Shown one piece after another: positions 1 through 52,587 of a stretch of DNA of 52,587 nt. Position numbers and translations under genes: made by a program. Origin of the DNA: Clostridiales bacterium (lineage in GTDB: Bacteria > Bacillota > Clostridia > Lachnospirales > JAISYE01); the NCBI GenBank assembly GCA_031297485.1, contig JAISYE010000187.1, positions 1 to 52,587 on the forward strand, given 5' to 3'. Every line of letters starts with the position of its first letter. Within the stretch, counting starts at the first letter, position 1. The notes below the pieces were generated by a model. It did not search any database, was not told where the DNA came from, and was given only the letters and a program-made list of their open reading frames with translations.

Positions 1-563
1 ATGTTTCGGGCGAGAGCCGCCACCCTCGATTGCAGTTCTTCGGTTGTGCGCTGAAAGAAACCCGCGTCAAAGACCAACTGGTCGCCCGCCAGAATGAACT
101 CGATGGTTTCGAGCGGATAAGCAGTATGATAAACGCCTTCCTCCATACCCTGCGTGATTACGTCGGCCATAATCGGAGCCAGCATATCAATGGTTCCTGA
201 GATACTTCTTTGATGCAACATCGCGTTGTCCGGGCGATGCAGCTCCTCTATCAATCCTCCGTTGGGACCATCGGATATATTGATAGCGGAAATGATCTGC
301 CGCATTTTTTCATGCGCGGTGAGCGCCGTGTCGTTCGCAATGGCTCTCGCGGCGCTCTCCAGCTGCCGGATCATGCGCTTAACCACAGCGTCCAGAATGT
401 CATCCTTTGACTTGAAGTGGTAAAAGATTGCTCCTTTCGACATGCCCAGCCCATCCACGATGTCCTGCATGGTCGTATGCTCGTATCCCTTTTCCATAAA
501 CAGCTTCGTCGCGATGTCGATGATACTTTCAACTGTCTGCTTCGGGTTGTTTTTCCTCGTCAT
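1..563 (-). CDS. TetR/AcrR family transcriptional regulator (C-terminus runs off the window start)
   Basis: Absent from the ORF track because it has no stop in the window. Reverse translation from the ATG at 563..561 reads MTRKNNPKQTVESIIDIATKLFMEKGYEHTTMQDIVDGLGMSKGAIFYHFKSKDDILDAVV..., the canonical TetR N-terminal HTH. GGAGGA RBS lies 7 nt upstream. Confidence 0.85.
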   Translation of the reverse strand, partial: MTRKNNPKQTVESIIDIATKLFMEKGYEHTTMQDIVDGLGMSKGAIFYHFKSKDDILDAVVKRMIRQLESAARAIANDTALTAHEKMRQIISAINISDGPNGGLIEELHRPDNAMLHQRSISGTIDMLAPIMADVITQGMEEGVYHTAYPLETIEFILAGDQLVFDAGFFQRTTEELQSRVAALARN

Positions 564-589
564 AGCGCTTTCCTCCAATCTAACACAAA

Positions 590-641
590 ATACCGACCGT
601 TGGTATAATAAATTATATAATACCGACAGTCGGTTTGTCAA
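590..641 (-). promoter_or_regulatory. TetR gene promoter with two palindromic operator candidates
   Basis: Minus-strand TTGACA (641..636), 18 nt spacer, TATAAT (617..612). The perfect palindrome ACCGAC-A-GTCGGT (622-634) sits in the spacer. A related imperfect palindrome ATACCGACCGTTGGTAT (590-606) sits just downstream of the -10. Confidence 0.55.
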
Positions 642-796
642 GCGTTTTTTGTGAACAAATTGTGAATTTTACACCCGGGCATAATGAAGTTGAAAAACCA
701 CTGCCTTGACGGAACGCGTCTTCCTCGATTTTCTCTTTGCGCACACCTACGTAAACAAAGTCGAAAATACTACCTTGACAAAAGGGAACTTTTGAT

Positions 797-1105
797 ATGT
801 CGTTCACAAAACGCTACGCCCCATTTTTGAAATTGGCCAAGTTGAACGTATCGCTTATGCTTACCGATTTGCCGGCAAAAAAATGCGTCATAAGGGAGCG
901 TGTTCTCAACTGGAAACATGGCTCTGCTTTTGACGCCTGGGTGGAAATGGGCGCCCGGCCGTTAAGCCCCGACGACGCGGCGTATCTGAAACGGATTTCC
1001 GTGCCGAAAATTTACCTGCGCGAGGAAGATGTGCCCGATGGTGTTTTAGATATAAACGCGGTACTGGAACCCTTGGAAGTGCGGTTAATTGAAATTACGC
1101 TGTAG
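797..1105 (+). CDS. Hypothetical 102-aa protein, possibly a C-terminal remnant of a GH39-like glycosidase
   Basis: ORF track. The segment NWKHGSAFDAWVEMGARPLSPDDAAYLKR resembles, from memory, the C-terminal region of GH39 beta-xylosidases. An in-frame stop lies just upstream and the RBS is weak, so it may be a gene fragment. Confidence 0.3.
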   Translation: MSFTKRYAPFLKLAKLNVSLMLTDLPAKKCVIRERVLNWKHGSAFDAWVEMGARPLSPDDAAYLKRISVPKIYLREEDVPDGVLDINAVLEPLEVRLIEITL

Positions 1106-1223
1106 CGGTGTGCCCGTTATACTCGCGAACGCTGAGATTTGCCGCAGAGGGCGGACAAACACGAAATTGGCCCAACATTGCCGATAAAAATTTCTGTTGC
1201 GTTTCCGCGCCGCAAGGGATATT

Positions 1224-1482
1224 ACTAGGACCGTGTATCCGCTCATAAATCATAGTAGGGGCGAACCAACGGACAAATCACCGTTAGGTTCGTCCGCACT
1301 CCCGCGACATTTGCGCTTGAAACTACTGGCCGAAAATATTTATTTCTTCTTTAAAATATCGACGGATACACCACTAGTGGTGTATCCGCTTATAAATCAT
1401 AGCAAGTGACCCCGTGGCGTTTGCGGTTGCAATTGCTGGCCAAAAACATTTGTTTGTTCTTTAAAATACCGTCGGATACACC
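1224..1482. repeat. Two tandem copies of a ~110-bp unit; the first is interrupted by a hairpin module
   Basis: Units 1224-1372 and 1373-1482 both run ACTAG..GTATCCGCT(C/T)ATAAATCATAG...CTGGCC(G/A)AAAA..TTCTTTAAAATA.CG.CGGATACACC. Their junction forms the perfect 24-bp palindrome GGATACACCACTAGTGGTGTATCC (1364-1387). Confidence 0.85.
1258..1295. repeat. Hairpin module GGGCGAACCAACGGACAAATCACCGTTAGGTTCG(C/T)CC (copy 1)
   Basis: Nested stems GGCGAACC/GGTTCGxC and AACGG/CCGTT. A near-identical copy lies at 30343-30379. Here it is inserted in the first tandem unit and is absent from the second. Confidence 0.85.
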
Positions 1483-1484
1483 AC

Positions 1485-1597
1485 TAGGACGTGTTTGAAA
1501 ACTGGATTTCAGCGCGAAGCGTCGAGCAAGCTCGACTATCATTGCAGCGGTTTCATTCGAAATTTCGCGCTTTTAGGAATTTTCAAACACGCCTTAG
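1485..1597. repeat. Palindromic hairpin element, family A (copy A1)
   Basis: The terminal inverted arms TAGGACGTGTTTGAAAACTGGA ... TAGGAATTTTCAAACACGCCTTAG enclose the GTCGAGCAAGCTCGAC core. Related copies lie at 25003, 40434, 44453 and 52106, with a partial copy at 8653. Confidence 0.9.
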
Positions 1598-1685
1598 CGG
1601 TAACCAGTTTTCGTATATGTAGCATTCAGGTTTTAAAGCTTCCATTAATATAATCCTTTCTTTCTTTGTTGCTATGCATAATCAC

Positions 1686-1739
1686 ACTCGCGAATGAATA
1701 CATTTTCCAAATCTACAGGAAATATCAACATTCGCGAGT
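1686..1739. repeat. Inverted repeat ACTCGCGAATG ... CATTCGCGAGT (11-bp arms, 32-nt spacer)
   Basis: Read directly. The ACTCGCGAA(C/T)G motif recurs at 1123, 13395, 34320 and 34455 (reverse complement) and 44775. It lies just downstream of the mecA stop and may double as a terminator-like structure. Confidence 0.7.
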
Positions 1740-1763
1740 CCAACCCAACGCACCAAAGCCCGC

Positions 1764-2432
1764 CTAAAAATCATTTTCCGCCATAACGCTCATAGCCCAA
1801 TCAGCAATAAGCATTTCGCCGTATTCGGAGAGGTAGCTTTTCGCCACCTGATTGGAGACGTGTTTGCAGCCGTATTCGGCCAGCACAGCCTCCAGCATGG
1901 CGTTCGTCAGTTCACCGCCCAGGTTTCTTCGGTCGCGCTGCAAAACAAGGAAGTACCTGCCCTCGTTTTTATAGAGACTGCTCAGCCCGCTAAAGCGCTG
2001 GCGCAGCCTGCGGGCCGCCGCCCCTACCAAGGAAAGCGAATTAAATGAGAAGATTAACATGTTGTCAGATTCGGCTCCTCCGGAAGCCCCTGCCCCGTTA
2101 GTTTTTTCCTGGGCAAACTTCTGGCGCTGGCGTGTTTCCCCTACGTGGGTGTAGTGCGCGGGAAATTCGGGCGTGGTCTCCGGCGGTCCGGGAATCTTGG
2201 TTACTATTATCATAATACCGCCCAATGAGCTAGGCATGGCTTCAATTATCAGCGCCGCGTCATCAATTTGAAAACCGCATTCCTCCATGGCCTGCTCCAG
2301 CATGTCATGGAAAAGCATATGTATTTTCTCAGGGTGGACGGCTAATTCGGATATTTTCATGTCATGTTCCGCTAAGTCGCTTGGGGTTAGTATGAACTTA
2401 ACTTGATTTTCGCTTATGCGCTCTACCTTCAT
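1764..2432 (-). CDS. mecA: Adaptor protein MecA (ClpC adaptor)
   Basis: The ORF track gives 1764..2477. I trimmed it to the internal ATG at 2432 (MKVERISENQVKFILTPSDLAEHDMKISEL...), which has a GGAGTG RBS and matches the usual MecA N-terminus. The longer ORF would start inside the predicted -35 box. Confidence 0.85.
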   Translation of the reverse strand: MKVERISENQVKFILTPSDLAEHDMKISELAVHPEKIHMLFHDMLEQAMEECGFQIDDAALIIEAMPSSLGGIMIIVTKIPGPPETTPEFPAHYTHVGETRQRQKFAQEKTNGAGASGGAESDNMLIFSFNSLSLVGAAARRLRQRFSGLSSLYKNEGRYFLVLQRDRRNLGGELTNAMLEAVLAEYGCKHVSNQVAKSYLSEYGEMLIADWAMSVMAENDF

Positions 2433-2453
2433 TGTTATCACTCCTTTTGTCCT

Positions 2454-2482
2454 ATTATGCACAAAAATGCATTTCATGTCAA
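2454..2482 (-). promoter_or_regulatory. Candidate sigma70-type promoter for mecA
   Basis: Minus strand: TTGACA (2482..2477), 17 nt spacer, CATAAT (2459..2454). It lies about 20 nt upstream of the RBS. Confidence 0.45.
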
Positions 2483-2531
2483 ATATTATTAATTTACATT
2501 AATGTCCACTGCTATTAACCCCACATACCCC

Positions 2532-2560
2532 TTCACAACTTTCTTACATACATGTATAAT
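2532..2560 (+). promoter_or_regulatory. Candidate sigma70-type promoter for the trk-prmA operon
   Basis: TTCACA (2532-2537), 17 nt spacer, TATAAT (2555-2560). It lies about 75 nt upstream of the ATG at 2636. Confidence 0.45.
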
Positions 2561-2635
2561 GCTATTTATTCGATAGGCGAGTTTGCTCGACGCACAGGCG
2601 ATCTGCCATATTAAAATAAAAACGGGGAGTGTTAA

Positions 2636-3091
2636 ATGAAACCGGCGTTAAAAGAAAAAACCATAAAGCAGTACACAATAATCGCGGGTTGCGGGCGGCT
2701 GGGGGCCAACCTGGCCAACACGCTGTCCAATAACGGCGAAAGCGTGCTGATTATCGACTGGAACCAGGACGCGTTCCGCAAGCTGTCGCCCTCCTTTGGC
2801 GGGCAGGTGCTTCTGGGCGACGCCACGGATATGTCCGCGCTGCACGAGGCGGAAATCGCGAAAGCCGAAACAGTGGTCTCTGTTACAAACAACGACAACA
2901 CGAATATTTTTGTGGCGCAAATAGCAAGCGAGTATTACGGCGTCCCCCACGTTATCGCCCGTCTGTACGACTCGGAGCGGGACATCGTGTATAAGGAGTT
3001 TAAAATAGATACTATTTACCCCGCAGTCTTATCCGCCAAGGAGATAGACAAAATTTTATATTTTCATGACAGCCCGGAGGAAAAAGCATGA
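2636..3091 (+). CDS. TrkA-N (KTN/RCK) domain protein, K+ uptake regulatory subunit, short form
   Basis: ORF track, 151 aa. It has a Rossmann GxGxxG motif (IIAGCGRLGANLA) and no TrkA-C domain. GGGGAG RBS. Confidence 0.8.
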   Translation: MKPALKEKTIKQYTIIAGCGRLGANLANTLSNNGESVLIIDWNQDAFRKLSPSFGGQVLLGDATDMSALHEAEIAKAETVVSVTNNDNTNIFVAQIASEYYGVPHVIARLYDSERDIVYKEFKIDTIYPAVLSAKEIDKILYFHDSPEEKA

Positions 3092-3753
3092 ATACCCGTG
3101 TAATATTAATCGGCGGTTTTCACAAAGCGAAGTCGCTGGCAATGTCCCTGATAAACAAGGGTTATACCGTAACCGCCATAAACAACGACCAGCGGCATTG
3201 CTCCGAACTGGCGGAAATAGATAAACTCACGGTCTTTTTCGGCGACGGCACAAAGCCCTTTGTTTTGGAGGACGCCAACGTCTATAGCGCGGACATAGCC
3301 ATAGCCCTAACTCAACGCGACGAGGACAACCTGGTGGCCTGTGAGCTTTGCAAAAAAAAGTACAATGTAAAGAAAACCGTTTCCATTATTTCCGAACCCA
3401 TAAAGGCTGATTTTTTCCGCCAAATGGGCATAGATTCTGTCGTCTGCGCCATAACAGCTATAACAAACATTATAGAGCAGCAGGCGTTTTTAAATGAAAT
3501 GGCGACGCTTATACCCATAGGCGAAGGGCGCATCAGCCTGGCTCGGGTTCCCATACCAGCCGCGTCGCCGATTATAGGCAAAAAGTTATTGGAAATGGAC
3601 CTCCCCAGGGAAGTGATTGTCGGGTGCATTCTCAGAGGGGAAGAAAGCATTATCCCGCGCGGCGACTCGCGCATATTGGCGGGCGACATCTTAATGCTTA
3701 TTTCCTCGGTTAAGCACGAGATGATCGCTATTAGAGAATTGACTGGACGGTGA
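3088..3753 (+). CDS. trkA: Trk/Ktr system K+ uptake protein, TrkA-N plus TrkA-C domains
   Basis: ORF track, 221 aa. ATGA overlap with the upstream gene. The C-terminal part (SLARVPIPAASPIIGKKLLEMDLPREVIVGCILRGEESIIPRGDSRILAGDILMLI) is typical of TrkA-C. Confidence 0.8.
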   Translation: MNTRVILIGGFHKAKSLAMSLINKGYTVTAINNDQRHCSELAEIDKLTVFFGDGTKPFVLEDANVYSADIAIALTQRDEDNLVACELCKKKYNVKKTVSIISEPIKADFFRQMGIDSVVCAITAITNIIEQQAFLNEMATLIPIGEGRISLARVPIPAASPIIGKKLLEMDLPREVIVGCILRGEESIIPRGDSRILAGDILMLISSVKHEMIAIRELTGR

Positions 3754-5234
3754 GCCGGTTGAATCAGCATATAAAAGAGGGCAATATTTACGGGCGGCTT
3801 ACGCTTTTAATCGGCTTGCTTAACTTTGCACCCCTTTGCGTACTGCCTTTTTACGCCGAGGAGGCAAAATACGCCTACGGGTTTATTGTGCCGGGCGTTA
3901 TCGTAACCGCGGCCGGCGTCGCTGTCTGCCGTCTGGCGAAGCCGCCGGAAGAAAAAATCACGGAATGGCAGTCCCCAATGCAGCAAGGCAGCCTGCCGGT
4001 GCTCTTTGCCTGGTGCCTTGCCTTTCTTACTGGGGCCGTGCCCTTTGTCATAACTGGCCAGCTGGATTTTGTCCACGCGCTGTTCGAATCGGTCAGCGGC
4101 TGGACAACCACCGGCCTGAGCCTTGTGGATGTGACGCGCGCGCCGCGCGTCATGCTGTTCCACCGGAGTTTCATGCAATATTGCGGCGGCTTGGGCTTTA
4201 TTTTAATAATACTTATCCTAGTGCAGGGCAAGCAGGCTATGAATCTCTATAACGCGGAAGGACATTCCGACCGGCTTATGCCGAACCTGAAAAAGACCGT
4301 GCGGACTATTTTCCTGCTGTACAATGGTTTCCTGGTAATAGGCGTCGCGCTTTATTATGTCTTCGGCATGAGCCTGTTCGACGCTGTATGCCACGCCATG
4401 AGCGCGCTGTCCACCGCCGGCTTTTCCACACGTCAAGCCGGTATCGGCCACTATAACAGCTTCCCCATTGAAATGGTAACCATTGTCCTGATGCTGGTTG
4501 GTTCCACTAACTTTGCGGTGCTGATGCTCTTAAGCCGGTTTGAAATACGGAAGATACTGCGCGTTACAGAGGTGCGGTTTTTGGCCGGATTAATCCTTAT
4601 CTTTGTGCCGCTTATCGCCCTGTCCCTTATGCGGCACAAAGACATGGGCCTGCTGGAGAGCCTGCACAATTCCTTATTCGGCGTTGTCGCCGCCTTCTCC
4701 ACCACCGGCTACTCTATTACGAACTATTACACGTGGCCGCCCTTTGCCCTTGGGTTAATATTCCTGCTTATGTTTGTCGGAGGGGGTACAGGCTCCACTG
4801 CGGGCGGCCTCAAACTTACCCGCGCGTACCTTATTGTGCGGATAGGGCAGGAATATGTCAAGAAGCTTTTCGCCTCCTCGCGCAGTGTAACCGCGCCCCG
4901 TTTTAACAAGGCGCAAGGCCCCACGCCCATCGACGGCGCCCTCATAGCCGACACTGCGGGCTTTGTGGCCTGCTACATGGGCATATTTACAATAGGCTCC
5001 TTACTGATTACCCTGACAGAGAACTGCACGCTTCTGGAAGCAATGTTCGAGTTTTCCTCCGCTTTCTGCACGGTAGGGCTGACCGGCGGGCTGACCACTG
5101 TTTCATCAAGTACATGGACCTATATTATAGAAATGATTGGCATGACTTTGGGCAGGCTGGAAATTTTTATCGTCTTTATCGGCATACACTCGTTTTTCAT
5201 GCTGATAAAGAAGCGCTGCAGCTTAAGAAGGTGA
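3750..5234 (+). CDS. trkH: TrkH/KtrB family K+ transporter membrane subunit
   Basis: ORF track, 494 aa, GTG start overlapping the upstream stop. It is polytopic with four P-loop-like motifs (SGWTTTGLS, LSTAGFST, AFSTTGYS, FCTVGLTGG). Confidence 0.85.
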   Translation: MSRLNQHIKEGNIYGRLTLLIGLLNFAPLCVLPFYAEEAKYAYGFIVPGVIVTAAGVAVCRLAKPPEEKITEWQSPMQQGSLPVLFAWCLAFLTGAVPFVITGQLDFVHALFESVSGWTTTGLSLVDVTRAPRVMLFHRSFMQYCGGLGFILIILILVQGKQAMNLYNAEGHSDRLMPNLKKTVRTIFLLYNGFLVIGVALYYVFGMSLFDAVCHAMSALSTAGFSTRQAGIGHYNSFPIEMVTIVLMLVGSTNFAVLMLLSRFEIRKILRVTEVRFLAGLILIFVPLIALSLMRHKDMGLLESLHNSLFGVVAAFSTTGYSITNYYTWPPFALGLIFLLMFVGGGTGSTAGGLKLTRAYLIVRIGQEYVKKLFASSRSVTAPRFNKAQGPTPIDGALIADTAGFVACYMGIFTIGSLLITLTENCTLLEAMFEFSSAFCTVGLTGGLTTVSSSTWTYIIEMIGMTLGRLEIFIVFIGIHSFFMLIKKRCSLRR

Positions 5235-6271
5235 AAACATTGGAATGGATAGAGGCAAAACTTTACACTACAAGCCAAGGCATCGAGGCGGTATGCGGAA
5301 TGCTGGCGGAAGCCGGCGTAGATAATCTGATAATTGAGGATAAAGAGGAAATGGCGCGGTTTTTCGCGGACGAGCGTAATCAGCGGGAATTCTTATGGGA
5401 TTACGTGGATGAGGAACTGCTGCGGGGAGAATATGGCGAACCGCGCGTAATCTTTTACGTCAGCGGCAGTTCCGAGGGTTATGAAGCGCTTATGTCCGTC
5501 AAAAGCGGCATTGAGCGCCTGAAGTCAGCGGCGGGCCAAATCGCGGAGCCTCTCGGGCGGCTGGCACTTGAGATTGCCAATGTGGACGGCAGCGGCTGGC
5601 TAGAGGAATGGAAGAAGTATTACAAGCCCTTTGAAATATGCGACGGCGTAATAGTATGCCCTGTATGGGAGAAACCCGAAAGCCGGGGCAAGGCCGTCTT
5701 TATCATAGAGCCTGGCAGCGCCTTTGGCTCGGGGCTCCACCAGACCACGCGGCTTTGCGCCGAGGCGCTGCGCAAGTACCTGGCCCCGGGCATGAGGCTT
5801 ATGGACCTGGGCTGCGGAACGGGTATACTCTCTATAATCGGCTTGCTGCTTGGAGCCGGCGAGGCGCTGGCCGCTGACCTGGACCCGGCCGCCGTTTCCG
5901 CAGCCAGGCACAACGCCAGGCTTAACAATATACCGGACAGCGCTTACACAGTCCTGTCCGGCAGCCTTTTAACCGACCCGGCGCTTATGGCCAAAGCGCG
6001 GGCCAAAACCTACGACCTGCTTGTCATCAACATTGTGGCGGATGTTATTATAAATTTTGCGCCCTTTACAGCCGCTGCGCTCAGGCAGGGCGGGACCTTA
6101 ATCGCCTCGGGGATAATCGGCGGCAGGCTGGAAGACGTACAAAAGGCTCTTCTTGCCGCCGGATTCAAGGTTATGGAAGTCACCAGCCGGGACGGCTGGT
6201 TTTGCCTTGTCTGCGAAAACGGGGCTTGCAATTGCGCAAAGGAGGCTATGTTAACCGCGATATATGCGTAA
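5231..6271 (+). CDS. prmA: Ribosomal protein L11 methyltransferase
   Basis: The ORF track gives 5114..6271. I trimmed it to the in-frame GTG at 5231 (VKTLEWIEAKLYTT...), which overlaps the trkH stop. Supporting motifs are GSAFGSGLHQTT and the SAM motif DLGCGTGILSI. Confidence 0.85.
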   Translation: MKTLEWIEAKLYTTSQGIEAVCGMLAEAGVDNLIIEDKEEMARFFADERNQREFLWDYVDEELLRGEYGEPRVIFYVSGSSEGYEALMSVKSGIERLKSAAGQIAEPLGRLALEIANVDGSGWLEEWKKYYKPFEICDGVIVCPVWEKPESRGKAVFIIEPGSAFGSGLHQTTRLCAEALRKYLAPGMRLMDLGCGTGILSIIGLLLGAGEALAADLDPAAVSAARHNARLNNIPDSAYTVLSGSLLTDPALMAKARAKTYDLLVINIVADVIINFAPFTAAALRQGGTLIASGIIGGRLEDVQKALLAAGFKVMEVTSRDGWFCLVCENGACNCAKEAMLTAIYA

Positions 6272-6308
6272 GTTCGCCGAGATATTGGACGACATTGAAA
6301 ATCTGTAT

Positions 6309-6362
6309 GATGTACTTGGAAATAAATGTGTCTACTGATTAAGCCCAAATATAAAACACGCC
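6309..6362 (+). repeat. 54-nt direct repeat, copy 1 (partner at 8744-8797)
   Basis: GATGTACTTGGAAATAAATGTGTCTACTGATTAAGCCCAAATATAAAACACGCC compared with the copy at 8744 shows about 4 mismatches. It contains TGTGTCTAC (like the MITE end) and AAACACGCC (like a family A arm). Confidence 0.85.
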
Positions 6363-6592
6363 ATAAATGCGTATCCCACACACAACGCATAGACACTCTC
6401 GGAGGACAAACTCACCGCAAAAAAACGGGGAATTGAACAAAACACCTTGACAACGTATCTTTGACAAATCGTTCCCAATGCAGACGAATTGTGCACCCCA
6501 CGGCAAATCTCAACATCCGCGTGTACATAATTTTGCCGCTGTAAATAAAATTGCGGAGCTTACTTTACTCGCGGACAATAAGAGAAGCAATC

Positions 6593-6626
6593 AAAAAACC
6601 CCTTGGGCGCTGCCCCCCAAGGGTTT
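6593..6626 (-). terminator. Rho-independent terminator (usable from both strands)
   Basis: Stem CCCTTGGG/CCCAAGGG (6600-6607 / 6616-6623) with an 8-nt loop. On the minus strand it is followed by TTTTTT, directly after the stop of the 6634..7065 gene. Confidence 0.6.
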
Positions 6627-6633
6627 CCGCTTT

Positions 6634-7065
6634 TCAATATTGGTAAAAATTATATACCTCGTTGCCCAGCACCATGCTGAATATAAACGCGCTTAACGCG
6701 ATTCCAATGATAAACATCAGCACAGTACTAGCGATGGCGATAATGTAATAGATGCCAAAATTCTTAGTGAACTGGCAGAACTCTTTATAGAATTCGTTCT
6801 CAGCCATCGCGCTCTTTCTTTCGGCGAGTTCCTCCAACCTTTCGGAAGCGGCCAGCAGGTTCTTGCCGGCGAAGATTTGGAATATGCCGAGGGGAATAGT
6901 TATTATTCCCACGCACGACAAGCCGCCTAGTATTATTGTAAGTACACCGCTGAACTTCCCCCACTTGCCGCCTTTTAACAAAAGGCTATTATGCACCCCC
7001 GCAGTGCGGGAATCGTCCGCCACCGCGTAGCCCAAGCCTTGCGCGTTGCTGTATTGCTCGTCCAT
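6634..7065 (-). CDS. Hypothetical small membrane protein
   Basis: The ORF track gives 6634..7122. I trimmed it to the ATG at 7065 (MDEQYSNAQGLGYAV...), which has a GAAGG RBS. Hydrophobic helices are present (FSGVLTIILGGLSCVGIITIPLGIFQIF; FGIYYIIAIASTVLMFIIGIALSAFIFSMVL). Confidence 0.6.
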   Translation of the reverse strand: MDEQYSNAQGLGYAVADDSRTAGVHNSLLLKGGKWGKFSGVLTIILGGLSCVGIITIPLGIFQIFAGKNLLAASERLEELAERKSAMAENEFYKEFCQFTKNFGIYYIIAIASTVLMFIIGIALSAFIFSMVLGNEVYNFYQY

Positions 7066-7651
7066 GTGGTTACCTTCTTTCATAAAATCATATATTCGTC
7101 TGGACCCTACCCAAATGTACAATTTTATTATACCACACCAAGTTATGAATTCAAGAAAAATATTAAAGACATTGTTGTAATCGTGGAGTTTCCGCTCGTG
7201 ATAGTCCTCGTCAGAATATCTCTTCCGCAGTATATTTTTCTCTTTTTTAATGAAGGTTAATAAAGTGGCCAGAACAACCCAACCTGCATATTCAAGCGTT
7301 TCAGCTTTGATTTTGCTTTATTTCTTTTGCGCGCTGCGTATCTTCCGCCTGCGCGCTATTTCCGCTTTCTTTTTCAAGAATTCATCTATTTGGGATTGCA
7401 CTTTTATCCCGTCTAAAGTATTATCTTTTTTATTCACAGTTCTTAACGACGTGACGCGCAAAAACGCGCAGAACTATGCACGAGAAGCCGCAAACGCGGA
7501 AACGGCAGACAACCGCATGGTAATGGAGTGCGCCGGCGCTTGGCATGAAGCCGCGTTCGACGCCCGGACGGTTTACAAGAACTTAAAATCGCTTTTGGAG
7601 ATGGAACAACGAGCAAGAAGAAAACGTCCTAAGAAAGGCAGGAGTTTCACT

Positions 7652-8320
7652 ATGGCTAAACTTTTCTATCAAGGTCACGGTTCATACCGTATCACCGCAG
7701 ACGACGGGCGCGTGATTTACGTTGACCCCTATGCTGGCGCGGACACTATCCCGCTCCATAAACTGCTCCACCCTTGCCAAGACCCGCAAAAGGACAAGAG
7801 CGGCGGCTACGATTTGCCCGCAGATTTTATCCTCGTCACGCACCAACACGGCGACCACAATCAGATTCAGCTTGTGACGCAAAAGCCCGGTTGCCGCGTT
7901 ATCACGAACGCGGAAGCCCTCGCGGGCGGCAAGCATAACTCGTTCGACCTCGGCGGCGGTCTAACCGTAGAGGCGGTTGAGGCTAAGAACCTAAACCACA
8001 GCCCGGAGAAGTGCGTCGGGTTTATTATCACGGTTGACAGCGTGAAGATTTACGCAAGCGGTGACACGTCCACAACGGAACAGATGAAGTCCTTCGCGGC
8101 GCGGGAACTTGACTACGCCCTGTTCCCGCTCGACGGCGTTTTCAATATGGGGCTGAAAGAAGGCGCGGAGTGCGCTCGAATTGTTGGCGCGAAGCATAAC
8201 ATACCAATTCACTTAAAGCCGGGCGCGTTGTACGACCGTAAAAAAGCAGATAAATGGGACGCGCCAAACAAGCTGATTGTCGAGCCGGGGGATGAAATTG
8301 AATTATGCAAAACACCATAG
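7652..8320 (+). CDS. MBL-fold metal-dependent hydrolase
   Basis: The ORF track gives 7250..8320. I trimmed it to the ATG at 7652 (MAKLFYQGHGSYRI...), which has a GGAG RBS. The HxHxDH motif is THQHGDH. The upstream 134 codons of the long ORF are low-complexity and AT-rich. Confidence 0.8.
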   Translation: MAKLFYQGHGSYRITADDGRVIYVDPYAGADTIPLHKLLHPCQDPQKDKSGGYDLPADFILVTHQHGDHNQIQLVTQKPGCRVITNAEALAGGKHNSFDLGGGLTVEAVEAKNLNHSPEKCVGFIITVDSVKIYASGDTSTTEQMKSFAARELDYALFPLDGVFNMGLKEGAECARIVGAKHNIPIHLKPGALYDRKKADKWDAPNKLIVEPGDEIELCKTP

Positions 8321-8652
8321 GCAGCTCAAAACGCGGCGGCACAGAATATATGAGAATGAGTATAACGCTAAATGACAACTAAGGAATCTGGAGAGTTCAA
8401 AGTTTTATAAATAATTACATTTAATCCAATATTAAGAATACAAAAGGTATTTCTAAAGCCATAATTATCGTTTGGCGTAAAAAGCTATTTTTTTGGCAGA
8501 CCTGATTCTATAAGGGATTTGCCGATATCCTGTTTATTTTACATTTTGCAAAACAGATAATTTTGCAAACAATTTATTGCTTAATATTTGAATATTTGTT
8601 AACATTTTGCGTATTTTGAACTCTACAGTAAGTAATGACGAATTAATTATAC

Positions 8653-8672
8653 TAAGGCGTGTTTGAAAATTC
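8653..8672. repeat. Solo arm of a family A hairpin element (partial copy A2)
   Basis: TAAGGCGTGTTTGAAAATTC followed by a partial re-duplication (GGCGTGTTTCAGAAG). No opposing arm is nearby. Confidence 0.7.
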
Positions 8673-8743
8673 GGCGTGTTTCAGAAGTTGTAGACATATA
8701 TTTTTCCACAGCAGCTAAATTCCCGCATAAATACAGGCTTTTT

Positions 8744-8797
8744 GATGCACTTGGAAATAAATGTGTCTACTGATTAAACTCAAATATGAAACACGCC
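8744..8797 (+). repeat. 54-nt direct repeat, copy 2 (partner at 6309-6362)
   Basis: GATGCACTTGGAAATAAATGTGTCTACTGATTAAACTCAAATATGAAACACGCC, in the same orientation as copy 1. Confidence 0.85.
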
Positions 8798-8835
8798 TTT
8801 TAATCGTATTCTTTTTGATCAACAAATTCGATACA

Positions 8836-8940
8836 CTACCGGCTTCTGTGAAATAAAGTGATATTATGCCCCGCGCCTTTGAGCTGCTGTGACAGTTCAA
8901 GCCCGACAAACCCTGTGCCGCCGATAGTCAATATGTTCAT
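8836..8940 (-). pseudogene. N-terminal stub (34 codons) of an NAD-dependent epimerase/dehydratase
   Basis: Reverse translation from the ATG at 8940 gives MNILTIGGTGFVGLELSQQLKGAGHNITLFHRSR followed by TAG. The Rossmann GxxGxxG is intact but the remaining ~270 codons expected for this family are missing. The stub ends about 40 nt from the 54-nt repeat. Confidence 0.7.
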
Positions 8941-9272
8941 CATGTCGCCTCACCGCCGTCCATCCATTCCAAATACTTGATATAGCCGCCAAGCACAGGT
9001 GTCAGCAGGATTTCCGGCAGTTCATAGCTGTGGTTCTCCAAAATCGCCCGCTCAATACCGGCATAGTTCTCGCGGCGGCATTTGATGAGCAACAGGACTT
9101 CCTTGTCCGCGCATATCTCGTCTTTCCAAACGTAGTGGCTGTTGACAGGGAGCATCTGCACGCAGGCAGCCAGTTTTCTCTCCAGCAAAACAGCGGCGAT
9201 TTTCTCGGCTTCCCCATCATTGGCGCAGGCGGTCGTCACCACTGCGTATTTACCGTTGTTCATCTTGTTCAT
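8940..9272 (-). CDS. cutA: Divalent-cation tolerance protein CutA
   Basis: ORF track, 110 aa. YAVVTTACANDGEAEKIAAVLLERKLAACVQMLP..SHYVWKDEI...E..LLIK fits the CutA1 family pattern. ATGA overlap with the upstream gene. Confidence 0.8.
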   Translation of the reverse strand: MNKMNNGKYAVVTTACANDGEAEKIAAVLLERKLAACVQMLPVNSHYVWKDEICADKEVLLLIKCRRENYAGIERAILENHSYELPEILLTPVLGGYIKYLEWMDGGEAT

Positions 9273-9568
9273 CCTTCCTTATAAGATTTCATCGCGCCCG
9301 ATATGCCCATGCAATACGTCGGACAGTCAAGTATCACAACATCGGATTCCTCAATCGCCGTGACGATCGGGTGAACGTCGTCATAGTGCGGGCAGTATTC
9401 CTCACCTTTGGCAAAACAGGAAAAACACCCTGCGCAGGGCTTAAAACCCGCGACGACAAACTCTCTGACTTCCGTGCCGGGACTTAGATTCTTGATTTCG
9501 CTAAGCAACATCTCCGCGATTGCGCGAGTGCTGCCGAGCAGTTTGCTATGTATGGCCGTTACGTTCAT
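9269..9568 (-). CDS. Flavodoxin-like fold / NAD(P)H-dependent FMN reductase family protein, N-terminal half only (probably truncated)
   Basis: The ORF track gives 9269..9742. I trimmed it to the ATG at 9568 (MNVTAIHSKLLGSTR...), which has a GGGGAGGA RBS. The motifs KPCAGCFSCF and DVVILDCPTYCMGISGAMKS match the family, but the protein stops at 99 aa where homologs continue for another 80-100 aa. Confidence 0.6.
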   Translation of the reverse strand: MNVTAIHSKLLGSTRAIAEMLLSEIKNLSPGTEVREFVVAGFKPCAGCFSCFAKGEEYCPHYDDVHPIVTAIEESDVVILDCPTYCMGISGAMKSYKEG

Positions 9569-9794
9569 TATGTCCTCCCCCAAACCGATATTTTGCGCCA
9601 ATAAACAGGCACATATTACAACTATAAATGATCGTTTTTGAAAAAAAGCCGAAGTCATAAAAAAGTAAAGACATCCTGCACAAAATGGCATATAATGAGT
9701 TTGGGTACAACAATATATCCGAATTGAGGATGTCTTATGCAATTTAATATACCAGCAAATTCATTAATCCGCAAATTTTTTTCGAGCGCCATTT

Positions 9795-9962
9795 GTGTCT
9801 ATTCAGAGGTCAAAACATTAAAACCTTGGGGCTTCCGCCCTAAACCCCGCTGGTGACTCGTCCCCGATAGTCGAGCTTGCTCGACGCAGACCCCTTCTTG
9901 CGCTTCGCGCGCACTCATTAAAGAACCCGACGAACAAGCACCTTACACCTCTGAATAGACAC
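9795..9962. mobile_element. MITE-like element with 16-bp perfect terminal inverted repeats (copy B1)
   Basis: GTGTCTATTCAGAGGT (9795-9810) and ACCTCTGAATAGACAC (9947-9962) are exact reverse complements. The interior carries shared modules (AAACCTTGGGGC..CCC.AAACCCCGCTGG.GACTCGTCCCCGATAGTCGAGCTTGCTCGACGCAG). The flanks CGCCATTT / CATCATTT match at 6 of 8 positions. Confidence 0.8.
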
Positions 9963-9972
9963 CATCATTTAA

Positions 9973-11436
9973 TTACCCTTTACCATACATACTTGCTACC
10001 ATCTGGACCGCCTCCTGCCAGCGCCGCAATTTCTCTGCTTTCCTCGCCTGCGGCATCTTAGGGGCATAGTAGACCCTCTCCATCGAACCGAACAGTTCCT
10101 CGGCCCTATAGACGCCCTGGGCAATTCCAGCAAGATAGGCGGCCCCCATGACAGACAGCTCCTCCTCACGGCGGATACCTACCTTCATATCGGAAATATC
10201 GCTCTGGAACTGCATGAGATAAGTATCCTTGGCTGGCCCGCCGTCCGCGTATAGTTCCTTGATAAGGATGCCGCTGTCGTTTTTCATGGCCTGGAGTACG
10301 TCGTTGATCTGGAACGCAATGCTCTCCTCGGCCGCTTTGATGATCTCGTTTCGTCCGGTGGAGCGGGTCATCCCGCACAGCATCGCTTTCGCGCCGCTGT
10401 TCCAGTAGGGCGCGCCCAATCCGGTAAAGGCCGGCACCAATACGCTGGTGTCTGCCGGGTTGGCGGCCCGCAAAGCGTCCGAAATCTCCTTTGGAGAATC
10501 CAGCAGCTTTACATCCTCTTGAAGCCATGTAATAACCGCGCCGGCGTAGTTGATATTCCCCTCCAGCACATAGGAAACCCTGCCGTCAATTCCCCATGCC
10601 AGGGAGGTGGCCAACCCGTTCTTGCTGGCGGCAAACCCTTCACCCACGTTCATCATAATGGAAGAACCGGTGCCGTATGTGACTTTGATCATGCCTTCCC
10701 GGTGGCAGCCTTGGCCAAACAGCGCGCCGTGGGAATCGCCCAGAACACCGCGGATTGGAATCTCTGTATTAAGGAACCCCTCCAGATCGGTACACCCAAA
10801 GAGGGAGTTGCTGTCGCACACCTCCGGAAGGGATATCATGGGAATCCCGAAAATGCCGCACAGTTCCGCGTCCCATTGCAGGGTGTGCAGATTGAACAGC
10901 TGAGTCCGAGAGGCATTGGAGTAATCGCATTTAAACGATTTGCCTCCCGTCAGTTTGTATACCAGCCAGCTATCCACCGTGCCGAGGAAATAGCGCTGAT
11001 CCGCGATAACATGCTTCACCAGCCACGCCATCTTTCCAGCAGGCCAATAAGGCGAGAGCGGGAGTCCGGTTTTCTCCCGAATCAGTTCCGCGTGGGCCTT
11101 CTGTTCATCGGTGATCTCCTTCGCGCGGGCGCATTGCCACACAATGGCCTTGTCAATAGGATTTCCATCCCGGTCCCATGCGACAGTGGTTTCCCGTTGG
11201 TTGCTGATGCCAATGGCGGCAATATCGTCCTTATTAACACCTGCATATTCCGCCGCGTCGCGGGAAACCCTGATGACATTCTGATAGATTTCCGCCGCGT
11301 CGTGAGACACCCAGCCCAGCTCGTTGACCCACTGCCGGTGGGCATGGTCGGCCCGCGCAGCAATTTTTCCGGCTTCGTCGAACAGGACCGCCTTGGTTCC
11401 CTGTGTGCTTTGGTCGATACCCAATACATACTTCAT
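9973..11436 (-). CDS. FGGY-family carbohydrate kinase (glycerol kinase-like)
   Basis: ORF track, 487 aa. MKYVLGIDQSTQGTKAVLFD and GISNQRETTVAWDR are the FGGY N-terminal signatures. It is the last gene of the transketolase operon, so the substrate may not be glycerol. Confidence 0.8.
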   Translation of the reverse strand: MKYVLGIDQSTQGTKAVLFDEAGKIAARADHAHRQWVNELGWVSHDAAEIYQNVIRVSRDAAEYAGVNKDDIAAIGISNQRETTVAWDRDGNPIDKAIVWQCARAKEITDEQKAHAELIREKTGLPLSPYWPAGKMAWLVKHVIADQRYFLGTVDSWLVYKLTGGKSFKCDYSNASRTQLFNLHTLQWDAELCGIFGIPMISLPEVCDSNSLFGCTDLEGFLNTEIPIRGVLGDSHGALFGQGCHREGMIKVTYGTGSSIMMNVGEGFAASKNGLATSLAWGIDGRVSYVLEGNINYAGAVITWLQEDVKLLDSPKEISDALRAANPADTSVLVPAFTGLGAPYWNSGAKAMLCGMTRSTGRNEIIKAAEESIAFQINDVLQAMKNDSGILIKELYADGGPAKDTYLMQFQSDISDMKVGIRREEELSVMGAAYLAGIAQGVYRAEELFGSMERVYYAPKMPQARKAEKLRRWQEAVQMVASMYGKG

Positions 11437-11439
11437 ACG

Positions 11440-12375
11440 TTACACCCCGGTGAGTGCTTGCTTCACCCTGGCGGCGATACCTTCCGCATCCATGCCATAG
11501 TGCGCAAACACTTCTTTGTTTTCCCCAGCGATGATATGGCCGTCCGGCAAAGCGATGGCCAGCAGCTTCTTCGGGCAGTGAGCGGAAAGCGCTTGCGCCA
11601 CAAGACTCCCCAACCCGCCATATGGGGAATGTTCTTCCGCCGTGGCAATTAACCTGGACCGGCGCGCCGCCTTTAGGACTGCCTTCTCATCCAGGGGTTT
11701 CAGGCAATACATGTCGATTACTCCTGCCCGGATACCAGCTTCCTTCAGTATCTCAGCGGCCTTGGCCGCGTAAGGCACCATCTCCCCGCATGCCACGATA
11801 GTGGCGTCGGGGCCTTCTGAGAGAATGTGCGAACGGTCCAGTTCAAAATCCAAGTTTTCGTCATATATATCCTCGGCAGCGGAACGGCTGACTCGGACGT
11901 AGGCCGGTTTCTCATCACGGAGCAGTGCCTCCATGAGTTTTGCGGTCTGGAAACGGTCGCTGGGAAGATACACCCGCATGTCCGGCAGGGCGGCCAGGGC
12001 GGCGATATCCTGCGCGGAATGGTGTGTCATGCCCAGAGCGCCGTAGCTGATGCCGCCGCTGATTCCCAGCAATATGACGTTGGTGCGGGAGTAGGCGACG
12101 TCGATTTTCACCTGCTCGTAGCTCCTTGTGGAAAGAAAGCTGGCAGGGGATGCGGCAATGACTTTCTTGCCGCAGGCGGCAAGCCCTGCCGCGATTGAAA
12201 CGAGATTTTGCTCCGCAATACCGACCTCCACAAACTGCTCGGGGTATTGCTCGGCAAAGGGTTTTAAGGAAGCCGAGCCGCGGGAATCGGAGCAGAGTAC
12301 GACGATATTCCGGTCGTTAAGCGCCGCGGTCATGAGTATATCGCAGACTGCCTGACGATTGGTTACCTTGTTCAT
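11440..12375 (-). CDS. Transketolase, C-terminal (pyrimidine-binding) subunit
   Basis: ORF track, 311 aa. The FVEVGIAEQNLVSIAAGLA motif is present. ATGA overlap with the upstream N-terminal subunit gene. Confidence 0.85.
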   Translation of the reverse strand: MNKVTNRQAVCDILMTAALNDRNIVVLCSDSRGSASLKPFAEQYPEQFVEVGIAEQNLVSIAAGLAACGKKVIAASPASFLSTRSYEQVKIDVAYSRTNVILLGISGGISYGALGMTHHSAQDIAALAALPDMRVYLPSDRFQTAKLMEALLRDEKPAYVRVSRSAAEDIYDENLDFELDRSHILSEGPDATIVACGEMVPYAAKAAEILKEAGIRAGVIDMYCLKPLDEKAVLKAARRSRLIATAEEHSPYGGLGSLVAQALSAHCPKKLLAIALPDGHIIAGENKEVFAHYGMDAEGIAARVKQALTGV

Positions 12376-13370
12376 GTCAGCAGCTCCTCCTGAACCCGAA
12401 AGAGTTCGGGCGGCGCGTTTTGAAACCTGCCGGCTTTAAGGCAGGTTTCAGCGCCGGTTTCGCGAAGCGAAACTTCTGACTGAACCCGAAAGAAGTCGGG
12501 CGGCGCGTTTTGAAACCTGCCGGCTTTAGGGCAGGTTTCAGCGCCGGTTTCGCGAAGCGAAACTTCTGACAATTCCCTTACCGCTTGCCTGTATTGTTCA
12601 TCATTCATAACTCCATGATGCCAGGATACTTGGTTTTCCATGAAAGAGACGCCCTTTCCTTTCAAGGTGTATGCAATGACTGCCGAGGGCTTCCCCTTAC
12701 AGTCCCCAGCGCGCCGGTACGCTTTGCTTAACTGCGAACAGTTATTACCATTTTCCACCTCAATAACGTTCCACCCGAAATCCCGAAATTTATCGGCGAG
12801 GCTGCCGCTGTCCATCACATTCTTGGTTTGGCCGCTGATTTGCAGGCGATTGCAGTCCACCGTGGCGCAAAGGTTATCCAGCCTGTAGTGCCCCGCGGCC
12901 ATCATACCCTCGTAGTTGGAACCTTCGGCCATCTCGCCGTCGCCCAGCACTACGTAAGTGCGGTAGGTACGGCCGTCCATCTTCGCGGCCAACGCCATTC
13001 CGACGCCGACAGAGATGCCGTGGCCAAGGGAACCGGAATTAATCTCGACTCCCGGCACGTCGGTGTTGGGGTGGCCGATAAACCTGGTGCCGAATGTGCC
13101 GAACGTAAGGAGCGCTTCTTGCTTGTCGAAGAAACCCTTCTCACCCAGCGCACAATACAACGCGCCGGCGCAGTGGCCCTTGCTGAGCAAAAACCGGTCC
13201 CTGTCCGGGTCCCGCACGCGCTCCGGGGAGACATTCATCACGTCAAAGTAGAGGACGGCCAGAATGTCGATGACACTCAGGTCGCCGCCCACATGCCCGG
13301 CGGAGGAGTTATGCGCCATTTCTATAATGTCCCGGCGCAGTTTATATGCTATTCTTGTAAGCTGATCCAT
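12372..13370 (-). CDS. Transketolase, N-terminal (TPP-binding) subunit with a repeat-derived 60-aa C-terminal extension
   Basis: ORF track, 332 aa. HVGGDLS, SKGH and GDGEMAEGSNYEG are TPP-binding motifs. The last ~65 aa (SEVSLRETGAETC.KAGRFQNAPP..FRVQ twice) are encoded by the 2 x 90-bp repeat. Confidence 0.85.
   Translation of the reverse strand: MDQLTRIAYKLRRDIIEMAHNSSAGHVGGDLSVIDILAVLYFDVMNVSPERVRDPDRDRFLLSKGHCAGALYCALGEKGFFDKQEALLTFGTFGTRFIGHPNTDVPGVEINSGSLGHGISVGVGMALAAKMDGRTYRTYVVLGDGEMAEGSNYEGMMAAGHYRLDNLCATVDCNRLQISGQTKNVMDSGSLADKFRDFGWNVIEVENGNNCSQLSKAYRRAGDCKGKPSAVIAYTLKGKGVSFMENQVSWHHGVMNDEQYRQAVRELSEVSLRETGAETCPKAGRFQNAPPDFFRVQSEVSLRETGAETCLKAGRFQNAPPELFRVQEELLT
12391..12570. repeat. 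Exact-phase tandem duplication, 2 x 90 bp, inside the 3' end of the transketolase N-subunit ORF
   Basis: Units 12391-12480 and 12481-12570 differ at 3 positions. Each holds three hairpins: GTTTCGC-TTC-GCGAAAC, TGAAACCTGCC..GGCAGGTTTCA and CCCGA-CTTCTT-TCGGG. Confidence 0.9.
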
Positions 13371-13424
13371 GTCGTCCTTCCTTCAATTGTATATACTCGT
13401 GAACGAATACATTTGCCAAAGACA

Positions 13425-13800
13425 TAAAACCAACGGACACCTCACCGTTAGGGACTCTGCCCCATAGGCGCGAACTTAGGCTTGAGAAAGGTCAAAACCT
13501 TAAGACCTTGGGGCTCTGCCCCAAACCCCGCTGGGGACTTCGCCCCCAGACCCCTTCTTAAGGGCGGCGAGTGTAGCGCTTTTTGATGCAGGTACAGCCT
13601 TTTCAAGAAAAGGGACTGGTTATTTTTTTCTTAAGTTCGCGCTTATGTGACTTCACCCCCAGACCCCTTCTTTTGCGCGTCAAGTACAGCATTTTTGATG
13701 CAGATACAGCCTTTTCAAAAAAAAGGATTGTTTATCTTTTTTTAAGTTCGCGACTATAGGGCAGAGCCCCAAGGTCTTAATCTTTTGACCTTTATCATTC
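13425..13800. repeat. Composite mosaic repeat (copy B2): ~32-bp inverted arms around two tandem ~110-bp units
   Basis: The arms GGTCAAAACCTTAAGACCTTGGGGCTCTGCCC (13490-13521) and GGGCAGAGCCCCAAGGTCTTAATCTTTTGACC (13759-13790) are inverted copies. The internal units ~13543-13645 and ~13655-13757 are direct copies. Confidence 0.85.
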
Positions 13801-13849
13801 CTTAGATCGGATCGTTCGTGAATACATCACCATTTTTCGCAATAATCCT

Positions 13850-13882
13850 AAAACAAGCGCCCACAATTGGGGCGCTTGTTTT
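13850..13882 (-). terminator. Rho-independent terminator after the SBP gene
   Basis: A 13-bp perfect stem AAAACAAGCGCCC / GGGCGCTTGTTTT with a 7-nt loop and a T-run on both strands. It lies 27 nt after the stop at 13909. Confidence 0.65.
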
Positions 13883-13908
13883 AGAGACAATATTCGAGCT
13901 GGCGATGA

Positions 13909-15480
13909 CTACTGCTTTGAGAGCCAATCGTCCAACTGGCGCTGTTTTTCGTCAATAACGTCTTGCAAACCCGCCGCGTAAAGGGCGTTATTAAATTCTT
14001 CCAGAGTGGATTCCACCTTGGCCGAACCGATGCTGCCGGTCTGCAGCGCGGCGCGGTAGGTGTTCTTAACGTTGTTCAAAGCGGAAATCTGTGTCGCGTA
14101 TTCCGTGCTGTCCCACATAAAACCGAATGCCGCGGAGGAATCCGCCCACCCGTCATGCTCCTCCAGTTTCGCCCAGTAGGTTGCGTCCTTTGTGCCGTCA
14201 TTCCAGACATACCCGATATATTGGTTGCCCATCATCCAGCCGCTGTTTTGGAAATAAGTATAATTACTGGAATCCTCTCCATCCACAAAGAAAGCCGTAC
14301 CATCTTCCAGTACCTGATAGTTCACGCCTTCAACGCCGAACTGCCAGAGATTCATTAACTCCGCGTCAGTGTACAACGCGCGGATAAATTTAAATGCCAT
14401 TTCCGGGTCCTTACTGTTGGCCGCAATCCCTGTATTGTAGAAGTTTACGTCAGTAGATGTGTTCTGGGTATGCTCGGAGTCATAGACATACATGGCGTAC
14501 ATCCTGCGTCCGACCGTAGCTTCCTTTTCCGCAAGGTATCCGGGTTTAAGCATACAGGCAAAGCTGAAAATACTGCCCGCCTTCATCAACGCAAAGTCCC
14601 CCTGGGTATCAATCGCGGAATCCTTATAGATATACCCCTTGTCATACCAATCCGCCAGCATGGTGACGGTATTCTTATAGTTGCCGGTTTCGAATCTGTT
14701 CACAACAGTGGTTGTATCGTGATCCGCATTCCAGTCCAAAACACCGAAGCTGTCAATGAGATTGTCGAATTGCACAAAGGTTTTCAGACTGGCATCCGCG
14801 TTATTGACATACAAAGGCGCAATATCCGGATATGCCTTCTGTACAGCGGCAAGGATATCCTCCACCTCAGCCCAGGTATGGGAGCTGCCTTTGTACGCGT
14901 CGTCGTAGGACTTAAAACCATATTTCTCTGTGATGCCCAATTCATCGCAGATATCAGCGTTCAAACAGAGGCCGCCCACCTGTGTGGATTCCTTCTTGGC
15001 GGGGAAACCATACAGCACACCGTTCATGGTGCCGACAGCCGCCCAATCGCCAAGTGCGGAGTTAATCTGGGCGCCGTCTTCCGTATCCATGTACGCGTTC
15101 ATATCAATTAAGGCGTCCATGCTAATCCAACTGGCTGCTCTTTCGAAGTAGATGGGAATCACGTCCAGTTCATCACTTCCGGTAAACATCAGCTGCACCT
15201 TGTTCTCCCATTCGGAAAACTGCAAGGGAAGGAACTCAACCTCAATGCTGTACTCTGGGATCATCTTGTCATTAATGGCTTTTTCAACGGCACTGCGCGC
15301 GGCATCATCCTGTGTATAGAATTCGGGAAACGCAAATACCAGATGGTACGGATTTTCCGCCGAATACTTCCCTCCGGCCGCCTGGCCGGGCGCCGCTTCC
15401 TCGGACGCTCTTTGGCCGCAGCCCGCCGGCATAATCATCATTGCAAATGCCAAAATCAAAGTTGCAGTTTTCTTTATCAT
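13909..15480 (-). CDS. Extracellular solute-binding lipoprotein, ABC sugar/oligosaccharide importer (family 1, LplA-like)
   Basis: ORF track, 523 aa. Signal peptide plus lipobox (MIKKTATLILAFAMMIMPAGCGQ). AGGAG RBS. Adjacent to two sugar-type permeases. Confidence 0.8.
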   Translation of the reverse strand: MIKKTATLILAFAMMIMPAGCGQRASEEAAPGQAAGGKYSAENPYHLVFAFPEFYTQDDAARSAVEKAINDKMIPEYSIEVEFLPLQFSEWENKVQLMFTGSDELDVIPIYFERAASWISMDALIDMNAYMDTEDGAQINSALGDWAAVGTMNGVLYGFPAKKESTQVGGLCLNADICDELGITEKYGFKSYDDAYKGSSHTWAEVEDILAAVQKAYPDIAPLYVNNADASLKTFVQFDNLIDSFGVLDWNADHDTTTVVNRFETGNYKNTVTMLADWYDKGYIYKDSAIDTQGDFALMKAGSIFSFACMLKPGYLAEKEATVGRRMYAMYVYDSEHTQNTSTDVNFYNTGIAANSKDPEMAFKFIRALYTDAELMNLWQFGVEGVNYQVLEDGTAFFVDGEDSSNYTYFQNSGWMMGNQYIGYVWNDGTKDATYWAKLEEHDGWADSSAAFGFMWDSTEYATQISALNNVKNTYRAALQTGSIGSAKVESTLEEFNNALYAAGLQDVIDEKQRQLDDWLSKQ

Positions 15481-15518
15481 AGTTACAATCTCCTTTTTAA
15501 TTATAGTGAGGGCTGCAG

Positions 15519-16415
15519 TTACCCTTTAATTCCGCCGAGGGTAATGCCCTTTGCGTAGTATTTCTGAAACATTGGAAATATCAGCATTATGGGCAGTATC
15601 GCAATAAAGGCAATAGTCATCTGAATCGCCGTGGAGGGAATGGATACGGCGGCCCCCGATACATAGGAACTCTCCGCCTTTACCAAGTACTGAATATTGC
15701 TTACCATTTGGTTAAGCAAATTCTGAATATTGTACAAGTCTGTTCTTTTGACGATAAAGTATAATCCATTAGTCCAATCATTCCAATAAGCCAGGCCGGC
15801 AAAAGTCCCCATAGTCACGATAATCGGCTTTCCAAGGGGCAGCACAACCTTGAGGAAAATTGTCAGCCGAGAAGCCCCGTCAAGTTCCGCGGCCTCGTAA
15901 ATCCCATCGGGAATGCTTGTCGTGAAGTACGTGCGCATCAGCATAATGTTCCATGCGCTCATGAGCAGGTTGGGCAGCAGCTGGGCCCATACCGTATCCT
16001 TAATGTTAAAGATATAGGTCCATATCAGATAGGATGGGACAATTCCGCCGTTAAAAAGCATGGTGAAAAACACAAAAAAGCTCATGACCTGCTTTCCCGG
16101 CAGGTCCTTCACGGATAAGGAATATGCCATAAGTGTGGATAAAAGAAGATTGATTGCTGTTCCTATCCCAGTAACAAAAATACTGACTCCATATGCCTTC
16201 ACGATGGTATTGCTCGAACGGAGAATATACTTGTAGGAGTCCAACGAAAGCTTTTGGGGAAAATAGGAATACCCCTGTACCACCAAGGTGGTTTCATCTG
16301 TTATGGATGATAAGAATATCAACAGAAACGGCAATACGATCAGCAGCGTCCAGGTCATCATCACTGTATTCGCCAGTGTGTTGAATAAACGGCTTCTCTT
16401 CTTCAAGCCCTTCAC
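15519..16415 (-). CDS. ABC sugar transporter permease (LplC-like)
   Basis: ORF track, 298 aa, with a binding-protein-dependent permease EAA-like loop (YEAAELDGASRLTIFLKVVLPL). The GTG at 16415 abuts the AGGAGG, so the TTG at 16406 (MKKRSRLF...) has better spacing and may be the true start. Confidence 0.8.
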   Translation of the reverse strand: MKGLKKRSRLFNTLANTVMMTWTLLIVLPFLLIFLSSITDETTLVVQGYSYFPQKLSLDSYKYILRSSNTIVKAYGVSIFVTGIGTAINLLLSTLMAYSLSVKDLPGKQVMSFFVFFTMLFNGGIVPSYLIWTYIFNIKDTVWAQLLPNLLMSAWNIMLMRTYFTTSIPDGIYEAAELDGASRLTIFLKVVLPLGKPIIVTMGTFAGLAYWNDWTNGLYFIVKRTDLYNIQNLLNQMVSNIQYLVKAESSYVSGAAVSIPSTAIQMTIAFIAILPIMLIFPMFQKYYAKGITLGGIKG

Positions 16416-16418
16416 CTC

Positions 16419-17336
16419 CTAAAACAGAGCGTTTTCCTTGTTGATCTTGCTTACGATAAAATTCGCGGTCAGTACCAGAACAAATCCGCAGACTGATTGA
16501 TAGAACCCCGCTGCCGCCGACATACCAATATTACCTTGTTTCATCAGTCCACGGTACACATAGGTGTCAATGACATTTGTCGTAGAGTATAGAACACCGG
16601 AATCTCTAGGCACCTGGTAAAACAATCCGAAATCGGAATAGAAAACCTTGCCTATGGCAAGCAGTACAAGTGTGATGATTGTCGGCGTGACGGATGGAAG
16701 CGTAATGTGCCGGATTTGCCGCCACTTGCTGGCGCCATCCAAATCCGCCGCCTCGTAATGCTCCGGATCAATGCCATTTATGCTAGACACATAGATTAGG
16801 CAGCCATAGCCGATTCCTTTCCATGTGTTTACAAATACTATGATAACCCACCAATAGCCCGCTTCAAAATACCAATTTACCTCATTGAAACCCAGAGGCT
16901 TCAATATGCCGTTGTTTATCATTCCGGAACTGGGGCTGAGAAAAGCGAATACAATATAGCCCACAATCACCGTCGACATCAGATAAGGGAACAGAATTGC
17001 GCTCTGGTATACCTTTTTCAGCCTTTTATTCGCGAGGTCGCAGATAAAGATGGCAAAGATGATCCCGAGCAGATTGTTGACGACGATAAAGGCAAGATTA
17101 TACAAAATTGTATTCCTTGTAATAACCCAGGCATCCGGTGTGCGAAACAAAAACTCAAAGTTTTTCAGACCGTTCCATGGGCTGCCAAAGAGACCCTCCC
17201 GCACGGTGTAATCCTTGAAGGCAACGACCAACCCGCTCATCGGCAGATAATTGTTGATAACCAAGTAGAGCGCCCCAGGCAGGAACATCAGATACAGCGG
17301 CAAATACCGCCCCAATTTTTGCGTGTTGATTTTCAT
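16419..17336 (-). CDS. ABC sugar transporter permease (LplB-like)
   Basis: The ORF track gives 16419..17486. I trimmed it to the ATG at 17336 (MKINTQKLGRYLPLYLMFLPG...), which has a GGGGGAAGGGTGAG RBS. The long form would overlap the LacI gene by 100 nt. EAA loop: YEAADLDGASKWRQIRHITLP. Confidence 0.8.
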   Translation of the reverse strand: MKINTQKLGRYLPLYLMFLPGALYLVINNYLPMSGLVVAFKDYTVREGLFGSPWNGLKNFEFLFRTPDAWVITRNTILYNLAFIVVNNLLGIIFAIFICDLANKRLKKVYQSAILFPYLMSTVIVGYIVFAFLSPSSGMINNGILKPLGFNEVNWYFEAGYWWVIIVFVNTWKGIGYGCLIYVSSINGIDPEHYEAADLDGASKWRQIRHITLPSVTPTIITLVLLAIGKVFYSDFGLFYQVPRDSGVLYSTTNVIDTYVYRGLMKQGNIGMSAAAGFYQSVCGFVLVLTANFIVSKINKENALF

Positions 17337-17382
17337 TCTCACCCTTCCCCCTTTCAGGCTCCCGCATACAGAGTCCTTGCCG

Positions 17383-18420
17383 TTATCTTTGATAGTTGCT
17401 GCTTTCCCGTATGACCAGCTCAGGCTGGTAAATAATCTTTTTCGGTTTTTCATCATCTCCCTGCAAGCGTCTGAATAGAAATTCAATAGCGCATTTCCCG
17501 ATTTCGTCCTGGCGCATTTTCGCGGAGGACAGGGGAGGAGTCAGCGCGCTGTCAAAATCGATATTATCCAGGCCGATGACCGCAATATCCTCCGGCACCC
17601 TGACATTGCGCTCTCGGAGCGCCTTCATGGCACCTATGGCGATTACGTCACTGGCCGTGCAGATGGCGGTGGGCCGGCCATCCATAAGGGCGATCCGTGC
17701 CGCCGCCGTATACCCTGCGCGTTCGTCATAACCACCAATAAAGCAGTACCGTTCGTCCACATGCAATCCGCTTTGCAGCAAAGCGCTGCAATACCCCTCG
17801 TAGCGTTCGCGGAATACACAGATGTCTTTCGAGCCGCCGATGTAGGCGATGCATTTGTGCCCCATGTCAATCAGATGTCTGGTGGTCATATGCAGCGCGG
17901 TAAACACATCAATGCCGATATAATCGAAGTTATCGCTCTCGTTCCCTCCGTAGGGGGAAATACACAGGGAACTCAAGACCAACGGACAACCCACCTGCTT
18001 AAACGCCTCAAAGTGTTCTTCCGTATAATTGAAGTTAATCAGGAAGAGACCATCCATAAACCCCTCCTTTGTGAGCGCCAAAACCTTGAGCTCTTCAGAG
18101 GGGACGCCGTGGGTGTGGCTGATCATCATGCTGTACCCGGCTTTCTTTACTTCACCCTCGGCTTTACTAACAAGCTCGAAGAAGAATGGATTGTCGGATT
18201 CAGGATACGCCAAACAGATCAGATTCCGCTTCCCGCTTTTCAGCGCTCGGGCCGCGCGCTTGGGGACATAATTCAATTTTTTGATTGCCTCTTCAATCCT
18301 CAAATTAGTGTCGCCGCGGCTGTTCCCAACCCCGTTGATGTATCTGGATACCGTTCCGGGGGAGACATTGGCTCCTTTCGCGATGTCATATATCGTCACT
18401 TTTTTGTCCGTATTACTCAT
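17383..18420 (-). CDS. LacI family transcriptional regulator
   Basis: ORF track, 345 aa. The N-terminal HTH is VTIYDIAKGANVSPGTVSRYING, followed by a periplasmic-binding-fold sugar sensor domain. Confidence 0.85.
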   Translation of the reverse strand: MSNTDKKVTIYDIAKGANVSPGTVSRYINGVGNSRGDTNLRIEEAIKKLNYVPKRAARALKSGKRNLICLAYPESDNPFFFELVSKAEGEVKKAGYSMMISHTHGVPSEELKVLALTKEGFMDGLFLINFNYTEEHFEAFKQVGCPLVLSSLCISPYGGNESDNFDYIGIDVFTALHMTTRHLIDMGHKCIAYIGGSKDICVFRERYEGYCSALLQSGLHVDERYCFIGGYDERAGYTAAARIALMDGRPTAICTASDVIAIGAMKALRERNVRVPEDIAVIGLDNIDFDSALTPPLSSAKMRQDEIGKCAIEFLFRRLQGDDEKPKKIIYQPELVIRESSNYQR

Positions 18421-18454
18421 CTGGATTTATCCCTCCCTCGGCTGCATATGCGCG

Positions 18455-18750
18455 GACTTAAGAAAAAACAACCAATCCCTTTAACGAAAAGACTGTACCT
18501 GCGCATCAAAAACGCTGCACTTCACGCACTTAAGAAGGGGTCTGCGCCGGGCAAGTTCGACCGGGGCCGGGCGCCGGCTGCGGGGCCGGAACATCCGATA
18601 TCGGGGGGCGAAATCCCCGATAGCCGAGCTTGCTCGACTCAGTGGGGTTTGGGGCCTAACGATGGTTTGTTCGTTGGCCCCTAACGGTGAAGTGTCCGTT
18701 GGTCTTAATATTTTGACCTTTCCCATTCCCTTAAGTTTGAACTTATGTCC
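18455..18750. repeat. Composite mosaic repeat (copy B3) between the GH42 gene and the LacI gene
   Basis: Modules shared with other copies include CTGTACCTGCGCATCAAAAACGCTGCAC, GCACTTAAGAAGGGGTCTG, GCCGAGCTTGCTCGAC and GGGGCCTAACGATGGTTTGTTCGTTGGCCCCTAACGGTGAAGTGTCCGTTGGTCTTAATATTTTGACC. Confidence 0.85.
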
Positions 18751-18777
18751 CTCGGCTGACGCGCAACCCAGCCCGAC

Positions 18778-20979
18778 TTACATTGCCGCTTTTTGAATAT
18801 GGAATATTTTGACCTCACACGGAAGCAGTTCTTCGCGTATCACCATCTCGTGATTGCTTATATCCGCACACGGCCTTTGGCTCATAAGCTCGATTACCGC
18901 TCCGTCTGTTGATGTCTTCGTTTTAATGAGGGGACTGCAGGATTCCTCGGAATGGTTAAACACGAAAACGAATTCATCCTCTTCGCCAATCAAACGCCTG
19001 ACCTCAATCATTGCCTTTTCCGGGGCGTATAAAATTTCTTTGTCTTTTTCATACCCCACCATTGTCAGCAGCGCATTGAAAAGACCGTTTGTTTGATTCA
19101 GCCCACCTGCTTCCGCGTTGGCAAACAGCATTGTTCCCAGATAAAGCGCGCAGCCCTTTCCATAACGGTTCCGGACTATTGCCGGCATACCTCCGGCAAA
19201 CTCACCCAGCACTTCGGCCGCTTCAAATACCTGGATGCGTTCACTTACATGGCGGCCTGCCTCTGGATACCGCCGGTCTCCGACTGCGACATCGCAACGC
19301 TTCACCAGCCCGTAATCCGCACTGACACTAACGCCGAAAACAGCGTCCAACCCGGCCGCGGGGCAAACCTCCGAACCCCAGCCCTCATCTGTGAAAAAGC
19401 CCAGCATAGCATCGCTGATCACCGTTCCCCCATTTCTTACATAGGATTCAATAGCGGCCGCGGTCTCTGTACAAATGCTGATGCTGTAAGGCAGCAGCAG
19501 CACCTTGTATCCCGCCAACCCGCCTTGCTCCAGCAGTTCCTTGCTTATAAAATCAGGCTGTATGCCATTTTTCATGCATAAGCGGTAGCAGCCGGTAAAG
19601 GAGGCGAAGTCCTTGTAAAGCTGCCCGTCTGCGGCGGAACCGTTGTTCCTGGTGATAGATGCCAGCTCCTCAATGATCATGGAGTCCATGTTGCACAAAA
19701 TGCATAGGTCACTTTTCGGCGCATAGGCACTGGCTAGCCGATCCCGATATTTTCGGAACAGACCGGTGAAGCGTTTTAACCCCTCTGTTCTGTCTGTCAG
19801 CGCGCCATTGCGCTCCGTAAATCCAAGAGACAGCGTCTCAATCGTGCTGATATCCGGCCGCCATGCCCAAAAAAATATCCCCTTCGCGCCCCGCGCAATA
19901 TTCGACCACTGCAGCTTGAAAATTTGCGCTGACGTCAGGGGCCTTGCGAAACAGTGGTAGGCTTCGGGATCAGAGCCGAAGAATGAAAAAATCGGACCGG
20001 AGCCTGTTCCCGTCTCGCCGACCCAATACGCCCCATTGTGACAGGCGGAGCGCATTAAATCGCTTGTAAGCCCGGACAGGGCTTCGTTGAGGGCGTCGTA
20101 GAGAGAGCACCCAAACATATCGGTAGTGCCGGCAAGCCGAAAATGGTCGTCCGCGTGGGTGATCGGCAGGCCCATCTCAAGAATTCCGGTATGCACGCTG
20201 GTGGACCGTTCGGGGTCGTATTTCTTCACCACGGAATTGAGCCAGCCAACCGAGTCCGCCACAGAATCCAGCCGGTATGTCTTCCAATCCAGCCAATCCG
20301 TGTATGTCCCCACATTCCGGGGCGGCCCGACTTCGCCCCATGTATTAAAATGCCGCGTCCATACCTCGTTGAGCTTCTCCAAACCGCCGTACTTTTGGTT
20401 AAGCCACTCCTTGAAGCCCGCGGCGGAATGGCCGCAATAGCAAAACATGGAATCCTTGAAGGTGGCCCTAGGCCCTGTTTGCACAGCCTCGTCCGTAGGT
20501 TCGTGCCAGATATCAATGGCGAGCACATCGGGGTTCCCCATGTAATGTTTCACAAATACCTTGACAAAATTCTCCGCGGTCTGACGGAAGGGCAGGCTGT
20601 CAAAGCACAGTCCCGGCCATCCGCCGTGGGCATTGTCCCCTGTTTGGTTGGAATTCCACACGATACCGCTGGCTGAAACAAAGCGGCTGTCAGCGTGCTT
20701 ATGGAATACCCATTCAGGCGCCGCCATCAGATACATGGTAAACATGACCTTGAGGCCGTATTCCCCTGCCATCCGCGTGATCCTGTCGTATTGGGCAAAG
20801 TCAAACTCCCCCTCCCTGGCCTCTATAGGCGCCCAGAAAGCATGTACACGTATCGCGTCAATTCCGCACTCCCTCATGTTGGCGAAATCCTGCGGCCAGT
20901 ATTTTTCCTGCATATCCCGATGCTGGCCATATTTTACACCTATGGGAAACGCTCCGGCCAAACGAGCCTTGTGATCCAT
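18778..20979 (-). CDS. Glycoside hydrolase family 42-like beta-galactosidase
   Basis: ORF track, 733 aa. The N-terminal TIM-barrel region (YWPQDFANMRECGIDAIRVHAFWAPIEAREGEFDF, IDIWHEP) resembles GH42. GGGAGG RBS. Confidence 0.7.
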   Translation of the reverse strand: MDHKARLAGAFPIGVKYGQHRDMQEKYWPQDFANMRECGIDAIRVHAFWAPIEAREGEFDFAQYDRITRMAGEYGLKVMFTMYLMAAPEWVFHKHADSRFVSASGIVWNSNQTGDNAHGGWPGLCFDSLPFRQTAENFVKVFVKHYMGNPDVLAIDIWHEPTDEAVQTGPRATFKDSMFCYCGHSAAGFKEWLNQKYGGLEKLNEVWTRHFNTWGEVGPPRNVGTYTDWLDWKTYRLDSVADSVGWLNSVVKKYDPERSTSVHTGILEMGLPITHADDHFRLAGTTDMFGCSLYDALNEALSGLTSDLMRSACHNGAYWVGETGTGSGPIFSFFGSDPEAYHCFARPLTSAQIFKLQWSNIARGAKGIFFWAWRPDISTIETLSLGFTERNGALTDRTEGLKRFTGLFRKYRDRLASAYAPKSDLCILCNMDSMIIEELASITRNNGSAADGQLYKDFASFTGCYRLCMKNGIQPDFISKELLEQGGLAGYKVLLLPYSISICTETAAAIESYVRNGGTVISDAMLGFFTDEGWGSEVCPAAGLDAVFGVSVSADYGLVKRCDVAVGDRRYPEAGRHVSERIQVFEAAEVLGEFAGGMPAIVRNRYGKGCALYLGTMLFANAEAGGLNQTNGLFNALLTMVGYEKDKEILYAPEKAMIEVRRLIGEEDEFVFVFNHSEESCSPLIKTKTSTDGAVIELMSQRPCADISNHEMVIREELLPCEVKIFHIQKAAM

Positions 20980-21013
20980 TCCGCTTACCTCCCTTAGTTT
21001 TTAACGCGGGAAC

Positions 21014-22228
21014 CTACACATATACCGCATTATCCGGCCCGAAATGCTGTAAAATAACCATCGGCTCCGTCAAGCTGTGATTCGCGGCCCTGACCCCGCG
21101 CCGCGCGGCGTCTTTGCTGACAAAATATTCATCCTTTGTCAAGTCTCCAAAGCGCATCATGGCGACAGCTTCCGCGCGGTAAACGCCAAACTCCCCAAAC
21201 CCCTGGATTATCACGCAGCCATAAGCTCCCTTGTCGGTCAATACCGCCTCGCTGTTTGGGGAAATAGTGACCTCCTTAGCCGTAATGTAGTCATTTCCAT
21301 AGCAAATCCATCTCTCGCACACGGCGCTGTCTTTTCCGGGCAGTTCCACCGGGGGTCTAAAATAGTGCTCTTTGAAATCGGGATCATAGTTCTTCTCCCA
21401 GTCCACCGCTTCCATGATATAATCCAGCTTGTTTTCCGCATATTCGGGGCAGATGTCGTATAGAAACTGCTCATCATACACCTCGCCGCACACGACGTTT
21501 TCAAAAACACAATTCAAGTCCGTACCCCATTGCGGTTCATAGGTCAAGAGGGAACCGGGCGCGTGGAGGACTCCCGGCGGAACGTACCATCCCGTACCAA
21601 GCTCCAGGCCGAAAGCGCGGGACATCGCTGTTATCTTTGTGTCGTGGGTGCGGAACCGCGCCAGCTTTTCGCGGACATCTTCCTTTGTCACCTTGGGATT
21701 AAAGCCGAAATACGTAGAGGGCCTTGTTCCAAGATAGTTGTTTAACTGAGGCGGAAAGTAATAGCACTCTGGCTTTGCGGCACATCCCACCCTTTTTGCC
21801 GCCGCGTCGCCGGGATGAAAATGAAAATACAGGGGATTCTGATAATCGAAAAATTTCGCGAATATGGGCCATGTCCCATACTTATCTTGCAGTTTTTCTC
21901 CAATAAGCTCCCCCTTTAGCAGAGCCACGGCGTCCTTTAACAGGAAGAGTTCGCCGTCCCCGTTGTAAAGATAGCTGAGTCCCTCGTCAGTCCGCAGACA
22001 GCGTTCCGTACTGCCGGGATTATTGTTTCTTGTCCGGTTCACCGAGCTGAACCAGCGTTCCATGATGGCGCCGGCTTCCGTTCCGTAGGCGTAATAATCA
22101 TCCGGGTGTATCCTGAGCCGGCAGCCCGGCAGATTAAACCTTCTTGTCACAAACGCGGGCGCCAATTGGAAAACTCCTTCACCATACTCAAAGGTCCTGC
22201 GGATTTTTCCAATATACTGGTCATTCAT
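21014..22228 (-). CDS. Cupin-fold protein, type I phosphomannose-isomerase-like (function unknown)
   Basis: ORF track, 404 aa. FHFHPGD and VPPGVLHAPGSLLTYEPQ resemble the metal-binding and active-site segments of PMI-type cupins. The assignment is weak. Confidence 0.45.
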   Translation of the reverse strand: MNDQYIGKIRRTFEYGEGVFQLAPAFVTRRFNLPGCRLRIHPDDYYAYGTEAGAIMERWFSSVNRTRNNNPGSTERCLRTDEGLSYLYNGDGELFLLKDAVALLKGELIGEKLQDKYGTWPIFAKFFDYQNPLYFHFHPGDAAAKRVGCAAKPECYYFPPQLNNYLGTRPSTYFGFNPKVTKEDVREKLARFRTHDTKITAMSRAFGLELGTGWYVPPGVLHAPGSLLTYEPQWGTDLNCVFENVVCGEVYDEQFLYDICPEYAENKLDYIMEAVDWEKNYDPDFKEHYFRPPVELPGKDSAVCERWICYGNDYITAKEVTISPNSEAVLTDKGAYGCVIIQGFGEFGVYRAEAVAMMRFGDLTKDEYFVSKDAARRGVRAANHSLTEPMVILQHFGPDNAVYV

Positions 22229-22257
22229 AGTTCTTGACTCACTTTCTATCTTTTTTT

Positions 22258-24384
22258 CTATTCGTATTGGATTTGCACCAATTCATAATCCTTTAGTTCC
22301 GGCAGCGTGATGGCGGCGGCATTCCCGTCAATAAAATAATTGAGCTTAGTGCGCTCGGGGAGCGCAACAACATTCTTTACCTTTTTGCCATAAAACTTTA
22401 CCCGAAATTCCATATTGTAGATCGGAACATTGGGCAATTCAGCCTGATAGTTCAGGATATGGACCATAGAACTATCTTCTTTGTCGAATCTGGTGAGTTC
22501 AACGGATGGATAGCCAGACAACTGAGTGCAGTATTCGGGGGAGATTCTGCGAATCATGTTATAAAAAACCTCCCTCTGTGTAATATGCCGTCCAATCTCA
22601 AGCATGGCGGCGGAGTAAATAACCCTCCCCTTGCCGTAGGCATGTTCAATCACAGCGGGGCGTTGTGTAAAACTGCCCGGCGGTGTTGTCAGAAGGCTGG
22701 CATACCTGTCCTCCGAAGGGGAATCATATGGCAGAGTCAATGTGCCCAATACGATTGCGTCCTTTTCCGCCTCAATCTCCATCTGGCTATCCGCCACCGT
22801 AACCGGATACCGCCGGGAAAACACCGCCGGGAACTCACCTCTGCTCTGTTGTGTGGGCGACACATAGGTAAAATTCCAATCCGTTTCCCCTTTTAGCCGG
22901 ATACCGAGCACATCCGCGAGCATGCACTTGCCAGTATAGGCACCATCCTCCAAAATAGTGGCCGTCTCCTTGCTGGCATAGAGATTGCCGCCGTCCGCGA
23001 CAAATTCACGGACGGCCCGCATTTCCTCCTCATCCATCATGACGACGTTGGAGAGAATCAGAACCTTGTATCTGTTCAAATCCCCCAGGTTCTTTTTTGT
23101 GACAATACCATAGGGAATATGGAACATGGTAAGGCTCTTCGCCGCTTCCGCAACGCTCCTCATGTGGGCGTCCCCGCGTTGGTCCATGATGCTGGAATGG
23201 TTCCATTCAAACACGCAGCCAACATCCTTCGTTTCCCTGCCATTCCACGATTTATCGAATTTGGAATGGAAGCTGTAATATATACCCACATCCTGCCGAA
23301 AATCCCCGCCAAGGTAAGGCTCGTAACGCTCGATTTTATCAAAAACCTTCCGCATCGTTCCGTAATTGTACTCATGAACAGTCCCGACAGGGTCCACTTG
23401 GTCGATGATAGTAAACGCGCCGTCATGCATTATGGTATTGTACGCGATTTGGAACAATTCCCCTTCAGTCCTGGTTATGACATGCTCGTGGATATTGGGG
23501 TAATTCCAGCAATTGATCCTCTCATAGGGCTTTATATTGCTTAAGGCATAAAACAGCTTGCTTGAGAAGGATAAGCCGTAGCGATCGCTGTAGAGGTCCT
23601 GGGACATAAAGTCCCAACAATCCGCCAGTTCTACGGAGGAGCCGGAGACCCAATCTGAGGAAATTGGCAGGGATTGCTGCGCGAATTTCATCCCCGGCTT
23701 TCTGGAGCGAATCGTGTCTGTGATCTCCTGGCAGAATTCTTTCAGCCACCTTTGCCTGATGCGGATGAACTCCACGAATTCGGGGTCAGTCCAGTTGATG
23801 ATTCGCGGTATTTCCCTTCCGGCTTCCGCCCGAAATCGCTTTTGACAGTTTCCGCAGTAACAGATTGCGGGCCAAAATACCATGTCCGGCCAAACGCCCT
23901 CAAAATCGTAGTTTTCACAGATTTCCGCCAATTCGGCAAGCGAATGTTTACGATAACCAGGGTCGTTTAAGCAGCAAGTAGCAAAGCGCGCTTCTCCGTT
24001 TTTTGTTCCCACCCTTTGCTTTACCGCCCTGCCATCCGCCCTGACAATCCTAGACTCCGGATGCTTTTCCCAGTAATCCGCCACAAAAATGAAAACGTAA
24101 TAGATTACCGCATCCAGGCCGCGTTTATGCAACGCGTCGATAGTTTCCTTAAGCATATCACACCCCGCAAAAGCGCGGTGCATGACACCCCCAGCCTTGG
24201 AAGGCCAGTTAGTCAGTCCGGAATGCGTATTCGCCATGAATGTGGCCGCCGTGGCGTTACTTTGAAAACAACACTCGGCGAATTGCTCCGGATCGAACTT
24301 TGACAAAAACTCATCATTCCAGTCGTCAACGTGGAAATCCAGAAAATATCTTCTGCGTGATCTCAAATGCCATTCATTGTTCAT
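22258..24384 (-). CDS. Putative glycoside hydrolase (GHL6-like N-terminal barrel plus GH42M-like middle domain)
   Basis: ORF track, 708 aa. The N-terminus (YFLDFHVDDWNDEFLSKFDPEQFAECCFQSNATAATFMANTHSGLTNWPSK) resembles, from memory, the hypothetical glycosyl hydrolase 6 family. It is the first gene downstream of the operators. Confidence 0.5.
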   Translation of the reverse strand: MNNEWHLRSRRRYFLDFHVDDWNDEFLSKFDPEQFAECCFQSNATAATFMANTHSGLTNWPSKAGGVMHRAFAGCDMLKETIDALHKRGLDAVIYYVFIFVADYWEKHPESRIVRADGRAVKQRVGTKNGEARFATCCLNDPGYRKHSLAELAEICENYDFEGVWPDMVFWPAICYCGNCQKRFRAEAGREIPRIINWTDPEFVEFIRIRQRWLKEFCQEITDTIRSRKPGMKFAQQSLPISSDWVSGSSVELADCWDFMSQDLYSDRYGLSFSSKLFYALSNIKPYERINCWNYPNIHEHVITRTEGELFQIAYNTIMHDGAFTIIDQVDPVGTVHEYNYGTMRKVFDKIERYEPYLGGDFRQDVGIYYSFHSKFDKSWNGRETKDVGCVFEWNHSSIMDQRGDAHMRSVAEAAKSLTMFHIPYGIVTKKNLGDLNRYKVLILSNVVMMDEEEMRAVREFVADGGNLYASKETATILEDGAYTGKCMLADVLGIRLKGETDWNFTYVSPTQQSRGEFPAVFSRRYPVTVADSQMEIEAEKDAIVLGTLTLPYDSPSEDRYASLLTTPPGSFTQRPAVIEHAYGKGRVIYSAAMLEIGRHITQREVFYNMIRRISPEYCTQLSGYPSVELTRFDKEDSSMVHILNYQAELPNVPIYNMEFRVKFYGKKVKNVVALPERTKLNYFIDGNAAAITLPELKDYELVQIQYE

Positions 24385-24407
24385 GGCCGTAACCTCATTT
24401 CATGATA

Positions 24408-24421
24408 TTAAACCGGTTTAA
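24408..24421. promoter_or_regulatory. LacI-type operator candidate O1
   Basis: Perfect 14-bp palindrome TTAAACCGGTTTAA, 24 nt upstream of the ATG at 24384. Confidence 0.6.
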
Positions 24422-24460
24422 TTTATTGGCTTGTTCATGCTCTCGCCTCGCCTCATAATG

Positions 24461-24474
24461 TTAAACCGGTTTAA
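24461..24474. promoter_or_regulatory. LacI-type operator candidate O2
   Basis: The same perfect palindrome TTAAACCGGTTTAA, 12 nt downstream of the P1 -10 box. Confidence 0.6.
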
Positions 24475-24486
24475 TTTGTTGACTCT

Positions 24487-24516
24487 ATTATATCTCTTAT
24501 GATTTACGAATGTCAA
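24487..24516 (-). promoter_or_regulatory. Promoter P1 (proximal) of the glycan locus
   Basis: Minus strand: consensus TTGACA (24516..24511), 18 nt spacer, consensus TATAAT (24492..24487). Confidence 0.65.
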
Positions 24517-24630
24517 TAGCTATTTTTGTGCTTTTATTATTTTATGCTTTTTCAGTCTCAAGGTCTATAAGTATTCTGCGTGATTTCAAATGTCATTTAT
24601 TGTTTGTAATCGCAATTTCATTTTGCAAAA

Positions 24631-24644
24631 TTAAACCGGTTTAA
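24631..24644. promoter_or_regulatory. LacI-type operator candidate O3
   Basis: Third perfect TTAAACCGGTTTAA, 13 nt downstream of the P2 -10 box. Confidence 0.6.
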
Positions 24645-24657
24645 TTTTGTTAGCTTT

Positions 24658-24687
24658 ATTATATCTCTTGTAATTCGCAAATGTCAA
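24658..24687 (-). promoter_or_regulatory. Promoter P2 (distal duplicate) of the glycan locus
   Basis: Minus strand: TTGACA (24687..24682), 18 nt spacer, TATAAT (24663..24658). The flanking sequence is a near copy of P1. Confidence 0.6.
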
Positions 24688-24764
24688 TAGTTTTTTTGCA
24701 AAATCATAACAACTTTTTGTGGTCCGATTAAAAATCCAAATACAACAGGAAATGAGTAAACCAT

Positions 24765-24994
24765 TGAAAACCTTGGGGGTTATGCCCCATAGGCGCGAAT
24801 TTAAAAAAAACAAACAATCCCTTTTATTGAAAAGGCTGTACCTGCATCAAAAGCGCTACACTCGCCGCCCTTAAAAAGGGGTCTGCGTCGAGCAAGCTCG
24901 ACGCAGCGGGGTCTGGGGCCTAACGATGGTTTGTTCGTTGGCGCCTAACGGTGAAGCGTCCGTTGATTTTAATGTTTTGACCTCTGAATAGACA
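24765..24994. repeat. Composite mosaic repeat (copy B4), ending in a MITE-type terminus
   Basis: It shares modules with B3 and B6 (AAAAGGCTGTACCTGCATCAAAAGCGCT, GTCGAGCAAGCTCGAC, GGGGCCTAACGATGGTTTGTTCGTTGGCGCCTAACGGTGAAGCGTCCGTTG). The right end is ACCTCTGAATAGACAC (24979-24994). No matching left TIR is present. Confidence 0.8.
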
Positions 24995-25002
24995 CGACTT
25001 CT

Positions 25003-25095
25003 TTAGGACGTGTTTGAAAACTGGATTCCAGCGCGAAATTTACGCGGTTTCATTCAAAATTTCGCGCTTTTAGGAATTTTCAAACACGCCTTAAC
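25003..25095. repeat. Palindromic hairpin element, family A (copy A3, short form)
   Basis: TTAGGACGTGTTTGAAAACTGGATTCCAGCGCGAAATT...AAATTTCGCGCTTTTAGGAATTTTCAAACACGCCTTAA. It lacks the GTCGAGC core and is nearly identical to the copy at 44453. Confidence 0.9.
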
Positions 25096-25133
25096 ATAAT
25101 CAGCGCTTACGTTTAACTCGCAACAGGCACATC

Positions 25134-26534
25134 TCAACATCCGCGAGCATAAGAAATCCGCGTCCGGTCCAAATTATAGATTGCGCCATTAGATAGCATT
25201 AACAGCGCTTTCGGATACCCAATCCTGTAGAACTTCCCTGTGTTTTCAAATACTCCGGGTTCGTCGGTCAAGACACGTATCAGACTTTTATCAGTAAGCA
25301 CTTTGTCAACATAGTGCGCGTTGTCGCCCTTATATCCAATAGCCGCTTCCAAAAGGAGATGCTTCGAACACAAATCCACCTCGCAATTGTCAGCTAAATA
25401 TTTATACGAATTTCTCATAAGCACGAAACTGTTTCTGTAAAAATCCTCCGACTTAACCGCTAATTCAAATAGTTTGCCAGTCAGCGCTTTATTTGTATAA
25501 AGCTGCCCGGCCAGCTTTTCAAGATTAACCAGAAGCCGGGTATACAGTAACGGGCTGATGACACTTAATGTATAAGTCCTTAATATATTTACCAGCTCCT
25601 GCTGAGTCCGCACCCCTGACAAAAATGTAACAAGGCTGTCACTTGATTGAGTCTCCGCGGCCGTCACCTTTAAATCGACAAACAGATATCCGGAATGTAA
25701 TAAATAGGCAATTACCAGACCTAACTCCGCGAAACTAATATTAGCCACGCCAAGACTCGCGTATTTAATTAAAGACTCGGACAAATCAAAGGTCTCGGCT
25801 GTCCTACCAAATTCGCTCCGTCCAACCCTCACCTTGCCGAATTTCAGCGCGTTCACATTCTCATTTAAAGTATACGCAAAAATATCTACAACACTGCGAT
25901 ATAACGTATCAGTGAGATACACGTCCCGAATGGCATACTGTTGATTCGCCCTGGCTGCCTCGACATCTGAAAATACACTCAGCATATATTCCTCATCAAG
26001 AATAAAATCTAAACCGTTTGGCACATTATACAATCTGTAAAAATTCTGCACATCCTCTTCATCAGGCTCATAATCTGTCCCATACCGGGCAATGCGGCCG
26101 GAAAAATATAGGTATTCCTCAAAACTAAGCGGAAACAGCTCGGCCATATGCGCCCTGCCGCCGCCAAGCCGCTCCCTGCAAATCTGTTTCAGCATGCCGT
26201 AGGCCGAGCCGGTCAGCACTAATCGTTTGCCCGCTTCATCTAAATCAGTCAAAAGTGTCTCAAAATAGACATCAAAGTCAGGTAAATATCCAACCTCGTC
26301 CAGCAGAATTAATCCGCTTTCCGCCGCGAAAATACGGTTATAATCACGTTCCGGCTCCTTAGAGTCACGAAAATCTATATAATACCCGTTATGATTTGCG
26401 GCAAGCTGCTTTAAGATCGTAGTCTTACCAGTTTTCCGTAAACCAAGCAAGATAACAACCCTGAATGTTTCGAGCGCCTTCTCAATTTGGAAATACGCCT
26501 TGCGATATTTAATTTCACGCATATACGTCCCCAT
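25134..26534 (-). CDS. AAA+ ATPase, AAA_14 / DUF4143-type (COG1373-like), function unknown
   Basis: ORF track, 466 aa. Walker A is GLRKTGKTT and Walker B is LILLDEV. By eye it is noticeably more AT-rich than the flanking rsmI/asnB genes. Confidence 0.65.
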   Translation of the reverse strand: MGTYMREIKYRKAYFQIEKALETFRVVILLGLRKTGKTTILKQLAANHNGYYIDFRDSKEPERDYNRIFAAESGLILLDEVGYLPDFDVYFETLLTDLDEAGKRLVLTGSAYGMLKQICRERLGGGRAHMAELFPLSFEEYLYFSGRIARYGTDYEPDEEDVQNFYRLYNVPNGLDFILDEEYMLSVFSDVEAARANQQYAIRDVYLTDTLYRSVVDIFAYTLNENVNALKFGKVRVGRSEFGRTAETFDLSESLIKYASLGVANISFAELGLVIAYLLHSGYLFVDLKVTAAETQSSDSLVTFLSGVRTQQELVNILRTYTLSVISPLLYTRLLVNLEKLAGQLYTNKALTGKLFELAVKSEDFYRNSFVLMRNSYKYLADNCEVDLCSKHLLLEAAIGYKGDNAHYVDKVLTDKSLIRVLTDEPGVFENTGKFYRIGYPKALLMLSNGAIYNLDRTRISYARGC

Positions 26535-26554
26535 CCATTCCCTGTCAAACTCCG

Positions 26555-27442
26555 CTATGCCTTTCCCAATCCCTCTGATTCCTTAACGCCATGTACCTCG
26601 CCGTACACCGCACTTTTAGCCACGCCCCTGTCCGCCGCCGCGCGCTTTATGGCGTCCTTGCGGCTGAGGCCCTGACTTTCATACATTTCCACATGTTCCA
26701 TTACCGTTATATCCTTCCATTTTTCCCGGCTGTTTATTTCCGCCTCTTGAGCCGAGATACCCTGGACTATAATAACGTACTCGCCGCGCGGCTCGTTGGT
26801 TTCAAAATACCGCGTCAATTCCGGCAAAGAGCCGCGCCTCACTTCCTCGTGCTTCTTCGTAAGCTCGCGGACAAGGGCGGCGCGGCGCTCCCCCAGGGCG
26901 GCGCAAAGTTCCCCCAAGGTTTGGGACAGACGATGGGGGGCTTCGTAAAAAACCACGGCGCGCTGTTCGGCTCGCAGGCTGTCCACAATACGCGCGCGCT
27001 CCTTGCCCTCGCGCGGGAGAAACCCCTCAAAAATAAAGCGCCGCGCCGGCAGCCCGCAAAGGGCCAGCGCGGCCACAACAGCCGACGGCCCCGGCACGAC
27101 CGTCACATTCAGGCCGTTTTCATAGCACAGGTTCACTAAGTCCTCGCCCGGGTCGGATATGGCGGGCATGCCCGCGTCGGTTACAAGCGCCACATTCTTG
27201 CCTTCCAGCAGCAGTTTTATAACATCCTTGCCCCTGGCGCGCTTGTTATGCTCGTGATAGCTTAAAAGCACGGCGGCCGGGCGCGAGCTGTTGTTTATCC
27301 CAAAATAATTTAACAGCTTGAGCGTGCGGCGCGTGTCCTCACAGGCTATAACATCCGCTTCAGCCAAAATTCTCAGCGCCCGCGCCGATATGTCCTCTAA
27401 ATTTCCCAGCGGTGTTCCGCATACAAATAATGTCCCGCTCAT
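26555..27442 (-). CDS. rsmI: 16S rRNA (cytidine1402-2'-O)-methyltransferase
   Basis: The ORF track gives 26555..27490. I trimmed it to the ATG at 27442 (MSGTLFVCGTPLGNLEDISARALRILAEADVIACEDTRRT...), which overlaps the asnB stop as ATGA. This is the tetrapyrrole-methylase-fold RsmI signature. Confidence 0.85.
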   Translation of the reverse strand: MSGTLFVCGTPLGNLEDISARALRILAEADVIACEDTRRTLKLLNYFGINNSSRPAAVLLSYHEHNKRARGKDVIKLLLEGKNVALVTDAGMPAISDPGEDLVNLCYENGLNVTVVPGPSAVVAALALCGLPARRFIFEGFLPREGKERARIVDSLRAEQRAVVFYEAPHRLSQTLGELCAALGERRAALVRELTKKHEEVRRGSLPELTRYFETNEPRGEYVIIVQGISAQEAEINSREKWKDITVMEHVEMYESQGLSRKDAIKRAAADRGVAKSAVYGEVHGVKESEGLGKA

Positions 27443-29262
27443 GCCTTGAAAAATTCCCCATACCACACAAGAAACATATACACTGTCCAAATTTTCCGGC
27501 TGTAGTCCAGCTTGCCGGCCTTGTGAGCGTCAAGCAGCCCTATCAAGACTTCGGTGTGGAAATACTCCCGGGCCGCCGGCGACATAAACGCCTCCTTAAC
27601 CCTGGCGTAATACTTTTCCTCGCGCAGCCAAATCCGTATAGGAACAGGGAACCCCAGCTTCTTCTTTGCCGCCACCTCCGCAGGCATGTGGCGGCCAGCC
27701 GCCAGCCTGAACGCGTACTTGGTGGCCGAACGGTTTACCCTGAAATCTGTCTGAATCTTGGACGCTGTTTTAAACACTTCCATGTCGAGAAAGGGCACGC
27801 GCACCTCCAGCGAGTTCGCCATGCTCATCTTGTCCGCCTTTTGCAGAATATCGCCCACCAGCCAGAAGTTTAAGTCTATGCCCTGCATCTTTGTTATGTC
27901 GTCCCAGTCCCGCATTTGCTGATAATAAGGCTCGGTCAGGTCACTTGGGCCGTACTTGCCTGTGGGCCTCTTTAATATGGCCTCCCGCTCCGCTTTGCTG
28001 AAAATCTTGGCGTTGCCGATGAAACGTTCTTCCACAGTCTGTGCGGCACGGTTAAGGAAATTCTTGCCCCGAAAATTAAAGGGAACTGCGTTAGCCAGGC
28101 GGGCCAAAAACTTTCGCGCGCCCATTGGCAGCAGGCATACCAGCGCCAAGTCCAGCGGTTCCCTGTATATATTGTAGCCGCCGAAAAATTCGTCCGCGCC
28201 CTCGCCGGACATCGCCGCCTTTACATGCTCGGATGCCACCTGGCTTACAAAGTACAGCGCCACAGCCGAAGGGTCGGCCAAGGGTTCGTCCATATGATAC
28301 TGAATCTTGGGCAGGCTTTCCCAATACTCATCCGTGGTTATCATTTTGTTATAATTTTCTATACCGACGGTTGCGGACAGGTTCCGCGCGTACTCTATTT
28401 CGTTGTAGTTTTCGTAATCAAACCCCACAGTAAAGGTCTTGCCCCCGTTAAAGCACGCCGCCACGTAACTGGAGTCCACTCCGCTGGATAAGAACGACCC
28501 AACCTCAACATCACTTATCTTGTGCATTTCAATTGAGTCCAGCACCGCCGCGTCTATGGCGTCGGTCGTGTCCACCAGCCCCCGTTCTTCCGGCGCGAAC
28601 AATGGCTGCCAATACCTTTCCACCCGCAGGCGGCCCTCGCTGAACACCATATAATGGGCGGGCGGCAATTTATAAACCCCTTTAAAAAAGGTCTCGTCCA
28701 GCACCGAATACTGAAAGGTCAAATAATTCTCCAGCGCCAGCTCGTTGACCTCTTTTTCAAAGAACGGGCATTCCAGGAAACTCTTTATCTCCGAGGCGAA
28801 CAGCAGTCTATCACCCACACGCGAGTAATAAAACGGCTTTATACCGAAAAAGTCCCGGGCGCCAAAGAGCCGGCGGCTGCGTTTGTCGTAAATAACAAAC
28901 GCAAACATGCCTCGCAGCCTGTCCAGCATTTTTTCACCGTATTCCTCATAAAGATGTATAAGCACTTCCGTGTCCGAACGGTTGGAGAACACATGCCCCG
29001 CAGCCAGCAATTCCGCCCGCAGCGCCTGGTAGTTATATATTTCGCCGTTAAACACTATCACTACCGAGCCGTCCTCATTAAACATCGGCTGCGTTCCGTC
29101 CTCCAAATCCAAAAAACTAAGGCGCCGGAACCCCAGCGCGACATAACCGTCGCAGTATGTCCCCTCTGAATCCGGCCCGCGGTGAGCTATCCGCTCCATC
29201 ATGCCGCGGACTGTTTTTTCAGCGTCCGCCGTGCCGCCCGTAAATCCGCAAAATCCACACAT
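27439..29262 (-). CDS. asnB: Asparagine synthase (glutamine-hydrolysing)
   Basis: The ORF track gives 27439..29319. I trimmed it to the ATG at 29262 so the protein starts MCGFCGF, giving the obligatory N-terminal Cys nucleophile. AGGAGG RBS. SGGVDSS PP-loop motif (FLSSGVDSS). Confidence 0.9.
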   Translation of the reverse strand: MCGFCGFTGGTADAEKTVRGMMERIAHRGPDSEGTYCDGYVALGFRRLSFLDLEDGTQPMFNEDGSVVIVFNGEIYNYQALRAELLAAGHVFSNRSDTEVLIHLYEEYGEKMLDRLRGMFAFVIYDKRSRRLFGARDFFGIKPFYYSRVGDRLLFASEIKSFLECPFFEKEVNELALENYLTFQYSVLDETFFKGVYKLPPAHYMVFSEGRLRVERYWQPLFAPEERGLVDTTDAIDAAVLDSIEMHKISDVEVGSFLSSGVDSSYVAACFNGGKTFTVGFDYENYNEIEYARNLSATVGIENYNKMITTDEYWESLPKIQYHMDEPLADPSAVALYFVSQVASEHVKAAMSGEGADEFFGGYNIYREPLDLALVCLLPMGARKFLARLANAVPFNFRGKNFLNRAAQTVEERFIGNAKIFSKAEREAILKRPTGKYGPSDLTEPYYQQMRDWDDITKMQGIDLNFWLVGDILQKADKMSMANSLEVRVPFLDMEVFKTASKIQTDFRVNRSATKYAFRLAAGRHMPAEVAAKKKLGFPVPIRIWLREEKYYARVKEAFMSPAAREYFHTEVLIGLLDAHKAGKLDYSRKIWTVYMFLVWYGEFFKA

Positions 29263-29500
29263 TTTCATCCTCCTTGTATACTTGTGAGCCCGCCTTATGT
29301 ATAGCATATACGCGCACATACCTCAAGTATTGCCCAAAAATATTTAGCAAAACAGATATTTAGCAAAACGGGTCTTTAGAAATTTGGGTGGGTGTTCGAC
29401 ACTTGCTTTCTTGCCGCCATCCTGCTCTTATAACGCTGAACCCTAATATGCAATCTATTAGGGTCATCTGGGACCCACCCGGATGTGGATTGAAACGGCA

Positions 29501-29531
29501 AAACAAAAAAAGAGAAGATTCTATCTTCTCT
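29501..29531 (-). terminator. Rho-independent terminator downstream of secG
   Basis: Hairpin AGAGAAGAT-TCT-ATCTTCTCT (29511-29531), followed on the minus strand by TTTTTTTGTTTTG. Confidence 0.65.
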
Positions 29532-29543
29532 TAAAAAATCAAT

Positions 29544-29608
29544 GTCAACAGGTTAAACGGGCGAACTGCGTTCGTCCGTGTCAACTCGAAAATCCTTAAC
29601 CTGTTGAC
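29544..29608 (-). other. Long stem-loop immediately after the secG stop
   Basis: A 13-bp outer stem GTCAACAGGTTAA (29544-29556) / TTAACCTGTTGAC (29596-29608) encloses an inner hairpin ACGGGCGAAC-TGC-GTTCGTCCGT. The AACGGGCGAACTG motif recurs at ~45851. Confidence 0.6.
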
Positions 29609-29621
29609 ATCGCTTAAAAAA

Positions 29622-29864
29622 TTACTTAATTATGCAAAGCGCCAGCGAAAGAATAAAAAACAGGACGCCGCCTACCTTTGTATATTTCTCCAAGACGCCT
29701 TCCAACGAGCGGCCTTTGTTTCTGTCCCAATAAGTCTGCGAACCGCCCATGCCGGACAAACCGCCCAGCCCTGCCGAGCGCTTCTTTTGCATTAATATAA
29801 TTGTGACAAGCGCAAGAGTGCATATTATAAAAAGAATGGACAGAATAATAAATAATACGCTCAT
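29622..29864 (-). CDS. secG: Preprotein translocase subunit SecG
   Basis: The ORF track gives 29622..29897. I trimmed it to the ATG at 29864 (MSVLFIILSILFIICTLALVTIILMQKKRSAGLGGLSGMGG...), which has a GGAGGG RBS. It has two TM helices around a Gly-rich loop, typical of SecG. Confidence 0.85.
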   Translation of the reverse strand: MSVLFIILSILFIICTLALVTIILMQKKRSAGLGGLSGMGGSQTYWDRNKGRSLEGVLEKYTKVGGVLFFILSLALCIIK

Positions 29865-29950
29865 AACATAACCCTCCACCTTAGTATTTAGTCTCAAGCC
29901 ATTCTACCATATAGATCAAAAGCGCGCAATAAAATTTTTATTCCGCGCTT

Positions 29951-30241
29951 TTGAAATTTATGCCCATTCAAAGTATATTAAATTACTTTGTATTGAATAT
30001 CACGTCAAAGTCAGAAGTTTCTATCGAATTTACCTATAGTTTTGTGGACCGTAACTACTATTGCTGGACTATACAAATTATAGACGCAAGCGGTGGAAAC
30101 TTACTGAAACAAAACATCAATTGTCCTGACGTAAAAACAAACACAGACAAAGAAGCATTTGAAGCTGGAACTTATTACGTGAGAGTGTCAGCATTATCTG
30201 GCTATCATCAAACCAACGGCTACACCGTTATCGTCCACTAA
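29951..30241 (+). CDS. Hypothetical 96-aa protein, pre-peptidase C-terminal (PPC)-like beta-sandwich fragment
   Basis: ORF track, TTG start. It is markedly AT-rich relative to its neighbours. The tail FEAGTYYVRVSALSGYHQTNGYTVIVH resembles the end of PPC domains. It is probably a remnant. Confidence 0.3.
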   Translation: MKFMPIQSILNYFVLNITSKSEVSIEFTYSFVDRNYYCWTIQIIDASGGNLLKQNINCPDVKTNTDKEAFEAGTYYVRVSALSGYHQTNGYTVIVH

Positions 30242-30342
30242 TTACCTTTTCGGATTCGTTTAATCAGGCAGACGCTCCCTACGAGGGTGCCTGCCGCCTG
30301 CGCAAACTCATCCCCCGAACGTTGAAATTTTCCGTAAGTAAC

Positions 30343-30379
30343 GGGCGAACCAACGGACAAATCACCGTTAGGTTCGCCC
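30343..30379. repeat. Hairpin module GGGCGAACCAACGGACAAATCACCGTTAGGTTCGCCC (copy 2)
   Basis: Near-identical to 1258-1295. The downstream similarity continues (GTCCGCACT..CGCG). Confidence 0.85.
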
Positions 30380-30443
30380 CCTACAACGCTTGTCCGCACT
30401 AACGCGCAACCACGATTACAGTGCTCCCTGGGTAGGGGCACAC

Positions 30444-31268
30444 TTAAAACACACTCCCTGTCTTCACAACCTTCTCAAGCAAATCCCCGCGGTAGTCGCT
30501 CCGGGCGGGGTCAAAGCTGTTCAGCACGACCCCGCCGGCGCTTGGGCTGGCCGTGGAATGTATAAACATGCCGCCGCCCAGGTACATAGCCACATGACCT
30601 TTGAAAAATATCAGGTCCCCCGGCTTTTTTTCATCAAAGGGAATCTCGCGCATGTCAAAGCCTTCCCGCAACTCGGCGTCCCGATAAATAGTATACCCGT
30701 TAAGGAAGTAGGAAGTGCCGGTCAGCCCGCTGCAGTCAATGCCCAAGGGCGAACGCCCGCCCCACCGGTATTGCACGCCCATATAGGTTTTTGCCGCCCG
30801 TATAATAGCCGCCCGCCCCGCCGCCTCATCTTGCGCCGGCGCAGTAATCTGCGGCTCCGCGCAGGGCTTCCGGATGTACCCACGGCGCCCGTCCGCCAGG
30901 CCAACCTGTATATACCCGTCCTCAAGGATTTCTTCGGATTCCAGCCGTTCCAGCAGCCCGCCCCGGGTCAGGCACGCGATTGTCTGGTCCTGAACGCGCG
31001 GCCCGCGCTTAACATCCAGGTACGGCGCCCATACCGTCCACTTGGGCGCCGCGGACCATGCCTCCACTTTGCCGTTGCCCTCAAGCAGCGGGGCCAGCAG
31101 CGTGTACCCCTCATACCGGTATTGGGTCCGCACCCGCGCAAACCCGCCTTCAGCCTCGCTCAAAATCTCCAAAACAGCGCCGTACAGCGCCTCGTCCGCC
31201 AGTTCCGATGACTCGGAAGGCTGGACGTACAGCGGCGTAATGTCTCGCACACAAATTGCCAGCCGCAT
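30444..31268 (-). CDS. NlpC/P60 (C40) peptidase with SH3-like N-terminal domains, YkfC-like gamma-D-Glu-L-diamino acid endopeptidase candidate
   Basis: The ORF track gives 30444..31313. I trimmed it to the ATG at 31268 (MRLAICVRDITPLY...), which has a GGGAGGA RBS. The catalytic segment is YRWGGRSPLGIDCSGLT and the His region is GDLIFFKGHVAMYLG. Confidence 0.8.
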   Translation of the reverse strand: MRLAICVRDITPLYVQPSESSELADEALYGAVLEILSEAEGGFARVRTQYRYEGYTLLAPLLEGNGKVEAWSAAPKWTVWAPYLDVKRGPRVQDQTIACLTRGGLLERLESEEILEDGYIQVGLADGRRGYIRKPCAEPQITAPAQDEAAGRAAIIRAAKTYMGVQYRWGGRSPLGIDCSGLTGTSYFLNGYTIYRDAELREGFDMREIPFDEKKPGDLIFFKGHVAMYLGGGMFIHSTASPSAGGVVLNSFDPARSDYRGDLLEKVVKTGSVF

Positions 31269-31332
31269 AAAACATCCTCCCGTCAATTCTCGCGCTCGGA
31301 ATTTTCTCCGCAAAGAACGCGGCGAAAACAGG

Positions 31333-32133
31333 CTAACCGCGCCGCGTAAAACAATCGCACACCATTCGGGCGACGCGCCCTATAAGACGCGGGCTGCCCT
31401 CCGCCGCGCCGCTGTGTTCCACAAACACGCCCACATAAACATCCCCGGCTTCAAAGGAAAATACGCCCGCGTCATGGGAAACGCCCTCCAGCCCGCCGGT
31501 CTTGTGCGCGATAGGAATAGACTCCCAAATATAACGTCTGAACTTCTCGCCGTCGCGCACCCTTCGCAGTATGTCAATGGCTTCACCGCGCAGCCGCGGC
31601 GTCAGAATATCGCCCGCAAACAGCCGCTCGAACAGCAGAAACATATCTTCCGGCGACGTGGTATTGTCGCGCCCTGCCGCCCGAGCCTCAAAATCCAGCA
31701 TCTTACGCCTCAGCGCGGTTTGACGCATTCCCAGCTTGGCGCAATAGCCGTTTACCGCGTCCATGCCCAGCGCGTCAATCAGCACGTTGGTAGCGGTATT
31801 GTCAGACACGGTAATCATCCACACGGCCAGCTCTCGCAAAGCCGCCGCCCGCGGGCCATGCTCGAAAGGGACGCTGTCCGGCAGGATATCCGCCTGCCGC
31901 ACTTGCAGGGTGTCCTCCAGCGAAAGCCGCCCCAGCCGCGCGTATTCCAGCAGGGTAAGCAAAACCGCCGCCTTAATCACCGACGCCGACGTAAACCGGC
32001 GCCCGGCCGCCACGGACACAAAGGGAGCCTTATCGCCGATACGCTGACACAGCACGCCCGCCTCGCCGCTTTCGGCCGCAATCAGCGAAAGGATTTCCTT
32101 ATTCATCGCATTTATTATATCATCCATATTCAC
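31333..32133 (-). CDS. Serine hydrolase with class A beta-lactamase fold
   Basis: ORF track, 266 aa, with SxxK (SVIK), SDN (VSDN) and KTG (HKTGG) motifs. The GTG at 32133 is the track start. The ATG at 32127 has better spacing to GTGAG. Confidence 0.75.
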   Translation of the reverse strand: MNMDDIINAMNKEILSLIAAESGEAGVLCQRIGDKAPFVSVAAGRRFTSASVIKAAVLLTLLEYARLGRLSLEDTLQVRQADILPDSVPFEHGPRAAALRELAVWMITVSDNTATNVLIDALGMDAVNGYCAKLGMRQTALRRKMLDFEARAAGRDNTTSPEDMFLLFERLFAGDILTPRLRGEAIDILRRVRDGEKFRRYIWESIPIAHKTGGLEGVSHDAGVFSFEAGDVYVGVFVEHSGAAEGSPRLIGRVARMVCDCFTRRG

Positions 32134-32136
32134 AGC

Positions 32137-34107
32137 TCACTTGTACATATCAGAATATTCTTCAAACTCAGCGTCGCTGCAGCGCACAAAGTGGCGGGGT
32201 TCCACCTCGCGCCAGGACGGCTGGCCGCTCGCGTAATCGTGCATACCTGGGTCGTATGTAATCAAGGTTTTACCACGTTCCAGCGCAGGGTCAGGCTGCG
32301 GAACAGCCGACAGCAGCGAGCGGGTGTATGGGTGCATTGGCCGCGTAAACAGGGTCTCCGTATCCGCCAGTTCCACCATGACGCCTCGGTAAAGGGCGGC
32401 TATGCGGTCGCAGATATACCGCATAACAGACAGGTCGTGACTGATAAATAAGTAGGACAGCCCTTTCTCCCGCTGGAGCCGGCTCATGAGGTTAAGCACC
32501 TGCGCGCGGATAGATACGTCCAGGGAAGAAATCGGCTCGTCCGCCACAATAAACTCTGGGGACATAATCATGGCCCGGGCGATACCTATGCGCTGACGCT
32601 GCCCGCCGGAAAACTCATGGGGGAAGCGGTCGGCAAAATCCGCCCGCAAACCTACCTCCGCCAGGGCCGCCCGCACTTCCTCACCCATGTCAATATCCCT
32701 GCCGCCCAAATTGAAGCGCCCCTCCGCCACAATAGCCTCCACCTTGGCGCGTTCGTTCAGGCTGGACATCGGGTCCTGGAAAATCATCTGGATCGCCCGG
32801 GTAAGCCGCATATCCTCCGCCTTGCTTATCTTGCCGCTTATCTGCCTGCCTTTGAAAAACACCGCTCCGGCGGAAGGTTCATAAATACGCAGAATCGCCC
32901 GGCCCAGGGTAGTTTTTCCTGAACCGGATTCCCCTACGACCCCAAAGGTCTCGCCCTTATAAATCTGGAAGCTCACATCCTTAACAGCGTCCAGCCGATA
33001 GTTGCCTTTGACGAAACTGACCGTCAGGTTCCGGACTTCCAGAATAACCTCTTGTTCGGCGCACGGCGGAGCGGTAATTCCGCCTGTTTGGGAGGCTCTG
33101 GGCTTCGGGCCGTCCGCTTCTGAACGCGACCAAGACTCTGCCCTCGGGTCCAAGCGCCATGTACGGGCCATGTGCGTCGGGGTGACCTGGAACATTGGCG
33201 GCTTAGTGACGAAATCAATTTTAAGCGCGCGGGGGTTGCGCAGGGCAAAGGCGTCGCCCTTAATTTCCACCGCCGGATTGGGCGGCGAGCCTTCAATAAA
33301 AAACAGGTCCTCGCCCTTGGCGGACAGCTGGGGCATACTGCGCAGCAGCGCCCAGGTGTACGGGTGCTGGGGCCGGTAAAATACGTCCTCCGCCCCGCCG
33401 ATTTCCACAAAGTCCCCGGCATACATTACGGCGATGCGGTCCGCTATGTTGGCCACAACGCCCAGGTCGTGGGTAATATAGATGGTCGTCAGGTTATACT
33501 TGCCCCGCAGCTGTTTAAGCAGGTCCAGTATTTGGGCCTGAATAGTAACGTCAATAGCGGTAGTCGGCTCGTCGCATATGAGGATTTTAGGCCGGCAGGC
33601 AATGGCGATGGCAATGACCACACGCTGGCGCATACCGCCCGAAAATTCGTGGGGGTACTGGCGGAAGCGCCGTTCCGGTTCGGAAACGCCCACGTCGCGC
33701 AAATAACCGATGGCAGCCTCACGCGCGGCTTTGCCGGAAAGGTTCTGGTGCAGGCTGATAGCCTCCACAATCTGCTTGCCTATGGAAAGCAGCGGGTTGA
33801 GGCTTGTCATAGGGTCCTGCATGACAATGGCGATTTCGCGGCCCCGTATGGCGCGCCAATTGGTTTGCGGGTCCGCCAGGTCGCGCCCTTCGTACAAGAT
33901 TTCGCCGCCGGTAACGCGGCCGTTATTGTCCAGGAGCCCCATTAATGACTTGCAAAACACGCTTTTCCCCGAGCCGGACTCGCCCACTATGGCCAGGGTC
34001 TCGCCCCGGGCCAGGTCAACGGACACGTCGCGCACCACCCGCAAGTATTGGCCCCGCAGGCTGAACCCCACGTTTAAGTTTTTAACAGACAATATAATAT
34101 CATTCAT
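32137..34107 (-). CDS. Fused double ATP-binding protein of a Dpp/Opp-type peptide ABC importer
   Basis: ORF track, 656 aa. It has two Walker A sites (GESGSGKS, GESGSGKT), two signature motifs (FSGGMRQR, FSGGQRQR) and oligopeptide-type C-terminal extensions. Confidence 0.9.
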   Translation of the reverse strand: MNDIILSVKNLNVGFSLRGQYLRVVRDVSVDLARGETLAIVGESGSGKSVFCKSLMGLLDNNGRVTGGEILYEGRDLADPQTNWRAIRGREIAIVMQDPMTSLNPLLSIGKQIVEAISLHQNLSGKAAREAAIGYLRDVGVSEPERRFRQYPHEFSGGMRQRVVIAIAIACRPKILICDEPTTAIDVTIQAQILDLLKQLRGKYNLTTIYITHDLGVVANIADRIAVMYAGDFVEIGGAEDVFYRPQHPYTWALLRSMPQLSAKGEDLFFIEGSPPNPAVEIKGDAFALRNPRALKIDFVTKPPMFQVTPTHMARTWRLDPRAESWSRSEADGPKPRASQTGGITAPPCAEQEVILEVRNLTVSFVKGNYRLDAVKDVSFQIYKGETFGVVGESGSGKTTLGRAILRIYEPSAGAVFFKGRQISGKISKAEDMRLTRAIQMIFQDPMSSLNERAKVEAIVAEGRFNLGGRDIDMGEEVRAALAEVGLRADFADRFPHEFSGGQRQRIGIARAMIMSPEFIVADEPISSLDVSIRAQVLNLMSRLQREKGLSYLFISHDLSVMRYICDRIAALYRGVMVELADTETLFTRPMHPYTRSLLSAVPQPDPALERGKTLITYDPGMHDYASGQPSWREVEPRHFVRCSDAEFEEYSDMYK

Positions 34108-34142
34108 TATTTATCCCTTTGTTTGTTTTAATCCGCACAATA

Positions 34143-34475
34143 AGCACCATGGGCGCGAACTTAAGGCTTGGGTAAGGTCAAAAGATTAAGACCTTGGGGG
34201 GGGGGCGCCCAAACCCCCGCAAGGGACTTCGCCCCTTGACCCGTCTTAAGGGCGGCTAGTGCAGCATTTTTATGCGGAATACAACTTTCTAATAAAATGG
34301 ATTGCTTATTTTTTTCTTATACTCGCGAACGTTGAGATTTGCCACATTGAAACCACCGCGCTTCACGCACTTAAGAAGGGGTCTGGGGACGAGTCCCCAG
34401 CGAGGTTTGGGGCAGAGCCCCAAGGTCTTAGGTCTTTGGCAAATGTATTTGTTCACGAGTATAAGTTTGCGGCTA
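34143..34475. repeat. Composite mosaic repeat (copy B5) lying inside the peptide-importer operon
   Basis: It fills most of the 379-bp gap between the permease stop (34487) and the ATPase start (34107). The inverted arms are GGTCAAAAGATTAAGACCTTGGGGG (34166-) and GGGCAGAGCCCCAAGGTCTTAGGTC (34409-). It also carries the GCACTTAAGAAGGGGTCTGG and TATACTCGCGAACGTTGAGATTTGCC modules. Confidence 0.85.
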
Positions 34476-34486
34476 TCCCTCCGCCC

Positions 34487-35479
34487 TTAAAACACGTGAT
34501 TCTTAGGGTCTGAGGCATCGGCAAAAGCATTGCCGATTACATAAAAGGACACCGTAACAATCGACAGGACGACCGTAGGGAAAATAAGCTGGTAGCGCAG
34601 GTCCGGCGACATCATCTTGTCGATGCCGGAAACAATCAGGTTGCCCAGTGACGGAATCTGCAGCGGCAGGCCAAGGCCGATATAGGTGACAAACACCTCG
34701 TTGGATATTGCGAAGGGTATAGCCATAGCCATGCGGATAGTAATAATCGACACCAGGTAGGGCAGCAAGTTATGGAAAATAATGCGGCGGGTAGGCGTGC
34801 CCAGGCAGCGGGACGCCAGGTTATACTCCCGGTCGCGGATAGAAATGACCCTGTTGCGGATCAGCCTGGCGGTTGTAAGCCAGCCGGTAAGACATAGCGC
34901 GAAGATAATAGTCGTAAGGCTGGGGTGCATGATATACGAAATCAAAATAAGCACAAGCGTCTGTGGTATATTGTCAAAGACGTTGTACAATTCCGTAAAG
35001 AAGAAGTCCAGCCTGCGCGTGTAGCCCCACAGGACGCCGATAAACACGCCGATCAGCGCTTCCACGCAGGCCACGGAAAAACCGATAAACAGGCTTGTGC
35101 GCGTACCGCTCCAGGTGCGGCTCCATAAATCCTGCCCTATGGCGTTGGTGCCGAAGACAAACTCGCTGCCAGGGGGCGCGTTGCGTATTTGCATGCCGCT
35201 GGCGTCGTTGTAAATACGCACCGGGTCCTTTTGGTCCGGCAGGAAGGGCTGGATATAGGTAAACAGCAGCGTCAGGGCAATAAGCGCCAGGAAGCACATA
35301 GCCGCCTTGTTTTTTACGAAAATGCGCAGGCTGCTGCGCCAGTAGGAGTAGCCGGAAAAAAGGCCCTGCTCGGCTTCATCGGGTCTGTATTCAGCTGGTA
35401 AAAACAGTTCCTTTTCGGAAAGGCGGGTATAATCCCTGACCGGGTATCCGGCAGGCCCGCGCTTCGCTTGATTCTTCAT
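34487..35479 (-). CDS. Peptide ABC importer permease (DppC/OppC-like)
   Basis: The ORF track gives 34487..35899. I trimmed it to the ATG at 35479 (MKNQAKRGPAG...), which overlaps the upstream stop as ATGA. The 140 extra codons of the long ORF run antisense-frame through the upstream permease gene. Confidence 0.85.
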   Translation of the reverse strand: MKNQAKRGPAGYPVRDYTRLSEKELFLPAEYRPDEAEQGLFSGYSYWRSSLRIFVKNKAAMCFLALIALTLLFTYIQPFLPDQKDPVRIYNDASGMQIRNAPPGSEFVFGTNAIGQDLWSRTWSGTRTSLFIGFSVACVEALIGVFIGVLWGYTRRLDFFFTELYNVFDNIPQTLVLILISYIMHPSLTTIIFALCLTGWLTTARLIRNRVISIRDREYNLASRCLGTPTRRIIFHNLLPYLVSIITIRMAMAIPFAISNEVFVTYIGLGLPLQIPSLGNLIVSGIDKMMSPDLRYQLIFPTVVLSIVTVSFYVIGNAFADASDPKNHVF

Positions 35480-36441
35480 CTGGTTTCTCCTTTGCCTGCC
35501 AGTCTTATGCGCGGGTCCAGGGCCGCCATAGCTATGTCGCCCAGCAACAGGCCCAGTATGCTCACGGTGGAATAGACCAGCACCAGCGCCTGGACCACGG
35601 AATTGTCCTGCCGCTTGATAACGTCCACCAGCAGGCCGCCCATACCAGGTATAGAGTAGCGGCTTTCCACATACAGCGAGCCCATCAGCGTCAGCAGAAC
35701 AGTTGTGGGAATACCCTGCACGATAAGGACAAAAGCGTTGCGGAACACATGCCGCCGGGAAATAGCCCCCTCCGGCACGCCTTTCGCGCGCGCCAGCATT
35801 ACGTAGTCCTTCGTGTTTTCGTCCACCATATAGCGCCGCACCCACATGGCCGCCCAAGCCATTGTCCCAAGGGACAGTGAGAACACCGGCAGTACCCATG
35901 TAAGCGGGTTCTCCCGCACAAACAGTGTGGGCAGGGGCACCAGGCGTCCCAGAAGTTCCGTGCCGTATATCTGTATAAACAGGTAATACACCGACGCCGG
36001 AATGGCCTCCACCAGCACAATAACCACTGTGCCCAGCTTGTCCCAGAGTTTCCAGCGGGACCGGCCCGCGCTTTTGGCCATCAGGATACCCAGCGAAACG
36101 CCCGCAGCCAGCGCCAGCGCCACAGCCATCAGCCCGATTTGTATAGAAAGCGGCATCTTAGACGCGATCAGTTTTGTTATAGGATAATTTACACGATACT
36201 TGTTAGACACACCTAAATCGCCGCGGGCCAAACTCTTCAGAAAATTAATTATCTGAACATGAATCGGCCTGTCCAACCCTAAGTTGGACAGGCCAACCCG
36301 TATTTGAGTGGGCGTCAGTTTATCGTAGTTGTTGAAATATCCCTCAATAGGCATAAGCCGCAACAAGACAAATACCGCGACTATTATTATAAACAGCGTC
36401 ACCACAGAGCGCAGCACGCGTTTTATGATATATTTCACCAA
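35476..36441 (-). CDS. Peptide ABC importer permease (DppB/OppB-like)
   Basis: ORF track, 321 aa. It starts M(V)KYIIKRVLRSVVTLFII, typical of DppB/OppB. TTG start with a GTGAGG RBS. Confidence 0.85.
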   Translation of the reverse strand: MVKYIIKRVLRSVVTLFIIIVAVFVLLRLMPIEGYFNNYDKLTPTQIRVGLSNLGLDRPIHVQIINFLKSLARGDLGVSNKYRVNYPITKLIASKMPLSIQIGLMAVALALAAGVSLGILMAKSAGRSRWKLWDKLGTVVIVLVEAIPASVYYLFIQIYGTELLGRLVPLPTLFVRENPLTWVLPVFSLSLGTMAWAAMWVRRYMVDENTKDYVMLARAKGVPEGAISRRHVFRNAFVLIVQGIPTTVLLTLMGSLYVESRYSIPGMGGLLVDVIKRQDNSVVQALVLVYSTVSILGLLLGDIAMAALDPRIRLAGKGETR

Positions 36442-36465
36442 TGGCTTCGCCTCACTAACACCGCG

Positions 36466-38457
36466 CTAACGGTCAGCTTTCTCCTGGGCCGCGGCCCATT
36501 CGCCCAGCCATTTTTCATAGGCGGCGTTAAAGGATTCGGCATCCATGGGGCGGTCGAGCAGCTTAACCAGCTTGTACTTGAACATGGACATGCCGTAGGG
36601 CGCGAACATAGAGCTGAACGGGTCAACGCGCGTCGCAACGTAACCGTCGGTGTCTATAGAGAACGGAATAATAACCGCGTGGTCTATCAGGAACGCTTCC
36701 GCGGACGCGAAAGCCCCGTAACGCGCGGCAATGTCCCTGGTCTGGCTCTTGGCCGCGGCTACCAGCGCGTAATACTCCGATACCAGCGACTGGGTGCTCT
36801 CGGTTTTATTGGTAGCCGGAATATCGCTTAAAACCTTCTCAGCGTCAGTATACATAAAGTTGTAGCTGTTGCCGGCGGCAAAGGGGTCTGTCCAGGTCTG
36901 CGGGTCGGCGTAGTCCGCGCCCCAGTTGCACTTCATAAACGCGTACTTACCCGAGCGGCGCACTTCGCCAAGGAACCCGGTTTCCGGCCCAGTCTCCACG
37001 ATAATATCTATAAAATCCGCACCCAGCAAGGCTTCCAGCTGTTGCTCCACGACCTGGCACTCGTTGGCCCAATTGGTAACCACAGGATTGTAGGGCATAA
37101 GCGCCTTAACGGGGAATGTGGCGCCGGCGGCAGCCAGCTCTGTTTTCGCCAAGTCGCGGTATTCCTTTGCCTTGGCTTCGTCGAAACTGTTGCCGCTGGA
37201 AATAGCGCTGATTGGCCCGTAAGCCGTAAAATCCTTGCCAGCGCCCACGGCAAAGGTCTTGGGCGTGACCGTATTATTAAGCAGGGATTCCGGATTATAG
37301 GGGTCCTGCACAGCCAGGGCCTTCAAACGGTCCAAACCATGCAGCAGGGCCTTGCGGAAGTTCTCGTTGTTCACGGCCTTAATCCAGTTGTCCGGCTCGT
37401 ACTGGGCGTCGAAACGGGGCTCGAAGTTGAAGGCGTAGAAATAGGAATAGGAGATAACCGGCATACTCGGGCGCACCAAGCTGCTGGTGTCGGGGTTGTT
37501 CATCCAGTTGTCCAATATATCCGCGCCTATAGTGGCCTCGTCAATCTCGCCTTTTTGAAGCATGGTCGGCGCCAGGGTGGTGGTGTCCGCGTTATAGGTG
37601 CTAACTACTCTTTTAATGTATACTTTGTCTTTGTCCCAATAAGTCGGGTTCGCGGCGAACACATGCCTCTCGTTAGGGGAATACTCGGTCAGAATATACG
37701 CGCCGTTATACAGCAGGCTTTCGTTATCCAGGCCGAAATTACCGCCCATTTCCTCTAAAAACGGGCCGTAAGCAGGCATGTAGGAGCAATAGGACAGCAC
37801 CGACAGGAAAAACGGGCACGGGGCTTCCATAGTGTATTCCAGTGTGTAGTCGTCCAGCGCCTTAACGCCCACGTCGTCAAAGGTGATAAACGCGGACGGG
37901 TCGATGCCGCTGGCCTCGTAGTATTCCTCCGCAGTGGCGGCGCTGCCGTCCTCCACGGCCTTCTCCGCGTCCTGCTCGTCCGCGGTCTGACTATAATATT
38001 CCGACGCGTTTTTCACAATGCCTTCGTACATGTACTGCAAACTGCTGGCGTTACCCGCGTCGTTTACATAACGCGCCGCGTCCACCCAGTCCTGGGCTGT
38101 GACTTCCGCCACTTCAGCGCCGTTTACGTCCACCCATTTTACACCTTGGCGGATTTTGAAAGTCCATACAGTGTTATCCGCGTTGGCTGTCCAGCTTTCG
38201 GCCAGGGACGGCTGTATAACGCCGTATATGTCGTGCTCTGTAAGGCTGTCCACCATGTTGACCCCAGCCCTCATTTCGTAGGTGGTGCTTGTGATTAAGT
38301 AATTAAGCGTTGTATACTCGGACGCGTAAAGAGTCCGATATTCTTCCTCGGGGGCCGCGGCCTGGCCTCCCGCCGGAGTTTGACCGGAGCTGCCGCAGCC
38401 TGCCAGCGTGACAACCGCCAGCACCGCGCATAGTACAATTGATATGAATTGTTTCAT
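36466..38457 (-). CDS. Family 5 (peptide/nickel) solute-binding lipoprotein
   Basis: The ORF track gives 36466..38676. I trimmed it to the ATG at 38457 (MKQFISIVLCAVLAVVTLAGCGSS, signal peptide plus lipobox), which has a GGGAGGA RBS. Confidence 0.85.
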   Translation of the reverse strand: MKQFISIVLCAVLAVVTLAGCGSSGQTPAGGQAAAPEEEYRTLYASEYTTLNYLITSTTYEMRAGVNMVDSLTEHDIYGVIQPSLAESWTANADNTVWTFKIRQGVKWVDVNGAEVAEVTAQDWVDAARYVNDAGNASSLQYMYEGIVKNASEYYSQTADEQDAEKAVEDGSAATAEEYYEASGIDPSAFITFDDVGVKALDDYTLEYTMEAPCPFFLSVLSYCSYMPAYGPFLEEMGGNFGLDNESLLYNGAYILTEYSPNERHVFAANPTYWDKDKVYIKRVVSTYNADTTTLAPTMLQKGEIDEATIGADILDNWMNNPDTSSLVRPSMPVISYSYFYAFNFEPRFDAQYEPDNWIKAVNNENFRKALLHGLDRLKALAVQDPYNPESLLNNTVTPKTFAVGAGKDFTAYGPISAISSGNSFDEAKAKEYRDLAKTELAAAGATFPVKALMPYNPVVTNWANECQVVEQQLEALLGADFIDIIVETGPETGFLGEVRRSGKYAFMKCNWGADYADPQTWTDPFAAGNSYNFMYTDAEKVLSDIPATNKTESTQSLVSEYYALVAAAKSQTRDIAARYGAFASAEAFLIDHAVIIPFSIDTDGYVATRVDPFSSMFAPYGMSMFKYKLVKLLDRPMDAESFNAAYEKWLGEWAAAQEKADR

Positions 38458-38516
38458 CTGTAATCCTCCCTTTGTAATGAGCGGCGAACAGCCTGTTGTA
38501 AATTCCGTCCGCCGCG

Positions 38517-39650
38517 TTATTCCGGCATAAGCCGGACACCAATGCCTGGGGAACTGCCCATAATAATGTCCTGACTCTTGAATTTCGGGCCGTCCGCAGA
38601 CGAAGGCTCCGGCCCCACCGGCGTTCCGTCTTCGTAAATGTCCGAGGCGCACAGGCTTGGGCCGTCCAAGTCGCACATGGTAATCACACCTTTAGCCGCC
38701 GCCAGATGCGCCGCCGCCGAGACCGCCAGCCGGCTTTCCAGCATACAGCCCATCATGCAGGCCACCCCATAGCTTTCCGCCATAGCGCATACCGCCAGCG
38801 CCTGGTGAATACCGCCGGTCTTCATCAGTTTAATGTTAATCAAATCCGCCGCGCGGGTGCGGAGAATTTCCAGCGCGTCAGCCGGGGAAAACACGGCCTC
38901 GTCCGCCAATATGGGCGTGGAGACATTTTGCGTGACAAACCGCAGGCCGTCCACATCCCCGGCGCGCACAGGCTGCTCTACCAGCGAGGCGCCGCATCCC
39001 GCGTCCTCCATGGCGCGGATAATACGCACCGCTTCCTTGGGCAGCCACCCTTGGTTGGCGTCCACGCGCAGCTCCACTTCCGGCCCGACGGCGGCGCGTA
39101 TTTCCGCCACTTTCCGCGCTTCCCCGCAGGGTTCCGCGGCTTGTCCGGCGGCGCTCCGCCCCACTTTCAGCTTGAGAATGGAAAAGCCTTCCGCCACAGC
39201 GGCCAAGCTGTCGGCAACCATCCGCGGCGTATCCGCCAGGCTGATTGTCACGTCTGTTACAAGGCTGCTTCTGGCGCCGCCCAGAAGCTGGTACAGGGGC
39301 ACGCCCAAGCGCTGGGCCAGCAGGTCGTACAGCGCCATATCCACCGCCGCTTTAGCGGAGGTGTTCTTGACTATGCAGCCGCGCAGCGCCCGCATCACAT
39401 CGTCAAAGGCCAGTATATCCCGCCCCGCGATTGCCGGGGCAATATGACCCTCCACCGCCGCCGCGATGCTTTGGCGCGTTTCCCCTGTAATCGCCGCCGT
39501 AGCCGCCGCTTCCCCAAGCCCTTCCGCACCGCCGTCCGTCTCCACCCTGATCAGGACGCTTTCTATCGCCGCGGCGGAACGCAGCGCCGTGACAAAGGGA
39601 CGCTTTAAGGGCACAGAGATAGGCTGGGTTGTTACCCGCAAAATTTTCAT
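38517..39650 (-). CDS. Enolase-superfamily dipeptide epimerase (L-Ala-D/L-Glu epimerase-like)
   Basis: The ORF track gives 38517..39749. I trimmed it to the ATG at 39650 (MKILRVTTQPISVPLKRPF...). Motifs KLKVG, RVDANQGW, VEQP and ADE fit the MLE subgroup. The genomic context parallels B. subtilis ykfB. Confidence 0.8.
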   Translation of the reverse strand: MKILRVTTQPISVPLKRPFVTALRSAAAIESVLIRVETDGGAEGLGEAAATAAITGETRQSIAAAVEGHIAPAIAGRDILAFDDVMRALRGCIVKNTSAKAAVDMALYDLLAQRLGVPLYQLLGGARSSLVTDVTISLADTPRMVADSLAAVAEGFSILKLKVGRSAAGQAAEPCGEARKVAEIRAAVGPEVELRVDANQGWLPKEAVRIIRAMEDAGCGASLVEQPVRAGDVDGLRFVTQNVSTPILADEAVFSPADALEILRTRAADLINIKLMKTGGIHQALAVCAMAESYGVACMMGCMLESRLAVSAAAHLAAAKGVITMCDLDGPSLCASDIYEDGTPVGPEPSSADGPKFKSQDIIMGSSPGIGVRLMPE

Positions 39651-39933
39651 AGGTTTCACCTTCCACATTTGGATGGGGATGTCCAAATGAATCCTGATAA
39701 AGAAAGCACAGCCCTTGAGAACGTGCTCTCTGTAGGTTTGCTTATTCAATTTAACACATATTTATGCATTTGTAAATATGTTTGTGTTTGGCTGTTTGCG
39801 TTTCACTTATACAATTTGATACATATTTATGCAATTTGCAATTGCGGAGGAAATAATGTAAGATGTGCTGCAATGTTTTGCAGAACACCATTAGACGGGA
39901 TTATCCCGCGATAAAAAACAACAGGAGGAAAAA

Positions 39934-40335
39934 ATGTTAGGCCACTATCTTATGTTCAACGGCAGCTGCGCCGAGGCGCTGGAATGTTACAAAGCCGCCT
40001 TTAACGCGCAGGTTTCAGAAATTACGCGTTACGGAGATATACCGCCGGACCCGGCGTTTCCCGTTTCCGAGGCGCGGCGGAAATTGGTGCTGCACGCCAA
40101 GCTGGCCATTGACGGCGAGGAAATAATGTGCGCTGATTCTTACGATCACAGCACCCACGGGGACAATATGTATGTATCCGTCACTACGCCGGACTCCGCC
40201 TATGTGCAAAAGGCGTGGGATATACTTAAAGCCGGCGGCGAGGTTTATATGGACCTGGCGCCGGCCTTTTTCTCCGCCTCCCATGGTTCCCTGCGCGACA
40301 AGTTCGGCGTGAACTGGATGTTTACCGTGTTATAA
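39934..40335 (+). CDS. VOC/glyoxalase-fold protein, PhnB-like
   Basis: ORF track, 133 aa. YLMFNGSCAEALECYKAAF ... HAKL.IDG..IM..D and FGVNWM are characteristic of the PhnB/3-demethylubiquinone methyltransferase-like family. AGGAGG RBS. Confidence 0.75.
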   Translation: MLGHYLMFNGSCAEALECYKAAFNAQVSEITRYGDIPPDPAFPVSEARRKLVLHAKLAIDGEEIMCADSYDHSTHGDNMYVSVTTPDSAYVQKAWDILKAGGEVYMDLAPAFFSASHGSLRDKFGVNWMFTVL

Positions 40336-40433
40336 AGAAGCTCTTGCATTGGAATGGGTCTTGCCGAAAAACTGTTGAGGTTGGAACCATCGCCGAAAAA
40401 ACGGAGTTGCGAAAGGGGGATTTATATCTATAG

Positions 40434-40547
40434 CTAAGGCGTATTTGAAAATTCCTTGAAGCGCGAAATTTCGAATAAAACCGCTGCAATGGTAGTCGAG
40501 CTTGCTCGACGCTTCGCGCTGGAATCAAGTTTTCAAACACGCCTTAA
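40434..40547. repeat. Palindromic hairpin element, family A (copy A4, long form)
   Basis: CTAAGGCGTATTTGAAAATTCC...GTCGAGCTTGCTCGAC...GGAATCAAGTTTTCAAACACGCCTTAAG, in the opposite orientation to A1. Confidence 0.9.
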
Positions 40548-40715
40548 GAAAAAAACAATCCCTTTTCTTAAAAAAGGCTGTACCCGCATCAAAAGCGCTG
40601 CGGGGTTTGGGGCCTAACGATGGTTTGTTCGTTGGCCCCTAACGGTGAAGTATCCGTTGGTCTTAATCTTTTGACCCTTCCCAAGCCTTAAGTTTGCGAC
40701 TATGCCCCGCCCGAC
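40548..40715. repeat. Composite mosaic repeat (copy B6)
   Basis: AAAAAGGCTGTACCCGCATCAAAAGCGCTGC followed by GGGGCCTAACGATGGTTTGTTCGTTGGCCCCTAACGGTGAAGTATCCGTTGGTCTTAATCTTTTGACC, matching B3 and B4. Confidence 0.85.
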
Positions 40716-40738
40716 AGGGCGAAGCGAATTCCAGCGGG

Positions 40739-41524
40739 CTACATAGCGCTTTTGTAATGTTTCAGTCCAAACCGCCAGAACCACAGCGCGAACACTGTGA
40801 AAAGAGCGGCGGCGCAAACCGCGTGAACCAGTCCGGCAGGCGTCAAAGTTTTTGTAACAAATTGGGTTGGGACTGTGGCCATAATTCCGTATGGCATAAT
40901 AAAGTAAAATAAAATCTTGAAGCCGCCCTTGTAAATAATGCCGGGGATTTTGAAATTAAGCGTAAGCAAGTCGCCCTCAAGCCTGTCGATTGCGGCGGCA
41001 GAGATAACGAAAAACGGGATTGTCCGCAAAATAAGCTCCATGTCGTAATACAGCAGCGTCATTATAAGCACAAAGGCCACATATCCGGCGATAAGAGGCG
41101 CGGTAAGCGGGGCGCCTTCAACCGACAGGCCGTAGGCGATAATAGCGCCGGAAAGACACAAGAGCGGAACCGAACCCGGGTCGGCGTTTTCAAAGGTCAG
41201 CCTGAACAACGGGTTCACAGGCTTAGTTATATACAGATCAAGCCCGCCGCCCCTGATCAGCTCCGGTATATTAATCAAACCGAAAAAATACACCGTCATG
41301 TTAATAGCGTTAATCATCGAAAACGTGCCGACGAAAACCAGCATTTGCCCCCGGCTCCAACCGCCTATGGCGTCTACTTGCCCGTAAATAACGGAAAAGG
41401 ACAGCAGCTGCATAAGGAACAGCGTGCCGTCGGCGAAAAAAGCCCCAAAGAAACTCAGCCGGAACACCATCATATGGGAGAGCCTCAGCTTAAGCAGCAA
41501 CAAAATAAACCGTAAATTTTTCAT
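40739..41524 (-). CDS. ABC-2 family transporter permease (ABC2_membrane_6/DUF990-like)
   Basis: The ORF track gives 40739..41602. I trimmed it to the ATG at 41524 (MKNLRFILLLLKLRLSHMMVFRLSFFG...), which overlaps the upstream stop as ATGA. Confidence 0.7.
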   Translation of the reverse strand: MKNLRFILLLLKLRLSHMMVFRLSFFGAFFADGTLFLMQLLSFSVIYGQVDAIGGWSRGQMLVFVGTFSMINAINMTVYFFGLINIPELIRGGGLDLYITKPVNPLFRLTFENADPGSVPLLCLSGAIIAYGLSVEGAPLTAPLIAGYVAFVLIMTLLYYDMELILRTIPFFVISAAAIDRLEGDLLTLNFKIPGIIYKGGFKILFYFIMPYGIMATVPTQFVTKTLTPAGLVHAVCAAALFTVFALWFWRFGLKHYKSAM

Positions 41525-42315
41525 ATGCCCACCCCGTCGAATCTTACTCTTAAACGGTTGTAGGTAAAACAGCAAATAACCGCCATTACCGCGGCCCAAC
41601 AACAGAGAGCCGAAAGGCCGAAAACCCCTTCCGACGCTTCCGCCTGGCCGGTTATAAGCATGGCGGGCATATATGTCACATAGGTAAACGGCAGAAAACG
41701 CAAAACAGCGCGCGCGTTTACCGGCAGAAGCGCCAGCGGCACAGCCGCGCCAGTCGCGAATTCAATAACCGAGCCTTGCAGATGCAGAAAAAATCCCACG
41801 TCCTGAAATTTAAACGCGAGTATGCCAATAAAAAAATGGTAGCTTACCATGAAGGTTGTTCCCGCGATAATCATTACGCCAGCCAAGGCGATTTGCGCGG
41901 GATTTTCCGAAAACATCATGTCAACGCGGAACAAAAGAGCGCAGGCAATGGCCGCTATTATCGAAAATATGGCGTAATAGCCTGCCGCGCCAAAGGTCTG
42001 CGCTAAAAAATGTTTCAGCGGATGGGTCGGAATTACCATGTACTTGGCAAAGGTTCCGCCGCGTATGCGCGCCGAAACCTCGCCGCTGACCCCGGCGGTG
42101 TCAATAGCCGCCAGAAACGAGCTTATGACGTAATAGCTTAACATGGCCTGAAACGTGAACCCGCCGACAGTTTCGCGCCCGTCAAATATCGCGCCCCACA
42201 TAATATAGGCGAACATGACGCGCCAAATTACCGAAAGCGCCGTCAGGGACACGTCGAAACGGTATACTATTTGCGTCTTGAAAAATATCTTGGCTACTTC
42301 CATATATTTTCTCAC
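41521..42315 (-). CDS. ABC-2 family transporter permease (second subunit)
   Basis: ORF track, 264 aa, polytopic. GTG start overlapping the ATPase stop (GTGA). Confidence 0.7.
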   Translation of the reverse strand: MRKYMEVAKIFFKTQIVYRFDVSLTALSVIWRVMFAYIMWGAIFDGRETVGGFTFQAMLSYYVISSFLAAIDTAGVSGEVSARIRGGTFAKYMVIPTHPLKHFLAQTFGAAGYYAIFSIIAAIACALLFRVDMMFSENPAQIALAGVMIIAGTTFMVSYHFFIGILAFKFQDVGFFLHLQGSVIEFATGAAVPLALLPVNARAVLRFLPFTYVTYMPAMLITGQAEASEGVFGLSALCCWAAVMAVICCFTYNRLRVRFDGVGI

Positions 42316-43313
42316 GCGCCAGCCTCCGTTTCATTATTAAGGCCCTTTGCCGCGTAGATCTTCTCGACGGTTTTTCCTATTTCTTCTTCCTCAATGGAGA
42401 TATCGGCGATGTCATAATCCCGCGTTATCTGGGCCGCAATTTTACCGGCTTGGTCCTTCGGCAAGATAAAGACCGCCCTGTACGGACTTCGCTCCAGCGT
42501 TTCCGCGCCTTCCGGAGGTATAAAATCAGTCTCGCGGCCGAAGGTAATTGTAATCTTTTTCCGCGACTGATACATGTCAAACAGGCTGTCTGTCCCGCCG
42601 TCATAGATTTTTTTGCCGCCGTTTATGACGACGCAGCGGGGGCAGAGCGTCCGCACATCTTCCATATAATGAGACGTAAGGATTATTGTCGTGGACTTCC
42701 GGCTGTTCACCTCGCGCAAAAAGCCGCGCATATTCCGCTGGGTCGCCGCGTCAAGGCCGATAGTGGGCTCGTCAAGGAACAACAAGCCCGGGTTGTGTAA
42801 AAGCGCCGCAATAAGCTCCAGTTTCATCCGTTCGCCTAAAGACAGCGTCCGTACCTGAACGTTCAGAAGTTCCGAAACGCCAAACAATTCCACAAAGTCG
42901 TCCACGTTGCGCTTGTAGGTTTTTTCCGGGATGCCGTAAAGCTCTTTGAACAACCGGAAGGTGTCCATGGGCGTTAATTCAAAAAAAAGCTGGCTCTTCT
43001 GACCCATGACAACAGCGTATTGCTTTTTAAACAAAGTCTCCAGTTTGTTCGGATAAAAGCCGAGCACGGAAATCTCGCCCGAGGAGGGCGCGATTATGCC
43101 GGTCAGCATCTTGACCAGCGTCGTCTTGCCCGAGCCGTTCGGCCCGATAAGCCCGATAAATTCCCCCTGCTCGACACAAAGGTCAAAATTCGCCACAGCG
43201 GTTTTGTCAATAAATTTGCGGTTAAACAGTGATTTGACGCTGCCGGTGAGGCCTGGCTCTTTCTCGAAGATTCGGAAAGTTTTGGTGAGGTCTTTTGTGT
43301 GGATTAAACTCAA
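42312..43313 (-). CDS. ABC transporter ATP-binding protein (ABC-2 type, with C-terminal accessory domain)
   Basis: ORF track, 333 aa. Walker A is GPNGSGKTT, the signature motif is LSLGERMK and Walker B is LLFLDEPT. TTG start with an AGGAGGA RBS. Confidence 0.85.
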   Translation of the reverse strand: MSLIHTKDLTKTFRIFEKEPGLTGSVKSLFNRKFIDKTAVANFDLCVEQGEFIGLIGPNGSGKTTLVKMLTGIIAPSSGEISVLGFYPNKLETLFKKQYAVVMGQKSQLFFELTPMDTFRLFKELYGIPEKTYKRNVDDFVELFGVSELLNVQVRTLSLGERMKLELIAALLHNPGLLFLDEPTIGLDAATQRNMRGFLREVNSRKSTTIILTSHYMEDVRTLCPRCVVINGGKKIYDGGTDSLFDMYQSRKKITITFGRETDFIPPEGAETLERSPYRAVFILPKDQAGKIAAQITRDYDIADISIEEEEIGKTVEKIYAAKGLNNETEAGA

Positions 43314-43431
43314 GGTTTGTATCCTCCTGATTTATTCCAGATTTTTTCAGTTTTAAACTTACATTCACCCAGGCAATCATCATCAACAACTCCTTTTTAT
43401 ATAAATTGAAAAATTTTTCATTTCTTCCTTT

Positions 43432-43459
43432 AATTTAACATATCAATTTTTTTTGTCAA
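43432..43459 (-). promoter_or_regulatory. Candidate promoter of the ABC-2 operon
   Basis: Minus strand: TTGACA (43459..43454), 16 nt spacer, TAAATT (43437..43432), within an AT-rich leader. Confidence 0.35.
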
Positions 43460-43499
43460 CAAAATAAATTAAAAAGTAATGGGCGCGCAATCCGATATC

Positions 43500-43662
43500 G
43501 CGTCTATTCAGAGGCCAAAACACTAAAACCTTAAGACCTTGGGGCTCTGCCCCAAACCCCGCTGGGGACTCGTCCCCGATAGTCGAGCTTGCTCGACGCA
43601 GCCCCCTTCTTGCGCTTCACGCGCACTCAAATAAGCATAAACTTGCGCCTCTGAACGAACAC
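43500..43662. mobile_element. MITE-like element (copy B7) flanked by an 8-bp direct duplication
   Basis: The left end is GCGTCTATTCAGAGG and the right end is CCTCTGAACGAACAC (degenerate TIR). The interior is almost identical to 9795-9962. CCGATATC occurs at 43492-43499 and again at 43663-43670, abutting both ends. Confidence 0.8.
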
Positions 43663-43956
43663 CCGATATCAATACAAAGTTCCCGCAGGCACTTATACGT
43701 TGTATCCATTCCATGCGCCGCGGTTTCCGCTGCCAGTTTAACGCGCGGCAAAGTAAAAAACCGTGGGAAGCCGCGTCATTTCACATGACACAGTTTCCCA
43801 CGATTTCTGGCTGTTACATTTTTGGCGGCATTTTTTTGCTTCCGCTATGATTTCTTCAATTACATATATTGTTTTCGGCCGAATCAGATTGTGCGCATAG
43901 TAAGCCAGAAGGATATCGTAAACCTGCCTTACTTTACTAACATTTAGAGCTTATCC

Positions 43957-44404
43957 TTAAATAAATTTGATTTGTCTAAAAGCGATAAAAACACAAGCAA
44001 GTTGTAATAAATCCATATAAGTGAAAGCATATTTCTCATAACGCACAAGAATTTTGCGAAAGCGATTTAACCATGAGAAAACTCTTTCCATAACCCAACG
44101 ACATGCCTTAAATTCCGGATTGTTTTCAATATTTTGCTTTTCTTCACCACGAGATACTACATGTGGAATATAACCTCTAAGCACTATGGCTTCAAGCGCT
44201 GCTTCACCGTAGTAACCCTTCCGCGCACAGATTTTCCGTTGCTCCCTTCGAATAATCAATTTCAGGGCGCTCTACTTCTATATTATCCATGACTGTTTCT
44301 ATTTGCGTAACTTCATACCTGTTCGCTCCTGTCAATACTATGGACAATGGCACTCCGTTTCCATCAACTAGTATGTGCCTCTTGCTTCCATTCTTACCAC
44401 CCAT
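43957..44404 (-). pseudogene. IS5-family DDE transposase remnant (N-terminally truncated and frameshifted)
   Basis: Two track ORFs (44204..44404 and 43957..44259) together read GSKRHILVDGNGVPLSIVLTGANRYEVTQ ... NLCA/RKGYYGE ... GYIPHVVSRGEE ... CRWVMERVFSWLNRFRKILVRYEK. This is the conserved C-terminal two-thirds of IS5-group transposases. The frame changes near 44225-44240. Confidence 0.8.
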
Positions 44405-44452
44405 CCGTATGAGCCAAACTCTTGGGGGAGCGCTTCCATTGTATCCCTGTTC

Positions 44453-44545
44453 TTAGGACGTGTTTGAAAACTGGATTCCAGCGCGAAATTGCAGCGGTTT
44501 CATTAGAAATTTCGCGCTCTAAGGAATTTTCAAACACGCCTTAGC
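44453..44545. repeat. Palindromic hairpin element, family A (copy A5, short form)
   Basis: TTAGGACGTGTTTGAAAACTGGATTCCAGCGCGAAATTGCAGCGGTTTCATTAGAAATTTCGCGCTCTAAGGAATTTTCAAACACGCCTTAGC. It abuts the truncated 5' side of the IS5 remnant. Confidence 0.9.
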
Positions 44546-44606
44546 ACGTAGAATATTGCCTCTAGCACTCATTTTCTTGTTTCATTTTGCTTCTTCCCCT
44601 TTTTAT

Positions 44607-44759
44607 TCATTTATCGCCTTTTTGCATAATAAACTTTAATTGGGGATAAACTCTAAGCTTTTCGCGGTAGAAAAGGTTTTTTATCGAATTTTTAAACCCC
44701 AGCTCTTTTTTGTAGTATTCAAAAGTCTTTGACAAACCTCGTACGCTTATCATAGTCAT
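44607..44759 (-). pseudogene. 50-codon N-terminal stub of an ABC-2 type ATPase (paralog of 42312..43313)
   Basis: Reverse translation from the ATG at 44759 gives MTMISVRGLSKTFEYYKKELGFKNSIKNLFYREKLRVYPQLKFIMQKGDK then a stop. It aligns with MSLIHTKDLTKTFRIFEKEPGLTGSVKSLFNRKFIDKTAVANFDLCVEQGE and ends before the Walker A motif. Confidence 0.65.
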
Positions 44760-44798
44760 ACATAAACGCCTTTATGTTATAGCCGCGAACGAATACAT

Positions 44799-45800
44799 TT
44801 ATGGTACCTCTGATTCCACACCGTCCGCCCAATGTATACGTTCCTCAATCCAGCCGTCAAAATATTCGCTGATTTCCCTTTCAGGCTCCGTCTTTGTGAA
44901 TCCCTCAAGGAAAGCGGTGAGGTAGAAAAAGAACATATGATAGCAATAATAAGCCAAACGCTCAGGGCGAAGCGCGTATTCCACTCTGTGGCGCCTCAGC
45001 GCTTCATTGAAGGCAGTCCGCGCCCACGGACTGCAGCACATAACCCACGCGTCCCGCTCGGGCGGGGCGAGAAGCGCGTCGTCCCAGTCGATAATCCGAT
45101 AATCATCCCCGTTTACAAGCAGATTTCCTCCCGCGTCGCCATGTGTCAGATAGAAATGCGATGTGTCGTTTTTACATTCGCAAGCAAAGCGCCGCAATTT
45201 CCGCGCCCGTTGTTCCAACAATCCCCTGTGCCCCTCCAATACCTTATCGACCGCACCGCCCCTGTCACATGCTTCCCACAGTGTAAAAAAGCGTTCGGCA
45301 CTTTCGTCAGAAAATTTTGCGCGTGGAATATCAAGGTCATTTACAGGAACAGCGTAAACCCGCGCCAGCATATCATACTCAGGCGGCTTTGTCGCGTCTG
45401 TTTCAATACTCGTGCCATCGATCCAATCAAAGATTCCAAGTACCGCGCCCTCAAAATTTGTAAACAGCCGGCCGTCAACCGTTTTTACGATATGGCTGAT
45501 GAAATTAATACCATTCTGCCACAAATGGTCTATGATGAGAAAACTGCGGGCATAGACATCCTTATGTGTGGTGTAGTCCAACTTTAAAAAATAGCCGCGG
45601 TCTTCACATTCAAGCCTCCATGTTTCCCCGTAATAGCCGCGCGGAGCAGGCGCGATTCCAATGGGGTCCAAACGGTATTCCGCGCGGACAGACTCACATA
45701 GACGGCGCAAATATTCCCCGCCGCGTGATAAAATGTGCGAGGCGGAAACTTGAAGGCGGCTGTTATAAGAATTCATTTTTTCGCATCCTTTCGCGGACAT
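44799..45800 (-). CDS. Phosphotransferase enzyme family protein (APH/choline-kinase-like small-molecule kinase)
   Basis: ORF track, 333 aa. The catalytic loop is LTHGDAGGNLLV and the metal-binding motif is IIDWDD. The alternative ATG at 45776 (MNSYNSRL) has an AAAGGA RBS. Confidence 0.75.
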   Translation of the reverse strand: MSAKGCEKMNSYNSRLQVSASHILSRGGEYLRRLCESVRAEYRLDPIGIAPAPRGYYGETWRLECEDRGYFLKLDYTTHKDVYARSFLIIDHLWQNGINFISHIVKTVDGRLFTNFEGAVLGIFDWIDGTSIETDATKPPEYDMLARVYAVPVNDLDIPRAKFSDESAERFFTLWEACDRGGAVDKVLEGHRGLLEQRARKLRRFACECKNDTSHFYLTHGDAGGNLLVNGDDYRIIDWDDALLAPPERDAWVMCCSPWARTAFNEALRRHRVEYALRPERLAYYCYHMFFFYLTAFLEGFTKTEPEREISEYFDGWIEERIHWADGVESEVP

Positions 45801-45996
45801 ATCCTGCGAACAGTTAGATTCTTCACATCCGCAGTCCGCAAACGGGCGAACTGAAATTTGTGCCCGTCCGCCGTATACTAACCAGTATAGACCTTTTCTC
45901 TATAATAGGCAAGACGTGAGCGCGCAAAAAAATTATACTCTGGAACGCGCCCAAATTTTGAAAGGCCCAAAATTACAAACTAAACGAGGAGAGATT

Positions 45997-46605
45997 ATGT
46001 CAACTAAACCACCAGCAAAGCCAACTGAATTTGCATATGTCCGCGTGTCGAGCGCAGACCAGAACGAGGACAGGCAGCTCGACGCGATGACCGCCCTCGG
46101 CATACCGGCGGAGCGTATTTTCATTGACAAGCGCAGCGGCAAGGACACCAACCGCCCGCAGCTTCAGCGGCTTTTAATGACAGTCAAGAGCGGCGACACC
46201 ATAATTGTCGAATCGGTGAGCCGATTGGCCCGTAACACGCGTGATTTACTCGACCTCGTGGAACAGCTCGCCGCGACAGGGGTTGACTTCATAAGTCAAA
46301 AGGAAAACATAGACACGACCACGCCGACAGGCAAGTTTATGCTGACGGTGTTCGGCGCGGTTGCGGAACTGGAGCGCAGTTACATTAAGCAGCGCCAAGC
46401 CGAGGGGATTTCGTCGGCCAAACGACGGGGCGTTCATATGGGCAGGCCCGTTAAGCAAGCCCCTGACGGCTTTGGCGAACTCGTCAAACGATGGGAGCGC
46501 AAGGAAATCCCGCTTCACAAAGTCCTTTCCCACTGCGGCATAAGCGAGTCTACGTTCTACCGCCGGCTTGCCGAGCACCGCCGTCAACGCAAGGTCCGGC
46601 GGTAA
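45997..46605 (+). CDS. Small serine recombinase (resolvase/invertase family, Hin/Gin-like)
   Basis: The ORF track gives 45916..46605. I trimmed it to the ATG at 45997, which has a GAGGAGAG RBS. The catalytic N-terminus is FAYVRVSSADQNEDRQ. Motifs VESVSRLARN and ELERSYIKQRQ are present, with a C-terminal HTH (GISESTFYRRL). At 202 aa it is invertase-sized. Confidence 0.9.
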   Translation: MSTKPPAKPTEFAYVRVSSADQNEDRQLDAMTALGIPAERIFIDKRSGKDTNRPQLQRLLMTVKSGDTIIVESVSRLARNTRDLLDLVEQLAATGVDFISQKENIDTTTPTGKFMLTVFGAVAELERSYIKQRQAEGISSAKRRGVHMGRPVKQAPDGFGELVKRWERKEIPLHKVLSHCGISESTFYRRLAEHRRQRKVRR

Positions 46606-46610
46606 TCCGC

Positions 46611-46632
46611 TGTCAAAAGGTGTACCTTTTGA
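46611..46632. repeat. Left inverted repeat / crossover-site candidate (IRL)
   Basis: TGTCAAAAGGTGTACCTTTTGA. The internal 9+9 palindrome TCAAAAGGT / ACCTTTTGA flanks the central dinucleotide GT. Confidence 0.9.
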
Positions 46633-46683
46633 TTGTGATCTGTTTTGTACTTATATCACCCATAAGCACACACTTTTTAATAC

Positions 46684-46712
46684 TTTATACCACAAAAATC
46701 CTTCAAATGCAA
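46684..46712 (-). promoter_or_regulatory. Promoter inside the invertible segment, currently facing the recombinase gene
   Basis: Minus strand: TTGCAT (46712..46707), 17 nt spacer, TGgTATAAA extended -10 (TATAAA at 46689..46684). Confidence 0.6.
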
Positions 46713-46779
46713 GAAAATTTTTCACGTATAGAACATTTTTTGGAATTTTTTGCACGCGCAGAACGGCAGGCCGTCTTTC

Positions 46780-46801
46780 TCAAAAGGTACACCTTTTGAC
46801 A
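46780..46801. repeat. Right inverted repeat / crossover-site candidate (IRR)
   Basis: TCAAAAGGTACACCTTTTGACA is the exact reverse complement of 46611-46632. The central dinucleotide here reads AC. Confidence 0.9.
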
Positions 46802-46820
46802 AAAACATAGGAGGTTAAGT

Positions 46821-47513
46821 ATGAAAAAAACAGTTCCCGCGCTGGCGCTGGCTGTACTGCTGGCCTTTTTGGCAGGGTGCAAAGCGCAAGCCGCGGCAAC
46901 CGCGCCGAACTCAGAACCGCAAACGGCGGGCCAAGAGCCTGCGTCAAGCGCGCGGCCCGCAGCAGCCGCGCAAAGAGAAGCATTGCCGGAACCCGCGCCG
47001 CCGTCCGCGGAAGAACAGCCGGCAGAAGGCGGAGGCGGCAATTCCGCGCGGCCCGCGCATAAGGACTCATCAGACGGACCGCCGTCCGCGGAGTCGCAAT
47101 ACTGGCGCGTGACAGTCAATGACGTTCAGTCATCCGCGGGTTTAAGCGGCACAATTGATATGGTCCAGTACGACGGCTCGATAAGCCAGTCCGCCGTAAA
47201 CGCGGCGCCGAAAGACGGCTGCGCGTTCCTGCTGTTGTTTTTGACCATTGAAAAAACCCAAGGAGGTAAAGCGCTGTTCTCGTGGAAAGACACGTACATC
47301 CTCGACGAGAGCGGAGGCAAGTATCAACGGCACGAAAACGACACGTTTCTGGATAATGTCGGATACTCGCCGCGCTTAAAAGCTACCGACCAAGCGCTCG
47401 GCGCGGAAACGGGCTGGGCCTGCTATGAAGTATCCGCCGGCGCCGGAGCGCTGTACCTTGTTCACGACGGCGGGGACGGCGAGATAAGGATATCCATTGG
47501 GGAGGTACGCTGA
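46821..47513 (+). CDS. Lipoprotein with low-complexity linker and DUF4352-like C-terminal domain
   Basis: ORF track, 230 aa. Signal peptide plus lipobox (MKKTVPALALAVLLAFLAGCKAQ), an Ala/Pro/Glu-rich linker, and a C-terminal beta-rich domain (GCAFLLLFLTIEKTQGGKALFSWKDTYILDESGGKY). GGAGG RBS. Confidence 0.75.
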   Translation: MKKTVPALALAVLLAFLAGCKAQAAATAPNSEPQTAGQEPASSARPAAAAQREALPEPAPPSAEEQPAEGGGGNSARPAHKDSSDGPPSAESQYWRVTVNDVQSSAGLSGTIDMVQYDGSISQSAVNAAPKDGCAFLLLFLTIEKTQGGKALFSWKDTYILDESGGKYQRHENDTFLDNVGYSPRLKATDQALGAETGWACYEVSAGAGALYLVHDGGDGEIRISIGEVR

Positions 47514-47514
47514 C

Positions 47515-49473
47515 TTGGCATCTAAAACTAAACGTTTAGGACAGCTTTCGTTGATTGCGATAGCCTTGCTTATTGCCGGTACGGCGGCTTTTAGAGCGCT
47601 CACGCGCCGCGAAACTATCCCAGAGCCGTCCGCGCAAGGGCCGCCGCCGGTTGAGCAGCCGCAGGCGCCGGAACCAGCGCCGCCAGTTCAACCTGAAACA
47701 GTTCCGGAAGCCACAGCCGCGCCATTGGCGGAGCCAGAACCGGAGCAGACCGCAGACAGCGCCGCGTCACTGGACCCGATACTCGGCGAGATACTCTCGG
47801 CTGTGCGGGCGCTCGCGACCCCCACACCGGAACCCGAACCCACGCCCGACCCCAACGCTCCCATAGACGGTTTTCAGGAAATACTGCGGTATGTGTACGA
47901 ACAAATCGAAAAGCAAGCCTCTGTTGACGCGGATTTGCTTTCCGAACTGGACAGCGGCGCGTACACATTCAGCGGCCCGCTGATAGTTGTTGACCCTTAC
48001 GGATATGCTCCGTTAACAGCCGCAGCCGCGTTTGAAACCGCGGAACCTTCGAAAATATCCGTGCTTGTCCAGGGCAAAACGCCGGCGGCGGATATAGCGT
48101 TTGAGTTTGACGAATACCGCACAAAACATATTGTGCCAATATACGGCCTGTACGCCGACAAGCTCAACACTGTAACACTTACGGCGGTTGACAAAAGCGG
48201 ACGGATATCGGTCACCTCCGTTGAAATCCGCACGGACGCCCTGCCCGAACGTCTGGCGAAATTTGTTATTACAACCTACGCCGCGCAGCCTGATAAGTAC
48301 AGCTCTGGCCTGAATTTTTCCTCCGTTAACAAATACGCTTATGATATTAACGGCGATTACCGTTGGATAATAAACGACCGTGGAGCAGCTGTGACATATT
48401 GGAATTATTCGGAAGGCACATATATATGTCCTATGGAAAGCGCTAACCAGTCGCTGCTTGTAGAACGCAATACGCTCGGCAAATATTTGCGCTTGTGGTA
48501 CGCCCCCAGCGGCGGTGTAGGAATACATCACGATATCGAAGAAATGCCTGGCGGCAATTTGCTTCTGACCACAAGTTCGGCCGGCAGCGGCATAATAGTT
48601 GGCGATACCTGCGAAGACGTGGTTTTGGAATTAGACGCGCAGACCGGCGAGATTGTCAACTATCTGGATTTCATCAAAATTTTACAGCGTTTCCGGATGT
48701 CCCTGATGATAGCTAACGAAGCGGGTGTAAACTGGGACTGGCTCCATATGAATAAGGTCACTTACCATAACGGCAGCATAGTAATTTCAAGCCGGCACCA
48801 AAGCACAGTGGCAAAAGTTACTTGGCCGCAAGGCGATATCGAGTGGATTCTCGGCAGCCATTACGCCTGGTCGCCATACTGGCAGCAGTTTTTGCTGACT
48901 CCTACAGGCGATAATTTTGAATGGCAGCACGCGCAGCATTTTCCTATTGTGCTGCCTGACTTTGACGAAAACCCTGACACGGAAGATATTATGCTGTTTG
49001 ACAATGGCAACCAGCGGTTTGCGGAAGACTTTGAACTGCAGCGCCAGATTCAAGCAAACGAAGCTGCCGCGCCAGAAAATTACTCCCGCATTGTGCATTA
49101 CCGTATAGACGAGAAGGCAATGACTGTCGAACAAGTCTGGCAATACGGCAAGGAAAGAGGCGCCGAATGGTTTGCCAGCCGCTGCGGCAACGTGGCTCTG
49201 CTGGACAATGGCAGCCGTATAGGCAGCTGTATCATCGAAAGCGGCGCGCCGCCGCACTCAATTTTAAGCGAGGTGTCGGAAAGCGGCGAACTGGTGTGGG
49301 AAGCCTATACATCAACCAAGGACGCCAAGAGCACGCTGTACGAGTACAGGGCTTACCGGGAACCGCTGTATCGGAACTCGGACAACGACCTGCGCGTAGG
49401 CGAAAGCACGATTAACCTTGTTCCGCGGGACATTCTCATGAAATACGGATTTATAACCGAGGAGGGCGACTAA
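47515..49473 (+). CDS. Aryl-sulfate sulfotransferase (ASST family), N-terminal membrane anchor plus Pro-rich linker
   Basis: The ORF track gives 47497..49473. The in-frame TTG at 47515 follows a GGGGAGG RBS. It aligns with my recollection of E. coli AssT at LIVVDPYGYAPLTA, VPIYGLYADKLNTVTL, NWDWLHMN, IVISSRHQSTVAKV, IEWILG, IMLFDNGN and YSRIVHYRIDEKAMTVEQVWQYGKERG. Confidence 0.9.
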   Translation: MASKTKRLGQLSLIAIALLIAGTAAFRALTRRETIPEPSAQGPPPVEQPQAPEPAPPVQPETVPEATAAPLAEPEPEQTADSAASLDPILGEILSAVRALATPTPEPEPTPDPNAPIDGFQEILRYVYEQIEKQASVDADLLSELDSGAYTFSGPLIVVDPYGYAPLTAAAAFETAEPSKISVLVQGKTPAADIAFEFDEYRTKHIVPIYGLYADKLNTVTLTAVDKSGRISVTSVEIRTDALPERLAKFVITTYAAQPDKYSSGLNFSSVNKYAYDINGDYRWIINDRGAAVTYWNYSEGTYICPMESANQSLLVERNTLGKYLRLWYAPSGGVGIHHDIEEMPGGNLLLTTSSAGSGIIVGDTCEDVVLELDAQTGEIVNYLDFIKILQRFRMSLMIANEAGVNWDWLHMNKVTYHNGSIVISSRHQSTVAKVTWPQGDIEWILGSHYAWSPYWQQFLLTPTGDNFEWQHAQHFPIVLPDFDENPDTEDIMLFDNGNQRFAEDFELQRQIQANEAAAPENYSRIVHYRIDEKAMTVEQVWQYGKERGAEWFASRCGNVALLDNGSRIGSCIIESGAPPHSILSEVSESGELVWEAYTSTKDAKSTLYEYRAYREPLYRNSDNDLRVGESTINLVPRDILMKYGFITEEGD

Positions 49474-49474
49474 A

Positions 49475-50002
49475 ATGGCACATATACTTATTTTGCTGGT
49501 CATACTGGCGCCGGGATTTTTGGCGGGGCTGTACTATATGAATATTACGGACAGAAAAAAAATCCCGCCGCTTGAAGCAATCGGCCTGTTCGCAGCCTTC
49601 GCGTTTCTGTGTAATTTATTGCCAATGCTGATAACATGGCTGAAATGGAGCGGCGAACCCTTGAGCATACTCGGTTACGGCGGAGTATTTAACCAGTTGC
49701 AATTCTTGGTAAAATATATGCTGCTTCAGTGCGTATCCGCTGTGCTTCTTCCCTGGGCGGCGGCGTTCTTGTCGATGTTTTCGGCGGAGAGGGTCTTTGA
49801 CAAATTGATTGACCTTATGGCAGCCCAGTTTGCTGAAAAGTCGCGGGAGCGTAAAGCGCGTCGCGCGCTTGAAAAGGCGGAGCGGGAAGCCGCGGTTAAA
49901 GCGCTGGAAGAATCGGAAAAACAGGCGGAGGAAAAAGAAGCCCCAAGGGAAACTGAACCGTCTATGACAGAGGAGGAAACAGCCAATGAGAAAGCTGATT
50001 AA
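49475..50002 (+). CDS. Hypothetical membrane protein with a charged coiled-coil-like C-terminal tail
   Basis: ORF track, 175 aa, with about three or four hydrophobic helices followed by KSRERKARRALEKAEREAAVKALEESEKQAEEKEAPRETE. GAGGAGGG RBS. It overlaps the next gene by 17 nt. Confidence 0.65.
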   Translation: MAHILILLVILAPGFLAGLYYMNITDRKKIPPLEAIGLFAAFAFLCNLLPMLITWLKWSGEPLSILGYGGVFNQLQFLVKYMLLQCVSAVLLPWAAAFLSMFSAERVFDKLIDLMAAQFAEKSRERKARRALEKAEREAAVKALEESEKQAEEKEAPRETEPSMTEEETANEKAD

Positions 50003-52109
50003 AACGGCCTTAATCTGCCTTGCGGTAATTATCACACTCGCGGCAGCGGGATTCGCCGTGATACGCTCCGGCGTACTTGTGCGCCCGACGGAGAAATCCC
50101 TCGCGCGGCTGACCGAGGTGCCGGAATATGACATTCTGACCGCGCAATTTGAACGTGAGGCAGAGATACTCGCGGACTATAACGCCGCCGAATATTCCTT
50201 TGGAGACCCGTATGTGATACTGGACCCTTATGGCATGAACCCGCTTTCCGCGCTGGTAATGTTTGAGACGGACAAACCCGCGGACGTAAGCGTCATGGTA
50301 CAGGGCGACGACGAGTACAGCACCTTCGGCTACGAGGCAAAGCGGGTAAGCGGCCGCGCGGAAATCCCGGTAATCGGGCTGTACGCCGGGCGCGGCAACA
50401 TCGTTACGCTTGCGGCCGACTACGGCGGCGGTGATATAGAGACAAAGGAACTGACAATCACGACCGAACCGCTGCCGGCTGACTTCCAGTCATACAGCCT
50501 TGTGACGTCACAGCCCGCGGAAATGGAGCCTGGAATAACGCTGTTTATCCCGTGCTTTGAACATTCGTATACAGCGCTTGTGGACAGCAACGCCGAAGTC
50601 CGCGGTTATCTGACAAACACGCGGATGGCACACGGCACCGCTGTAATCCGGCTGGAAAACGGCAACTATCTCGCCACTGGCGACGAATACAGGCAATTGC
50701 CGTATAATATGAAGTCATTATTTGAATTTAACTGGCTTGGGAAAATATTCAAGGAATACGAAGTCCCGAACGGCGTACATCATAATATACGCGAACTGCC
50801 AAACGGTGATTTTCTGTGTGTGTCCAATAATGCCTATATGTTCCAGACGGGCACCCGTGAGGACGTTGTGATTATTGTTGACAGGGAGACAGGCGGCGTT
50901 AAAAAAGAGTATGATTTCCGCGGCATTATTGACGAAACCCGGGACCCGTACCACCACTTTCACCCGGATGTTAAAAATGTGCTGAACATTGACTGGATGC
51001 ATACCAACACCGCTATTTACGACGAAACTGGGAACGCGATTATCGTATCTTCACCTACACAGAGCCAGGTAATCTCCATAAACGCGGATACCTCGGAGAT
51101 TAACTGGATTCTAGGCCCGCGCGAAGGCTACGACAGCGAGGCCGCGCGGTTCCTGAAGCAGTACCTGCTTACGCCTGTGGGCGCCGGCTTTGAGTGGCAG
51201 TGGTGCCAGCACGAACCCGAAATTTTGCCGGATTTTGACAGCGACCCTGATACAATCGACTTGCTGCTGTTCGACAATGGACAGAGCAAAAGTTTTACCA
51301 AGGAGGGCGCGGTCTTGCCAGAAAACAACTATTCCCGCGGCGTACAGTTCCGTATAAACCAACGGGAAAAAACTGTTGAGCAAATTTGGGAATACGGTAA
51401 GGAACGCGGCTCAGATATGTATGCGACTTTCCTCGGCGACGCCGACTATTTGCCAATAACCGGGAATAGGCTCATCGACTGCGGAGGGCAGGTACGGCAA
51501 GGGGAAACGCCGACGGATGATATTCTCGGCGGCGTGTTTGGAACTACGGCCACCCGGTCCCGTATTGTCGAAGTTACGGAAAGCGGCGAAGCCGTCTTTG
51601 AAGTCGCTGTCCGCGAAATACCGCCGGACAATTCCGCTGAAACTTACCAGGCTGAACGTATGCCGCTGTACTCTGCCCCGAGTTTTGACTATAGACTGGG
51701 CGCGGCAAAAGGGGAACGGCTCGGAACGGACGAAGTTAACAGACGCCTTGTGGATGTTACGCCCCCTAATTTCTATATCGGTAAATTGTCCGCGGAGTTC
51801 CGCGATATACACCGTGAGGGCAGTCGCCTTATTATGGACGGCATGATTCTGCTCAATGGCGAGACTTACATGGTCGGCGGCGGTCAGGTCGTGCTGCGTG
51901 GCAAAAGCGGGAATGTGTACGTCTACGCGACAAATACCGCGATAAACGGCTTCTTCTTCGCCAGTATCGACCTTAATGAGATACAAGCGGACGAATACTC
52001 TATTGACATTATGGGCGCGGTCGTCGCGGACGGCAGTAATGATGCCTTATATGGCAAACGCACGCAGGGTTATTTCAGAACAGAGTACAAAATCACTAAG
52101 GCCAGTTAA
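49986..52109 (+). CDS. Aryl-sulfate sulfotransferase (ASST family) paralog, N-terminal membrane anchor
   Basis: ORF track, 707 aa. Supporting segments: VILDPYGMNPLSALVMFETDKPADVSVMVQG, IPVIGLYAGRGNIVTL, HHNIRELPNGDFL, NIDWMHTNT, IIVSSPTQSQVISI, INWILGP, LLLFDNGQ and YSRGVQFRINQREKTVEQIWEYGKERG. Confidence 0.9.
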   Translation: MRKLIKTALICLAVIITLAAAGFAVIRSGVLVRPTEKSLARLTEVPEYDILTAQFEREAEILADYNAAEYSFGDPYVILDPYGMNPLSALVMFETDKPADVSVMVQGDDEYSTFGYEAKRVSGRAEIPVIGLYAGRGNIVTLAADYGGGDIETKELTITTEPLPADFQSYSLVTSQPAEMEPGITLFIPCFEHSYTALVDSNAEVRGYLTNTRMAHGTAVIRLENGNYLATGDEYRQLPYNMKSLFEFNWLGKIFKEYEVPNGVHHNIRELPNGDFLCVSNNAYMFQTGTREDVVIIVDRETGGVKKEYDFRGIIDETRDPYHHFHPDVKNVLNIDWMHTNTAIYDETGNAIIVSSPTQSQVISINADTSEINWILGPREGYDSEAARFLKQYLLTPVGAGFEWQWCQHEPEILPDFDSDPDTIDLLLFDNGQSKSFTKEGAVLPENNYSRGVQFRINQREKTVEQIWEYGKERGSDMYATFLGDADYLPITGNRLIDCGGQVRQGETPTDDILGGVFGTTATRSRIVEVTESGEAVFEVAVREIPPDNSAETYQAERMPLYSAPSFDYRLGAAKGERLGTDEVNRRLVDVTPPNFYIGKLSAEFRDIHREGSRLIMDGMILLNGETYMVGGGQVVLRGKSGNVYVYATNTAINGFFFASIDLNEIQADEYSIDIMGAVVADGSNDALYGKRTQGYFRTEYKITKAS

Positions 52110-52240
52110 GGCGTGTTTGAAAATTCCTAAAAGCGCGAAATTTCGAATGAAACCGCCGCAATGATAGTCGAGCTTGCTGACGCTTCGCGCCACGTCGAGC
52201 AAGCTCGACTATCGGAATCTAGTTTTTAAACACGCCCTAA
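52106..52240. repeat. Palindromic hairpin element, family A (copy A6, expanded form)
   Basis: TTAAGGCGTGTTTGAAAATTCC ... GATAGTCGAGCTTGCTGAC ... GTCGAGCAAGCTCGACTATC ... TTTTTAAACACGCCCTAAG. The core is present twice in inverted orientation. The first TAA of the element is the stop codon of the ASST gene. Confidence 0.9.
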
Positions 52241-52384
52241 GAAGCATTTTTTCTTGACAAACGCTCGAAGCGAGTCTATGATATAGGGCAAATGAGTACA
52301 ATTTTTAGTATCTTACGGCAAATCCCGAGGTTCGTGAGTATAACTATTCGCGGTATATACTGTGACACAAGGAGAACTGTAACG

Positions 52385-52587
52385 ATGAGGAAACTCAAGT
52401 ATACGTTTAAGTCCGACATCTTGTTTAAGATGACGTTCGTGAAGTATAAACACCTGCTGAAACGCTTAGTCGCGGCAGTCTTGAAGATACCCGTAAAGGC
52501 GATAGAGGAGTTCGTAATCCTCAACACTGAAATCATACCGGAGGCGGTTGATAAAAAGTTCTGCCGTCTTGACATACATCTCAAGGT
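52385..52587 (+). CDS. Rpn-family recombination-promoting nuclease / PD-(D/E)XK transposase-like protein (N-terminal part, runs off the window)
   Basis: Absent from the ORF track because it has no stop in the window. The ATG at 52385 follows an AGGAGA RBS. MRKLKYTFKSDILFKMTFVKYKHLLKRLVAAVLKIPVKAIEEFVILNTEIIPEAVDKKFCRLDIHLK fits the TIGR01784-type N-terminus (FK..F, ILN.E, K..RLDI). Confidence 0.7.
   Translation, partial: MRKLKYTFKSDILFKMTFVKYKHLLKRLVAAVLKIPVKAIEEFVILNTEIIPEAVDKKFCRLDIHLK

Follow-up and report, generated by a model that had tools for sequence, protein, structure and literature searches.

The window analysed here, a 52,587-bp stretch of DNA from a Clostridiales bacterium, contains a pair of inverted repeats lying between the gene of a small serine recombinase and an operon that encodes two arylsulfotransferases (ASSTs). 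This arrangement raises the question of whether the DNA between the repeats is an invertible promoter that switches the operon, and how two sites so close together would be brought into synapsis. The features of the locus are as follows.

45851–45879, plus strand: sigma-70-type promoter candidate CTGAAA-17-TATACT for the recombinase gene (consensus match only, 9/12 positions)
45997–46605, plus strand: small serine recombinase, putative invertase, 202 aa (Pfam Resolvase PF00239, E 2.5e-43)
46611–46632: predicted left crossover site, a 22-bp inverted-repeat arm matching the family half-site consensus, ACTRTCAAAAGGT followed by the central NN
46633–46779: putative invertible spacer, 147 bp, AT-rich (GC 0.35), with A/T tracts every ~10.5 bp phased with the site centres
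46684–46712, minus strand: putative invertible promoter TTGCAT-17-TGgTATAAA, read in the sequence and scored, facing the 3' end of the recombinase gene
46780–46801: predicted right crossover site, a 22-bp inverted-repeat arm, centre to centre 167 bp (~16 helical turns) from the left site
46810–47513, plus strand: Shine–Dalgarno sequence (SD) GGAGG (46810–46814) and the first putatively regulated gene (ORF 46821–47513), a 230-aa lipoprotein-like protein beginning MKKTVPALALAVLLAFLAGC
47497–49473, plus strand: ASST paralogue 1, membrane-anchored at its N terminus (PF05935, E 5.6e-72; PF17425, E 1.8e-18)
49475–50002, plus strand: small membrane protein of the operon (ORF with a hydrophobic N-terminal half; no family above cut-off)
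49986–52109, plus strand: ASST paralogue 2, membrane-anchored at its N terminus (PF05935, E 1.2e-75; PF17425, E 3.2e-15)

The two 22-nt arms are 100% complementary and separated by 147 nt, as located by a repeat finder. Both arms contain the palindrome TCAAAAGGT-NN-ACCTTTTGA, at 46613–46632 and 46780–46799, in a 9+2+9 layout. The central dinucleotide is GT (46622–46623) in the left arm and AC (46789–46790) in the right arm. The repeat finder and a reading of the sequence thus bear out the original prediction of perfect 22-bp inverted repeats with a 2-bp asymmetric core. Within the window, the palindrome is found at these two positions only when up to three mismatches are allowed, against 0.03 occurrences expected from shuffled sequences. 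The left site begins 6 nt past the stop codon of the recombinase gene. The right arm is followed after 19 nt by the lipoprotein ATG, with the SD inside this interval, and the repeats surround a promoter at the 5' end of a gene, the arrangement of a promoter inverton. The originally noted resemblance of the half-site to hix agrees with the printed hixL sequence, TTCTTGAAAACC AA GGTTTTTGATAA (PMC3241671, Table 3). The TRTCAAAA register is that of hix TATCAAAA, and the overall layout is a hix-like 12-2-12.

The recombinase gene lies outside the predicted invertible segment, with its 3' end toward the left site. Its 202-aa product matches PF00239, the catalytic domain of small serine recombinases, with 148.1 bits against a cut-off of 23.3. 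Among PDB entries it is most similar to the Gin invertase (39% identity; 4m6f, E 1.5e-30); the alignment covers residues 13–191, extending through the C-terminal helix-turn-helix (HTH). The YVRVSS sequence aligns with YVRVST of Gin, the motif with the nucleophile, GRPVK with GRPPK, and ESTFYRR with LSTLYKK. The protein thus possesses the nucleophile motif, the RxxR motif, the GR(P) minor-groove arm, and the HTH. SRLAR aligns with DRLGR, a serine replacing the aspartate of Gin and gamma-delta resolvase, and both RxxR arginines are kept. Gamma-delta resolvase is 36% identical (E 3.3e-28), so the recombinase is not clearly closer to Hin/Gin, of the Din subfamily, than to resolvases. The Mpi-type model NF009949 scores 58.5 bits, below its NCBIfam equivalog cut-off of 272. 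The protein is identical to one record, P0001, annotated as "recombinase family protein [Clostridiales bacterium]", and its nearest relatives are at most 81% identical.

The spacer carries a minus-strand promoter composed of a −35 TTGCAT (complement of 46707–46712), a 17-nt spacer, TGg, and a −10 TATAAA (complement of 46684–46689). This promoter was originally described as strong. It is present as described and is conserved in position with L192, the closest relative (recombinase 81% identical), but it is sub-consensus: the −35 agrees with TTGACA at 3/6 positions, while the −10 is missing its last T, which is why a consensus scanner omits it. In our own scoring it reaches 15, compared with 13.5 for the best plus-strand site. 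In L192, TTGATT-17-TGcTATAAT occupies the same alignment columns as this promoter, and the assembled state would therefore be OFF for the operon. It lies 51 nt from the site, while the family-typical distance is 19–21 nt. Inversion would place the −10 at ~92 nt upstream of the lipoprotein ATG, in keeping with the earlier estimate of roughly 90 nt. A second minus-strand −10 (TGaTATAAG, complement of 46650–46658) stands where family members usually have theirs, at 17 nt from the left site, but it lacks a −35 and ends in G. With the TTGCAT promoter conserved in L192, this second candidate is the less likely of the two.

The four downstream plus-strand ORFs are tightly packed or overlapping. The first product has a signal peptide with the lipobox LAGC, is scored as signal-peptide-like, and belongs to no Pfam family. 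Both ASST paralogues carry the Arylsulfotrans (PF05935) and Arylsulfotran_N (PF17425) domains. The recombinase gene and the operon are read in the same direction and no convincing terminator separates them, so the OFF state is possibly leaky; transcription running on from the recombinase gene could yield some operon expression. The interior GAACGGCAGGCCGTC hairpin, considered as a terminator of such read-through, folds no better than shuffles, and each crossover site can fold as an RNA hairpin of only −13.8 kcal/mol (z −3.4). Several relatives have clear terminators at the corresponding interior place. An Rfam scan of 45500–47200 gave no matches.

A genome scan places the same palindrome at no fewer than 120 loci (>=120), nearly all in gut Clostridia. 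Isolates with family members include Lacrimispora sp. 210928-DFI.3.58 (L089), Evtepia gabavorous KLE1738 (L060, L101), and Coprococcus sp. OM04-5BH (L017). Among the matches listed, 83/121 loci have a second copy 94–383 bp away. The 94 neighbouring site pairs among these matches comprise 79 with complementary asymmetric cores (GT/AC, CT/AG, TT/AA) and 13 with AT/AT; none has direct cores, and the two exceptions are junctions between tandem invertons. All 92 site pairs spaced 94–383 bp apart among the matches listed have cores compatible only with inversion. A recombinase 35–75% identical to that of the window ends 15–60 bp from one site at ~45 of the listed loci. About half of the family invertons in these matches adjoin a homologous recombinase and the others are orphans, with several copies per genome. 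The family half-site is conserved out to position −13, and a T at −11 is present in 88–90% of sites though absent from the search pattern. The half-sites, cores, and hix register show the inverted 12-2-12 organization of Din crossover sites. The core sequences themselves (GT/AC, AT, CT/AG, TT/AA) are not the AA or GA of the Din subfamily.

In two orthologous members, L089 and L112, the flanks are collinear (78% and 95% identity) and the interiors are reverse complements of each other over the full length, site to site. Within the family, both orientations of a locus are seen once, in this pair; the window locus itself has no second copy in the collections searched. The assembled state is OFF in 27 family members and ON in 10. 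In 16 cases a site falls close to the end of a contig, where 3.5 would be expected (P ~1e-6), an assembly signature in favour of inversion. Independent assemblies of three relatives (L194/L195, L196/L197/L198) present one orientation only and are uninformative because all share it. At the window locus, exact protein look-ups aimed at the flipped state, with the 202-aa and 229-aa forms of the recombinase and with the lipoprotein, returned no match, and an exact search of metagenome contigs for the junction of the recombinase end with the left site returned none. In the protein search, no recorded contig other than the window carries its recombinase, and flipping at this locus is unobserved for that reason.

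Exported products make up 30/59 of the genes apparently regulated by family members, compared with a 19% background, and the targets include BspA-LRR, SLH, Big_2, and dockerin proteins. In the literature, 9-mers of the site sequence match only primers, and 14-mers retrieve no relevant paper. Literature on Clostridia invertons describes groups linked to tyrosine recombinases and not the family found here. The window element belongs to a large, apparently undescribed family of gut-Clostridia switches. Paired TCAAAAGGT-NN-ACCTTTTGA palindromes at multiples of 10.5 bp provide a searchable signature that requires no reads. The signature finds invertons in hundreds of uncultured Clostridia, mostly before surface proteins of the BspA-LRR, SLH, Big_2, and dockerin types.

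Judged from its sequence and its relatives, the window element is probably a promoter inverton that the small serine recombinase encoded next to it flips. The phase-variable ON/OFF element of the original prediction, assembled in the OFF state, is strongly supported by the family comparison, namely the 92 site pairs, the L089/L112 inversion, and the L192 promoter. We infer flipping at the window locus, activity of the promoter, and an ON/OFF phenotype. If the switch is true, a secreted or membrane-anchored ASST pair would be expressed in a subpopulation only. Arylsulfotransferases sulfate phenolic compounds. The outcome would be phase-variable small-molecule chemistry, unlike the usual adhesin and capsule targets.

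The spacing of the sites bears on how they may be brought together. Across the family, it is quantised at ~10.5–10.6 bp, and the 167 bp of the window obeys this rule. The best period is 10.6 bp (R=0.725, n=74 after removal of homologous interiors), a value reached by 0/20,000 random sets. The family interiors display AA/TT periodicity at 10.5 bp (z=33 versus shuffles), with a mean power of 0.88 compared with 0.26 in AT-rich controls. The phase of the A/T tracts is locked to the site centres (R 0.78–0.83). Inside the segment the profile peaks at 21, 31.5, 42, 52.5, 63, and 73.5 bp; outside it is flat. The 10.5-bp AA/TT power of the window spacer is 1.60, compared with a 99th percentile of 1.18 for AT-rich control windows, and its A/T-tract phase differs from the family mean (0) by 0.19 bp. 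In the family segments, no conserved interior element was found besides the promoter and the phased A-tracts, and a literature search on phased A-tracts in invertons found nothing. The quantised spacing and phased A-tracts suggest an intrinsically curved mini-loop that would need neither Fis nor an enhancer.

From sequence statistics alone, we infer a curvature-driven, enhancer-independent synapsis that could proceed as follows. Recombinase dimers would bind the two palindromic sites of ~24–26 bp, with the consensus ACTRTCAAAAGGT-NN-ACCTTTTGAYAGT. With the A/T tracts at integer turns from either site centre and 16 turns between the sites, the spacer should be intrinsically curved and present both sites on one face. 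A mini-loop in the shape of a U would then join the sites in one synaptic tetramer without a Fis-type enhancer. Cleavage of all four strands, staggered by 2 nt, would take place at the central GT/AC, half of the tetramer would turn 180 degrees, and the ends would religate, their overhangs being complementary only in the inverted alignment. The predicted flip would turn TTGCAT-17-TGgTATAAA from the recombinase gene (OFF) to the operon of the lipoprotein and two arylsulfotransferases (ON).

A broader proposal, to which we give somewhat less than even weight, is that the window carries one member of a very large, so far undescribed class of enhancer-independent "mini-invertons" in gut Clostridia. 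The sites of this class would be an integer number of turns apart (94–190 bp), and a planar curved spacer, made of A/T tracts phase-locked to the site centres, would do the work of Fis, the enhancer, and HU in the Hin system. Loop geometry alone would assemble the synapse and impose inversion over deletion, even at fully symmetric sites with AT cores, and extracellular ASST activity would be phase-variable at this locus. Such a loop would explain how sites ~150 bp apart achieve synapsis and how a serine recombinase selects inversion free of an enhancer. Compact self-contained switches of this kind would be attractive synthetic-biology parts for Gram-positive anaerobes.

The same data admit an unlikely reading that keeps the inversion and changes the meaning of OFF. 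The promoter would be active in the assembled state, and its antisense transcript through the recombinase gene would damp the recombinase and stabilise the state, making the switch two-way and autoregulatory. The transcript may extend into the gene of an APH-family phosphotransferase (44799–45800, minus strand), which is the next minus-strand gene. Nothing resembling a terminator separates the promoter from the recombinase gene, and in recombinase-adjacent members the promoter faces the 3' end of that gene ~4 times more often than away from it. However, orphan invertons, which have no adjacent recombinase, are equally biased (OFF:ON 14:5), and antisense control is thus not required for the bias. 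About 880 nt separate the APH gene from the promoter, it has a promoter-like site of its own (45912–45884), and the relatives examined show no conserved linkage to an APH gene.

That the element is a fossil or locked inverton is improbable. The recombinase would be inactive or the promoter decayed, with the operon expressed, if ever, by read-through. Such decay would fit the sub-consensus, displaced promoter, the SRLAR sequence in place of DRLGR, and a contig assembled straight through the element with no alternative orientation on record. Yet the arms are identical at 22/22 positions, the recombinase ORF is intact with its nucleophile motif, both RxxR arginines, and the GRP arm, and L192 has the same promoter layout. 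In addition, the site spacing and A-tract phase are fully kept, with the power above the 99th percentile of controls.

We reject, as very improbable, a static role for the palindromes, either as operators of a resolvase-like repressor or as terminator hairpins around a fixed promoter that does not rearrange. Each site is palindromic and can form the RNA hairpin described above, and resolvases autoregulate through res binding. Static elements nevertheless offer no reason for the reverse-complement cores in 79/79 asymmetric pairs, or for the exact site-to-site inversion between L089 and L112. Terminators keep their structure, not a 13-nt half-site sequence across families, and the helical quantisation, with phasing restricted to the inside, favours synapsis between sites. 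Least credible, and likewise rejected, is a MITE of 191 bp with the repeats as its terminal inverted repeats: a genome can carry several copies, many of them with no recombinase gene alongside, and some recombinase-plus-inverton cassettes adjoin relaxase genes, but homologous interiors occur in only 15 pairs among ~90 in the matches listed while the "termini" are conserved across families, the window copy has no target-site duplication (ccgc versus aaaa), and copies sit 20–150 nt upstream of exported-protein genes with an outward- or inward-facing promoter.

The preferred reading, a promoter inverton worked by a serine recombinase, can be compared with several known systems. The Hin/hix flagellar phase-variation system of Salmonella (Din subfamily: Hin, Gin, Cin, and Pin) likewise has a small serine recombinase with a C-terminal HTH, encoded beside the switch. 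It also has inverted half-sites around a 2-bp core with a staggered cut, and its inversion changes the direction of a promoter that serves a surface or exported product. The Hin segment is ~1,000 bp long, with an enhancer ~100 bp from hix, and a Fis-bound enhancer and HU are required (PMC3798978). The 147-bp segment of the window, in contrast, has no room for a gene, and the recombinase gene lies outside it. The core is GT/AC instead of AA or GA, and the family shows integer-turn spacing and phase-locked A-tracts, which would take the place of the Fis-bound enhancer and HU.

Mpi of Bacteroides fragilis, the master serine invertase of polysaccharide promoter invertons, flips short promoter segments upstream of surface-structure loci. 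As in the family described here, each genome has many orphan invertons, on which a single enzyme presumably acts in trans. The Mpi site sequences are different, the hosts of the window family are Clostridia, and about half of its invertons have their own adjacent recombinase.

In Clostridioides difficile, RecV, which acts on cwpV and the flagellar switch, is a tyrosine recombinase. Inverton group 139 of Clostridia is also linked to a tyrosine recombinase (PMC11892184). These systems share with the window short invertible regulatory segments before surface or exported functions in Clostridia, whereas the window combines a serine recombinase with 2-bp-core sites. The fimS element of E. coli is a 314-bp segment with 9-bp inverted repeats, recombined by the tyrosine recombinases FimB and FimE and bent by IHF and Lrp. 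Like the proposed window switch, it contains only a promoter, sets an adjacent surface operon ON or OFF, and relies on bending of a short segment for synapsis. The bending of fimS is imposed by proteins, whereas that of the window spacer would arise from intrinsic A-tract curvature.

The recombinase gene, the inverted repeats, and the operon lie in close succession. As originally predicted, sequence inspection and a repeat finder reveal a perfect 22-bp inverted repeat with 147 nt between its arms, each of which contains the palindrome TCAAAAGGT-NN-ACCTTTTGA. The left arm starts 6 nt after the recombinase ORF, again as predicted.

45997–46605, plus strand: ORF of a 202-aa Resolvase-domain protein (PF00239, E 2.5e-43)
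46611–46632: left arm, core GT at 46622–46623
46684–46712, minus strand: promoter TTGCAT-17-TGgTATAAA
46780–46801: right arm, core AC at 46789–46790
46821, plus strand: ATG of a lipobox protein, with GGAGG, 19 nt beyond the right arm

Tightly packed behind the lipobox gene are two arylsulfotransferase (ASST) genes with the gene of a small membrane protein between them. The 52.6-kb window contains no further copy of the palindrome at up to three mismatches (0.03 expected). The repeat finder also returned a perfect 15-nt inverted repeat, GTTCGGCGCGGTTGC / GCAACCGCGCCGAAC (46350–46364 / 46896–46910, 531 nt apart). Its GC-rich arms lie within coding sequence, one in the recombinase and the other in the lipoprotein gene, and it is probably a chance occurrence.

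Searching a single genome of each species for the 20-bp palindrome gave at least 120 loci (L numbers below), nearly all in Clostridia. The hosts among the loci listed come from the guts of animals, humans, and termites and include Oscillospiraceae, Lachnospiraceae, Acutalibacteraceae, Peptococcaceae, and others. A second copy lies 94–383 bp away in 83 of the 121 loci listed, window included. The cores of the 94 neighboring pairs listed are complementary and asymmetric in 79 (GT/AC, CT/AG, or TT/AA) and symmetric AT at both sites in 13; none of the 94 is a direct repeat. The sole two mismatched pairs are junctions between tandem invertons with different cores. In these loci (L121:1313–1711 and L122:2531–2965), two tandem invertons directly follow a recombinase 73% identical to that of the window. 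The cores are TT/AA in the first inverton and AC/GT in the second, a difference that would prevent cross-recombination among the four sites.

A homologous recombinase (35–75% identity) adjoins about half of the pairs listed, its gene always outside the segment with the 3′ end towards it. The remaining pairs are orphans, often several per genome. A protein search returned more than 7,800 recombinase homologs at E <1e-20. The half-site is conserved past the search pattern (ACTRTCAAAAGGT, with T at −11 in 88–90%, in inner and outer halves), indicating a hix-like site of ~24–26 bp. At two loci, a related recombinase is paired with a similarly built but different palindrome, TCCAAAGAAGT-NN-ACTTCTTTGGA.

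L124:2882–3086: recombinase 69% identical to the window's; TCCAAAGAAGT-AC-ACTTCTTTGGA, cores AC/GT, 180 bp apart
L128:2276–2478: recombinase 49% identical to the window's; complementary cores AG/CT, ~180 bp apart

These variants suggest that site and HTH co-vary across the superfamily. At another locus (L193:5588–5836), the contig stops 248 bp past a recombinase that shares 75% identity with that of the window. These 248 bp lack the canonical palindrome and instead contain a good promoter-like stretch, TTGAATCATGCTATACTGATAAT.

The center-to-center spacing of the sites is quantized, with a best period of 10.6 bp (R = 0.725, n = 74 after removal of homologous interiors), a value reached by none of 20,000 random sets. 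Spacings fall into classes of 94, 105, 115, 126, 136, 147, 158, 167, 179, and 187 bp, and the 167 bp of the window corresponds to 16 turns. The invertible DNA also displays a very strong AA/TT periodicity at 10.5 bp (z = 33 versus shuffles). Its mean power is 0.88, and that of AT-rich control windows taken from the same loci is 0.26. The AA/TT phase is locked to the site centers (R 0.78–0.83). Within the segment, AA/TT frequency is maximal at 21, 31.5, 42, 52.5, 63, and 73.5 bp; the outward flanks are flat. The window spacer has a power of 1.60, against a control 99th percentile of 1.18, and shares the family phase. This design rule of spacing and phasing was not part of the original prediction.

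The catalytic domains sit at the minor groove of the crossover center in solved resolvase–DNA complexes. Judged from these complexes and the direction in which A-tracts are known to bend, the A-tract minor grooves would lie on the same side as that groove, so that the spacer would curve around the recombinase core and present the two sites on a common face within a U-shaped loop. This loop would set the inverted sites in parallel, and inversion would thus be favored by the loop alone. This bias would account for the survival of fully symmetric AT-core sites. Among the loci listed, 13 invertons (e.g., L002, L062, L085, and L111) have symmetric AT cores and symmetric half-sites at both sites, which therefore lack intrinsic polarity. 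Their persistence suggests that geometry, not core asymmetry, dictates inversion. No conserved enhancer-like interior element was found in the family segments examined. Hin overcomes the same synapsis problem through HU and an enhancer bound by Fis, in a segment of ~1 kb (PMC3798978). We consider the curvature mechanism tentative, with slightly less than an even chance of being correct.

The strong minus-strand promoter originally predicted in the interior is present but is not strong. Its −35 element matches only three of six positions and its −10 element lacks the terminal T, which explains its absence from the list of a consensus scanner. By our own scoring it reaches 15 and the best plus-strand candidate 13.5, a slight gap. 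Most members listed carry TTGnnn-17-TGnTAnAAT ending 19–21 nt from one site, the −10 hexamer usually stopping this far short of the palindrome it faces (e.g., L019, L021, L031, L049, and L065). At this distance, transcription would start ~12 nt before the site, which would be carried as a 5′-proximal hairpin and may serve in mRNA stabilization or occlusion by the recombinase. The window promoter stops 51 nt short of the left site; L192 likewise breaks the rule at ~51 nt.

L192 is the closest relative among those compared, with the same layout and a recombinase of 81% identity. In L192, a perfect TTGATT-17-TGcTATAAT occupies the same alignment columns and the same strand as the window promoter, and the window has both of its candidate −10 elements on the minus strand. 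As assembled, the promoter therefore points away from the operon, and the assembled state is likely OFF. Inversion would place the −10 ~92 nt ahead of the operon ATG, close to the predicted 90 nt or so. The recombinase gene runs in the same direction as the operon and is separated from it by no more than weak hairpins, so the OFF state may be leaky.

Inversion is evident between L089, from a Lacrimispora isolate, and L112, from a Blautia-labeled MAG. Their flanks are collinear (78% and 95% identity), and their interiors are reverse-complementary along the whole site-to-site length. The assembled state could be assigned in 37 listed invertons, each with an unambiguous promoter and one possible target gene: it is OFF in 27 and ON in 10, at an equal ratio in recombinase-adjacent and orphan elements. 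Sixteen sites are found no more than 200 bp from the end of a contig, compared with 3.5 expected (P ~1e-6), a signature of assemblies breaking at heterogeneous invertons. No second copy of the window locus was found in any collection searched, and its flipping is thus inferred, not seen. The original interpretation as a promoter switch is supported, and we are fairly confident that the window element is an inverton on which the neighboring recombinase acts.

Signal-peptide-like sequences occur in 30 of the 59 genes whose 5′ end lies beside an inverton at the family loci listed, compared with 19% of background ORFs, an enrichment for exported proteins. Inverton-adjacent genes encode BspA-type LRR, SLH, Big_2, Listeria-Bacteroides repeat, and dockerin proteins, a teichoic-acid glycerophosphotransferase, and SPFH and zinc-ribbon proteins. 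The window cargo, a lipoprotein and two membrane-anchored ASST enzymes, matches this exported theme, yet is an unusual enzymatic target.

The window recombinase is a small serine recombinase equally far from Gin (39% identity) and gamma-delta resolvase (36%), and falls below the Mpi family cut-off. It shares the recognition-helix motif S-T-(L/F)-Y with Gin. The family half-site shares TRTCAAAA, in the same register, with hix TATCAAAA, a half-site that was quoted correctly in the original prediction (PMC3241671). These features point to Hin/hix-like working at the chemical level. The window element departs from the Din subfamily in its sequence distance and its core dinucleotide, and probably also in the size of its segment together with the enhancer. 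Clostridia inverton groups reported previously are linked to tyrosine recombinases (PMC11892184). A literature search found neither the site sequence in print nor a report of helically phased invertons. At the locus level, the element adds a member to the serine-invertase promoter invertons. The family as a whole forms a new variety of them, with segments that are very short, helically quantized, and putatively curved by themselves, and with probable enhancer independence.

Upstream in the window, two overlapping ORF fragments matching DDE_Tnp_1 / DDE_Tnp_1_2 transposase domains (43957–44404, minus strand) look like a frameshifted IS remnant. They lie in a low-GC patch (0.31–0.47), with ABC-transporter genes on one side and an APH-like gene on the other. 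A 50-aa ORF (MTMISVRGLSKTFEYYKKELGFKNSIKNLF...; 44607–44759, minus strand) has no Pfam match but resembles by eye the N terminus of the ABC ATPase at 42312–43313 (MSLIHTKDLTKTFRIFEKEPGLTGSVKSLF...), and may be a truncated duplicate left by IS insertion. Typical Clostridia-type invertons also occur on contigs of unrelated taxa in "cleanbin" MAGs, binned as Escherichia coli (L033 and L057), Prevotella, Alloprevotella, and Muribaculaceae (L058, L049, and L075), or Phascolarctobacterium (L048 and L113), reflecting either mis-binning or horizontal spread. In three loci (L199:1–2103, L200:1–2103, and L201:22–2088), a relaxase gene (MobA_MobL or Mob_Pre) lies directly upstream of a recombinase-plus-inverton cassette, indicating that at least some cassettes ride on mobilizable elements.

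Follow-up and report, generated by a model that had tools for sequence, protein, structure and literature searches.

A predicted membrane-tethered arylsulfotransferase operon behind a candidate Hin/Gin-type inverton in an uncultured Clostridia bacterium

The DNA analysed in the present work (the window) is a stretch of 52,587 nucleotides assigned to a Clostridiales bacterium (GCA_031297485.1 JAISYE010000187.1:1-52587). It carries a serine recombinase gene, a pair of hix-like sites enclosing a short segment, and a run of four genes which encode a lipoprotein, two arylsulfotransferase (ASST) proteins and a small membrane protein. The features of this locus are as follows.

45997-46605, plus strand: serine recombinase (invertase) gene, 202 aa, with a YVRVSSADQ catalytic motif and a C-terminal HTH
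46611-46632: left candidate crossover site, hix-like, a perfect 22-nt inverted repeat with 46780-46801
46633-46779: putative invertible segment, 147 bp, with an A/T-rich tract, promoter and leader
46684-46712, minus strand: predicted segment promoter, -35 TTGCAT (46712-46707), 17-nt spacer ending TGG, -10 TATAAA (46689-46684)
46780-46801: right candidate crossover site, centre AC (46789-46790), the complement of the left centre
46821-47513, plus strand: lipoprotein gene, 230 aa (ORF translation)
47515-49473, plus strand: ASST-1 gene, 652 aa (ORF translation)
49475-50002, plus strand: small membrane protein gene, 175 aa (ORF translation)
49986-52109, plus strand: ASST-2 gene, 707 aa (ORF translation)
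52108-52240, plus strand: nested inverted-repeat element, strongly structured (RNA fold -63.4 kcal/mol, z = -8.1)

The best matches of the host AsnB protein are from Firmicutes, Clostridia and Lachnospirales (67-73% identity), a similarity which places the host among uncultured, monoderm Clostridia. The open reading frames of the four genes, their 1-nt gaps and their 17-nt overlap, as given in an earlier annotation of this DNA (the sequence-only reading), were all reproduced by our analyses. The lipoprotein gene stops at TGA 47511-47513, 1 nt before the TTG start of ASST-1 at 47515; this start, which had been chosen earlier, is favoured over the earliest possible one (TTG 47497) and has a GGAGG 9 nt 5' of it. 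The ASST-1 stop codon (49471-49473) is again followed after 1 nt by the ATG of the membrane protein gene (49475), which in turn overlaps the ASST-2 gene from 49986 to 50002. A GGAGG Shine-Dalgarno sequence is present 8-10 nt ahead of each of the four genes, and terminator-like matches within the operon region show no excess (7, versus 9.8 in shuffles). The gaps of 1, 1 and -17 nt and the ribosome-binding sites support the earlier view of one unit, in that the four genes look like a single translationally coupled operon, and we infer that they are co-transcribed. The structured element at 52108-52240, directly 3' of the ASST-2 stop codon, is likely the operon end; it is one of three REP/MITE-like copies in the window (the others at 1480-1601 and 25003-25094). 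The predicted features of the four products, summarized below, support the placement of all of them among exported or membrane proteins.

ASST-1, domains (Pfam, PDB match, alignment): N-terminal hydrophobic segment, Pro/Glu/Ala spacer, Ig-like domain, beta-propeller
ASST-1, active-site equivalents (alignment): H339, H411, N413, R427, H475 (catalytic)
ASST-2, domains (Pfam, AF2, Foldseek): N-terminal hydrophobic helix, Ig-like domain, propeller, extra C-terminal beta-sandwich (about 575-707)
ASST-2, active-site equivalents (alignment): H266, H339, N341, H409, with Pro357 for Arg374
Lipoprotein (sequence, ortholog similarity): lipobox LAGC with Cys20, Pro/Ala/Glu-rich linker, C-terminal DUF4352-like domain
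Small membrane protein (hydropathy): three predicted TM segments, Glu/Lys-rich tail

ASST-1 and ASST-2 are clear members of the ASST family. Every motif block by which the sequence-only reading had likened them to E. coli AssT is found in the translations, and the Pfam search that it had proposed gives scores well beyond the gathering cut-offs in both proteins for Arylsulfotrans (PF05935; E = 5.6e-72 in ASST-1 and 1.2e-75 in ASST-2) and for Arylsulfotran_N (PF17425; E = 1.8e-18 and 3.2e-15, respectively). Both also match E. coli AssT (3ELQ/4P04) in phmmer searches with E about 1e-26, and no NCBIfam model names either of them. The fold of ASST-1 is assigned by HMM alone, a structure model having been made for ASST-2 (AF2; pLDDT 86, pTM 0.87), which matches 4P04/3ELQ in Foldseek with E about 1e-27 and TM 0.67-0.69. 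Each ASST, like its orthologs, has a single N-terminal hydrophobic segment after basic residues, modelled in ASST-2 as a helix spanning residues 2-28; this segment may be a TM anchor, as suggested earlier, or a cleavable signal peptide. The Pro/Glu/Ala-rich character described earlier for the ASST-1 spacer is borne out by 23 Pro, 14 Ala and 12 Glu in 90 residues.

In E. coli AssT, the sulfuryl group is coordinated by His252, His356, Asn358, Arg374 and Thr501 (PMC13426309). An active-site alignment, also proposed with the sequence-only reading, locates the catalytic His in both window proteins, as H475 of ASST-1 and H409 of ASST-2 align with His436 and this residue is invariant across all aligned orthologs; the equivalents of H252, H356, N358 and H436 are likewise kept in ASST-1, ASST-2 and the orthologs of each. 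ASST-1 retains four of the five coordinating residues, including R374, with Cys at the position of Thr501, and ASST-2 retains three, with Pro357 in place of Arg374 and Leu at the position of Thr501, the alignment near 501 being uncertain in both cases. Pro occupies the Arg374 position in about all of 120 ASST-2 orthologs, as SSP[TI]QS; the Arg374 equivalent is thus absent from the whole ortholog group, and ASST-2 may not be a standard enzyme; the strict conservation of its His nevertheless argues against a dead one. By homology, at least ASST-1 would use aryl sulfates as donors and hydroxyl groups as acceptors, the sulfuryl group passing via a sulfo-histidine (H475) without need of PAPS and on the outer side of the cytoplasmic membrane. 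The phenolic compounds of host, diet or drug origin that were named earlier as substrates are extrapolated from distant relatives.

The lipoprotein of the operon is 36-42% identical to lipoproteins found in the same module in other genomes (E 1e-27 to 1e-39). The window protein has no match to PF11611 (DUF4352) even at E <= 1; its ortholog at locus L004 (40% identity, E about 1e-39) exceeds the Pfam threshold for DUF4352 (29.9 versus 25.9 bits). The small membrane protein has no Pfam family above threshold and is similar to the module's 3-TM proteins of ~105 aa (E 5e-11 for that of locus L001).

Our analyses have identified this four-gene module in more than 20 MAGs, which belong to Clostridia, Anaerolineae and Thermotogota. 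Clusters of these four protein types occur in L001, L004, L005, L207-L211 and most of L127-L153. The sequence-only reading had called the two ASSTs paralogs; they are not local or recent ones, for they share 32% identity and the pair recurs in the module of these MAGs, so that ASST-1 and ASST-2 are, on their divergence and distribution, an ancient pair inside a conserved four-gene module. So consistently does ASST-1 co-occur with the other three proteins that the four probably work together as one assembly. The module is rarely under switch control, which was found only in the window and, with an unrelated tyrosine recombinase, at L004. In L004, a 60%-identical module lies behind a 190-aa tyrosine recombinase and a 21-nt inverted repeat surrounds TTGACA-17-TAAACT (16.2 bits), which is directed at the module. 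No recombinase is present within 8 kb in any of the 27 ortholog-grade loci L127-L153, and among the other module relatives one is found only at L004; hence switch control is not a general property of the module. A spaced inverted repeat upstream was found in none of 15 other module loci.

The recombinase gene of the window starts at ATG 45997 with GGAGAG ahead of it, and its product matches the Pfam Resolvase family (PF00239; E = 3.5e-43). Its nearest solved relative is the Gin DNA-invertase (4M6F/3UJ3; E = 1.5e-30), which it matches over residues 13-191, comprising catalytic and DNA-binding parts. The left site, whose core TCAAAAGGT-GT-ACCTTTTGA occupies 46613-46632 with its centre GT at 46622-46623, follows the recombinase stop codon (46605) after 5 nt, and its half-site TCAAAA resembles the hix half-site TTATCAAAAACC. 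Perfect 22-bp inverted repeats 147 bp apart are not expected by chance (0 expected, 100 shuffles); the inverton that they delimit, 191 bp in total length, was found on a single contig and lies immediately outside the region 46821-52109 to which the sequence-only reading refers. The right repeat ends 19 nt before the first operon start codon, which leaves no space for a separate operon promoter, so transcription must enter the operon from or through the recombinase-linked invertible segment.

The window segment belongs to a large family of such elements. The core TCAAAAGGTNNACCTTTTGA is present in more than 120 metagenome contigs and the same site type surrounds promoters in more than 100; members of the family are common in metagenomes from gut and termite gut, and no description of it was found in the literature searched. 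The centres are complementary in 77 of 81 family site pairs, which lie 80-260 bp apart, and recombinase homologs adjoin many of the pairs. Of 78 family segments, 62 contain a strong, strand-biased sigma-70 promoter, a frequency which suggests that elements of this type serve to deliver a promoter. Where a recombinase is adjacent (n = 33), the promoter points toward it in 27 segments and away from it in 6, of which 5 lie beside the recombinase 3' end. The window segment aligns with those beside 73%-identical recombinases in L055 and L112, and its TTGCAT-17-TGgTATAAA sequence is in register with the conserved TTGnnn-17-TGnTAnnnT promoters of related invertons. This sole family-typical promoter of the segment lies on the minus strand, facing the recombinase 3' end, and the operon is for this reason read as assembled OFF. 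Its -10 TATAAA is non-canonical or degenerate, and its PWM score of 7.3 bits is no higher than background, being equal to the median of the best scores reached in random 191-nt stretches of the contig. Thus, of the invertible-promoter control that had been proposed earlier, the sites and the Gin-like recombinase stand, whereas the promoter is assembled OFF with a score at background. The switch is credible, and we infer both inversion at this locus and activity of its promoter.

The interpretation that we favour, and regard as reasonably probable, is that of a four-gene, extracytoplasmic, membrane-tethered ASST operon controlled by a Hin/Gin-type inverton and assembled OFF. The 202-aa recombinase would act at the complementary GT/AC centres of the two 20-bp sites, cutting the DNA there and turning the 147-bp segment around. 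As assembled, the promoter would fire toward the recombinase gene and the operon would be OFF; once inverted, it would direct transcription across the right site and through the four genes behind a leader of about 90 nt, the ON transcript running to the structured element at about 52.1-52.2 kb. The junctions expected after inversion are the left-site sequence followed by GAAAGACGGCC..., and ...ATCACAA followed by the right site.

Each half of this arrangement has known relatives. The inverton resembles the Hin and Gin systems (Salmonella H segment, phage Mu G segment) in its ~200-aa serine recombinase, closest to Gin, in its imperfect palindromic sites which, as in hix and gix, are inverted and have a complementary asymmetric 2-bp centre, and, as in the Hin system, in a (here predicted) promoter within the invertible segment. 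It differs in that hin lies within its own roughly 1-kb segment, whereas the window recombinase gene lies outside a 147-bp one, and in its cargo, an ASST operon in place of flagellin or tail fibres; no enhancer was identified in the window inverton. The AssT of E. coli CFT073 (3ELQ, 3ETS, 3ETT, 4P04-4P07) shares with the ASST-2 model an N-terminal beta-sandwich and six-bladed propeller, and like the window ASSTs (by prediction) it is exported. It is a soluble periplasmic homodimer with a DsbL/DsbI disulfide system from the same operon (PMC13426309). The window, in contrast, encodes two divergent ASSTs, about 21-22% identical to it, with N-terminal hydrophobic anchors or signals; it has no Dsb genes and has instead a lipoprotein and a 3-TM partner, and in its ASST-2 R374 is replaced by Pro and a C-terminal domain is added. 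BvASST of Phocaeicola vulgatus is a gut-bacterial, membrane-tethered enzyme that is sulfonated on a conserved His and takes many phenolic donors and acceptors (PMC12809581). Its Gram-negative host encodes it in a single gene, and the enzyme is a lipoprotein in its own right (SPII signal), whereas in the window, with its enzyme pair and Clostridia host, the tether would be an N-terminal TM helix and the lipoprotein is a separate, non-ASST protein. The second-best structural match to the ASST-2 model (E 1.5e-14) is Cpz4 of the Streptomyces caprazamycin pathway (9KF4, 9KF6), an ASST-type, PAPS-independent enzyme whose sequence match to ASST-1 is marginal (E 7e-4); it is a cytoplasmic biosynthetic enzyme of 472 aa which prefers a sugar hydroxyl (PMC13426309). 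The characterised ASTs in that review include no member of the ASST-1 or ASST-2 ortholog groups.

Two other explanations bear on the switch. It could be real and yet not the main control of the operon, which would be expressed mostly by read-through from a recombinase promoter while the weak segment promoter would do no more than modulate expression of the recombinase or, once inverted, make a modest contribution. A promoter-like CTGAAA-17-TATACT (45851-45879) does lie ahead of the recombinase gene, and there is no terminator-like site from the recombinase stop at 46605 to the switch, so read-through could give switch-independent expression; the background-level score of the segment promoter points the same way. 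We consider this explanation unlikely, as the segment promoter is in register with the strong promoters of homologous invertons, and the prevalence of strong directional promoters in the family speaks for promoter delivery. That the repeats have instead become fixed as a relic, or act as a hairpin or a binding site for the recombinase and invert no longer, with the operon permanently silent or served by read-through only, seems to us very unlikely. Decay would be expected to have left its mark, yet the 22-bp arms are 100% identical, their asymmetric GT/AC centre is preserved, and the recombinase ORF is intact with its catalytic Ser motif. The degenerate -10 of the window and the predominance of promoters directed at the recombinase would suit a relic, as would the single orientation always seen in related invertons that were assembled 3-6 times; however, both promoter orientations relative to the recombinase exist across the family, and assemblers give the majority state only.

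A further alternative concerns what is sulfated: the module may act on the cell's own envelope polymers or glycans, or on another non-phenolic acceptor, rather than on small soluble phenols, with ASST-1 as the catalyst, ASST-2, the lipoprotein and the 3-TM protein as non-catalytic or acceptor-handling components, and phase variation serving as surface variation. The Arg374-to-Pro change throughout the ASST-2 group, the consistent co-occurrence of the four components and the sugar preference of Cpz4 (PMC13426309) fit with this, as do glycosyltransferase, Wzm/Wzt, Wzz or Bac_transf genes neighbouring the module at L004, L005, L208, L210 and on the P0008 contig, and the control of surface structures that is described as typical of invertons (PMC11892184). 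The neighbours are, however, unrelated at other loci (shikimate genes at L209, mixed genes at L211 and L207, sugar-use genes in the window), no carbohydrate-binding module matches the structure of the ASST-2 C-terminal domain significantly (best E 2e-3), and the catalytic His of ASST-2 is strictly conserved; we give this alternative a low probability. A more specific version, which we hold to be quite unlikely, is that the module constitutes a PAPS-independent machinery not described before, by which the bacterium sulfates its own envelope polymers or surface glycans at the expense of aryl sulfates from the environment, with ASST-1 as the catalyst and the Arg374-to-Pro ASST-2, the DUF4352-like lipoprotein and the 3-TM protein as dedicated partners, and that it has been made phase-variable independently by serine (window) and tyrosine (L004) recombinases. 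If true, this would be a new kind of surface variation, by sulfation.

On the favoured interpretation of an inverton-controlled ASST operon, the module lies directly behind the switch, and its enzymes are therefore probably expressed in only part of the population. The earlier remark that phase-variable control of ASSTs had not been described agrees with our literature search, in which no paper linking invertons with ASSTs was found. Another outcome of the present work is that hix-like promoter invertons form a large family in Firmicutes of the gut and termite gut, with sites simple enough for direct searching. What bacterial ASSTs act on in nature, and which physiological roles they have, is described as poorly understood (PMC13426309), and a handle on these questions is provided by a conserved four-component module, predicted to be membrane-tethered, across several phyla, by a partner enzyme that has systematically lost the sulfuryl-binding arginine, and by two independent cases of a recombinase switch. 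If the switch works, a clonal population would be bimodal in its capacity for sulfation, the targets of which could be phenolic metabolites or the cell's own surface, and this is a trait that would escape surveys of gene presence.

Our analyses have identified a recombinase gene and a pair of inverted repeats as the parts of a putative promoter switch next to a tightly packed, probable operon, and the features concerned are as follows:

45997-46605: serine recombinase gene (202 aa; Pfam Resolvase; best solved relative the Gin invertase, E 1.5e-30)
46611-46632 and 46780-46801: perfect 22-bp inverted repeat enclosing 147 bp
46712-46684, minus strand: putative segment promoter, facing the recombinase gene from its 3' side
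46821-47513, plus strand: lipoprotein gene (gene 1)
47515-49473, plus strand: arylsulfotransferase gene ASST-1 (gene 2)
49475-50002, plus strand: membrane protein gene (gene 3)
49986-52109, plus strand: arylsulfotransferase gene ASST-2 (gene 4)
52108-52240, 1480-1601 and 25003-25094: three copies of a REP/MITE-like inverted-repeat element, GGACGTGTTTGAAAA ... TTTTCAAACACGCC

The recombinase gene ends 5 nt before the left repeat arm, and each arm is near-palindromic (TCAAAAGGT-NN-ACCTTTTGA, the central dinucleotide being GT in the left arm and AC in the right arm), which is the layout of the hix/gix crossover sites. The switch would work in the manner of the Hin/Gin systems, but differs from them in its very short segment and in the location of the recombinase gene outside that segment. 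In the inverted state, the left site would be joined to GAAAGACGGCCTGCC... and ...CAGATCACAA would be joined to the right site. A resolvase acting at res sites was considered and rejected: the two sites are in inverted orientation and 3' of the gene, and in 62 of the 78 family members examined the segment between them carries a promoter.

The site core is present in at least 120 public metagenome loci (L007-L126), and among the matches listed many derive from assemblies of the human gut and from datasets to which termite-gut MAGs can also be traced. The matches listed contain 81 site pairs with a spacing of 80-260 bp, of which 77 have complementary centres (about 1 in 16 would be expected by chance); recombinase homologs of 33-73% identity adjoin many of these pairs, and a strong sigma-70-type promoter is found on one strand only in 62/78 of the enclosed segments. 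The site pairing, complementary centres, recombinases and one-strand promoters therefore indicate a large family of promoter invertons. This hix-like family is found in gut and termite-gut Firmicutes with diverse cargo genes, and no ASST cargo was found among the members sampled from the matches listed. Where a recombinase is adjacent, the family promoter faces it in 27 cases and faces away in 6 (5 of these beside the recombinase 3' end) among the matches listed, a bias that fits OFF-biased populations and does not by itself prove switching. The recombinases closest to that of the window among the matches listed (73% identity; L055:1313-1711 and L112:98-532) each have a tandem of two invertons downstream, with four sites whose centres are TT/AA then AC/GT and with all four promoters directed toward the recombinase. 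In many family members (e.g., L078:1935-1985, L008:963-1130, L032:389-580, L014:10357-10530) the sites lie within a long perfect palindrome that reaches into both flank and segment. Because inversion would part its halves, this palindrome would exist only in the assembled orientation, and it may represent an orientation-dependent hairpin or terminator; in the window it is absent at the left site, with only 5/7 matched at the right one.

The segment of the window can be aligned with all four of those beside the L055 and L112 recombinases, the closest among the matches listed, and its TTGCAT-17-TGgTATAAA is exactly in register with TTGCAA-17-TATAAT, TTGTAT-17-TGtTATATT and similar promoters at these loci; the window -10 ends in A. 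PWM scoring of the segment gave 7.3 bits on the minus strand vs. 7.1 bits on the plus strand, which equals the median best score of random contig windows, and a promoter scan tool found no promoter inside the segment. Because the scans gave either nothing or a background score, the orientation call rests on the alignment to relatives. This putative minus-strand promoter faces the 3' end of the recombinase gene, and the operon has therefore been assembled in the OFF state. Alternatively, the operon may be reached by read-through from the recombinase promoter, and no terminator is present between the recombinase gene and the operon. The 19 nt from the right repeat arm to the first operon start codon hold a ribosome-binding site only, and there is no private operon promoter downstream of the switch.

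With regard to promoter inversion itself, an exact-protein look-up of the lipoprotein found no second copy of the locus, and no relative of ASST-2 exceeds 63% identity; hence, there is no second assembly that could display the other orientation. In related invertons, the flanks and segment were on the same relative strand in every multi-assembly group, with no instance of the opposite orientation, and the segments compared among loci with related recombinases (L027, L030, L033 and others) had no similarity in either orientation.

An ORF check recovered all four genes as they had been delimited by the sequence-only reading, along with their tight packing (1 nt from the gene 2 stop to the gene 3 start and a 17 nt overlap of genes 3 and 4). 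The N-terminus of gene 1, MKKTVPALALAVLLAFLAGC, is a lipobox with Cys20. An alternative TTG start codon for gene 2 is present at 47497; the originally chosen TTG at 47515 is preferred, because GGAGG is located 9 nt upstream and the codon lies 1 nt past the gene 1 stop. GGAGG also occurs 9-10 nt 5' of the starts of genes 3 and 4. RNA folding identified a very stable nested hairpin element just 3' of the ASST-2 stop (z = -8.1), which is probably the end of the operon; an Rfam search of 45700-52587 gave no match. This hairpin element is a member of a small repeat family within the window, and the copy after ASST-2 (52108-52240) holds a second, inner 16-bp hairpin.

The assignment of both large proteins as arylsulfotransferases is borne out by Pfam, in which they match Arylsulfotrans (E 5.6e-72 and 1.2e-75) and contain the ASST Ig-like N-domain; both also match E. 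coli AssT structures (E about 1e-26). The AlphaFold model of ASST-2 (pLDDT 86, pTM 0.87) superimposes on AssT with a TM of 0.67-0.69 (E about 1e-27), the next-best match being Cpz4. ASST-1 and ASST-2 share 32% identity, and each has a hydrophobic N-terminal segment that may be either a membrane anchor or a cleaved signal. NCBIfam holds no model matching either ASST, and its matches to the lipoprotein (E 0.009) and membrane protein (E 0.007) are sub-threshold. The sulfurylated nucleophile of E. coli AssT is His436 (PMC13426309). Segments of AssT taken from phmmer output were aligned with both window enzymes and nine orthologs, and the equivalent positions are listed below.

Active-site positions of E. 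coli AssT and their equivalents in ASST-1 and ASST-2
His252: H339 in ASST-1; H266 in ASST-2
His356: H411 in ASST-1; H339 in ASST-2
Asn358: N413 in ASST-1; N341 in ASST-2
Arg374: R427 in ASST-1; Pro357 in ASST-2
His436 (catalytic): H475 in ASST-1; H409 in ASST-2
Thr501: Cys in ASST-1; Leu in ASST-2 (alignment least certain near residue 501)

The catalytic His is thus retained in both enzymes; this residue and the fold place them in the ASST family, and the four His/Asn positions (His252, His356, Asn358, His436) are kept across the whole alignment. The Arg374 equivalent is found in ASST-1 and in two of the three aligned ASST-1 orthologs (Tyr in the ortholog from locus L005); in ASST-2 and essentially all of its 120 retrieved orthologs this position is Pro, within the motif SSP[TI]QS. 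On the basis of this alignment, ASST-1 looks like a competent enzyme by its residues and the ASST-2 pocket is altered. ASST-2 forms a subfamily of its own, in which the sulfuryl pocket is altered and a beta-sandwich is added at the C-terminus; the model of the latter domain (pLDDT 85.5) retrieved only generic beta-sandwiches in Foldseek (best E 2e-3, TM 0.45), which provide no functional clue. [quoted passage not shown]

Four components recur in the neighbourhoods of ASST-2 orthologs: a 3-TM protein (about 100-110 aa), proteins of the ASST-1 type (520-610 aa) and the ASST-2 type (about 700 aa), and a lipoprotein (about 170-195 aa). The window lipoprotein shares 36-42% identity with module lipoproteins elsewhere (E down to 1e-39), the membrane protein matches its counterpart at locus L001 (E 5e-11), and the lipoprotein of locus L004 passes the Pfam DUF4352 threshold. 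In a survey of one genome per species, 27 loci (L127-L153) carried an ASST-2 ortholog at ≥45% identity, with the lipoprotein adjacent in 23 and a second ASST in 19, several of the remainder being cut by contig ends. Christensenellaceae, Oscillospiraceae, Mobilisporobacter, Anaerolineae/Chloroflexia and Thermotogota are among the hosts. Typically the membrane protein gene comes first and is followed by those for ASST-1, the lipoprotein and ASST-2; in the window the order is lipoprotein, ASST-1, membrane protein, ASST-2. The description of the two enzymes as paralogs therefore does not hold in the sense of a local duplication: the pair is instead part of a module conserved across loci, whose architecture is apparently undescribed. 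The module is often located beside surface-polysaccharide genes (L005, L208, L210, L004 and the P0008 contig), viz. GT2/GT4 glycosyltransferases, Wzm/Wzt-type ABC exporters, Wzz, Bac_transf and epimerases; such neighbours were not seen at L207, L209, L211 or the window. In Lachnospiraceae, Enterocloster and Clostridium genomes (L177-L189), more distant ASST genes (27-30% identical to ASST-2) occur in tandem pairs, which makes paired ASSTs common in Firmicutes outside the four-gene module as well.

Switch control is exceptional for this module, because tblastn found no recombinase within 8 kb in any of the 27 ortholog loci and no spaced inverted repeats were found upstream of 15 other module loci. 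When all 80 loci are considered, tblastn gave a single match, short and to a serine recombinase, in L155, where it lies about 5 kb from a lone and distant (36%) ASST. At L004 (ASST-2 identity 60%), the module directly follows the gene for a 190-aa tyrosine recombinase (PF00589, E 2.7e-18). Upstream of this gene are the arms of a 21-nt inverted repeat, 90% complementary and separated by 128 bp, between which TTGACA-17-TAAACT (16.2 bits) is directed toward the recombinase and module (recombinase and repeat at L004:4327-5145). Two genomes, those of the window and L004, therefore have one module downstream of an invertible promoter linked to a recombinase, the two recombinase families being unrelated, and this parallel is the best comparative support for the switch proposed from the window sequence.

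The window comes from the chromosome of an uncultured Clostridia bacterium; the AsnB encoded in it matches Firmicutes, Clostridia and Lachnospirales at 67-73%, and the operon neighbours are sugar-use genes and ABC transporters. A double ABC2_membrane_6 + ABC_tran transporter is found near the module both at L004 and in the window (40739-43313). Between the ABC-2 transporter genes and an APH-like kinase gene upstream of the recombinase are frameshifted IS5-type DDE transposase remnants (43957-44537; PF01609, PF13586) and an ORF resembling, by eye only, an ABC ATPase N-terminus (44607-44759). Elsewhere, a 51-nt inverted repeat (86% complementary) surrounds 237 bp at 13471-13809, between two minus-strand genes and with no adjacent recombinase; it may be a MITE or a further invertible element. 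The palindrome ATTAAACCGGTTTAAT is present three times at 24400-24653, on the upstream side of a minus-strand glycoside-hydrolase-like gene (22258-24384), and these copies look like operator sites for a sugar regulator.

Characterised arylsulfotransferases are soluble periplasmic enzymes with the sole exception of BvASST from P. vulgatus, a lipoprotein, and no other studied ASST was membrane-tethered according to its authors (PMC12809581). The ASST literature searched contained no description of an anchored module of four components with paired ASSTs, one of them carrying Pro in place of Arg374. Full-text searches likewise found no invertons, invertible promoters or phase variation paired with ASSTs, in agreement with the sequence-only reading that such control is not known to have been described, and the text of the DeepInverton survey does not mention sulfotransferases. 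The observation of an ASST operon next to a switch is confirmed; its interpretation as switch-controlled is supported in part only. The locus represents a known enzyme family behind a known type of switch, in a combination that has not been previously reported. The mechanism that we consider most likely, with reasonable though restrained confidence in what the sequence suggests, would be a promoter inversion that turns a surface-tethered ASST module ON and OFF, with the module currently OFF.
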